A DNA stretch of 64,000 nucleotides from Macrostomum lignano (Eukaryota), in NCBI GenBank assembly GCA_002269645.1, contig NIVC01000376.1, forward strand, positions 558,001 to 622,000, written 5' to 3'. The translations under genes were made by a program, and so were the position numbers. This document shows positions 1 to 64,000 of this stretch, in pieces; positions within the stretch are counted from its first letter, which is position 1; the number at the start of each line of letters is the position of its first letter. Under the pieces are notes generated by a model, which searched no databases, was not told where the DNA came from, and saw only the letters and a program-made list of their open reading frames with translations.

Positions 1-2702
1 CACATTGACATATTCTACTATGATGTCAAAGAATGTTGCATACATCTTGCTATTTGAATTAGTTGAATATCAGTTTGCCAATTGGGTTTATGGCAAATTG
101 TCCAATATTCATTACTAGTTAGCCATAGTTAGGAAGGTATCCTATATGCCAGAATTTTCTAGTGTGCATTAGCCCTTTATAGTTTATTGGCATGCATATT
201 TGGCATGCTTGAATCTTAAAATAGGTACAAATATCTACTATCTTCTAGTTTCTGTAAAAGGTAGGAGTTTGTTTGAAAGAAAATAATAATTAAATTTGAT
301 AGTGCTATTTTAAAGAATTTAGATCATACATGCCCAACACCTGTCCGACCTGTCTGAACCAGACAGGTGAAATAGCCACTGGCCAAGGTAAGTCGCAAAA
401 TCAAAAATGGGAAAATGAAAAAAAATTAAGGGAATAAAAAAGGAGAGGAAAAGAAAAGGAAAAGAAAGGAGGAAGAGAGAGGAGAAAGAGGAGAGAAAAA
501 GAGAAAGAGAAGAAAAGAGAATAGAGGAACTAAGTCGCAATCAGGAGGAACTAAGTTGTAATCAGGAGGAACTATGTTGCAATTGGGAAGAAGTAAGTTG
601 CAAATCTGGACTAAGTTGCACCGCACCGCCCTATTGGAATAAGTTTTCAGACACTGTGGACAGTGCATCTAGTGCGCCATGGCAATCATAAAGTGGCCTG
701 GACGGTGCGTCATGACAATCTTCAAATCCTAAGGTGGTATGGACGATGTGTCATTCAAATCTTCAAATCCTAGGGTGCCATAGCACTCTAGGTTTAGGTG
801 ATATTGTGCATGACTCCAGTCTCTATCATGTTCATTCTGATGATGCATCACTCATTTTTGAGAGATTTAAAGAGATTGAGAGAAAATTGTCTTTGCCTTA
901 TCCACACACTTTTTCAGTAGTAGTTGTAGCACTTTGGCTCGGGTCGGGTTATCAAATCTGATAACTATTTAGCATGGTGTTTCGAAGAATATTTTCACAT
1001 TTAAATGTCAGCATAAATAAATGTACGCGCAACCAATCAAAAAGATAATTAAACAAAGCAGAAAATTTGTTGAGAGACTTTTAATAGAATTTAGTTTACT
1101 TTTTTATTTCTTGCAACTGCGTTATAAGAGAACATTAAGAGCAATTAGCATTTGGCACTATGTTATAATGTTTATGAGGCAATAAAGAACATTTCTGCTG
1201 CGATCTTTCAACTACAATTTCCAATTTTACGATTAACTTGCATGCATATTCTAGATGACACAGCAATCAATACATATGATAGGAGATATGCTATACTATA
1301 GCCCATAGCAATATTATCAAAGTTATAGAAATTAGAAAAACAAGTTTTACTTACAGTTTGCTGAATTTCCACCGTGCTGCTGACTTTCTCCTGTGCATGC
1401 TTCTCATCCTTGTTCAGCAGCACTGTATGTAGCGCGTGATGTCCTCCTTGCATCTTACCTGTGAGCTGCTGTGCGTCATGGCGCATGGCGCGCGTAGCGC
1501 GCCATGCGCCATGACTATGAGGAAAAAGAAAAAGTGCGCCGGACGCCGTCCGCGAAAATACCACTTATTCCAATAGGGCCGCACCGGACAGGTGAAATTT
1601 TGAGGTTGGTCATGTATGATTTAGATACCACAACTTATAACCTATAACCTATAACCTAACCTTATCTCATAACCTATTTTTCCTTTTAAGCCTTATTTGC
1701 ACTGCTTTAACAACAAAAAAAGAGAAATTGCACTCTAAGCCTTGAAATTGCACCCTGAAAATTAGGCCCTAAGCATAGGGAGCAATTTTGCACCTTGTCT
1801 TGGGCGAAAAAACCCAGTTCAGCACTAGGCCCTAGGCCTTTTTAGGCTTTTATTGGAATTTGGTCAGAAATACTTTGTTACCAAACTCCTCCAGCCAGTT
1901 AACAAAATTTTTGCATTGTCAAAATTGAAAGTTTGTCAAAATTTAAGCTCAATCTGTCCATTCTAATTGTAGCTTTCGAGTGCCTAGCCATAGTTTCAAT
2001 ATTGAAGAGGAGTTCGTCAGTTCTCAGTTTCTAAATTTTCCTTTTTGAAAATCAAGGGTAAAATGGTGTAGTGTACGTAGTATGCAAATATAATATTAAT
2101 AGGGGCCAAAATAAAATTAGGCCTAGGGCTTAGTTGAATTTCTGTTCCTATACATTTGTGACGATGTTGATATTAATCCTTAAACATTAGTGTTTATGCA
2201 CTGCATTTTAAATTTTTTTTGCTGTATATAACATAGAATGATACAAATAAAGGAAATATTAAGAAAAAAGAAATAAAGGATCTTTGAATTTGACAGTTTG
2301 TTTTATCGTATGCTGCCTTTATATGATAGGTAACTTAACGTATGGTTCAATCGCTAATCTACTGTTCCCCTCAGTTTTCGGTAATCTTTTATTCGTATTT
2401 TCCAGGTGGTTCCATCTTAAGTTGTCACATTTACTACAGATTGCAGCTGCTGCATGCTCCTCACTCGCGTGAACTCGTGTAGGTAAACTGACTGATAAAA
2501 CTAAACTGTTCATATTTCCGCAAAACTTTCTAAGAAAGCATTATCAGGTAAAACAAATAGCAAACCCACTTAGAATACAGAAATCATTCTTGTAGCACAA
2601 AAGTCACAGTCGCCAGCTTTTTTTTTGTTTTTATGTTTTTAAAAAACAGAAAGTGAAAGAAATGAAATTTTTCACTGTACATGCATGCTTCCATTAATTA
2701 AC

Positions 2703-3399
2703 CAAGGACGACTTAAGTAGAAGGACGGGAAACCTCGTTTCTTAGAAAATTTTTGAAGGCACTTTTTCCCGAAAAAATACACTGCGGAGATAGGAAATTT
2801 TCATTTTTTCAGCACAAAAATTGCTATAACTTTTGATAGGAGGCAGATCCAGTGTTGATCTTTTGATATGTTGTGCCTTTTTTATTGCTCTATCGATATT
2901 TATAAAGCTTTCCGTTCAGAAAATTAGGATTCTATGTTAATTTTTTATTCTACGTATATTTCCTGTATCTAAAATCACAAAAATGCATGACACAGCTCTA
3001 ATATTTGGTTTTATGAATCTATTTTATCATCTATGTTACGACTATTTGCTATACAGTCAGGTAAGAAGGATAAAATAGACTCATAAAATCAAACAGCCAA
3101 GCCGTGGCATTCTAATGTATTTCAAGCACAAGACACATGAAAATATACGTAGAATAAAAAATTAACATAGAATCCTAATTTTCTGAACGGAAAGCTTTAT
3201 AAATATCGATAGAGCAATAAAAAAGGCACAACATATCAAAAGATCAACACTGGATCTGCCTCCTATCAAAAGTTATAGCAATTTTTGTGCTGAAAAAATG
3301 AAAATTTCCTATCTCCGCAGTGTATTTTTTCGGGAAAAAGTGCCTTCAAAAAATTTCTAAGAAACGAGGTTTCCCGTCCTTCTACTTAAGTCGTCCTTG
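2703..3399. mobile_element. Non-autonomous foldback MITE, P-element-superfamily-like termini (CAAGG...CCTTG)
   Basis: Near-perfect ~258-bp inverted arms (2703-~2960 vs ~3142-3399). Flanked by an exact 8-bp direct repeat TAATTAAC (2695-2702, 3400-3407). No ORF. Confidence 0.85.
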
Positions 3400-5006
3400 T
3401 AATTAACATGTTATATATTTATTAACGTGTTTGCTGGCACTGGAGGCGCAGCACTGCCGATGGAGGGACGTGGAACGGTGATTGGGTGGTCTGTTCATCC
3501 CTCATCCCATCGAATTTTTAGAATTAGATCAGCGCATTACTGTTAGCTTGTAAATCTCACGAAAAAGTATACTGTACTAAAAAATTGTGGTCTCACCCCC
3601 TTTAGAGGGACGGGATGGTGATCCAACTGCTGCCCCCTTGCGCCGCCATGCACTGCTTTTTGGATTTATTTTCATATAATAACATGTATCAAAATCGAGT
3701 GATTTTCACAGTGTTACTTTCCAATAGGAATTAGCTAGATGCAATCACATCACCACAGAGGCAGCGGGTTGCGGGATTGCGTAGTCAGGGGGCGATCGAT
3801 CTGAATGATGAATCAAAATTTAAATCGCACTTAAGGTTTATCCGTAACTCGCTGCTACATTTAAGCTTTTACTTGATAGAATTGTTTTATTTCTGTTCGA
3901 TATTTTATGAAAGCACAGCGTGCAAAAAAGCTAGTCATATATATGTTAAAGACAAATCGGCAAAATGCATATATATACAAAATAATTTCAAGTTGAATGT
4001 CATGACACCTACATGCACATAAATGTTACGGACATGCAGAGGGCCATAAAAATATTTTGTTTTGAACAAATGGATTCTCATAAGTTTAAGTTTCACATTC
4101 AGTTGGTTTGGCTTTGGAATATACATATGACTTGAATTGGAGGACTCATTGAGATTATAGCGTGTAGAAGACGAACAGGTGCATTAACAATACTGCAAAA
4201 CTGAAACATTGTAAATCGGAATTGGCAGCATTAATAATTAGGGAAGAGTTAGCAATAGACAGAGATTGCCATCTGAGTAGTGTGACTACTTGACTTGAGG
4301 TGACTGTAGTCTGTAAGAGAAGAAGAGTAATGGAAGAGGGAAAGGGAGGGAGGAAGATACTATGGATGAGTAGGCATGAGATGAGGGGAGAAATCGTAGA
4401 ATTTGAATGAAGTGCTGACCTAGAGCTTACTGCATGTAATAATCATATAGACGAGTAGTCTATATAGCAGCAATACATGATTAGCAATCAAGAATATGAG
4501 TCCGGAGTCAATTTCTGAATAGCATGCAATTAAGCCGACAAGCTACTACACCATCGGCTGTAAAAAACTGGTTTTGGTTAATAAATAATGAATATCATTT
4601 AATGATGCAGGCATATATGTTATACATAAAATGAATGTCGGCCATATGAAGAGTAAAGATTATACCTCGTATAGATAAATGTAGAGGCAGTAGCAGTGAG
4701 ACTACTGACAAGTGCTAACGAACGATTCAAATATTTCTACTTTATTTACTTTTTTGTTAAACACCTACTGCGAAATTTTGCCTTTGTTATAGCTCGAATT
4801 AAAAAAAGCTAGCTTTCGGAAATGTGTCTGTCTATATCTGCAGATATTCTGTGGACTGCAGTCTCTATATTGGATGGGATTTTGCAGAAAGATGAATATA
4901 TAATACGATTCCACTATAACTCAGACGTTACAGAGTTAGCGCGGCGCAAGGAGGTAACTCAACAGACAGAAGTGGAGCAATTTGTGTCATTAAAAAGTCT
5001 TTACTC

Positions 5007-5426
5007 TTAATTCTTCTTATTATTACCAGTTCTTGATTGGCTTGTTGCTGTCTCAACTGCAGTCAGAGTCTCAGCTGCAGCATCCAACTCGTCCTCATCG
5101 TCACTCTCCATCGCAGCTGCAGCAGCCTGATCGCTGGAGTCTTCTGAACTGATAACACTGCCGCCACTCGCCAGGTAGTCAGCCAGTTCGGCAATGTACG
5201 TCTGCGCCAGCCGCAGCACCTCGTACTTGGAGAGCCGCTTCGCCTCGCTGGCGGCCGGCAGGACTCGGCGCAGCCGGTCGAAGGCCACGTTCAGCGAGGC
5301 CATGCGGCGTCTCTCGCGCTCGTTCGCTGCCCGCCGACGCTGATGTCCGTCTCGGTCTCCGGCGCCGCCGCTGATGTCGTCATCCTTGCCGACTGAGCAG
5401 TTAGCCAACTTTTTCTGAACCTCCAT
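5007..5426 (-). CDS. ato: Atonal-family proneural bHLH transcription factor (139 aa, single exon)
   Basis: [28 protein letters not shown]...[30 protein letters not shown] and AQTYI match atonal/Atoh bHLH residues. Acidic tail follows. Exact orthologue not resolved. Confidence 0.85.
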
Positions 5427-5538
5427 GCGACAGACAGACAGTCTGTTGTTGCTTTTATTGTTAGTTTCCCGAGAACTCTGCTGTTTTGTACAGATTGGGG
5501 ATCGGTCTTACATGTCCAGGCTTGTTAGCTCTGCCAGT

Positions 5539-5610
5539 TATTTAAAAAGGAGCCTTTCGAAAAGGTTTTTCTCTGGGGGAGAAAAACAGCTAACGAAGCT
5601 GTTTGATTGG
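5539..5610 (-). promoter_or_regulatory. Candidate core promoter of the bHLH gene (TATA-like and CCAAT)
   Basis: On the - strand, TTTAAATA at 5539-5546 lies ~115 nt upstream of the ATG and CCAATC lies at 5605-5610. Motif match only. Confidence 0.3.
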
Positions 5611-5822
5611 TCAGCGACCACCGGACCAGCCCCATTCGAGTCTTCGCTCAACCCCCGATTCCCGCCAGGAGCAAGGCCAACCCCAACAGCCTCAAGTTTT
5701 AAGCAGACTTGGACTGTAGTCTCGTCTAGGGACCACTTAAATAGTTATACGGATTGGAAAACCTGAACTCGTTAAGCCCGGCGCAAGATCGAGTTAACAT
5801 GACTATATATTATGGTATAGTA

Positions 5823-6780
5823 CTTCGGGTGTGTCATAAGTAATGTCACTGCAGGCCTCTGTCTAAAATATGTAGGCACATGGACTTGTGGGTAGCGTAG
5901 CTGCAAAGTATACTTAGTGAAGCAATAGCAGCGCATTTGAGACGTGCATAGGTTGTTTATGGCCCAAGCTATCGCAAGAATACGCCAAGCAGATTTAGCA
6001 AGTGCAACGCGATGAAAAATCGTCTATGCAGCGAACAAAAATCACCATGAATCTCGACAAGACGCCTGCATCAAGCAGATTTGCAAGGTGTTCAGCAGGC
6101 GGGGCTTGAATGACATCCTAAACTGCCTGGTTGCTGAGGATGAAAGCTGGCTCCACCTGGATGGCAAGGGCAGCAAGGCAGACAATCGCTGCTGGCTGGG
6201 AGCTGGGGACTCCAGGGCGACTGTGACCAGGAAGTCCATCTTGGACAAGAAGACCATGCTGCTGGTAGCCTTCACGCCAAATGAACGAGTCTCCATCTGC
6301 ACAACTCCACCGAACACCAAGGTCGATGGCCAGTACTTTATCGACTTTATCCGGCACACTGGAGACCTCTGGCGCAATCTGCGGTCAAATCCATGTCACC
6401 TGGACGAGGTTCTGTGGCAGATGGACACCGCACGGCTGCACACCTGAAGGCTGTTTCGAATTTTCGAGTGAATCTGCTCTGACAGAGTCCCTACAGCCCG
6501 GACTTCAACTTGTGCAAGAGATTCCTGTTCAAATGGCTGAAGGCTGAATTTTCCAAGAAGGTTTCGCAAACCATGAAGAGGTAAAACAGGCCGCGTTGCA
6601 CTGGATACGGCAGTTGGAGGAAAAACACCTGTAGGCTGAGGTAGACAAGCTGTATGAGCACTGCCAGAGGGTGATTGATATTGGGGGACTCTATGTTGTT
6701 GAGTGGTACAGTTTTGTTCATCTGCGATTGCAAGTTCGTCTGTTTTCACATCAGTGACATTACTTATGACACACCCGAAG
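5823..6780 (+). mobile_element. Internally deleted mariner-type (Tc1/mariner) DNA transposon
   Basis: Perfect 29-bp TIRs CTTCGGGTGTGTCATAAGTAATGTCACTG (5823-5851, 6752-6780) with TA on both sides. Transposase fragments EDESW, KKTMLLVAF, QMDTARLH and, after a frameshift, PYSPDFNLC. N-terminal HTH region absent; stops present. Confidence 0.92.
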
Positions 6781-7021
6781 TACACTAGTACCGATCCATC
6801 CCTAGAGTCAGGGAAGCCTCTATGGTCGCTGCGCTTCCCAGGGACCTGCTTGGGTCCTTTAAAACTTCACAATAATAGTCCTACTTTCTCAAGATATATG
6901 TCTCTTCTCAGCGCTCTTCTGGTCCTTTTCTTATCCCCCTTCTCTCCCCTCTCCTCTCTTCTCTCTCCCTCCTCCCACCTCTTTTCTCCTATCTTCGCTC
7001 TCCTCTCTCTACCATGCTTCA

Positions 7022-8441
7022 AGGTCTGTCTCAGACTGTCTGTCACATGGTGTCAAGGTGTCACTTGATGTGAAGGTCTATCTGTCACATGGTGTCAAGG
7101 TGTCACTTGATGTGAAGGTCTATCTGTCACATGGTGTCAAGGTGTCACTTGATGTGAAGGTCTATCTGTCACATGGTGTCAAGGTGTCACTTGATGTGAA
7201 GGTCTATCTGTCACATGGTGTCAAGGTCTATCTGTCACATGGTGTCAAGGTCTATCTGTCACATGGTGTCAAGGTCTATCTGTCACATGGTGTCAAGGTC
7301 TATCTGTCACATGGTGTCAAGGTCTATCTGTCACATGGTGTCAAGGTCTATCTGTCACATGGTGTGAAGGTCTATCTGTCACATGGTGTCAAGGTCTATC
7401 TGTCACATGGTGTGAAGGTCTATCTGTCACATGGCTCAAGGTCTATCTGTCACATAGTGTGAAGGTCTATCTGTCACATGGGTCAAGGTCTATCTGTCAC
7501 ATAGTGTGAAGGTCTATCTGTCACATAGTGTGAAGGTCTATCTGTCACATGGTGTCAAGGTCTATCTGTCACATGGTGTGAAGGTCTATCTGTCACATGG
7601 TGTCAAGGTCTATCTGTCACATAGTGTGAAGGTCTATCTGTCACATGGTGTCAAGGTCTATCTGTCACATAGTGTGAAGGTCTATCTGTCACATTGTGTG
7701 AAGGTCTATCTGTCACATGGTGTGAAGGTCTATCTGTCACATTGTGTCAAGGTCTATCTGTCACATGGTGTGAAGGTCTATCTGTCACATAGTGTGAAGG
7801 TCTATCTGCCACATGGTGTCAAGGTCTATCTGTCACATGATGTGAAGGTCTATCTGTCACATGGTGTGAAGGTCTATCTGTCACATGGTGTGAAGGTCTA
7901 TCTGTCACATTGTGTCAAGGTCTATCTGTCACATGGTGTCAAGGTCTATCTGTCACATGGTGTGAAGGTCTATCTGTCACATGGGTCAAGGTCTATCTGT
8001 CACATAGTGTGAAGGTCTATCTGTCACATGATGTGAAGGTCTATCTGTCACATGATGTGAAGGTCTATCTGTCACATGGTGTGAAGGTCTATCTGTCACA
8101 TGGTGTGAAGGTCTATCTGTCACATTGTGTCAAGGTCTATCTGTCACATGGTGTCAAGGTCTATCTGTCACATGGTGTGAAGGTCTATCTGTCACATGGG
8201 TCAAGGTCTATCTGTCACATAGTGTGAAGGTCTATCTGTCACATGATGTGAAGGTCTATCTGTCACATGGTGTGAAGGTCTATCTGTCACATGGTGTCAA
8301 GGTCTATCTGTCACATGGTGTGAAGGTCTATCTGTCACATGGGTCAAGGTCTATCTGTCACATAGTGTGAAGGTCTATCTGTCACATGATGTGAAGGTCT
8401 ATCTGTCACATGATGTGAAGGTCTATCTGTCACATGGTGTC
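7022..8441 (+). repeat. 24-bp minisatellite (GTCAAGGTCTATCTGTCACATGGT)n, roughly 58 copies
   Basis: Read directly. The first units are 42-bp variants; later blocks are punctuated by recurring ATGGGTCAAG variants. Confidence 0.97.
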
Positions 8442-9216
8442 GGAGACGACGGTCAACGCCAGGGGTCCGCCACGCTGACAAACTTTTCTGGATCACATGA
8501 CAAAAAGCTCAGGTTAAAAAAATTATTCTGAGTTATGAGTCATGGAATAACTGGGAGTTATTACTATACTAATAAATAGAGCATCGCATCAAAGTCTATT
8601 GAAAATATTTTCGGGATCTTTTTATCCCGCTTTGCTTCCAGTCCAACAAGCATTAAGAGGTCCTTGACTCTCTGGCTTAAGTTGCTTTCTTCAATTCAAG
8701 AGACTTGGCTGACTAAATTGGGATCATAAATTATTAACTGGGATCGGATCGCCCATCCTGGCACAAATGAGAAGCGAAACCCGCGGAGCCTGTCAAACCA
8801 ACCCCCCCAGCCTCTCGGATCCCTTCATCAAGGTTGGAGATCTTAAAATTATAGCCTGTTTCTTACTTCTATCCCCGCTGCAGCTCAAGGCACAAGAGAA
8901 CGGGAGACTGGAATTTTACAATCTCCTCTATTCCTCATCAACCCACCCCGTGCTCTCCCGTGCATTGTTGGAAGACAAGGGAGCCGTATCAGAGCCATAT
9001 AAGCCTCGAGCTAACCATGCGCTTTGCATGCTCAAGCTACTTGGGCCTTTTACAAGCTTTTGGAAAACATTTTCCTTCATTAAAATCCAGCTTTTTTCTG
9101 AGAAACTAGAAATGCGTTTCCAATAATTCAACACAATCGATATAGAGAAGATGATGTTTGATTTCATGAGCTTTCCAAAGTACAAAGACAATGCGTTGAA
9201 ACTAGAGTGTTTAAGG

Positions 9217-9670
9217 CAGGGGTGAGCATACTCCGGCCATATGCTGCCGCCCTCGGGTCCTTAGACACTTCATAATAGCAATCCAGCCCTCTCAAGGTTT
9301 GTCTCTTCTCAGCTATCTCTCCTGCTCTCCTCTCATCTCCTCTCTCTTCTTCTCTCCTCTCCTCTCCTCTCCTCTCAGCTCCTTTACTCTACTCTCTCAT
9401 CTCATCTTATCTACTCTCCCCTCTCATCTCATCTCCCCTTTCCTCTCCTCTCCTCTCTTCTCCTCTCCTCTTATCTCCTTTCTTATCACTCATCTCTTCT
9501 TTCATAGCCTCAATTTTATCTCGCCTCTCACCTCCCCTCTCTTTTGTTATCTCTCATCTTCTCTTTCGCCTATTTCCCTCATTCCCTCTCCTTTCCACTC
9601 TCATCTGGCCCGCAGCCATTGAGCTGGATTCTTTATCTGGGCCTTGAGCTAAAAAGTTGCCCGACCCCTG
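9217..9670. mobile_element. hAT/Charlie-like MITE with CT-rich interior
   Basis: Termini CAGGGGT...ACCCCTG. Flanks GTTTAAGG (9209-9216) and ATTTAAGG (9671-9678) match at 7/8 as an 8-bp TSD. Subterminal GGCC/GGCCCGC motifs. Related decayed copies at ~6800-7020 and ~56823-57115. Confidence 0.7.
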
Positions 9671-10504
9671 ATTTAAGGGGTAAGTTAACTCGAGTTTTTA
9701 GGTGCCGACTTGAGTATGTTATAAGCGGTAATTCGAGAGCTTGGCTGTTTGGGTGCTCACTTGTGTGAGTTGTGTGCTAAATACGATAGTTGAAATGCAA
9801 GTGCCACAAAATCAGGGAGGTAGGTATTTGAAAAGGAAACGCATACCAAAACTACTGCAGGTCTGCAGTATCATTTATTGCCTTCCAAAAAGTTTCCCAC
9901 CAAATAGGAACTCCATAAACAAGCTCAATAAAGACCAAATTCCCAAAGCTCAGGTTATCAGGTAGGTAGATAACAATATAATTCCCTACTGGGAAATAAA
10001 ACAAACCGAGATGTATCGTGATTCGGGAAGATGACTTCATCGCTCGCGCGACCCCTGGATCATTCAGTCGTTCAGTTCGGTCTCAGAAACAGGCATCGAA
10101 ATGAAATTACAGCAACGAACAGTAGGGCTCCCACCTCCCACCTGACAGTGCACGTGACAGTTCTCGGGAATCTGATGCGCTTGAGGGACATCAAAACCAT
10201 TAAAAAATTTTATATAGCCAACCACATTCTTATACAGCTCGTACCCCTTCCGTATAGCAATAAAGTTGTCGCTAAGCCAGCTCTGTCTGTTGGTATTGTA
10301 GCGAAATTTTCCAAAAGCAATAGTTATCGCTGTTTACCGTGGGAGACTACTAAAAATTGGTCTTCTCTCGAACAAGGGCGCGCTGGAATTTAGAAAACTT
10401 CAGGGCTTTTTTGAGTTGGCTTTTGACTTACAGATAACTAATTTGGTCTTTTGGCATCATCACTGAGTCACTTCTCACTCATACCTTTATTTGCGCCTAT
10501 CACA

Positions 10505-10915
10505 CATATCTTGGCGCCCAAAAACATATCCTGGCGCCCTTAAACACATCTTGGCGCCCAAAAACATATCCTGGCGCCCTTAAACACATCTTGGCGCCCA
10601 AAAACATATCTTGGCGACCTTAAACACATCTTGGCGCCCTAAAACATATCTTGGTGCCCTTAAACATATCTTGGCGCCGTTTAGCATATCCGGCGCCATC
10701 ACTTCTATCTTGGCGCCATTACCCCTTTTCTTGGCGACATCACACTCATCTTGGCGCCATCACCCCTATCTTGGCGCCATCACCCCTATCTTGGCCCCAT
10801 TAACTCTATCTTGGCGCCATCAACTCTATCTTGGCGCCATCAACTCTATCTTGGCGCCATCAACCCTTATCTTGGCGCTTTTAAAATATATCTTGCGCCC
10901 TTACCTTACCTTGGT
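10505..10915 (+). repeat. ~20-bp degenerate tandem repeat built on ATCTTGGCGCC
   Basis: About 20 copies of (A)TCTTGGCGCC with variable ~9-nt linkers. Confidence 0.9.
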
Positions 10916-11639
10916 GCCAACTACACCAATACAAACACACATTGTTGACTTAACCTTCTTACCTGCAAAATATGTAGCTTAGCTGCAAAGCAGTTTATCT
11001 CTGTTATTGGTGCTTTTTTGCATTAGCAAATCTGATCGTATTATAGAACTCAGCAGCCTGCATGCAGTTAAATATCCCAGCTATAGAGTAGAATTTCAAC
11101 ACTAGTCTCAAAATTTATGAAATTGAAGAGAAGTGAAAGAAGCTCAAGTAATCATAAAAAAATAGAACGACTATAAATTCTATACTTTAGTTCCAGTATC
11201 CTTTATTTTTCCTAAAAATCTTATTTGTAAGCCTTTTTCGTATTGTCGAAATTGGGTAATAAACCCAAGTTTTTTTCTCGTGTTATCGTGCGATTCAGAA
11301 GCCAGCCAAGCCAAAGCAGAAGAATAGAGAGATTGCAATCTGCGATTATGTTTGCCAAGCCAAGCCAAGTATATAGATTGTTTGAAAGGCGGTGCTTGAA
11401 GATTGAAGAGACGAATGAGTTAAGAGAAGTGGAAGTCCAGGAACACAGTAGCAGTCCTTGCTCGCCCCCCTCACTTCCGTGAGAACCAACAGACCAATAA
11501 GTATAAGTGCTTATTATTGGTCTGTGGTGAGAACCCCTGTTACTCCGACTTCCGACTTCCGAACTAGAGTGTGTTTCACAAACTTAGACGCTTCGCGAAC
11601 AAGAAACTACACAAACTAATATTAACAATTATATATATA

Positions 11640-11930
11640 TATTAATTGATTACACCTGCCCCAATTGGGCCAGATGTGCAACCGACAGCTCAGCCGCAGC
11701 TATTGCGCGGCGCATCTGAAGGCTGCGTACGGCTGTTCAGTCCAAGGACTGGGGGTCGCCACGCACACCCTCAATTACCCCAGCTAATGCTGGCACCCAT
11801 TTTACAGCTGGGTGAACTGAAGCAATGCAGAGTTAAGTGTCTTGCTCAAGGACACAAATTGTTGCGAATGGGTCGGGAATCGAACCCACGACCTTTAAGT
11901 CGTTAGTCCGACGCTCAAACCACTAGGCAA
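11640..11930 (-). mobile_element. tRNA-derived SINE with CORE-like central block (copy 1)
   Basis: - strand: A-box-like CTAGTGGTTTGAGC, B box GGTTCGATTCC, then TGTGTCCTTGAGCAAGACACTTAAC...CAGCTGTAAAATGGG, and an AT-rich tail. Homologous to 61420-61712. Confidence 0.85.
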
Positions 11931-12794
11931 TTGTCAAATTTGAATTTTCAACTAAGATCTATTTGTTTTATTTCTAGTTTAGAGTTTTCCAATCCAGTTT
12001 TGGGTTTCTTTCAATGGTCCTCAGTTGGTGCTCTGTTATGAATAATCGCCATTTTGATTCACCAGCTTCTCCCGCTTGTCTCCCCAGATTTGATCTGATA
12101 ATTGACGGTTTCGAGGGGTGGGGGGCGGGTGGCGGGGCGGACGGGGATAGACATAGACAGGCGGGTCGCATTCGTGAGCTTCTGGTCCACTAGAGCCGTG
12201 AGGAGCCGTGAAGGCTTGAAAAGAAGTATCGCTGTTTCAGTCACAGATAAAGCTATAATCCTGGAATTTCATTTTTTAATGATGAAGAGTCGCATTATTT
12301 GTTTTTTTCAATAAAATGGTTTCACAACGCCTTATTTTCATTCTTTAATGATGTGAAATGTAATAGATCACGTGATTAATTAATTGTTCAAGTAGTTGTG
12401 AAATTTGATGCGTAACTTCTAATAACTTCTTAGAAGCCGCTTTGAAAGTTCAGGACAATAGACCTCGGACAATAGACCGAGCCAAATAACAATTTTACAG
12501 ATCAAACAATTGATCAAAATTAAAAACGATTCCGAAATCAATCATATTAATCGGCATGTTTTCTAGCTATGGATGCTAAATAAAAAGGCAAGAATCGACA
12601 TTGTGCTCGTTTTGAAGAAAAATGAACATAATTATAGCTTTGCCTGCTATTTAGCTCCTACAGGGAGTAATTGTATGGATTGATTGACTCCACCGGCCCC
12701 GCCTTCTGTCTTCATTTAACGATTTCATCGAGAATTCAAGGTATTCAGGACCTTAGCATCCATGTCCCTCAGCTTCCTCAGTGTACTTCATGTA

Positions 12795-13740
12795 TTCAGG
12801 ACCGCCTCCTCAGTGTCCTTCAGGTATTCAGGACCGCCTCCTCAGTGTCCCTCAGGTATTCAGGACCGCCTCCTCCTCAGTGTCCTTCAGGTATTCAGGA
12901 CCGCCTCCTCAGTGTCCCTCAGGTATTCAGGACCGCCTCCTCAGTGTCCTTCAGGTATTCAAAACCGTGCCCTCCTCAGTGTCCCTCAGGTATCCAGGAC
13001 CGCCTCCTCAGTGTCCTTCAGGTATTCAGGACCGCCTCCTCAGTGTCCTTCAGGTATTCAGGACCGCCTCCTCAGTGTCCCTCAGGTATTCAGGACCGCC
13101 TCCTCCTCAGTGTCCTTCAGGTATTCAGGACCGCCTCCTCAGTGTCCCTCAGGTATTCAGGACCGCCTCCTCAGTGTCCTTCAGGTATTCAAAACCGTGC
13201 CCTCCTCAGTGTCCCTCAGGTATCCAGGACCGCCTCCTCAGTGTCCTTCAGGTATTCAGGACCGCCTCCTCAGTGTCCTTCAGGTATTCAGGACCGCCTC
13301 CTCAGTGTCCCTCAGGTATCCAGGACCGCCTCCTCAGTGTCCTTCAGGTATTCAGGACCGCCTCCTCAGTGTCCTTCAGGTATTCAGGACCGCCTCCTCA
13401 GTGTCCTTCAGGTATTCAGGACCGCCTCCTCAGTGTCCCTCAGGTATTCAGGACCGCCTCCTCAGTGTCCTTCAGGTATTCAGGACCGCCTCCTCAGTGT
13501 CCTTCAGGTATTCAGGACCGCCTCCTCAGTGTCCTTCAGGTATTCAGGACCGCCTCCTCAGTGTCCTTCAGGTATTCAGGACCGCCTCCTCAGTGTCCCT
13601 CAGGTATCCAGGACCGCCTCCTCAGTGTCCCTCAGGTATTCAGGACCGCCTCCTCAGTGTCCTTCAGGTATTCAGGACCGCCTCCTCAGTGTCCCTCAGG
13701 TATCCAGGACCGCCTCCTCAGTGTCCCTCAGGTATTCAGA
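12795..13740 (+). repeat. 32-bp minisatellite (GGTATTCAGGACCGCCTCCTCAGTGTCCYTCA)n, ~30 copies
   Basis: Read directly. The unit has no + strand stop, which explains three overlapping ~350-aa ORFs. Confidence 0.97.
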
Positions 13741-14319
13741 ACCGCATTAATAAAAAATCTAAGAGCAAAAAGTAGACTAAGAGCTGAAGTGGTCTCATTG
13801 ACTAATTCTCATATAAAAATCAATCATTTCGGATTAGGTTATCTAACGTGCGCCTTTATACTGTAATACGCTATAATCCCCCCGATACAGTGTGAGCAAT
13901 ATAGAATATGAAACAAAGAAGACAGACACATCAAGGATGCACAGCTCTGAGAGCGATTGCCAGATTATAGAAAAAAATCAAAGGATTACGCAGAAACGGT
14001 CTGTCATAAAAGAATGGTAATTAATAATTGATAATTTAACTGGGTTGAAAAATCTCTACTTGCACGCAAGGTTAGGCTTAAGACGATAAAAAAGTATTGC
14101 TTTAAGTTTAGCAAGCTGAGTACACCAAAAGAGTTTTAATTGGCTAGTTGGGGAATCGCAGTAATCATTCGCAAATTCTAAGCTAGAATACAGTTCGAAA
14201 ATGAATTTAATTTCAAAGACGGGAGACAGGTAGAGAGTGCAGAGAGGAGGAGCGGATAGTCACGGGAAGAGAGGAGATGAGGTGAATGAAGGTTGGACAC
14301 ACGGGGAGGGAGGAGAGAC

Positions 14320-15452
14320 TCGGGTAGAGAGGAGAGTAGAGGCGGAGAGTCACGGGGAGAGAGAAGAGGAGGGCGGAGAGTCACGGGGAGAGAGAAGAGG
14401 AGGGCGGAGAGTCACGGGGAGAGAGGAGAGTAGGGGCGGAGAGACATGGGGAGAGAAGAGAGGAGGGCGGAGAGACACGGGGAGAGAGGAGAGGAGGGCG
14501 GAGAGTCACGGGGAGAGAGGAGAGTAGGGGCGGAGAGACATGGGGAGAGAGGAGAGGAGGGCGGAGAGTCACGAGGAGAGAGGAGAGGAGGGCGGAGAGT
14601 CACGGGGAGAGAGAAGAGGAGGGCGGAGAGACACGGGGAGAGAAGAGAGGAGGGCGGAGAGACACGGGGAGAGAGGAGAGGAGGGCGGAGAGTCACGGGG
14701 AGAGAGGAGAGTAGGGGCGGAGAGACATGGGGAGAGAAGAGAGGAGGGCGGAGAGACACGGGGAGAGAGGAGAGGAGGGCGGAGAGTCACGGGGAGAGAG
14801 GAGAGTAGGGGCGGAGAGACATGGGGAGAGAGGAGAGGAGGGCGGAGAGTCACGAGGAGAGAGGAGAGGAGGGCGGAGAGTCACGGGGAGAGAGAAGAGG
14901 AGGGCGGAGAGACACGGGGAGAGAGAAGAGGAGGGCGGAGAGTCACGGGGAGAGAGGAGAGTAGGGGCGGAGAGACATGGGGAGAGAAGAGAGGAGGGCG
15001 GAGAGACACGGGGAGAGAGGAGAGGAGGGCGGAGAGTCACGGGGAGAGAGGAGAGTAGGGCGGAGAGACATGGGGAGAGAGGAGAGGAGGGCGGAGAGTC
15101 ACGAGGAGAGAGGAGAGGAGGGCGGAGAGTCACGGGGAGAGAGAAGAGGAGGGCGGAGAGACACGGGGAGAGAGAAGAGGAGGGCGGAGAGTCACGGGGA
15201 GAGAGGAGAGGAGGGCGGCGGAGAGTCACGGGGAGAGAGGAGAGGAGGGCGGCGGAGAGTCACGGGGAGAGAGGAGAGGAGGGCGGAGAGTCACGGGGAG
15301 AGAGGAGAGGAGGGCGGAGAGTCACGGGGAGAGAGAAGAGGAGGGCGGAGAGTCACGGGGAGAGAGGAGAGGAGGGCGGAGAGTCACGGGGAGAGAGAAG
15401 AGGAGGGCGGAGAGTCACGGGGAGAGAGGAGAGGAGGGCGGAGAGTCACGGG
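14320..15452 (+). repeat. ~31-bp purine-rich minisatellite (GGAGAGTCACGGGGAGAGAGGAGAGGAGGGC)n with ~188-bp higher-order period
   Basis: Variant order recurs at ~187-188-nt offsets (repeated ORF starts at 14381/14569 and 14540/14727). Confidence 0.95.
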
Positions 15453-15462
15453 AAGAGTCAAG

Positions 15463-16688
15463 TCAAGCGAGCGGAGGCAGATTCTGCAGCGGTGCGCTAC
15501 TGGCTCCACATCGCGCCCGCTGCTCGACCGCTTGGCCACGGACCCCTGCAACCGCTTCCACTGCGCCACATTCGTTGTCCGCCCTGCTAACAGATTCAGC
15601 ACTGCCGGATACCAATAGAAGACGCGATTGGGCGCTTCCTTGACGTCGATCTAAGTTTTGATGTTGTAGTTGATGCTGTTGTTGATGTTGTTGTTGTTGT
15701 TGATGCTGTTGTTGATTTTGTTGTTGTTGTTGATGCTGTTGTTGATGCTGTTGTTGATGTTGATGCTGTTGTTGATGCTGTTGTTGATGTTGTTGTTGTT
15801 GTTGATGCTGTTGTTGATTTTGTTGTTGTTGTTGATGCTGTTGTTGATGCTGTTGTTGATGTTGTTGTTGTAGTTGATGCTGTTGTTGATGTTGTTGTTG
15901 TTGTTGATGCTGTTGTTGATTTTGTTGTTGTTGTTGATGCTGTTGTTGATGCTGTTGTTGATGTTGTTGTTGTTGTTGATATTGTTGATGCTGTTGTTGT
16001 TGTTGTTGATGCTGTTGTTGATGTTGTTGTTGTTGCTGTTGTTGTTGTTGATACTGTTGTTGATGTTGTTGATGCTGTTGTTGATGTTGTTGTTGTTGCT
16101 GTTGTTGTTGTTGATACTGTTGTTGATGTTGTTGATGCTGTTGTTGTTGTTGATGTTGATTTTGTTGTTGCTGCTGCTGCTTGTGCGGCCGCCGTCTGTC
16201 CAGAGCCCTCATCCCTGTGCCGATGATCGGTATGAACGGCCGGATGCGGCCAGCGCTTTCCACGACTCTCGCCGTTGCTAAGGGCGACGACGATGAGGCG
16301 GCATCAGCCGGGGGAGGCTGCGGTTTTCGCTGATGCCTCGCGGCAAAACCGTAGGTGAATTCGTTGAAGCTGCAGGTTTTGTTTGCGGGTAAAGGCGCTA
16401 AACAGAAACAGTTATTCGATTTAAATAAAAAGTTTCGCAACACCCTACTTATAACCAACAAAACAGTAGTGCGTATTGATTTTAGCTATAATTTTTAGTA
16501 TATGGAAACTATTATATAAAACCAAAAGCTACCTATATTACTAACCGTTCGTAGGTAGCTGGAGCTTCTAAGACTGAGCCGCTGTGGCTTGAGACCTCGG
16601 ATGGCTTCTGCTGCAGCTGGTCGGATGCGGCTGCCACGCTGGAAGCAAAGTTTTCGTGTCAGCGATAGATCCATCTATCTATCTATCC

Positions 16689-16758
<70 letters not shown>

Positions 16759-16772
16759 TTATCTATTTATCC

Positions 16773-16858
<86 letters not shown>

Positions 16859-16885
16859 ATATCTATCTATCTATCTATCTATCTC

Positions 16886-16926
<41 letters not shown>

Positions 16927-16927
16927 G

Positions 16928-16958
<31 letters not shown>

Positions 16959-17452
16959 TTAACTCATATTAATCATTCAGTCTCTCACCGCATCTGAGCT
17001 CGATCTCCAATGGCATTTAGAGCAGCCAGCCTGTCAATCAAACCTGCCGGTTTCACCTGGCTCATAGCAACTGATGCAGCTGCGGATGCTGGCCCAGTGT
17101 TTCCATGGCGACCCACTCGCCGTTCGTAGCTGCACTCTAAGGTGTAGCTGCTCAGGTAACATCTGCCTTCAGCATCTGCTGCAATGGACGACAGGCCGGT
17201 GACTTCCAGCAGAGGAGCAGCTGAGCTGGTCTGCATCCTGTCTCTTCGAGTTCTCTTCTGGCTTTGCAGTTGCTGCTGCAGTCTGTGCTCCCTGCACCTC
17301 ACAGCCGATAGAAACGACTCGTACAACAAGCCACCACTTGTCAGCGGTGGCTTTCCTGCCTCTTCCTCTAGAAGAAGGATCAGCTGATCGAAAGAGTTTG
17401 AGCTGATAGGAAACTGGCCGCAGTTGAGCATTGCTGCGCTTTGCTGGTCCAT
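15463..17452 (-). CDS. Uncharacterised three-exon protein with a very long poly-Q/H tract
   Basis: Exons 17452-16989, 16638-16546 and 16369-15463 join in frame through GT-AG phase-2 junctions (ATGCG|gtgaga, ttccag|C, GAACG|gttagt, ctgcag|C). Start codon uncertain; the ORF is open upstream to 17758. No family recognised. Confidence 0.6.
15660..16180 (-). repeat. (CAA/CAT/CAG)n triplet tract, ~170 codons
   Basis: Read directly as (TTG/ATG/CTG)n on the + strand. Confidence 0.97.
16666..16958 (+). repeat. (ATCT)n microsatellite, intronic
   Basis: Read directly; lies inside predicted intron 16639-16988. Confidence 0.97.
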
Positions 17453-17906
17453 GCGCCACCTAGCTGCTCTCACCTCTGTTGCCAGGCCAAATTCAACTTG
17501 AGGCAATAAGCCGGAGTTTCTCCCTTCTCTTAGGCCTGAATTTCTTTGTTTCTCGCCCCTCTCCCCTGAGAGAGGCAGAGGGAGGGGGTTGGGGAGGGGT
17601 GGGGGCCCGCGGGCGGCAGGCGCGGTGCGTACATCGCCTTCAATTCTCACCCATTTAGCCTGTACAAAATCGCCATGCAAACCCGGGTAGTAGTTAATTG
17701 CAGACTTACATGTATAAGCGTTCTCACTGCCAGCTAAAGCTTGCTTCATTGAACGCAAATAGGGCTAAAATGTTGTGAAAATTAAAAAAATAATTGAGTA
17801 GTATGGTGAAGACAGGGCTTGCTGGTGTTAGATAGCCAAAAAGAAGCTTTGTTGTCAGAATCAATGCTCTCTTTTTACTTGAAATATTTTTGGTGTTCCT
17901 TCCTTC

Positions 17907-17958
<52 letters not shown>

Positions 17959-18027
17959 TTTGCTCCTATCCCATCTTTCCATTACTTTCTGAATCCCCTT
18001 GAGATAATGATTGCACTTAATTTTTAT

Positions 18028-18350
18028 TGACCACGCCGGTAAAAACGGCTTGGCATAGCAGTGTCAAACTGGCATATGCAGCGATAGTCTATGGCCAGGC
18101 CTGCTGACCACGCCGGTATAAACGGCTTTGTACAGCAGTGTCAAACTGGCATATGCAGCGATAGTCTATGGCCAGGCCTGCTGACCACGCCGGTATAAAC
18201 GGCTTTGTACAGCAGTGTCAAACTGGCATATGCAGCGATAGTCTATGGCCAGGCCTGCTGACCACGCCGGTATAAACGGCTTTGTACAGCAGTGTCAAAC
18301 TGGCATATGCAGCGATAGTCTATGGTCAGGCCTGCTAACAACACCGGTAA
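18028..18350 (+). repeat. 77-bp tandem repeat, ~4.2 copies
   Basis: GTGTCAAACT recurs at 18061, 18138, 18215 and 18292. A partial dispersed copy lies at ~61980-62030. Confidence 0.95.
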
Positions 18351-18956
18351 GAAATGCTTAAATTAAATTGCTGTCCAAGCCAAATTTTAATGTACGACAT
18401 ATAGCAAAGCTAAAAAATAAAAATTTGAAATTTGGACTTTACGTACAATTAAAACAAATAGGCTTGGCCAAAAGAGTTTTCCATTTATTTAATTAAAAAA
18501 CAGCTCTTACAGCAGCCCTATACGCGTAATCACAATCAGACGCATCGGAGCCATTGCAATTAAAATTCAATTGGCTAATGAAAACTGGGCGACATCATTA
18601 GCAAAAGTTATCCTTTCAAAAGACTGCACCATTCATTCGAACGGGTTGTTGACTCACTAGAGTTGTTTGTTTGATTTTCTGCTACTAAAAAGCATCAAAA
18701 ACAATCCTTGTGCTTTTCCTACGGTCAGGAAAATGATCCTCGCCGAGTCGTTTCGTCAAATGACAGCTGTTGCGCTGCTGTCATTAAGAACAAACTGATA
18801 GCCTATTTAATTGTTGCTGGATACGAACTACTTTACGCTCAATTTTTCGACTTTGAACTTTATCATACGACGTGCAAAGAACGTATTGTAAATTTTCAAG
18901 CGCTTCAAGAAGGCTGCAATCAATAGCATTCTTTAGTTCAGAATGCATTTCTTACG

Positions 18957-20104
18957 TCACTGGAACGGATTGACGCACTCGCACAGAGCTGTCGCGATGC
19001 CCGAATACGTGTTGGTTACGTCATCGATACCAGTCACGTGACTACTCCAGATGTTGGTCTTATTGTAGTTATCGCCGTGGTTTGGTTGTCCGGGCAGCCA
19101 CACCTCGGGCAGGAAGCTCGAGTTGCAGCCGTGCCAGAACCAGGTGCCGCTAGCGAAACTGCCGACCCGGTAGCCGCCGACGAAATACGAAGCGCCCGAG
19201 TTCGCATTGGTTTTGATCCAGTGCAGGTGGTCCACTTCGGCCCGGTCGATTCCGTCGGCGAACTTCGTGAGGCCGAGCTCGGCCTGGCAGATGGAGAGTC
19301 CGGTGGACCAGCTGGGAGCCGTGATCAGCCTGGGGTGGTGGGTTTGCGATCCTCCATCATTCTCAGATTGCATTCTCATCTACATTCGCATCCGCATCCG
19401 CATCCACATCCGCATCCGCATCCGGATCCGCATCCGCATACGCATCCGCATCCGCATCCGCATCCGCATCCGCATCCGCATTCGCATCCGCATCCGCATC
19501 CGCATCCGCATCCGCATCCGCATCCACATCCACATCCGCATCCGCATCCGCATCTATATCCGCATTCGCATCTCCTCTACACACTTGAGTGCTTATTATA
19601 ATCGTTTTATTCATTACACATCACGAGCTCGAAAAATGCCCATCTCTCACGCATTGCATTGCCATACTAAAACACAATTGAGTCTTCACAGCCGCGAGAC
19701 TCTGAGCCCGCATACCTGTACGTGGAGCTGAAATGCCGGTTGCCGTAGCCGTCCGGACACACCCGTCCGTCGGACAGTCCGGCCAGGCGTCGAACGAAGG
19801 CCCAGCCGAACTGGCTGCAGCTGTCCAGGTTGGCTCGGTGGCTGCAACTGTCGAACTCGAAGGTCCGACACTGGCCGGAGTCGGGCTCCAGACGGAAGGC
19901 TCGGCAGCGAGGCGAGCGGCTGCAAGCGCTGGCGCAAGCGACTTTTAGGTAAGGCGTCACTCCATCGGGTGCTCGGACGAACTCCGGCCGCAGGCAGAGG
20001 CGGATGTAGGCGTAAGCAAAGTTGCTCGTGACGTCTGAGGACTGTTGATGTACATTCGTAGCTTGTAGCCACAGCAGCAGCGCAATCAACGAGATTGATC
20101 TCAT
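18957..20104 (-). CDS. Secreted PAN/Apple-like + C-type lectin domain protein (copy 1, intact, 253 aa)
   Basis: Exon 1 20104-19716 encodes a signal-like leader, the PAN-like motif [14 protein letters not shown]...C, and CPDGY...STYR. Exon 2 19329-18957 encodes LITAPSW...C...YFVGG...WFW...WLPGQPN...LCEC. Splice TACAG|gtatgc...ccccag|G is in frame (389+373=762 nt). Confidence 0.85.
19385..19570 (-). repeat. (GCGGAT)n hexamer in the intron of lectin copy 1
   Basis: Read directly; the same motif occurs at 26553-26715. Confidence 0.95.
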
Positions 20105-20894
20105 TCTAGAAGTTTAGTTTAAGTCTGCCAGTCTCAATTGAAGTTTTGAGCATACAACGTCTTTAATACAAATTGCTATTAAGTAAATTAAAGCAGGCAT
20201 AGGGGTTGCTCAGCTACGGATGGCAATTATTTTAAACGAATCAGTTTGGACAGCCATCGCAAGCAAAACCTGTTAGTTTTTCTGTTGCTTTTCGAGGCTT
20301 TTAATACTGTTAAACTGATAAAGAGGGATTTAATTGCACAACCGAATTCCAATTTCACTAATTGCACTCATTCAAAACCAGATACTCGACATCTGACGAC
20401 AAGTCTAAAATGGCTTTTTCAGAATTTCTCCAGAAGCTAACGAATGCGAGCGTATAAACCTTTTCATTCTTTGGAACCCTAAAACACTTTATTGAACGTA
20501 TTATTTTGAACGATACGCAATCGAATTGAGGTGTCAATCGAGTAAATCGATTGACAGTTGATAAGGCTTTCCAAACTTCTCCAAATAATGGAGTCAAAAG
20601 CACTGGAGTTCAAGTCTCGACGAGTCATTGAAGTTCTCGACACCAACTCAAAGATGTAGATTTATCTGATATGTGCACTCAAAAGCCTAATTGGTTTTTA
20701 ATGGCTAAGCGCACACGCTTGGACTGGATATCATTTGAGTGACATACAATAGGAGCCATTGTAGGGTTGTAGAAAGGTAGAAAGTACCTTTTTTCGAAGT
20801 TGGGGTTTTTCACCTATGTACACCTGCAAACCAGTGTTTAATTAAAAACTCTAACTCCCTCTGTTTCCAATCTATGCGCTAATGATATACGAGC

Positions 20895-21270
20895 GTGAGG
20901 CCATCTCAATTGTTCCTGCTACTTCTTTCAGGTAGGCAGCTTCAAGCTTTAGCCAGCCGAAAGAAAGATTCGGACCTATACAGATTCGCTTACATCTGCA
21001 ATGTGACTTCGGCCCGAGTTTATCACACAGCGCGAGGAAGTTTCGCTTGGCAACAGAATTGAATACACTGCACCTTGCAGCTAGTCGGTTCGCTGCCAGG
21101 CCTTCCAGCTGCAGCCGGGCTCTGGCAGCTGCTGGACCTTCAAGTTCGACAGGTGCAGCCACCGAGTCAACCTGGACAACTGCAGCCGTTTTGATTGGGC
21201 GTTCGTGCGAGGCTTTTTGGGAGTGCGGAGTGGCAGGCTTTGTAGATTTCAAGCCTATGCATTTGAATCA
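20895..21270 (+). pseudogene. Diverged PAN-only paralogue (copy 3), head-to-head with copy 1
   Basis: GTG in place of the start, leader RPSQLFLLLLSG...YRFAYI, a frameshift, then LRPEF...CS*SVRCQAFQLQPGSGSCWTFKFDRCSHRVNLDNCSRFDWAFVRG with an in-frame TAG. No lectin exon follows. Confidence 0.75.
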
Positions 21271-21349
21271 TAAATTTTATCCAGTGATATTTATTGACCC
21301 AATGATGTCAACGCATCAGTAAAGGGCGTAAAGTACATTATACTGTCTA

Positions 21350-22500
21350 TACATGCTGTATATTCGTGGGCAACTGGGGGATCAGTTGCACCACTGGTTT
21401 GCTACAGAGTTGGTTTGGACCTCGCAAACAGGCGAGAGCCAGTCACTCAGGCGCCGAATGTCACACTGGCAGAGTACCAGCTTCTGGGGGTCAAGACTTC
21501 CAGATTGCGTCTTGGTGAATCCAGCTTCTGGGGCCGAGGCCTGACCATGGTGGTCCACTTACCAGCTCCCTTCACGGGTAGGTTCACCTAGCGCAATGTC
21601 AGCTCAAAGCAGCTCACCAGCGATACAAGATCATCAGCTAGAAGCCTCAGGCTGCACCACAACCCTCTGATCCGAGTACGCCTTCGGTGTCATAAGAGAT
21701 CTCGTCAGAGACCGTCTTTTTGGCTTCACTCGTGACTTACTGCACTCAAGCTCTTAAGCGCTAAAAATAAACAATACGGTTGATTCCTACACGCTTCCTC
21801 TTCGTCAAAGCTCTTCGATTCGGTCCTCAGCTGGATAGCCGGCTTCAATACCTGTGCATTGACGATGTTGACTGAGACGTACTGTCTCACTACGAAAACC
21901 CAGTGCGAATGCGTGGTGAAGAGTTTCAGAGTGGTGATCAGTCACTCGAAAACTCCCACTTCCAGACCCTAAGCCTGGGAACAGAATTCAGTGATCACTT
22001 ACTAATGCGGGCTCCTCTTCTTTGTCTCGTGGGTCCTTAGAACTCTTCTCTTGTCTCCGGAGTAGTCTTCTTGGGTCCTAACGGTATTGATTTCCCCCAG
22101 AGATGTATCTATAGCCTCGTTTAGCTGCTCCAACAAGCTTAAGATCTTTGGAGGCTGCTCCGAGTCAGAGATTTTAGCTATGATTTTGGCTTGTGATGAG
22201 GACGCACTTTTTCCCAAATCCCGCGCTAGCACATGGGCTCGAAACTTACTAGCCTACTAACAGTGGGCGATGGGCATTTTTATCCTTTTTCTGCAAATTG
22301 TCATAGAATCTATACTAGATATAATGTCTGGCCATACTAGTAGTCATAATAACATAGGCGCAGCTTTTTGGGTCGTAAATCATCGCTTCCGAAGTTGGTC
22401 TGACAGCCACCTGCGCCTCACTCAGTGTTGAGACGGGCGCCAGATGGTCTGAGAGGATGCGGGCGGTAGCTTTTTTCTCATCATTTTGACAGGCCATCAA
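21350..22500 (-). mobile_element. Heavily decayed non-LTR retrotransposon ORF2 fragments
   Basis: Broken - strand frames resemble LINE ORF2 linker and RT C-terminal sequence. Many stops. Similarity judged by eye. Confidence 0.35.
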
Positions 22501-22756
22501 GATTTATGAGGTCAGAGCCTATTGTTCGGATTCACTCAAGCGTGTGACAGCTTTGACAGCTATGCGTTTTACCCCTAAAAGTACTTTGGGATTAGCGATT
22601 AGCAATTTCTCTTCATTATCTTCACTTTCTATTTAATAAGAGCTTTCTAATGTATATTTTTTCATTAATTTCTGTCAATCCTACGCGAAAAGTCATAAAT
22701 CATTTTGTTGCGATTTTGAGTGATTTATGGCCGCACCTGTCATCTTTTTACGACCC

Positions 22757-23404
22757 TGTGGGAACCGATAGGATCTCTCGGTCACGTGATTCTGGGTAGC
22801 AACAAGCTTAGCCAATCAGAAAATTCGGCGCTCATTTTAACAAAACGGCTCAGCCAATCAGAATCGACGTGTTCCGTTATAACAAACTGCGGTCCAGTTG
22901 GCGGCTATTTAAACCGGAGTTTTTGGCCCGCTCGGACTAACTCTTGCTCGGGTCCAGCACGCAACTTCTGGTTCCCGGAGCGCGACCGTCGTTTCTTGAT
23001 CCCCGGATTGCGACTTCCCCCATCATCATCAAGGACGAATCCCCCGGTCGTCAGCAGCGAACATCAAGCGAAGATCATCACCTGCTAGCTATTAGCGAAG
23101 ATTGTGTCAGCATCATCCCGAGTCTACAGCTGCGAAGCATCAAGCCGATTCGGTCACTGTGGATTTCCTGGTCTCCGGCTGTTGAGTTTCTGATTGGTTG
23201 GGTGAGAGGCTACCTAGACTTGCTTGATTGGGTGATCCCCTATCTGTTCCCTGTTTCAGTAGCTGAATTAGGCGCACACTTTTGCTCATTTTGTTCAGTA
23301 GTGCTGTTACTGAGGCAGAAATCACTTAATAATACTACTAGTAGTCTGAAACTCCAATTCAATCTGAGGTGTGAAGTGATCTAAGGAGAAGGTTAAATCT
23401 AACA
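22757..23404 (+). mobile_element. Possible solo-LTR-like or promoter-bearing repeat
   Basis: Begins TG and ends CA. Two GCCAATCAGA boxes followed by CTATTTAAA. No matching TSD found. Confidence 0.3.
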
Positions 23405-23449
23405 GTTATTTTTATCGGTTTTATTTCTTTGTTCGCCGATGGCTCAGAT

Positions 23450-24110
23450 GAGTGGCTAAGCTAGTAGGCGCCGGTCACAGTGGACCAATGGCCAGGCAGT
23501 CCCCAGTCGATCAATCAATCAAATCAGTGAGCAAAACTGCCAGAAGTGCAGAATCGGCGCCAGAGATGTACTTTGTGCACTCTAGGTTAGCCAAGCGGCT
23601 CGGGTAATGAATCATGCAAGGTCTCTGAAGTTCGAGTTAGTCTATCATCAGCGCTATGAGAGGCTAGTTGGCGCGTTGAAGGCCAAAAGTACATGTCTTC
23701 GTATTTAGCAATGTAATAGTACATGTAGCTACCCCATAGACTCGCCACTGCAAGAATCCCCTGCACAAGTCCCCTCTGTACCTGCATGGCCAATGCGATC
23801 TAGTCCCAGCAGTGTCCCTTATCATCGGCTATGACTTCGAGATTGACAGCAAAAAGACACTAGTTGGCAGGTAAGTGCAAAGCCCCTTCTAGTCGGAAGC
23901 CCGATTTCGAGAGTCCCGGTGTGGTGAGCCAGGACGCACGGGCTGGTGGCAGCGAGTTAGCTTAGTCTGCGGATTAGCTAATTTCTACCTTCAAAATTCT
24001 CCCTGCTTGTCTCTCGCTGTCCCTCTCTTAGCTATAGGACCTAGACTGCTCGCCACACGATCAAGCTACCATGGGGCTGACCATCTGACAGGAGTGGGGG
24101 GCCAGGACTC
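23450..24110 (-). mobile_element. Decayed non-LTR RT fragment
   Basis: VQRGLVQG...LWGSYM resembles the RT GxPQGSxLxPxLFxxYM motif. Confidence 0.4.
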
Positions 24111-25074
24111 TAATTGATTTATTTCTGAGACCTGAGGCCCGAAGGCTTCGTCACAAGGGGCCTGAAAGGTGGAAACCCATCACTTGTATTAATATTTATA
24201 GGAAAATCTTGCAAGAATCTGGTTATTTTTGATTAGGTGACTTAGTTTCGCTTTTTGGAAATTTGACCCTTTGAAAATTGAATAGAATTTTTGCGAATAC
24301 AATAGCTTTCGAACATCAATTACCATATTCGATGTTCTAAATTTAAATGTTGCAAAATAATCATTCGTTGTTTACGCGGTACTATAAATAGAGTGTGACT
24401 ACTTGGAATCTTTAGATTTTGAGTTTTGTGCATTTTTATCTTACTACTTCTAGTAGTTTGCTTTATATTGTATTTTGGAGATCTCTACAGTGGATCCATT
24501 CCAGGGACTAGTTAGGGCTTAACAGATTTCGTGATGACCTTTCTAAGTATCGTTTATTAAATGAAGTGAATGAAATTTAAAAGTCTCAAAGTGACAAACT
24601 TAAAAATGGGTTTTGTGACTGCAAAAGCAAATTTTAACAGTAGTGATAAACAGCAATTCTTCAAAACAAAAGTTTAAAACTTCGGATGCAGAAAACGCTT
24701 TTGACTCCAAAATGTAGTATGTGACGAGAATTAGTTTTCAATTTTCAAATCAAGAGTTTGCTCTGTGGGATACTGAAGCCATCAAACATCAAAAAGACTT
24801 TTATTGTTTCACCATCAAACATTGGATTGATGATGGTGATTTGTGAAGATAAATGATGATTATTACGAGCCGCCGACTTATGAATATTCAACGGATATTC
24901 AACCACCAACTCTTTATGAATGTTAAATGAATACTGAAAGAAATTCACCCCATTGCTAGTTCAGAACTTTTTTAAATAGACCTATTTATGAGATCAGTGA
25001 AAGAGGAAAACAAAACTAACCTTACAACATTTGCAATTGCATGATCTCTTGTTTACTTGACAGAATTTGACTTA

Positions 25075-25737
<663 letters not shown>

Positions 25738-25949
25738 ACATTATATTTCATTTCATTATATTACATTATATTTCACATTATTCGACAATGTAAAAGCGAT
25801 AATTCGGTATGTTTTTTCGACGAGCCAATGAAGTTTTCTGTCTATGAAAGCAACCTAGTATGTATCTATCCATGACAAAGGAGAGTTCCAGACCGTTTCA
25901 CCAATCACCACGCGCACATTGTCTGTAGAACATTCGATTCACTCTCCTG

Positions 25950-25993
25950 TCCAATAGGAGCATACCGCTGAGCAGATCCCCAGTCCATATAAA
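25950..25993 (+). promoter_or_regulatory. Candidate CCAAT and TATA promoter of lectin copy 2
   Basis: CCAAT at ~25950 and TATAAA at 25988-25993, ~64 nt before the ATG at 26057. Confidence 0.4.
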
Positions 25994-26056
25994 GTGCCAA
26001 ATTTGCAGGTGTAATTTGGTTCAATTACAATTTGTCAATGAAATTTAAAATAGAGA

Positions 26057-27132
26057 ATGCAAGAAAAAATTTACATTGTTTTGCTTGTCCTGCAAGCAGC
26101 CAGTGTGCAGATGCAGGAATCATATTTGATGGAAACTTTCAAGCTAACTCTTGTCCGCCTCTGCCTGCGGCCGGAGTTCGTCCGAGCTCCCCTAGGAGTG
26201 ACGCCTTACCTAAAAGTCGCTTGCGCCAGCGCTTGCAGCCGCTCGCCTCGCTGCCGAGCCTTCCGTCTGGAGCCCGACTCCGGCCAGTGTTGGACCTTCG
26301 AGTTCGACAGCTGCAGCCACCGAGCCAACCTGGACAGCTGCAGCCAGTTCGACGTCTGGCCGGACTGTCCGACGGACGGGTGTGTCCGGACGGCTACGGC
26401 AACCGGCATTTCAGCTCCACGTACAGGTATGCGGGCTCAGAGTCTCGCGGCTATGAGCACTCAAATGTGTTTTAGATTGCCAATCCATCATGCCGAGCTT
26501 ATGAGGCGTTAAGGTAAGAATGAGATCATAAAAAGCATATAGGTGTTCAAAGCCGGATGCGGATGCGGATGCGGATGCGGATGCGGATGCGGATGCGGAT
26601 GCGGATGCGGATGCGGATGCAGATGCGGATGCGGATGCGGATGCGGATGCGGATGCGGATGCGGATGCGGATGCGGATGCGGATGCGGATGCGGACGCGG
26701 ATGCGGATGCGGATGAGAATGCCAACGCATGATGGAGGATCGCAAACCCACCACCCTAGGCTGATCCCGGCTCCCAGCTGGTCCACCGGACTCTCCATCT
26801 GCCAGGCCGAGCTCGGCCTCACGAAGTTCGCCGACGGAATCGACCGGGCCGAAGTGGACCACCTGCACTGGATCAAAACCAACGCGAACTCGGGCGCTTC
26901 GTATTTCGTCGGCGGCCACCGGGTCGGCAGTTTCGCCAGCGGCACCTGGTTCTGGCACCGCTGCAACTCGAGCTTCCTGCCCGAGGTTTGGCTGCCCGGA
27001 CAGCCGAACCACGGCGATAACTACGATAAGACCAACATCTGGAGTAGTCACGTGACTGGTATCGATGACGTATCGAACACGTATCCGGGCATCACAACGG
27101 CTCTGTGCGAGTGCGTCAATCCGTTCGAGTGA
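26057..27132 (+). pseudogene. PAN + C-type lectin gene copy 2, frameshifted (pseudogene or PAN-only product)
   Basis: Inverted paralogue of copy 1 at ~96% identity over the mature region. Exon 1 26057-26426, exon 2 26760-27132. A 16-nt deletion (GGCTGGGCCTTCGTTC) at ~26350 shifts the frame, so the spliced message stops at the first full codon of exon 2. Confidence 0.8.
26553..26715 (+). repeat. (GCGGAT)n hexamer in the intron of lectin copy 2
   Basis: Read directly. Confidence 0.95.
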
Positions 27133-29007
27133 CGACAGAATTGCGACTGATAGCAAGCGGCCTCTTGAATACTTCAAATTAAAATTTTTAATTCAATGAA
27201 ATCAGGCAAAATTAGGCTAAAATAGATTGAAGTGACTTCTCCACAGTCATCACACAAGATACAATGGCTTTTCCACGATCATGACAATAGCAAGAGAATG
27301 CAATCCAGGAAGACAGTAAAATATACTAGCATAAAAAAGTTGTTTAATGCACGAAAATAATCAAAGTTTTTATGTTTTGCCTAGCAACAAGCCAAAGAAG
27401 AAACTATAGAATTTGAAAAAAAGAAGAAATAAGAATGGAAACAATGGACGAATGCATCATAAATTTGAAGGAAATGAATCGACTAATGCAGATTAATAGA
27501 AAGTGAAAAAAGATTTGACAAATTCATCCTGTCTCGTAAACAGTTTTTTTCACTGCGTATTTTTACTTGAGTAATCTTCAAATGATAGAAACGGACTCTA
27601 ATTTATAAAATATTAGAAATTAGAGTACGATTAAAACGCATTATGTGCATTATTTTTATTGACGTAGTTGGTTTAGTTGGTAGGTTAAAATGGTTTAGTT
27701 AGTTAAAGTATAATTCACGTGAAATTGGTTAGCTACTAGAGATTAAACGGTTGTTACCCGATTTCATCTACTGTTAGCAGTAGTATACAACGAGCTTACT
27801 GCAGGTCTTTCTGTAGCTTGTCGGTGACAATCGGCTGTAAGGTTTCGTCGAGTTTAGAATTAGAATAGGAAAGTTTGATATTTAAAAGATACTATATATT
27901 TATCCGCATATTCGCATATTTAAATGATGAAATTATACACAGCCCATTTATACTCGTTTTCAATAGCCTGTTTTGGTGAAAAAATTAATTCTATGAAATC
28001 TGTCTGATGTATCTCAATGCGTTCGCTGAAGTCTAATATTCATAGTAGCTTAAAATGTCTGACTGATTTCTTGATGTACAAACTGCCTTTTCAGCTATTT
28101 TGAGTAGACTGTTACGCCAAAAAGAATGGGAATTCAAAATTTACAGAGATTATCATAGCTTCTAGCCTAAAAGTACTCCAGGACATGAGAAACATCGTGT
28201 TGGCTGAGTGAGTACGGCGGAGTATTTTGTTTGGTAGGAAGTCTTGGAGTTTCTGTAGCTTATATGTTATGAGGAAGTAGCGATAAAAGACGCGAGATAA
28301 ATATAAATCTGTAATACTAAATAGTATCTCCCGTTTGCAACAGATTCTGCTAACAGATATGATTTATTCATTGGAAAATGCTATTAATTTAGTGTACTAT
28401 ATTTAGTATATGTGGATTTTACTGAGCTCAGGAGCCAGCTGACATCCTGCTACGCTCGTATTGCAAGACGATTGCAGGCTTGCGATAAAGAACTATGTAC
28501 GTACAGGATATCGGCTGTTGAATTTGGAAGCACGTCAGAACGTATCAACAAAATTGGAAAAAAAGTTACTATAGCTATTACAAAGAGATAAGCTAATCCT
28601 GAGTTGGCAAAAAAGCATTTTGTTTAACTTTCCATCGCATTTTTCTCAACGATTCCCCATCATTGAAGCTGAAGCAATTTAGTTAATCAGGACTTTGTGC
28701 AAAATAGGATCCTCGCCCTCGCGTCTGACCCTCGCGTCAAAGTTCCTTCGTGGATTCGATTCTGAGAGCTACCAATTTCATTTGGGATTCATGCTCATAA
28801 TAGCCATCCCCCAAGACGCAGATTATGTACATATGCTTATACGATGAGATAGTCGGCCCGCTGTACATATGTGCCTGTGTGTGCTCAGAGGTCGACTGTG
28901 TTCGAAGTCCTGCTGCAAACAGCTCAAAACATATTCTGCTGCAATTTTGCATTAGATTAAGTCATTCGTAAAACATTTAGTATTTCAAAGAAGTCATTGG
29001 TAGCCTT

Positions 29008-30057
29008 TCAAGAGTCGCCTTGAAACTTAGAAACCAGCTGCTTCACCCTTGTTGACGTGCCGGAAGTGCCACTGGTGCCGCCTCCGCCAGGACCGTCGCC
29101 CCTTTGTCGACGCCTTCGTCTCAATTCTGCCGGAGCCGCTTCGAAGGATCGACTAGGCGTCAGCCGATCTGGCGGCACATAGGCGTAGGGCGACTCCGGC
29201 AGACGAACTGACGGTCGCTCCGCTGTCATCGACGCAGAGCAATCGGCGTCCGTCTCCGGCTTCTCGGCAACTACTCGGACGACTGCGCCGTTTTGATCGC
29301 CAGCTTCTGGCAGCAGTGCCAGAGTTTGAGTCCGCTCCGCAGGGTGAAGCTGTTGGTCGGTTGGCGAGGCCTCCTCGCTCAGCAGGTAAGCTACAGGATA
29401 ATAGTTGTCAGCTGATTGAAACCGGCGCGTTTGGCAGCTGGGCGGATTCTGCTGTTGCGGTTGCGGTTGCGCCGGCGCCTGACTGTCTCGGAGGTGATAG
29501 TTGGGCGTGAGCATCTAAAGTAGTGGCCAGTCTGACTCTGGCGTCAAAGTACAGAGCACAAAACCAACTAGCATGTAGATGAGAAACTGTTACTTTCAAA
29601 GTTTTTGGAAGTATTTGTAAATCTACCTTGTCGACAGCTGCTGGTGGGCTTCAAAAACTTCAGTTGGCTCGTCCGAATGAAACAGGCTGAACAGCTTTCC
29701 TCGTCTTGGTCGCCGCAACTGATGCGGCTGCTTCATCAGCAAGCCAACTGGAGTTGGCGGCTGCTGACTGGCAGCTGAGCTGTACCGTCTTGGCTGCTGA
29801 CGAGTTTCTGAATGCAACAGCTGCATTGTAGAGTCGCTGCTGGCTGAACGATGCATCTGCAATGTCGGTTCCGCCTTCGTCTCCGGTTTATCACCGTCAG
29901 GTGCTCCTTGATCTGTCAGTCGCATCTCACTTTCCTTTTTTGTCTCAACTTGAGTCTCTCCATGCATCTCGACCTTCTTCTCTGTCTCGCCTTGAGCATC
30001 TACTCGAAATCCTTGAATATTTCCTTGGAACTTTGAAGCAGCTGTGTGAACTGGCAT
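29008..30057 (-). CDS. Probable exons of an uncharacterised low-complexity protein
   Basis: Two GC-rich, protein-like ORFs (29623-30057 and 29008-29514) with a donor AAG|gtagat at 29627/29626. Exon phases do not join cleanly, so the structure is uncertain. Confidence 0.5.
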
Positions 30058-30924
30058 CTCGCGTCCATCTTGTTTTGTCTCTTACCAAAAGAAAACCAAC
30101 TGTTCAAGTCGGCCTCCATTAAGAGCTCGCCCGGCCAACCATGGTACTCTATAGTTCGAGCATTGTTGACTTAGCTCAAGCTCTTGTTCAGTTTTTCTTT
30201 TGAGCGAATAAATGGCATTCAAAAGAAGTGCTGAGGCTGTGTCAATAGAGGCTGTTCTGACGAGGTTTTGTCATTCAGTACCTATAAATAACAAAGGTCT
30301 AATCTTGATAACTACACACCGCAAGCGTTTCGTCATTCAAATTTATTTTTCTTTCAATAGTTGATATGGAAAATCACACTTTTTGTCGGATTTGCACAGA
30401 AGACAGACAGTGTAGGTCAGCAGTTTTTGATGAAATATCGTCACAGCCTCACAGTAATTGATCGGCGCAGTTCAGACTAGAAAAAAGTAGCTATCGATGA
30501 GACACACAGGCCAACTGCCCAATATAGATTTAGCTTCTCTCATTAAACAGCCGGTCTATTTTTACCGAAAGGGAATAATTGTGTCGGTGAAACACAACAC
30601 CCTTTGTTAGTCAGCTGACAGCTCGATAATGTGGGGTATTGAGTTCAGTCCAGAGCTTGATTAACGGGCTATGACCGAAAATATCAGTGGCTTCGAATTG
30701 ATTTATCCTTGTTCTGCGACCAAACTCTACGAAAAGCAGAAAAACGTCTTATTTACATTTTCAACCAAAATCACTTTTAGAAAAAGTGCACCAAGGATGG
30801 AAACTGTAGGTTGTGACTTTGAGGACACGGCAACAGGGGACTTCTGATTTTTGACCCTTATGTGCGCTCTTAGCTCTAGAATTAAATAGACATCAGACAC
30901 AGTATTCAGACCTAAGGACGGATG

Positions 30925-31280
<356 letters not shown>

Positions 31281-31859
31281 GGAGTGCACTCTGAACTGGA
31301 TTATTCGATCCGTAGTCAAGCGCAGTTCATCCGATCCTATTTTTTCTTCACTTTCTCAAACATTTCCCTTTCGCATCTCTCTACTTCTTCGTCTGCAGGG
31401 ATCTCCTCCCCAAATCCTGGGCGATTTAATGAGTACCGCGACCCACCGGCTTTGAATACCCTCGGACTTCTCATCCCATCCCTTACCTAAGTACTCGGAT
31501 TTCGAGATCAGTTGTCATGGACAACCGTTAAATGATCCCTTGAGCACCTGCCCTGCCCTGCTCATCCGCATAGGACTGAGAACAGCTGTCTCTGTGCGAT
31601 CGCATTTCTGACCTTCTTTAGCAATCGAATCTGGGTCTCAAGGAGAATGACAGTTTCCCAGGGCCGAAGTGGACGAGATTTTTTGTCAAAAGTCTTCCTT
31701 GTAGCGATGGTAGTCTACTTTGAAGCTATTGTGACAATTTATAGCCTTACATTCCATAGATTAGAAGTCTACAGATTTTGGGTTATGATGTAAATTAAGA
31801 TCTTTTATTATTTAAAATCGATTTTTATATTATAATAAAGTCTATGGATAACAGCCTAT

Positions 31860-32690
31860 AATCTGTAGTTTACAGTCTAAATTCTATGGTTTACAGTCTA
31901 CAGCCGATGGTATACAGTCTATAGCCTATGGTTTACAGTCTATAGCCTATGGTTTACAGTCTATAGCCTATGGTTTACAGTCTATAGCCTATGGTTTACA
32001 GTCTATAGCCTATGGTTTACAGTCTATAGCCTATGGTTTACAGTCTATAGCCTATGGTTTACAGTCTATAGCCTATGGTTTACAGTCTATAGCCTATGGT
32101 TTACAGTCTATAGCCTATGGTTTACAGTCTATAGCCTATGGTTTACAGTCTATAGCCTATGGTTTACAGTCTATAGCCTATGGTTTACAGTCTATAGCCT
32201 ATGGTTTACAGTCTATAGCCTATGGTTTACAGTCTATAGCCTATGGTTTACAGTCTATAGCCTATGGTTTACAGTCTATAGTCTATGGTTTACAGTCTAC
32301 AGTCTATGGTTTACAGCCTATAGTCTGTAGTTTACAGTCTAAATTCTATGGTTTACAGTCTACAGCCGATGTTATACAGTCTATAGCCTATGGTTTACAG
32401 TCTACAGTCTATGGTTTACAGCCTATAGTCTGTAGTTTACAGTCTAAATTCTATGGTTTACAGTCTACAGCCGATGTTATACAGTCTATAGCCTATGGTT
32501 TACAGTCTACAGTCTATGGTTTTCTACAGTCTATGGTTTACAGTCTACAGTCTACGATTTACAGCCTATAGTCTTTGTTTTACAGCCTATAGTCTTTGGT
32601 TTATAGTCTACAACCTATGGTTTACAGTCTTACAGTCTTCATTCGATGGTTTACAGTCTACAGTCGATGGCTTAAATAGTCTATAGTCTA
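31860..32690 (+). repeat. 21-bp minisatellite (TATAGCCTATGGTTTACAGTC)n with degenerate flanks
   Basis: About 17 perfect copies at ~31915-32280, with variant units on both sides. Confidence 0.97.
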
Positions 32691-33831
32691 TGAGTGTGGG
32701 TGTCAAAAATAAATAGAATTCAGTTTTTAATAATTACGTAGTTTATAGCCTAAAGATATTTTTTATCATCTAAATTCGGTAACTTTGAAAGTCTATAAAT
32801 ATCCAAAATCTAAATTTACAACTCAGGTTTATCCGTGACGTTATCGAGCATTAATATATTTCCTATAATAAATGGATAATCCTGCTTGCAACTGGACAAA
32901 GCGACATGAATAGGCAAGCATAGTTATGGCTTATGTTATCATCACTATAGCTGCTCGTATTGGAACACTGTAGAATTAAAAATAAATTTCCAGATCCAAG
33001 AGCCGGTCAAAGGGACGCCCTTTTTTCAAGACAAAGAAGCGACTCACTCTCTCCCAGGACTGGAACTGTGTGTGCGGCCAATGTCGCCTTCACAGCTGTG
33101 CAATTAGGCAGAAAGACTCGCTCTAGAGTGACACGAAAGATAAGAAAAAGAAGACTCAAAAAAGACTGACCGGCCGACTACCTGGGGACACGTAGGGGAA
33201 TTGCATCGCCCCTCTCCCTTCGTTTCTGCCTCACCCAGCTCACATGATTGGGATATTTTTAGCGCACATCCTGTGTGTGTCCCCCTAACTCGGCCCCAAG
33301 TTCGAATTCTCTTCTCTTCATATCATGCCCCCTACTCGGGTCAACCCATGCCAAGGAGATCTTGGAGGGACCGTCTGGATTACAGATCGTCAGGGTTGTA
33401 CTCGTACATTTGCTGTGACCTATAGGTTTTTAATCTGTGTACTTTTGCACTACACTTGGAGACGTTACTACAGAGCTAGTCTGTCACTGTTTAGAACGCG
33501 GGAAAATGATCAATTTACTGACAAAGGATCAATTCTTAGAAGTATTGGAAGTTAAGTAATCAATGAAACTCCACTCTTTGCGTGCTTCTTACTAGAGTTT
33601 CGAGCTCAAGGAAAGTTTCCAACCCGAATTCTGTAGTCTAGAGATGCCCTCAGTTCACCTCAAGGCCAGGGCCCAAGCCAAGCATCCCGTCTTAGTGCCA
33701 AAAAAATTGAAGCCGAACTCACATTAACCCGCTGCTCAGGCTCCTGCTGATTCCTCATCCTTCTCTGCATCCCCATCTTTCTATCTTGCAGCCAATCGGA
33801 AACGGCTGATCAAGCGGGTGTGCAAGGAAGC

Positions 33832-33896
<65 letters not shown>

Positions 33897-33969
33897 GCTA
33901 TAAACCCGACAGAGTCCCCATCCGCCTCCAGTTTTCACTGACGCAGCCAAGTGATTCACAAACCACCGG

Positions 33970-35019
33970 ATGTCCGGGCATCGACTCTGCCGCGGCTGCC
34001 TGAGCGGTCGCAGGAGGAAGAACCGAGACGCCTGTCTGGCGTCACTGCTGGCCTCTTCGCTGCTTGCGCTGGGCATCGGCGCAGCGCTGTGGGTCCTGGG
34101 CTCGGCGCAGAGCTCGCTGTCTCAAGTCGGCGTCGGCATCGCCCTGACGGTCTGCGGCTGCCTGATGGCGGGCACCGCGGCGAGCCTCCTCATCGTCACC
34201 CGCTGTTGCTTCAGCGATCAGGTTCGGGGCCAGGCTGACAGCGCCGAGAACAATGACTGTTTTGACTGCGACTGCTGCCTGCAGAGGCGCTGGACAAAAC
34301 AATCCACCGGTCGAGTTGGCGACCTCGCCGAAAACGCAGCAACCGGCAGCGGAAACGGTTCGGGCCGAGTGCGCATCACGGTGACTCGTAGCCGGTCGGA
34401 GGAGCGTCTGGACCAGAGCATCGAGGACGCCATTCTCCGCCTACACATGTCGCGTCCACGAAAATCCTCGTTGAAGGTCTCGACAGGCGGCAGCGAATCT
34501 CCGCTGTCTCGCGGCTCAGAGGACATCAGCCAGCTGCGCCAGCAGCAGCAGCAGCAGCCGCGGAATCATGTCCGATTCAGCGACTCTGACGAGATGTCAC
34601 CAACTTCGGAGGCGCGACAGAACATTAGTCTGTCGTCGCGAAGGTCGTCAGCTGAGGACAACGACTCTGTGTTCATCGTCGAGACCGACGGCAACTGCTT
34701 GCCTTCGCATCCAGCTGCGAACGCTCCCTCAGTGGCGGCGACGGCGGTGAAAAACGTCCAGTCTGAGGTGGAGCAGATGGAGATCAACGCCGAGGAGCTG
34801 CTGCGTCGGTCTCGAACCGTTTCTGTCAAGGCGGCCAAGTCAATGTCCCTCCCCGAGCCGGTGTCCGACCGGCGCCAGGACAGGAAAAAGAAGAAGAAAA
34901 AGCAGCAGCGCAAAGAGAAGCAGAAGCAGCAGCAGCAGCAGCAGCAGCTCAGTGATTCTTCGATTGCAAACGCGTTGACAGCTAAGAAAACCAGCAGCGT
35001 TGAGTCCGAGAACTCTTAA
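33970..35019 (+). CDS. Uncharacterised membrane protein: two N-terminal TM helices, Cys-rich juxtamembrane region, long disordered tail (349 aa)
   Basis: Intact GC-rich ORF. Hydrophobic segments ACLASLLASSLLALGIGAALWVLG and VGVGIALTVCGCLMAGTAASLLIV. (GA)n at ~33836-33893 upstream. Confidence 0.75.
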   Translation: MSGHRLCRGCLSGRRRKNRDACLASLLASSLLALGIGAALWVLGSAQSSLSQVGVGIALTVCGCLMAGTAASLLIVTRCCFSDQVRGQADSAENNDCFDCDCCLQRRWTKQSTGRVGDLAENAATGSGNGSGRVRITVTRSRSEERLDQSIEDAILRLHMSRPRKSSLKVSTGGSESPLSRGSEDISQLRQQQQQQPRNHVRFSDSDEMSPTSEARQNISLSSRRSSAEDNDSVFIVETDGNCLPSHPAANAPSVAATAVKNVQSEVEQMEINAEELLRRSRTVSVKAAKSMSLPEPVSDRRQDRKKKKKKQQRKEKQKQQQQQQQLSDSSIANALTAKKTSSVESENS

Positions 35020-35499
35020 GCGTATGAATTATCGGGTGTTTCCCCTCGCTTCTGTTTCATACACTGGGGAACTGCAAGGAATTTAAACGCGGAGACTTCA
35101 CACTTTGAATGCGAATTGCACTACTGTAAAAGCCTTTCTGTTGCACAGCACTTCTGGTAACCAAAGTAATGCTGCCTTATTGTACTCGCGCATGTATTCT
35201 CTTCCTAAGGTATGCAATTTGTCTATCTGTTCTTGCTTTATGCTTTACAGTGTATAACTCAGAAGTGTAAATAAATGCAGATTTTTAAATAGTTAAATCA
35301 ATGAGAAGCACTTCAGAATGCAATTCAGGAGAAGTACATACTGCTCAACCAACAGGTGTCGCAGAAATTCTATCTTTGTAACTGCAAATGGCCAACAGAA
35401 CTAACAGCATGAGTTTGTGTTGGCCATGCCGATTGCATCCCTTCCATGCAGTCTCCCTCTGTAATAATCGTCGCACTTCTCAAAGACAAGCTGTGTGCA

Positions 35500-35670
35500 C
35501 CTTAGCGCACTTTAAGCGACATTGTCACACAAATGGCGAGAGGCATTGCTGCCCATTCTGCCCGACTCCCCTGACACACGCGCGGATTACGTACAAAGAC
35601 ATACGCGCAGGCCACACAGGAGTACATAGCGAATGTTCTGCGCCCTGTATCACACTGTATACAGGCAGGT
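35500..35670 (-). mobile_element. Partial SINE/LINE 3' region homologous to 62884-63025
   Basis: Shares CGCACTTTA(A/G)GCGAC...ATTGTC...GAGAGGCATT...CCGACTCCCCTGA with the 62.9-kb copy. Confidence 0.6.
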
Positions 35671-35979
35671 AAACAATTAGCAACCAAGGATCAGGCATTG
35701 TACATTGTCCAGAAGTATTAGCATCGCTATTCGTTATGGTAATTAGAAGCTCCTCAATCTATTGAGTCTGCAGTCTTCTGGAGCAGCTGATTGTGAGAAA
35801 TAGAAGTTAATTAACTCGAATTTCGAGATGCTGATGCCTGCTCCTGATTGGGAATGGGGAACTCTTAGCAGAGGCCATCTCCAGGGTCTTTTAACTTTTG
35901 GGATTTTTTGGCTAGTTTGCGTTTTCGTTCGCATGGCTGATTCCTAACTAGAGTAGCCGCTAGGCTGGGCTGTATTATG

Positions 35980-36310
35980 CACATGAATGTGCGCATGAAA
36001 TGAGTAAGTTATTTAGTGCTCATGCGTGAGTTCATGCGTGAGTTCATGCGTGAGTTCATGAGTGAGTTAATGAGTGAGTTCATGAGGGATGAGTTAATGA
36101 GTGAGTTCATGAGTGAGTTCATGTGTGAGTTCATGAGTGAGTTAATGAGTGAGTTCATGTGTGAGTTAATGTGTGAGTTAATGAGTGAGTTAATGAGGGG
36201 TGAGTTAATGAGTGAGTTCATGAGTGAGTTTATGTGTGAGTTCATGAGTGAGTTCATTATTGAGATTATGAGTGAGTTCATAAGTGCGTTTGTGAATTTA
36301 AGAGCGAATT
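35980..36310 (+). repeat. 12-bp minisatellite (ATGAGTGAGTTC/A)n
   Basis: Read directly. Confidence 0.93.
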
Positions 36311-36384
36311 CATGAATGTGTTCTTGATTTTGTTGAAGTGGCACTAAACAAAAAATTCTAATCGATCAATCAATCCATGCGTGA

Positions 36385-36790
36385 TTAACAAGCATCTATT
36401 AATAAGATGAGACAGAAACAAAGAAATTTGGGCCACCACCCAGTAGCCAACTCCTTTTGTTCCGAAAATAAATGTCCTGATTTGGAATAGCACAGCGCAG
36501 TGCACGAAGATATGGCTAAGAGCCGCTGACTGAGTTGTCCTGCATGAAGAGCTTGCGAATAAGTCTCAAGGCTAATCCCATCTAATCCCTTTGCCATTCT
36601 TCCACGAGATGGGGGCAAAGCTTTCAATACTCTTTAATCGCGACTTTGTTTCGAATTTGATCCTGCTGCCGATGCTGCTGGGCTCGGGCAGCCCGACTGA
36701 CATGCGATATGCGGGGCTGGGTGCACCGGGGCCTGACTTCGCTTCCATCAGGATGGGAGTCAAACGTGACTCCAGAGCCGTCTCAGTCGG
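36385..36790 (-). mobile_element. Decayed non-LTR retrotransposon RT N-terminal fragment
   Basis: MKALPPSRGRMAKGLDGISLETYSQAL...QRLLAI resembles the LINE KAPGxDGIxxExxK motif. Confidence 0.5.
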
Positions 36791-36862
36791 CGTGTGATTG
36801 CGGCAGCTGCCGTCGAGAAGAATTCACTTTGAGAGTTGGTTAAGAAACTGAGACTGTAAAAG

Positions 36863-36887
36863 CCTGTCTGTCTGTCTGTCTGTCTGT

Positions 36888-36924
<37 letters not shown>

Positions 36925-36939
36925 TGCCTGCCTGCCTGT

Positions 36940-36988
<49 letters not shown>

Positions 36989-38030
36989 TGTCTGTCTGTC
37001 TGTCTTAGTGTCTGTCTTAGTGCCTGTCCTAGTGTCTGTCTTAGTGTCTGTTTTAGTGCCTGTCCTAGTGTTTGTCTTAGTGTCTGTCCTAGTGTCTGTC
37101 TGTCTGTCTGTCTGTCTTAGTGTCTGTCTCAGTGTCTGTCTGTCTTAGTGTCTGTCTGTCTTAGTGTCTGTCTTAGTGCCTGTCCTAGTGTCTGTCTTAA
37201 TGTCTGTCCTAGTGTCTGTCCTAGTGTCTGTCTGTCTGTCTTAGTGTCTGTCTTAGTGCCTGTCCTAGTGTCTGTCTTAGTGTCTGTCTTAGTGCCTGTC
37301 CTAGTGTTTGTCTTAGTGTCTGTCCTAGTGTCTGTCTGTCTGTCTGTCTTAGTGTCTGTCTTAGTGTCTGTCTGTCTTAGTGTCTGTCTGTCTTAGTGTC
37401 TGTCTTAGTGCCTGTCCTAGTGTCTGTCTTAATGTCTGTCCTAGTGTCTGTCCTAGTGTCTGTCTGTCTGTCTTAGTGTCTGTCTTAGTGCCTGTCCTAG
37501 TATCTGTCTTAGTGTCTGTCTTAGTGCCTGTCCTAGTGTCTGTCTTAGTGTCTGTCCTAGTGCCTGTCTGTCTGTCTTAGTGTCTGTCTTAGTGACTGTC
37601 TGTCTTAGTGTCTGTCTGTCTTAGTGTCTGTCTTAGTGCCTGTCCTAGTGTCTGTCTTAGTGTCTGTCCTAGTGTCTGTCTTAGTGTCTGTCCTAGTGTC
37701 TGTCCTATTGTCTGTCTTAGTGTCTGTCCTAGTGTCTGTCTGTCTGTCTTAGTGTCTGTCTTAGTGGCTGTCCTAGTGTCTGTCTGTCTGTCTGTCTTAG
37801 TGTCTGTCTTAGTGCCTGTCCTAGTGTCTGTCTTAGTGTCTGTCTTAGTGTCTGTCTTAGTGCCTGTCCTAGTGTCTGTCTTAGTGTCTGTCTGTCTGTC
37901 TTAGTGTCTGTCTTAGTGCCTGTCCTAGTGTCTGTCTTTGTGTGTCCTAGTGTCTGTCTGTCTGTCTTAGTGTCTGTCTTAATGCCTGTCCTAGTGTCTG
38001 TCTTAGTGTCCGTCTTAGTGTCTGTCCTTG

Positions 38031-38104
<74 letters not shown>
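36863..38104 (+). repeat. Complex (GTCT)n/(GCCT)n satellite with 12-bp GTCTTAGTGTCT-type units
   Basis: Read directly. A ~232-bp block is duplicated (ORF starts at 37148 and 37380). Confidence 0.95.
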
Positions 38105-38106
<2 letters not shown>

Positions 38107-38822
38107 ACTCTTAGTCTTTGTTTTAATGTGTTTCTTTTTTGTCTGTATTATAAATTTACACATGTTTTTGATTAAAAAACCAACCTAATGAGCAGAGGAT
38201 TTAGCACTACTAGAAGTAGTACGAGCGAATTTAACATGAAATACGCTCGTAGTATATCGGTTCAAAGTCACTGCTGTTTAATGATAAAAGCTTTACAAAA
38301 TTCTACGCAAAGACAGCATTGGTGGAAGTAGAAAACAAGAGAAATCGTGTTTAATCGGTATTTATATTATGTATATTATTTATGTTACTATATTCTTTTA
38401 CATAAGCAAGAGATCTAATGTACATTAACTTTCTCAAAAAATTTTGGAGAACTATTTCGATGCCAATAAAATCTGACAATTCGACAGAGAAGAGTTTCCA
38501 AGATAATTTGATACAAAAAGCTGTTCAAATTGGTTCGGTAAATTTCTATTAAAGTTTTGAATAATTTAATTTCTTAGAAACCCTATAAATTGTGGACAAA
38601 TTTTGCTAGAAATTCATAGAACATTCTTGCATGTAAGGATTGATATAGTTTTCTACAAGTCTGAAAAAAGAAGAAAATTATCGCAAAAAATAAGATACAT
38701 GCAATTAATATCGAAGCAGAACGTTGCTTTCAAGTTTCTAGTAACATTTCTTAGAAATCCTGACAGGAAGTTTCTTAGAAACGAGAAAGCGGCTTTTGGT
38801 TCAATAGAACCGCAAGTTCCGG

Positions 38823-47741
<8,919 letters not shown>

Positions 47742-49109
47742 TTTCAGGATCGGTGTGCTTCAGAGCTTTTGGAAAATTTGACTAGCAATTTACAATTTCC
47801 AATAGATTTTTTGCTTGCTGTACTGTATATGAATGAAACTTTGACCCAAATTAAAAATGATAAAAGCACGCGCTTTAAAATTAGGTGGTTACACTAGATT
47901 TACACGTTAAAACAAAAATAGCAATTTTGAAAACGTATGCTGATAAACCTATGAAAAATTTAAAAAATAATTCTGTTTTAATTTGTCAATGCAAACAAAT
48001 TCAGACAGTACGTAACGATTTGAACATATGGTGCGTTCGAGTAGCTTATTACTGGCTTATGATTATTATTTTTTGATGAATAGCAATAGTATTTTACAAG
48101 CCTACAAACCTTAGAGATTTAGTATATTTGGATGTTTATGAACTGTCGATAATTTTTTTCATGCATCGCACATCGCACACAATTTTATATATCGCATCGC
48201 ACAGATTTAAATTTGCTGAGTTATTTTTACGTTTTCCTAAAGATCGAAGTTTTAATGAGCATCCTTGCGGCTTCCTCAGAGGCATAGCATAAAAGGACGC
48301 AATACTCGCAAATGACGACAAAACATTTGAAGACTGATTTGTCAGTTTTTATCTTTGCATATTTTGACCCATAATCGTTTTTTTCGCTGGATGGACCAAT
48401 AGATTGTCATGTCAGAATTTATTCCGCTTTATATGTTGGCTAATATGGCACTTTTACAAGGTATGTATGAACTGCAAACATAGCATAAACTGCTTATGAT
48501 ACATCAATGCAGTTTTAATATATCTCATAAATTCTGATTAAAAAAGGGATCAATTAATTTTAGGTAAGCCGTGTTACAGTTTTTATGATACACGTACACA
48601 TGTAAAAAAATTACATTTCTCATGTAAACAATACGATCTATTGAGGGTACATTATTAGGTGCACTGCTATTGATAACTTCTGTATTCTTTGGTCTAAGTG
48701 CAGTGCAGCGTCATGGGCTTTGACCGATAAAATTGAAAATGTTTAATTTCTAACCTGAAGCAAGCCTTATATAGAAAAAGTAATAAAAAGGCAGCTGTGC
48801 GTGACACTACGAGCTTACACGACTTCTGCTCCATACAAAGCAAAATAGGAAGCAGCAGGAAGCTGACACGCTGCCGGAAATCAAGTTTATTGTATGCTGG
48901 AAACGCAAGCGCGATTCATCTGATGAGATGTGCGACTTGAATTGAATACAAAGGATATTTATTTGAATAGCTGTCATGTACACAGTACATCTACCGCTGC
49001 TGTTTCTCTCTTATCTTGATATCGGCAAGAAAACAAAGTGTTTTCGCTCTCACAAACTTGTTTTGAGTATGGGCTTCTCAGCATCTCAGAATCCAGATTT
49101 GAAGAGGTT

Positions 49110-49325
49110 TCCAGAGTCTAACTCAGGCGCTTCCAGAGTCTCACTCAGGCGCTTCCAGAGTCTCACTCAGGCGCTTCCAGAGTCTCACTCAGGCGCTTCC
49201 AGAGTCTCAATCAGGCACTTCTAGAGTCTTACTTGGGTGCTTCCGAGTCTAACTCAAGCGTCTCAGATTACAGATCAGCTTCCAGAGTCTCACTCAGGCG
49301 CTTCCAGAGTCCCACTCAGGCGCTT
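49110..49325 (+). repeat. 22-bp repeat (CCAGAGTCTCACTCAGGCGCTT)n
   Basis: Read directly. Confidence 0.9.
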
Positions 49326-50146
49326 ACGATGTTATTTGCGCTTACAGTTTTACAAAACTGTGATTTCTCAACGCCAAAAAGTGACAGAAAAATGTAGAGC
49401 TGCAAATGTCGTTCATAAAACTAAAACAATTAGCAAGCAGTAGCAACGGGCAATTAAAGCGTCTTAAGTTCTTAAAAAAGTACATTTTTAAGATTTCAAC
49501 ACCCAGTTTTCCAAGCACAGTATCCAGTCTCCCTTGAATCGTCTCCTTCGAGAGAAGAGAGATGAAATTGAGAGGCCAAACGGCCTGAGATCAGTCTGAG
49601 CAGACAGTCTAGCCCGCCAGAGCAGTCACTCAAATCTCTTTTGCGCGAAGGTTGCATAGAAACGAAAAAAAAGTTGGAAATTCTCCCCAGCAAGCCGGCA
49701 GACGGGAAGCCGCAATGGCTTTGTACAAATTTGGAAGCTCCAGTCAGGCGGTTGCTACTCCCAGCTCAAGTCCTTCCCTCCTTTTTGCCTCGCTCCCTTC
49801 CTCCGTGTCCTCAGGTGTGTCCCCACCTTCAGCAGCAGTTGCTATCTGATGCCCCCCCCCCACTGAGTATTTGCGTGCGGGGAAGAGGCAGCCAGGAGGT
49901 CCCTAACTATTCACGCCGTCCTGCCATAGCAACACCTCCCATGAGTCTGTCCGCCTCTCCCAGCTTAGCTCCACTCCTCACCCGCCTCTTGCCTCTCTAT
50001 TTTGTTGCAAAATGGAATTCTCTGCATGGACAGACAGGCTAGTCAAGGATAGCTAACAAGCTAGACATCTGAAATAGAAACTTTTCTGCGTGATTTCCGG
50101 TGTATCATCTTCATTGGAAACTCTCCACAATACCTTTTTGCATCTA

Positions 50147-50982
50147 ATTTAGTACGCTGCAAAGAGCCTAGAAGAGTTCATATTCAACATAGACTATAGA
50201 ACTGAAATCACCAGCCAATTTGGTGTCTTTGCTATCAAGTTGGTTTATTTCACGGACATCAAACTCCAAACCATCAGACACGCATGTCTTCACTGTCCTC
50301 TCTCTGTCCACCAGACTGATTTTAGCGCACGGTCCTCTCTGCGCCATTCTTTACTTTAGCCATGCCTTCCAGCTGTGGCCCGAATTGCTTGCTGTTAAAT
50401 TGATTTCTGTTGTCTATGGCTTTCTGTGGTTTGTCTGTGTAAAACCTCTGCCACACTGTCACATCAGAACTGCTGACGACCGAGCACCGATCTGAATGAA
50501 GAAAAAAGCAAAATAGGACGCAGAAAAGTATTTTGCAGTACCACAGTACCGTCTGGGCCATAGACAAAAATGCCTCTCTCACAAACTGCAAGCCAAGCCA
50601 GCTGTTTATGGTTCTTCTCTCAGGTCAGGTTAAAAGACAATAAAGTAAAGTTTGAAGTTCGAACCACATATATTTCATTTCTACCAGTGTCGATTTTTAT
50701 GAGATTAACAGTTTGACATGTTTACAGCGAGGCAGATGTTTCACACAGACAAGCCACAGAAAGCCATAGACAACAGAAATCAATTTGGTTTCCAGCTGCA
50801 AGCAATTCGGGCCAACAGCTGGTGGACTGAGGACAGTGAATGCATTGGTGACTAGATGGTTTGGAGTTTGATGTCCGTGAAAAAACCAAATTGATAGCGA
50901 AGACGCCAAATTGGCTGGTGATTTCAGTTCTTAGTCTATGTTGAATATGAACTCTTCTGGGCTCTTTGCAACGCACCAAATT
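50147..50982. mobile_element. Old foldback/MITE with long imperfect inverted arms
   Basis: 50147-~50470 is the diverged reverse complement of ~50705-50982, with a ~50-nt indel in the left arm. No TSD resolved. Confidence 0.7.
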
Positions 50983-51348
50983 GGAAGCAGTAAAAACTTG
51001 AGTTGGTCTAACTCCAGATCATACAGTTTTAGATCGCCTTGGCCTATCCAATCGGACTTGACAGCTCAAGCTGCAATATTTCTAACGGGACATAACTTCA
51101 CGCAGCTCAGTGAGCCTCCATTTGAACCGGCAGCAGCAGCGCTGGGAACAGTTCCCAGTTCCGCCCCGGCATCGCGCCTCTTCCGGCAACCTGAGCCCCC
51201 CCCCCCCTGAAGCTGAGGAGCCACTTCAGTCCGTCTCAGATTGCAGCTAAGCATAATCCGTTCCAATCAATAATTGATTTCCGCTGGTGCGCTAAGCACG
51301 CACGCTCTATCTATCTACTGAGATTCTCTGCTATTTAAACAAGCAATT

Positions 51349-51684
51349 ATGTCGAGAGAGGACGGCGAAGACGGCTTGAAAGCATTCCACATCTACGCGG
51401 TGGGCGAACGGGATGCCATGTCGGTCAACATGCGGAACGCCGGTCTGGAGTCGCTCAACGAGAAGTACCTGGCCCACCTGCGCAACACGATGCGGCGGGA
51501 GGTCAGCCTCATCAGCATGGACCAGCGCAGCGTGCTGAATAAGTTCAACACCTACAGCATGACCATGGTGGAGGACAGTCTGGCGCCCAGCAGCAGGGAC
51601 CGACGGACCTATCTGCAGTTTCTGAAGGAGCGGCAGCAGCAGAGCCGGACAAGTCAGGGCGACGATGGGTTCGGACCGCCGGTG

Positions 51685-51777
<93 letters not shown>

Positions 51778-52248
51778 GGTGCCCCACACCGCCCACAGGA
51801 CCCGATGTCCCGGTCTCGCACCTTCATCGACAGCCAGCGCCGGTCGGCCACCGCGGACGCCTCGGCCAGCCTGGCCCGGCTCCGCCTACTTACCCGGCCA
51901 TCACGCCAGGCCTCGCACTGTCCGCGCCTGGCCGCGGCCCAGGTTGCCCGGGTGCACCCGGAGTTCGCACCCAGCCTGGACCGGTCCAACCGGGCCCGCA
52001 CCGCGCCGACGCCGCAGACGCTGCTGAGGATGCACCAACAGCGCCTGGAGCAGCTGGACGCCGCCGATCCGGAACAGCAACAGCAGCAGCGGCTTCGGCG
52101 AATTCATTCAACGCTCGGCTTCTCGGTGCACGACGCCAGGTCGAGGCGGAGGGCGCTTAACGACGAGCGATTCTTGAAGCTGCGCGAAGCTCTACAGAAG
52201 GTGCCGCCGCAGTCTGGGTCCGATACGCTGCGACAGGAGGATCTGTGA
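51349..52248 (+). CDS. Uncharacterised coiled-coil protein (299 aa if unspliced) with an internal (QTDR)n from a (GACA)n tract
   Basis: Intact GC-rich ORF with an N-terminal helical segment (SLNEKYLAHLRNTMRREVSLISMDQRSV) and C-terminal ALNDERFLKLREAL. Loosely reminiscent of CCDC190-type proteins; unverified. Confidence 0.75.
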
Positions 52249-52560
52249 TCTGCTGATGATGGGATCTGCTGATGATGGGATCTGCTGATGATGGGATCTG
52301 CTGATGATGGGATCTGCTGATGATGGGATCTGCTGATGATGGGATCTGCTGATGATGGGATCTGCTGATGATGGGATCTGCTGATGATGGGATCTGCTGA
52401 TGATGGGATCTGCTGATGATGGGATCTGCTGATGATGGGATCTGCTGATGATGGGATCTGCTGATGATGGGATCTGCTGATGATGGGATCTGCTAATGAT
52501 GGGATCTGCTGATGATGGGATTTGCTGATTGAATCTGATGACGATGCATCTGATGATGAC
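52245..52560 (+). repeat. 16-bp repeat (GGATCTGCTGATGATG)n starting at the stop codon of the 51349 gene
   Basis: Read directly. Confidence 0.95.
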
Positions 52561-53059
52561 GCGATCTGCTATCCATGTATCCAAAGTTTCTCTCATATTT
52601 CTGTTGTAAATTCGTTTCATTACTTGACAATTTTTTAACACAGGAGGTTCTGTTTTCTGGGGTTGGAACTTTACCTCAAGCGACAATGACAGGCATGTAG
52701 TGTTAGATTCCTAAATGGTTCTTACGACATTGAAAAATTTAAACATTGCTTCACTTTTTCGCGTTACTTCAAGTAGTAAGCAGCGACAGATCTTCAAAAG
52801 CGGATTGAGATCTCGTGTTTGTCTATAGCTTCTTCATGGTTTTAAGAAATATACTACTTTTCTAGTAAAAAATGTTATACCACTTTTAAAAGACCACTGC
52901 TGTAATTTTCGTCGTTAAGGTGTTCACAGACACACCGGATGCTCGTTAAAACGTCTCCGAAACGACTCTTCGATTTTTCGATTCTTCGAGCCGTTACTAA
53001 TTACAGTGGATCTTCATCAAGCCATAAAACACTTCAAAAGGTCGCCAAGCCAAGCCATT

Positions 53060-53330
53060 CCAGATGTTCTTCAAGCCGTCGCCAACACTGCAGATGTTCT
53101 TCAAGCCATCACCAACACTGCAGGTGTTCTTCAAGCCGTCACCAACACTGCAGGTGTTCTTCAAGCCGTCACCAACACTGTAGATGTTCTTCAAGCCGTC
53201 ACCAACACTGCAGATGTTCTTCAAGCCGTCACCAACACTGCAGGTGTTCTTCAAGCCGTCACCAACACTGCAGGTGTTCTTCAAGCCGTCACCAACACTG
53301 CAGGTGTTCTTCAAGCCGTCACCAACACTC
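53060..53330 (+). repeat. 30-bp repeat (GTTCTTCAAGCCGTCACCAACACTGCAGGT), ~9 copies
   Basis: Read directly; just 3' of the GPCR-A stop. Confidence 0.95.
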
Positions 53331-53391
53331 CAGACACCCTAACACACAATATGTATGCTCGCAATTCCATAATTGGCCTCAGAACATGGTT

Positions 53392-54941
53392 CTAAAGCTG
53401 CGTGCTGACCAGAACTCTCCTGGACGCAGATCGGCACCGGTCAAAGGCAGCGGTCGCAATGTTGTTGTTCGGCGCGGCCGTGGCTCGCTGCTGTGGCGTC
53501 GTCGGTCTCAGACAGCCGACAAGTTGCCTGCGGAAGGCCGGACTGCGATAGGCCAGCAGCAGCCAGTTAGCGCACAGCTGGCAGACGATGACAGTCTCGC
53601 AGAAGTGGCACAGATGCGCCATCAGCTTCAGCATATTCGGCTCCGTAGCTGGATTGGCTTCCATGGCTTCTACAAGGGTTACAACAGCGAGGCAGGGCAG
53701 CGAACTGGCTAGGAGGGCTCCGGACAAGGCTAGGCACAGTGTGCAGCTTCTCAGGCTGCCGTTCAGAGCCACAGGCGACACCGAGGTGCCTATGATTCTG
53801 GATTCGGAGCCTAGCTCGGCGGCGAGCCTTTGACGACGGTGCTGCCGAATGTGGAGCACCCGGCGCAGCAGGGCCGCATTGGCCGCCAGGATGACCAACA
53901 CGATCGCGGCCGGAGGGAAGTTCAAGCCAAAGCCCAGCAGGAGGTTCAGAGCCCTGCTAGGCGAGTTGGCTGTCTTCGAGCAGGCGATTCGTCCCGCCAC
54001 CGTTGACCAGCCAGCCCTGATCGGCGCGTGCGTTGCTATGGCAACAGTTGTTAAGCTGACGTAGCAGCAGACTCGAACGGCGGCGCGTCGGCCTCGAGTG
54101 TAAAGTTGAAAGGGCCGGTGCATGGCCAGGACCCGATCGCAGCACATGGCGGCGAACAAGGCGTAGGCGGTCAGGCTGGTCCAGGCCTGCAGGAACTGGT
54201 CCACGCGGCAGGCCAAGTCGGAAGCGTTCCCAACGATCCAACCGGCCGAGCCGTTGGTGAGCCAGGGCAGGCCGCAGGGCAGGAGGAAGTGAAACACGCC
54301 GAACACGACGCCGACTGAGCAGTTTGCGGCGGAGATGGCGCTGAGGTAGACAATCTGGCGGGACCTGCGCAGGCGGTAGTTAAACGGCTTTCTTGAGCTA
54401 CTCTGGTCTGGTAAACACATTTCTTTGATCGAGAGTTCTTGAAATGGAAATATACGAGTAATTTTGATAAGAAGATGCAAATAACCTACACTAGGATTGT
54501 GTTATTAAGACAATCGGAGTACAAACGGATCGAATGTTGTGTCGATTGCCTCTCACAAACAGACAGAAGAAAATGGTAAATGCACTAAAGGAGGAAACTT
54601 CATTGACTTGTGAAGGGCCATTCTTGATGACATCACTGAGCACACCCTCCTTACTAGACATCTCAACAGGTTGATGCAAATAGACTACCAGCAGAACTTT
54701 CTAACCTAGAATCCTTCACGACTCTAACCAGCAGCAGTCTGGTTGCTAGCGCGTTGCCAGGCAGGCCAAGGAGCAGAAAGCAGATCAGAGGAACGCCGGT
54801 CAGGGTGCCCAGAGCAGATACAGCCACGCAGAGCATTCGCCCGCTGCTGCTCGATACGGAAGAGTCGCAGTCTCTTAACAGCGATTGAAGCGTTCTCAGA
54901 AATCTGCCACCGGACTCAGCACTGTTACTCGAATCGTTCAT
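53392..54941 (-). CDS. Rhodopsin-like (class A) GPCR, paralogue A, two exons, ~407 aa
   Basis: Exon 1 54941-54729 encodes TM1 (LLGLPGNAL); exon 2 is 54402-53392; junction is phase 0 GT-AG. Seven hydrophobic segments, TM3 AMCCDRVLAM (DRY-equivalent), and Cys at the start of TM3 and in ECL2. Confidence 0.88.
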
Positions 54942-55539
54942 GACTTGTAAAGGAAACTTCTGTATGAGCGTAGTTGTAGATTTCAGTCTTAGACTTAGGC
55001 TTTTAAGGGCTGCTATTTAAATACATGTTCTGTTGTGACGTTGAAGCCCAAGCTTCTGGGAAAACTTCCACCCACCTGTTTCGATGTTTTGCTTCAAAAG
55101 AGCTTTAAGACTCTTTGATGTCAGCTGTAATGAAAGTTTGAGTCGGAAAAGCAATTAGCAAGTGAGTTTTAATCAAAGCGCGAGATTCGGTCCGACTGTT
55201 TGAAGTCAAAGTTGATTTTTGCTGGTCAAAAACAGCCCGTTAGAACGGGCAGCTCTGAAATCGAATTTCAAATGACACTATGACGCAAACACAAAACAAG
55301 ACCTTAGACGTAACTGGAAATGGTTTCAGTTACTACCTCGCTGTGACATTCCATCAACCTGGGGTGGTCGCGTGAAAAAAGCACCAAATTTCACACTCGC
55401 GTGTTGAGTTTCTGTACGGACTCTGCATACGTACAAGTAGATGATGTGCAAATATTGTGCGGAAAACAAATGAAAACTTTATATTTAATCGTCAAAATCA
55501 TACACATCGATATGTAATAAAAGTCAAAAAGTCCCCAAA

Positions 55540-55683
55540 AAGCTTGACAGAACAATTGCGCCCCGCCCCCTAAGCTTGATTTTTCTCCCTTTATACGCAT
55601 TTTTTGCGCGCCTAGCTTAAAAATTGCCCCCCCCAAACTTGAATCGCCCCCCCCCCCAAAATGAAACTCTAGATCCGCCACTG
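55540..55683 (-). mobile_element. One end of a CAGTGGCGGATC-type non-autonomous DNA transposon
   Basis: The - strand begins CAGTGGCGGATCTAG followed by poly-G subterminal motifs. The partner end is not found. Confidence 0.45.
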
Positions 55684-55697
55684 GGGATAGCCACTCC

Positions 55698-55729
<32 letters not shown>

Positions 55730-55870
55730 TGGGAGTGAAAAGGGTGGCGGAAAAACGCCTCAGTTGAAGCGTCAAAGCCGGTTATAGGCCATAAACATGG
55801 GTAGGTCATAGACAAATTTAATTGTTTTTTGCGGCTCAAAACTAAACATTTATGAGTAGCTCGTACTAAA

Positions 55871-56788
55871 CAACTATTGCTTTTGTCGTGCTATGTGTAA
55901 CAGCGGGCATGCAAAACGAAACGGCCCATAGAATTCTATAGCCAGGTGTTTGAATTAACTCGGGGAAAGCAAGCCATAGACAACTCGATTTGTCATGCAA
56001 TTTGGAACGATGAGCCGGAATAGAAGGAACGGTTTGAGTTTTATTTACAGAAACAATAGAAATATACATTAATGAAGCAAATTTTAAGTCACAAATTGAA
56101 ACCATCAAATATAAAAAGGTCAACTCTTCGTTAGCGTATTCGCTTCTGGCGTCGAGGCTTTCGACTCGGTTGGTGTTTTGGCGCACATCCGTCCCCTTGG
56201 TAGCAAGTTTGATCGTAAAGAGCAAACCATCCATTGCTCGATCAATTGTTTTAAGGCTCACATGCGGCTTGTCAGGAAAGCTTCCAACCAGCTTCTCAGC
56301 CATTGACTTTAGCGTTAGAAAGGGATTTTGCTGCACCTCTTGTTGCAAAAAATTGCATCTCTGCGTCCATTTTGCAGCTTTCTTCCTTGCGTCTTCCACG
56401 AGGCAAAGCTTTCAATCTGCCGGCTTGTTCGAATGTTGACCAAATGCGGTGAACAGAAGTTTCGGATACTCCTAACAAAACTGAAACATCCGCCATCGAC
56501 AGTCCACGATGAAAGGCGGCTATGATACGCTGTCGATCGCGTACAGAAATTTGCTCACCGTTCCTTCTATTTTGGCTCACCGTTCCTTCTATTTTGGCTC
56601 ACCGTTCCTTCTATTTTGGCTCACCGTTCCTTCTATTTTATTGGCTCGCCGTTCCATATTGCATGACAAATTAAGTTGTCTATGGCTTGCTGTCTCGAGT
56701 TGATTCAAGTGCTGGGCCATAGAACCCTATTGGCCGTTCCGTTTTGGATGTCCCCAGTTCCACATAGCAGACTAAAATTTAATTGTTG
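55871..56788 (-). mobile_element. Internally deleted Tc1/IS630-like transposon with long imperfect TIRs
   Basis: HTH-like N-terminus (ISVRDRQRIIAAFHRG...VSETSVHRIW) frameshifts into QNPFLTLKSMAEKL...FTIKL...RQN; no DDE core. 55871-56038 is inverted relative to 56555-56788. Confidence 0.75.
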
Positions 56789-57838
56789 CATAGTTTTACT
56801 TCTCTAGTATCTCTTTCACCTAAAGCGGGTCGGAAATCTCTGGTCTGCAGGCGACATGCGGATCACGAAGCCTCTCTATCCGGCCCTCGGGTCCTTTGAA
56901 ACTTTATAAAAGCAGTCTGGTCCGCTCAAATTTTGTTGTCTCATCGCTCTCTGCTCTCTGCTCTCTAATATCCTCTCTAATCCCTTTCTCTCCTCTCATC
57001 TCTAATTCTCCTCTCGTCTCCTTTCATTTTCTCACCTCGTCTTTCTCCTAGCCATCTCCCTTCTCTATTCCCTCTCCTCTCTCCCCATCCTCTGGCCCGC
57101 AGGCCATGAAGTAATGAAATTAAGTAAACATAATTCAAAAAATTTTAAAAGACATAAGAGTGAGAGGGAGACATGCTTTCAGGAGTCAATGTCAACACTA
57201 AAGATAAAGAGCCAAAAGTTATAAACAATGGCATCTGTGAAAGTATCTTAGTCAATAATGAATAATAATTAGCAAGGAAAAAATTCGAGAAGTTAAATGC
57301 ACAGAAATTCGGGCCACTCCTTAAAAATCGGGCAATCGGGCCATTTCCAATTCGGGCCTCGCTCCCACCACTGCACTCCTCCTCTTCCTTCAATTTACCG
57401 TTGCAGTACAGCTTGCGGAAAACTAAAAACTTATTGTCCTGTAACCGGCACAGTACAGGCCATAGATAATGAAGACTTCATTTTTGTTCGTTTTCTCTTC
57501 ACTTTAATTTCAAGGACCACTAAGTAATTTTAATTATACTTTTTGCACGATTTGGAAGTGTTGGCTGATGCGTACTTCTAGTCTAGTAGTCCTTGTTTAG
57601 TTTTCTCTATGGATAATATTAATCATTTTGCTAGTGTCTATGGTTAAGTACAAAGATTTAGCGACTTGCAATTATTTAGCTATTTTTGTACTTCTATTAT
57701 TCAACTGGAGGCATATAGAATATTCCCTAGTTATTCAAGAGTCTGCAGTGAGTCGAAGCCGAGGTCAATAATCGAGACACGAATGCATTTTCTATGCAAT
57801 GCTACACTGTACTGTACGAGCTAGTTACATGTACTTCA

Positions 57839-57922
57839 TTCATTCATTCGTAGGTAACGAGCGCTTCAGCCCTAACGGGGCTCTTACCCTAACAATTATT
57901 TTTTGGTTTCGAAGTTAGGGTG
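57839..57922 (-). mobile_element. Short 5'-truncated retroposed insertion with a (GAAT)n tail
   Basis: Flanked by 23-bp direct repeats ACGAGCTA(G/C)TTACATGTACTTCA (57816-57838, 57923-57945). Contains stem-loops and a (TTCA)n tail. Confidence 0.7.
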
Positions 57923-58249
57923 ACGAGCTACTTACATGTACTTCAAGGAAATTAAGGTAAAACACAGCACACTAATAAGCGCCACCACACTTCTTAAACT
58001 TCTCGCATCTCATAAAAAACTATTGGTTTTTTTCTGATAATGAAGTAGAAGGAGCATATACCGTGTATACTACTGATAAGAAGGATAACCGAAGAAAAAG
58101 GGAAGCGAAGTAGATCTCGAAGCATACATATAGAATACCGAAGGCCGTGAGCCTTTAATCTCGGGAACGCCCTGGACTGGAATATATACATGCAATAAAT
58201 ATACTATATTATAGCAACAGTAATATACCGCTCAGGCCTACAAATAACG

Positions 58250-58440
58250 CTACCAGTGCAGAGATTAAGAACGCTACCAGTACAGAATAAGAACGCTACC
58301 AGTAAGGAGTAAGGAATATACTCAGATATATACTCAGACCAAATACTTACACCTATACTCAGACTAATACTTAGACCTATACTCAGACTAATACTTACAC
58401 CTATACTCAGACTAATACTTAGACCTATACGACTATACTA
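58250..58440 (+). repeat. Short tandem repeats (AAGAACGCTACCAGTA; ATACTCAGACTAATACTTACACCT)
   Basis: Read directly. Confidence 0.8.
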
Positions 58441-59035
58441 GTAATATATTTGAAAAGGTAATTATTAGCTGTGACATTGTGGCGATATGCTAGTGTATTT
58501 TTATTATTGCAATATTATGCTTTGTGCATTCTTAGTTAGTTAGTATTTGCGTGCGCGCTGATTGGCTAGTGTGTTTCAGTGCATGTGCACTGCGTCGGGT
58601 TGTTTGCGTTTTACGCGTGGCTAGCATGGTGGGGTCTGGGCAGTCAGGCCAACCACCCTCTTTAAGTCCTAGGGTTGATGAATAAGAATAAACAAGTCAT
58701 ATAAGAGCCCAGTTGTGTGTACTGGCTCTCCACGTTTAACTTTCCTACGCATTCACTACAAGCCTTTAGCTTCAATTTATTACATTTTTATTACAAGCGC
58801 AAAAACCTTGTCTATAACGCTATCGTTTTGTAGGTCTTTGATAAAATGTCTTCTGGTCTTATTACAGATGATAGTAAGGAACTAGAAAAGTTGAGGTGGA
58901 GCTCAGAACCTCAAACAAGCTACATGTAGTCTAATTTTTTACGGACCAATCAGTGCAACCCAATTGCAATGCTCCCGTTTATAAACCAATGCCTCAGCTC
59001 AAGACAAAAAAATCTCTCCAAGTGAACACCTTGTC

Positions 59036-61436
59036 ATGGACAAACTAGGCAACAACCTGACGTCAACCGGCGGAGATGAGGCGGTCCAGGTGTTCAGCCA
59101 GACTCTTATTTCTGCTTTGGAAATCTGCTGGACTGGCGGGGACTCCGCTTCCCGCCGCCTCCTGTGCGCTCTGGCCTCAGTACTCGGCATTCTTTCGGGC
59201 ATCCCGACACTCGTTGTCGTGCTGATTGGAGCGCCCGGCAACGCCCTGTCTGCCTGGCTGCTGCTCCGTCGAGCTCGCGCCAAGGAGCGCCGGACGCGCC
59301 AGAGCGTCTACCTGGGCGCCGCGTCGGCCGCGAACTGCGGCGCGGTGCTGAGCTACGGGCTGCTACAGTTCTTCCTGCCCTACGGCCTGCCGTGGCTCAG
59401 CGGCGGCTCAGCCGGTCTGATTATCGGCGACGTGTCCGATGCTGCCTGTCGGACAGTCAGCTTCCTGATGGCCTGGCTGATCCTGCTGGCATATGGGCTG
59501 CTCACCGCAATGGCGTGCGACAGAGCGTTGGCCATGTGGCGCCCGTTCCGCAGTCAGCGGCTCGGTAATGACGCTTGGGAAACTGCTCCAGCTGAGCTAT
59601 GTGGTTCTTTAGAATGGGTTGCTCGGGGATAAGTGCTGTGTACTTGGTTCTAAATGAGTTTAATTGGTCCTTCATGCTGTTTACCTGGTCCTTCATGTTG
59701 TTTACTTGGTCCTTCATGTTGTTTACTTGGCTCTACATGAGTTTACTTGGTTCTACATGAGTTTATTTGGTTCTACATGAGTTTACTTGGCTCTACATGA
59801 GTTTACTTGGTCTTTCATGTTGTTTACTTGGCTCTACATGAGTTTACTTGGTCTTTCATGTTGTTTACTTGGTCCTTCATGTTGTTTACTTGGCTCTACA
59901 TGAGTTTACTTGGCTCTACATGAGTTTACTTGGCTCTATATGAGTTTACTTGGTTCTAAATGAGTTTACTTGGTCCTATTGTTTGACAACTCAGCCATTG
60001 GGTTATGAAGTTATGAAGCTTGCGTGATGTGTCAGGGACTTAAGCAAACGTTTGAGCAAACGGAAACAGCTCATTCAAATTCTTTTTTGGCGGAGGGCTG
60101 GAATCGATTGAGACTGTCAGAACTGTCAGACTGTCAGAATGTCAAACATGGGTAAAAAGGCGCTTTTGATTCTCTTTCAACTGAATCTGTCCACTACAGA
60201 AACTTTATGCATTCAAACTGCAGACTATAAATTAATTTCAAAGGCTGCCGTCACTGTTAATCAGTTTACAGCTGTTCCATCGAAATCAAATCCTCGGAGA
60301 CATACTGTATATGTGATTGAATACAATGATTCGAGAGAATACAGTCATCAGGTTCCGCCGTCATTATTGGACTTTAGTTGTCCATGGTTCCAGTCCAGTT
60401 TTAGGTCTTTTTTCCTGAGGCGTTTGAACTTTAACTGTATACTGTGAAAGCTACCATCGAATTTTATGCGTCTACAAATCCGTATATTGGAGAGTTTCAG
60501 AGCACCTACGCAGACAATATGTTGGTTCGGGAAGTTGTTATGCAGGAAGTTTTTGATCTGCAAACAGACTTTATTGGCTTCGGCATCATTTTACAGAAAA
60601 ACGGTCTAAAATGTAAATTATGTTTTCATTTTTACGAAAATTGACTGTCAGACATTTGACTGTCACAATTTGGCTGCACAAGTTCAAAATTAGTCAAAAC
60701 ATCGGCAGTCAAATAGCTGATAAAGATGTATCCCTTGTTTCTGGAGTTCCTTTTGAAGAATAAAAAATCAGAAAATGCCGCTTAAAAAGTGTCATTGAAT
60801 GCTCACCTACCAGGTCGCGGATCGGCCATCCAAGTGAGCTCGTTGATCTCCCTGGCAACCGGAATCGTGGCCAGCTACGCCCTCGCTGTGACTCGCTGGA
60901 CCAGTAGCAAGGCGACATCCTGCTCAAAGAATCCGTTCGAATCAGCTGTCCCAGCCGGCTTCAATGTCTTCTATGGCATCTGGCTCGGCTTCCCACCGGC
61001 GCTGCTGGTGCTGAGCATATTGGCCGCCAACGCCACCCTCCTGGCTCGAGTAGTGCGGGTTCGCCGGATTCGCCAGCAGCTGGTGGCCACAAATCGGCCG
61101 GGTCAACAGAGTCAGGCGCGTTGCCGAGTCAGGATGCTGGGCGACAGCAGCATCCGGAGCAGCATGCTCTGTCTGGCCGTCTCTAGTGCCTCGCTGGCCA
61201 CATCGCTACCGTGCGTCGCTATGACAACGCTGGCCTACTCACTCAGCCTGTGGCCCAGCGCGGACCCGACTCTGCTGCCTGCCGTTCTGCTGCTCTGCCA
61301 CATCAGCGAGCTGCTGGTTGTGTTCCAGCTGTCAATCAGCTGGATGCTGCTGGCCTGGCGAAGCTCCGAGTTCAGCCGTCGGCTGCTTCGATGCCTGAAA
61401 TGCCAGGTGCCAGCCGGAGCCGGAGCTAGTGCTTAG
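59036..61436 (+). CDS. Rhodopsin-like GPCR, paralogue B, two exons, 383 aa
   Basis: Exon 1 59036-59564 and exon 2 60814-61436 join at CTCG|gtaatg...taccag|GT (phase 1, 1152 nt total). Colinear with paralogue A (PGNAL, RQxVYL, FxLPxGLPWL, CDRxLAM, GxxFPPA, CLAxS, LCH, WxLLAxRS). Confidence 0.9.
59655..59980 (+). repeat. 20-bp intronic minisatellite (TGTTTACTTGGTCCTTCATG / GAGTTTACTTGGCTCTACAT)
   Basis: Two interleaved unit variants inside the GPCR-B intron. Confidence 0.92.
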
Positions 61437-61712
61437 AGCGTCGGACTCATAAATGAAAGGTCGGAGGTTCGATTCTAAACCCATATGAACAATCTGTGTC
61501 CTGAAGCATTGATTCAGTTCACCCAGCTGTAAAGTGGGTGCCAGCATTAGCTGGGATAATTGAGGGTGTGTGTGGCGAACCCCCCCCCCAGTGCTTGGAC
61601 TGAACAGCCGTATGCAGCCTTCAGATGAGCCCGCGCGAAATAGCTGCGGCTGAGCTGTCGGTTGCACATCTGCCCGTTAAGGCAGGTGTAATCAATTATT
61701 ATATTATTATTG
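61420..61712 (+). mobile_element. tRNA-derived CORE-like SINE (copy 2)
   Basis: A-box-like CTAGTGCTTAGAGC, B box GGTTCGATTCT (61466-61476), body homologous to 11640-11930 with a short deletion in the core, AT-rich tail. Confidence 0.85.
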
Positions 61713-62869
61713 AAAAGTGAGAAAAGCCCATGAAGAACAGTTTATACTGCTTAATACAGTTGGATGAGCAAATAAACAAAACCTTTTTAAAGAGCCCGCG
61801 TGAAACTAACTTTCTGCTGCCCATTAGCGCAACGTATTCAAACATCTTAGTCTCAAACTATCCTATGCGTTCGATATAGCTGGTCGATAGTTCGTACGCA
61901 ATGCACAGTCTAATGTACAGCCAACTCTAATTCGTATCTCGTATAGAAAAAATCGTCCTCGACTGGAAAGGATTGTGGATAGTCTATGGCCAGCCCTGCT
62001 GACCACGCCGAATAAGAACGGATTTTATTAACTTCAGCGATCAATTTAAGAGTGATCAAATTCTTTCAAGTTAATGAATTAATGGATAAATGATTCACAG
62101 TAAAATGAAAATTGGCGACTACTGATAGCTAAAGTTTATTGTAGCAATTAAAATACTACAAATACTACAATTTTTCGTCACAGAAGAAACTTATGAAGCT
62201 TACTAAATAAACAAATAACATTGAGAGCGTCAGTCAGAAAATATTCAATTGTAAGTTTATGAAATATATGTTTCACTTTCCTCCAAGAAAAGACGACGAA
62301 CACGCGAGATTCAAAAGCTTAAAAAGTAAGCGTCGGGAAAAGTACATTATTCTTATTATTTACGCAAAAGATAACTTGACGGCATACACTAGTATAGAAA
62401 TGAAATCATAAATTTGACTATACTACTCTCAAAAGAAGTAGTATTAACCGTTTTGAACTTTCCACCTAATTGGTTTATTTATTGAAACAGGCACACCGAG
62501 TAAGCAGGACCTTCTTATTGCCTTCGTCACTGTACGATCTTACCATCACTATTGTTGTACACTATGAATGAGAGAGTTTTTGAGTATCTACAACTGGCAG
62601 ACGGACACACTATGCTAGATTAGAGCAAACCAGCTCTTGACTTCTACCAGCTATAGAACTATCGACTTCAGTTTTCAATTAAGGATTAGAAACAAGTTCC
62701 ATAGTAATGTGCTTTTCTTGCATTCCCTCACTTTCCCCACGCCTTCGCGACCCCACTGAGGGCTGCTACTGTTGGTTTAGCAACCAGGTGTCTACCTAGT
62801 CTCCCGGATAACGCGTTTTTATAGTCTTTCAATACAATATTATCTGCAGTAATGTACTACGTAGACTAC

Positions 62870-63215
62870 GTAGTTACTACGTTCGCACTTTAGGCGACTA
62901 TTGTCGCACAACCGGTGAGAGGCATTACTGACCATTCCGCCGACTCCCCTGAGCAGGCACACAAGCGCGCGGATACGTACGCAGTCATACGCACAGGCAC
63001 ACCCTCACACAGGAGTGTACAGCGGCCCTAACTTTATTTATCGTTAGGCATGTACACCTCACTGTGCCTTGGGGTCGGCCCTCAAGGGCGTTAATTGAAT
63101 GAGCAGAGCCAAGCCGAGGTTTCAATTTAGCCCCAAATTAATGTGACTGCACTGGGAATCGAGCCTGGGCTCCTGGCACATCAGATCGCACCACTGGGCT
63201 GTGGCCCTCCCTCAG
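62870..63215 (-). mobile_element. Second tRNA-derived SINE family
   Basis: - strand A-box-like AGCCCAGTGGT and B-box-like GGCTCGATTCC. 3' region shared with 35500-35670. Confidence 0.65.
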
Positions 63216-63320
63216 GTTAGGTTGGGTATCAAGCTCTCCACTCCAACTCAGTCTCAGGCGTCAAGCAAGCTACCTAAAATACATGTATGCAAAATTTATC
63301 AACCTGCTGCTCATAGCAAG

Positions 63321-63972
63321 AGTATTGGTTTTGTCAGCCTAACTGAGAATAAAGCCATCCAAAGTGAGAATCCTGCCTACGCTAACTGCGAAGGGCCTGG
63401 CTGCGTGCAGCCTTAGTCTATGGGCCATAGACTATAAAGGACAAGCAAAGTGATAAAAAGCCATCCAATGTGAGAATCGATTGGTCTATGCGTCGTATTC
63501 TTTTATTTTTATACCTTCTGAGCCATATGACTAGCCAATAGCTTGAACGGAATAACGGAAACAGGAACACACTGGATGATACAGTACAGTAAAGTAAAGA
63601 GTTAAAATAGCCGTCCCTCAATGCACTGCCCAAAGAGTCGTCTGCAATGCAGGTCCCATGCGGCAGCCTTCCCAGCAGTGACTGTGTCGTCAATCGCTTC
63701 GCGCGCCTCCCTCTCTAACAGCATGTTCCTGTTTCCGTTATTCCGTTCAAGCTATTGGCTAGTCATATGGCTCAGAAGGTATAAAAATAAAAGAATACGA
63801 CGCATAGACCAATCGATTCTCACATTGGATGGCTTTTTATCACTTTGCTTGTCCTTTATAGTCTATGGCCCATAGACTAAGGCTGCACGCAGCCAGGCCC
63901 TTCGCAGTCAGCGTAGGCAGGATTCTCACTTTGGATGGCTTTATTCTCAGTTAGGCTGACAAAAGCAATACT
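63321..63972. mobile_element. Young foldback MITE with ~248-bp near-perfect arms
   Basis: 63321-63568 is the reverse complement of 63725-63972 with very few mismatches. A TA TSD (63323-63324, 63969-63970) is possible. No ORF. Confidence 0.85.
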
Positions 63973-64000
63973 ACAAAAGTGTAATATACTCAAGTGAAGC

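Follow-up and report, generated by a model that had tools for sequence, protein, structure and literature searches.

Organization of the locus

The window, the whole 64,000-nucleotide stretch of Macrostomum lignano DNA analysed here, contains two copies of a two-exon gene laid out to encode a PAN/apple domain and a C-type lectin-like domain (CTLD) behind a signal peptide. The copies lie about 6 kb apart as the arms of an inverted repeat and are transcribed away from each other (Table 1), as had been described from the sequence alone. Copy 1 is intact and its spliced open reading frame encodes 253 amino acids. Its first exon, which ends at the donor CAG/GTATGC, encodes the signal peptide and an N-terminal strand (codons 1–34, the part that has diverged between the copies), the PAN/apple domain, a linker and the start of the CTLD (CPDGY), and its second exon carries the QPN motif, GIDD and the C-terminal LCECVNPFQ before a TGA stop at 18957–18959. 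The match to the family HMM runs without a break from exon 1 into exon 2. A (GGATGC)n microsatellite occupies the intron in both copies, with about 32 units in copy 1 (19383–19572) and 27 in copy 2 (26554–26715).

Table 1 Features of the PAN-CTLD locus, in positions of the window
Feature	Position	Strand	Basis or remark
Copy 1 exon 1	19716..20104	-	ATG at 20104; spliced ORF; family HMM positions 1-132
Copy 1 intron, phase 2, GT..AG	19330..19715	-	
Copy 1 exon 2	18957..19329	-	Rest of CTLD; family HMM positions 129-254; CTLD fold/profile matches
16 nt GTTCGGCTGGGCCTTC encoding part of F-GWAFV-R	19796..19811	-	In copy 1, absent from copy 2
Homogenised (putatively converted) tract, copy 1 arm	18945..20004	-	blastn/alignment, edge mismatch counts
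Relic of third exon 1 (leader, PAN, linker), decayed	20895..21243	+	Family HMM, alignment to both copies
Copy 2 exon 1	26057..26426	+	ATG at 26057, diverged leader to 26153, then PAN in ATG frame
Homogenised (putatively converted) tract, copy 2 arm	26154..27144	+	blastn/alignment, edge mismatch counts
Copy 2 deletion junction	26347..26351	+	One GTTCG; two in copy 1, 11 nt apart
Copy 2 intron, GT..AG	26427..26759	+	
Copy 2 exon 2, CTLD remainder	26760..27132	+	Open frame, TGA stop 27130-27132

A third exon 1 lies between the two copies and carries the same kind of leader, but only as a relic with GTG in place of ATG, a frameshift and in-frame stops. A six-frame HMM search of the 64 kb found neither a lectin exon for this relic nor any family member beyond the two copies and the relic. 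A search for dispersed repeats or transposons that might have mediated a rearrangement revealed none in the spacer or flanks, and no Rfam or tRNA genes were found in the window.

Domain architecture and fold

The proposed PAN plus C-type lectin architecture is borne out by family profiles searched against solved structures, by an AlphaFold2 (AF2) model and by Foldseek. When computed from the family alignment, the model has a pLDDT of 91.9 and a pTM of 0.85 (a single sequence as input was uninformative, pLDDT 32), and it contains the CTLD fold with its two helices, two antiparallel sheets and long-loop region. Foldseek returned 217 matches in the PDB at E ≤ 1e-3, and each of the best 50 of these 217 is a chain that contains a CTLD and in most cases consists of a single CTLD with a target TM of 0.7–0.82. 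At the sequence level the family profile matches 45 solved CTLDs (best E = 8e-8) and phmmer aligns copy 1 with codakine at E = 3.6e-4; Pfam Lectin_C gives no match at E ≤ 1 to the copy 1 protein alone and is matched by three of 17 family members (best 2e-8).

Compared with canonical C-type lectin carbohydrate-recognition domains (codakine, PDB code 2VUV, langerin, CD23, CEL-I and mosGCTL-1), the window proteins share the fold (target TM about 0.8, rmsd 2.3–3 Å), CPxG[WY], the α1 cysteine, FVGG as a 'WIGL'-like motif and WxW, but differ in having an N-terminal PAN module, a CEC pair and Cys198 as an additional conserved cysteine. Moreover, the two canonical CTLD disulfides (α1–β5, and β3 to the loop after β4) are not both present. 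By alignment the α1 cysteine (C144) and the β5 cysteine (C246/C248) are there, but the inner pair (the cysteines after 'EN' and after 'WND'), which is kept in relatives P0012 and P0014, is absent, and the family-specific C198 together with the second cysteine of CEC may substitute for it. The Ca2+ site is likewise non-canonical: besides the missing inner disulfide, QPN lies opposite EPN of codakine, and the family G[IL]DD aligns with WND of mosGCTL-1, which leaves IDD for WND. The side chains of QPN and IDD could nevertheless ligate Ca2+. Copy 1 most likely encodes a secreted protein that would bind glycans in a Ca2+-dependent manner, with QPN replacing EPN.

The PAN assignment rests on weaker similarity, with Pfam PAN_1 matching at E = 9e-4 and 19.5 bits, under the 21.4-bit cut-off. 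The N-terminal family profile retrieves nearly only PAN/apple chains from the PDB (HGF N-domain 8e-4, EtMIC5 1.2e-3, FXI and kallikrein), and UniProt labels relative P0001, for which no DNA locus was traced, 'Apple domain-containing'. Known modules (HGF N-domain, factor XI/prekallikrein apple, Eimeria MIC5, Toxoplasma MIC4) and the window domain have in common the core C-x3-C...C-x-A-F...C-x-L-F and, in the AF2 model, one helix packed on a β-sheet; the window domain stands apart by its marginal match (E about 1e-3) and its seven cysteines. One of these seven is probably paired with the CPDGY cysteine of the CTLD. In copy 1 the PAN domain appears to be held against the CTLD, and the 12 cysteines that follow the leader are consistent with this.

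Relatives in Macrostomum lignano

A word-indexed protein search with copy 1 gave no relatives, and the family emerged only from an exhaustive HMMER scan. The 23 relatives found align collinearly over their full length (phmmer E 3e-191 to 1e-13 over residues about 30–252); all those with a source name and a match to both domains are from M. lignano, and the named relatives are 29–46% identical to the window protein. Within this search the two-domain PAN-CTLD relatives are confined to Macrostomum. They include A0A1I8H3Z5 ('Apple domain-containing protein'), A0A1I8HTM9, A0A1I8H311, A0A267EP21 (PAA63283.1) and A0A267EAK8 (PAA58610.1, 'C-type lectin domain-containing protein'), all with automatic annotation only. 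Window proteins and relatives have in common the order signal peptide-PAN-CTLD, a length of about 255–270 residues, the cysteine pattern, the linker FVRxxPGLxxGxLCPxGY, W-x-W-x(2)-C and the C-terminal LCEC(V)SPF(D/Q). Gene structures differ: in P0011 the intron lies about 12 residues deeper in the CTLD, and in P0013 the leader has an exon of its own, unlike in the window genes. Furthermore, each of the two M. lignano loci examined has a single family gene with unrelated neighbours, not an inverted pair. The literature searched on Macrostomum yielded no functional study of the PAN-CTLD family. In the adhesive protein Mlig-ap1 the CTLD is part of an unrelated giant protein.

A homogenised tract with edges inside the gene

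As a single blastn match with the intron included, the two arms are 87.5% identical over 1062 nt. Within this match lie blocks of 416 nt at 95% identity (18945–19360/26729–27144) and 198 nt at 97% (19807–20004/26154–26351), and a further block at 94% (19655–19795/26347–26487). In coding sequence 23 of 646 nt differ, 7/273 in the part of exon 1 inside the tract and 16/373 in exon 2, and the resulting identity of 96.4% agrees with the earlier estimate of about 96%. The ends of the intron belong to the tract as well, with five mismatches in the first 50 nt and one in the last 32 nt.

The boundaries are as sharp as had been noted: the codon-aligned leaders differ at 53 of 99 positions, the coding part of the tract at 23 of 646 (p = 2e-35 by Fisher's test). 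The 5′ edge, at 20004/26154, agrees within 2 nt with the position given previously (20002/26156), but it is not, as had been supposed, the start of the folded domain, since the AF2 model places a strand at residues 29–35, inside the diverged part; the family-wide motif F-x(3)-[FLY]-[IV]-R-L-C also crosses it. The 3′ edge lies 12 nt beyond the stop codon.

The sequence-only reading held that leaders, promoters, mid-intron and 3′ flanks do not align. This applies to the promoters and the 3′ flanks, where neither the 300 nt before each ATG nor 300 nt of 3′ flank scores higher than shuffled sequence, as would be the case for old neutral DNA. The leaders, on the contrary, are old homologues. Their nucleotide alignment reaches z = 3.7 (one of 1000 shuffles attains the score) and that of their proteins, with 11 of 33 residues identical, z = 5.3 (0/5000); they are collinear, 34 residues long in copy 1 and 33 in copy 2, and the distance from ATG to repeat edge is 100 and 97 nt, respectively. 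The mid-intron retains a weak yet significant similarity (z = 4.25). Because synonymous sites are saturated in the leaders (pS = 0.78) and hardly diverged in the tract (dS = 0.08), the identity of the tract reflects recent shared ancestry and not constraint. The relic places these values in context: in the PAN region copies 1 and 2 share 97% of positions and either copy shares 78% with the relic, whereas in the leader the relic is at least as near to copy 1 as copy 2 is, and the three are about equidistant, by alignments of which those with the relic are weak (z = 2.1 and 1.4).

Copy 2 is frameshifted

The identity of the arms does not run unbroken to the stop codon, as had been thought, because copy 2 lacks 16 nt of copy 1. 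The deletion is flanked by GTTCG microhomology and moves the lectin part out of the PAN frame, so that the linker and the CTLD start are read in another frame than the ATG; in agreement, the family HMM matches the PAN part (HMM 6–98) and linker/CPDGY (HMM 103–133) of copy 2 in different reading frames. Exon 2 of copy 2 is 95.7% identical to that of copy 1 but out of frame with the ATG, from which translation stops at the start of this exon after 123 codons. In its assembled form, copy 2 would yield no more than the signal peptide and PAN domain followed by a nonsense tail of 26 residues. Since the relic keeps the 16 nt, the deletion is derived and the state of copy 1 ancestral; the FVRxxPGL segment in which it falls is conserved across the family.

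Two features that might rescue copy 2 are regarded as chance occurrences. One is an upstream ATG at 26038, which shares the lectin frame and opens a full-length reading frame once spliced but provides no signal peptide and leaves PAN out of frame; the other, a GT at 26347 in frame to exon 2, is a poor donor (CCA/GTTCGA) whose use would lose the linker and the CPDGY strand. Copy 2 is thus probably a young pseudogene, although the 16-nt deletion could be an assembly error or present in one allele only.

Purifying selection on the tract

Among the 16 nucleotide differences in the lectin exon, eight change the amino acid (T133P, Y183H, G197R, N219D, T235S, S239P, A242T and Q253E). This is the proportion of about one half noted previously, but it is a deficit and not an excess, because 76% of sites are nonsynonymous. 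Nei-Gojobori estimates for the tract are dN = 0.022 and dS = 0.080, and nonsynonymous changes are fewer than expected under neutrality (ω = 0.28, binomial p = 0.002), which indicates purifying, not diversifying, selection. A dN/dS of this size fits a dead copy 2 poorly unless the deletion is very recent.

Discussion

We regard it as likely that the locus, a small local cluster of flatworm PAN-CTLD genes, was shaped by interlocus gene conversion of about 1 kb between old inverted paralogues, followed by the deletion in copy 2. The order of events that we infer, from three sequences (copy 1, copy 2 and the relic), would begin with old duplications that gave rise to the three exon-1 copies. A recent conversion (dS about 0.08) would then have overwritten about 1 kb between codon 35 and a point 12 nt beyond the stop, leaving the old leaders, promoters and 3′ flanks in place, after which copy 2 would have lost 16 nt by microhomology-mediated deletion while copy 1 stayed intact. 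Conversion is favoured because the change in divergence is abrupt and is seen at synonymous sites as well as at the intron ends, and because the flanks are old homologues. The intermediate similarity of the mid-intron fits one simple tract poorly; this segment may be an older patch, or may have been reworked next to the microsatellite.

Conversion between inverted paralogues is known from the arms of sex-chromosome palindromes, and interlocus conversion also from many tandem gene families. The present pair resembles such cases in its inverted orientation, in the abrupt passage from saturated to about 3% divergence whatever the coding status, and in its untouched flanks, and differs from sex-chromosome palindromes in that the tract is only about 1 kb long with edges inside the gene and one arm has since been disabled.

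The sequence-only reading had offered, side by side with conversion, a cassette duplicated under a new leader and promoter, i.e., a partial inverted duplication in which a 1-kb piece from PAN to stop came to lie in frame downstream of an unrelated promoter and leader and created a chimaeric gene. The sharp edges and the lack of detectable promoter and 3′-flank similarity would be explained in this way, but the leaders are homologous, collinear and saturated, and of about the same length up to the edge, which implies that both loci already held full genes; the family motif spans the edge, and the relic attests an earlier duplication of the whole exon 1, leader included. For a copied piece to land by chance in frame with a homologous leader is far less probable than conversion, and we consider this origin improbable. 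Still less credit is due to an assembly artefact. Inverted duplications are a known type of such artefact, in particular from long reads, and mis-assembled haplotypes had been named as a possible source of the pair. Artefactual palindromes are, however, near-perfect with their flanks included, and the arms described here have unique flanks that do not align, saturated leader divergence, microsatellites of different length, 3.6% substitutions and several indels. Mis-assembled haplotypes are also unlikely given the inverted orientation, and we consider an artefact of either kind very improbable.

The pair had further been proposed as a candidate diversifying secreted recognition system. In such a repertoire, paralogues would swap segments under positive selection for variation of the sugar-binding face, with broken copies acting as sequence donors. 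Some observations point in this direction: seven of the 16 exon-2 differences fall in the last 60 nt (best-split p = 0.007, uncorrected), the code for everything between the end of the predicted strand 231–234 and the C-terminus, the 235–240 loop included; the EPN/QPN/QPD motif varies between family members; and M. lignano paralogue units show a mosaicism similar to that of the window pair, units B and C being 92% identical N-terminally and 64% in the C-terminal half of the CTLD. Against it stand a dN/dS significantly below 1, a window with two copies and a relic of which copy 2 is frameshifted, and the solitary position of the two other family loci examined. We therefore hold a diversifying repertoire to be about as improbable as a partial duplication, and conclude that the locus has evolved as gene families ordinarily do and is not a diversifying recognition system. 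The Biomphalaria FREPs exemplify diversified invertebrate lectin repertoires. The window genes resemble them in encoding secreted proteins whose lectin domain is preceded by a further domain, in lineage-specific expansion and in recombination among paralogues, but there is no evidence here for a large local repertoire, positive selection or an immune role. A further proposal, to which we give slightly less weight than to the diversifying repertoire, is that the family is a flatworm-specific set of lectins whose paralogues repeatedly exchange segments, as germline variation with pseudogenes as donors, copy 2 and the relic being examples of disabled members that would take part. The mosaicism in M. 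lignano and the clustering of lectin-exon differences at the 3′ end are compatible with such exchange but do not show it; if true, it would yield mosaic binding domains and germline variation of a recognition protein.

The locus bears on no long-standing open question, and its direct importance is small, but it is a clean case of a conversion tract, on the reading favoured here, with edges inside an exon. The frameshift in copy 2 has a practical side, as automatic annotation would be likely to give a wrong model here or to list both lectins as intact. The analysis also brings to attention an uncharacterised PAN-CTLD family that may be followed up for roles in mucus, adhesion, reproduction or immunity.

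Structure of the inverted gene pair

The inverted, near-identical pair of PAN and C-type lectin-like domain (CTLD) genes recognised in the sequence-only reading is real and well measured, with an arm identity far above chance. A repeat search of 17000-29000 returned three inverted arm pairs, together with many extra pairs that consist of the hexanucleotide microsatellite common to both copies, and blastn merged all arms into a single match of 1062 nt (87.5%). The fine detail was taken from a MAFFT alignment, in which similarity starts at 20004/26154, with a shared TC just before, and stops 12 nt past the stop codons. The two copies differ at 7 of 273 coding nucleotides in exon 1 and 16 of 373 in exon 2 (96.4% identity); the near-identity claimed up to the stop codon stands at ~96% for coding sequence, but a 16-nt loss and frameshift in copy 2 had gone unreported, while the count of eight amino-acid differences in the lectin exon was reproduced exactly. 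Four of the seven exon 1 differences are packed into 7 nt (26186-26193/19972-19965; GCACCCGAT vs GCTCCCCTA, D47L), which looks like one multi-nucleotide event and not independent substitutions. Within the 64-kb window, no dispersed repeat linking the two arms was found, and no further family members besides copies 1 and 2 and a decayed third exon 1, the relic.

Coordinates of the lectin genes, inverted arms and receptor reading frames (window positions)
Feature	Position	Strand	Remarks
Copy 1 exon 1	ATG 20104, through to 19716	-	donor CAG/GTATGC
Copy 1 intron	between 19716 and 19329	-	contains (GGATGC)~32
Copy 1 exon 2	19329-18957	-	spliced with exon 1
Relic (decayed exon 1)	20895-21243	+	~0.8 kb upstream of copy 1 ATG
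Copy 2 exon 1	ATG 26057, through to 26426	+	
Copy 2 intron	between 26426 and 26760	+	contains (GGATGC)27
Copy 2 exon 2	26760-27132	+	
Inverted arm pair	18945-19360/26729-27144		416 nt, 95%; repeat search of 17000-29000
Inverted arm pair	19807-20004/26154-26351		198 nt, 97%; repeat search of 17000-29000
Inverted arm pair	19655-19795/26347-26487		141 nt, 94%; repeat search of 17000-29000
Rhodopsin-type GPCR reading frame	53392-54480	-	Pfam 7tm_1
Rhodopsin-type GPCR reading frames	59036-59632, 60789-61436	+	Pfam 7tm_1

Joining the two exons of copy 1 yields an intact open reading frame (ORF) of 253 aa, and the splice model loses nothing, since the family HMM is covered at positions 1-132 by exon 1 and 129-254 by exon 2. 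Just past the 3' end of copy 1 lies a 77-bp tandem repeat (18028-18349, 4.2 copies, 96% matches), a 48-nt piece of which is seen again at 61978-62025 (87.5%).

As assembled, copy 2 has a single GTTCG (26347-26351) where copy 1 reads GTTCG-GCTGGGCCTTC-GTTCG (19796-19811 plus the second GTTCG). Owing to this 16-nt loss, PAN shares the frame of the ATG while linker and CTLD follow another, and translation from the ATG meets a stop after 123 codons, in the first codons of exon 2. The deletion is derived, since the relic keeps the 16-nt stretch (TTTGATTGGGCGTTCGTGCGAG) and the encoded FVRxxPGL is conserved in the family. An ATG at 26038 (+), 19 nt upstream of the copy 2 start codon, is in the lectin frame; taken as the start, it gives a spliced full-length ORF of ~254 aa, but without signal peptide and with PAN out of frame, and it probably arose by chance in GC-rich sequence. 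The copy 2 microsatellite is itself an open (Met-Arg)n frame that runs into the lectin exon (26554-27132, +; ORF 26557-27132, 191 aa); microsatellite and lectin exon of copy 1 are divided by a stop codon. The M. lignano database relative P0010 (UniProt A0A1I8FEN3) shares with copy 2 the shifted frame over CPDGY (RDGCVRMALATAGWA) and is missing the PAN core; the model is either a draft-assembly error or a further decayed family member.

The relic has GTG in the ATG position, a still recognisable leader (VRPSQLFLLLLS...FAYI), one frameshift and in-frame stops, and no lectin exon was found after it. At nucleotide level, PAN and linker of the relic match each of the two genes with 78% identity. 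Over the PAN region, identity is 97% between copies 1 and 2 and 78% between either of them and the relic; in the leader, i.e., the codons before the edge, the three are roughly equidistant, the alignments with the relic being weak.

Protein family and domain assignment

An indexed protein search with copy 1 gave no relatives; phmmer, run exhaustively over 1.84 billion representatives, gave 23, at 29-46% identity. Every source-named relative that matches both domains comes from the free-living flatworm Macrostomum lignano, under the automatic labels 'C-type lectin domain-containing' or 'Apple domain-containing', and a few relatives are transcript-like contigs out of public sequencing runs. Most are 255-270 aa long with the layout of the window proteins, and share an N-terminal motif (F-x3-[FLY]-[IV]-R-L-C), a linker motif (FVRxxPGLxxGxLCPxGY), W-x-W-x2-C and a C-terminal LCEC(V)SPF(D/Q). 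Two M. lignano family loci examined are single genes with unrelated neighbours and introns at other positions. We found no paper on the PAN-CTLD family.

The family profile matches 45 solved CTLDs (best 8e-8), and the bivalve lectin codakine matches copy 1 at E = 3.6e-4, its EPN aligning with QPN. An AlphaFold2 model that drew on the family alignment (pLDDT 91.9, pTM 0.85) has Foldseek matches to CD23, langerin and CEL-I (TM ~0.8 relative to target). The case for PAN/apple, though less strong, is consistent: in Pfam, PAN_1 scores 19.5 bits, slightly below the 21.4 cut-off, and the PDB chains matched by the N-terminal profile are almost only PAN/apple (HGF N-domain at 8e-4, Eimeria MIC5, factor XI, kallikrein). 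Whereas canonical CTLDs have an inner disulfide and WND, the window proteins lack the former and carry IDD in place of the latter, so that we only infer their predicted sugar binding. Twelve cysteines follow the leader (seven in PAN, one in CPDGY, four in the CTLD), and this even count together with the high pTM suggests that the two domains may be fixed to each other.

Origin of the sharp edges

Interlocus gene conversion accounts best for the pair: it would have taken place between two old, inverted paralogues from a PAN-CTLD lectin family of Macrostomum type, and one arm, copy 2 as assembled, is now disabled. Silent sites and intron ends are as similar as replacement sites, so constraint cannot explain the identity, which reflects a recent common origin limited to the tract. 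Leader divergence (pS = 0.78, pN = 0.48; 53 of 99 positions mismatched) is saturated at synonymous sites and contrasts with the tract (dS = 0.080) at p = 2e-35. The alternative put forward earlier, a cassette placed under a new leader, was coupled to the description of the leaders as unrelated, which is overstated: they are homologous and of near-equal length (34 and 33 aa, the ATG-to-edge distance being matched in both copies), with 11 of 33 residues identical, a global protein alignment score above all 5000 shuffles (z = 5.3) and z = 3.7 for nucleotides. A transferred cassette would have had to land in frame behind a leader that was by chance homologous and of the same length, and this reading is disfavoured.

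Upstream and 3' flanks show no similarity above shuffles between the copies, as expected of old neutral DNA. The mid-intron is intermediate (z = 4.25), which suggests either an older tract or rapid turnover beside the microsatellite. Under gene conversion, the simplest order of events would be an old local triplication, decay of one of the three copies to the relic, a conversion of ~1 kb between the two surviving inverted copies and, finally, the 16-nt deletion in copy 2.

Selection on the putatively converted tract

Nei-Gojobori counts for the tract (Sd = 11.5, Nd = 10.5) give dS = 0.080, dN = 0.022 and omega = 0.28, with a replacement share significantly under neutral (p = 0.002). In the sequence-only reading, the remark that roughly every second lectin-exon difference alters a residue went with the proposal of a diversifying recognition system; since 76% of sites are nonsynonymous, this proportion points instead to purifying selection, and the proposal is left unsupported. 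The low omega also suggests that the copy 2 frameshift is young. Towards the end of the lectin exon, differences become more frequent (7/60 in its final 60 nt vs 9/313 before; best-split p = 0.007, uncorrected), which is only a hint of 3'-end clustering.

Another M. lignano relative, P0001 (UniProt A0A1I8H3Z5), is a 3072-aa model that strings together three or more units of the PAN-CTLD type. Between units B and C, identity is 92% over the stretch PAN to KFAD and 64% over the remaining CTLD, where unit C is nearer unit A (71%); given this mosaicism, segmental exchange may be common in the family.

Genomic surroundings

The window is eukaryotic sequence in which simple repeats are abundant. Long (CTGT)n/(CAGA)n microsatellites occupy 25075-25736, 30922-31455, 42162-42683 and 51331-51789, one of them taking up 660 nt of the spacer directly upstream of copy 2. 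Purine-rich tandem repeats make up 14001-16500, where GC skew is extreme (0.60); this block is adjoined by a poly-glutamine ORF, likewise long (15463-16461, -). An LRR exon is also present in the neighbourhood of the lectin pair. The two + strand GPCR reading frames look like the two parts of a single paralogue of the gene on the - strand, and would thus make a second local gene-family pair in the window.
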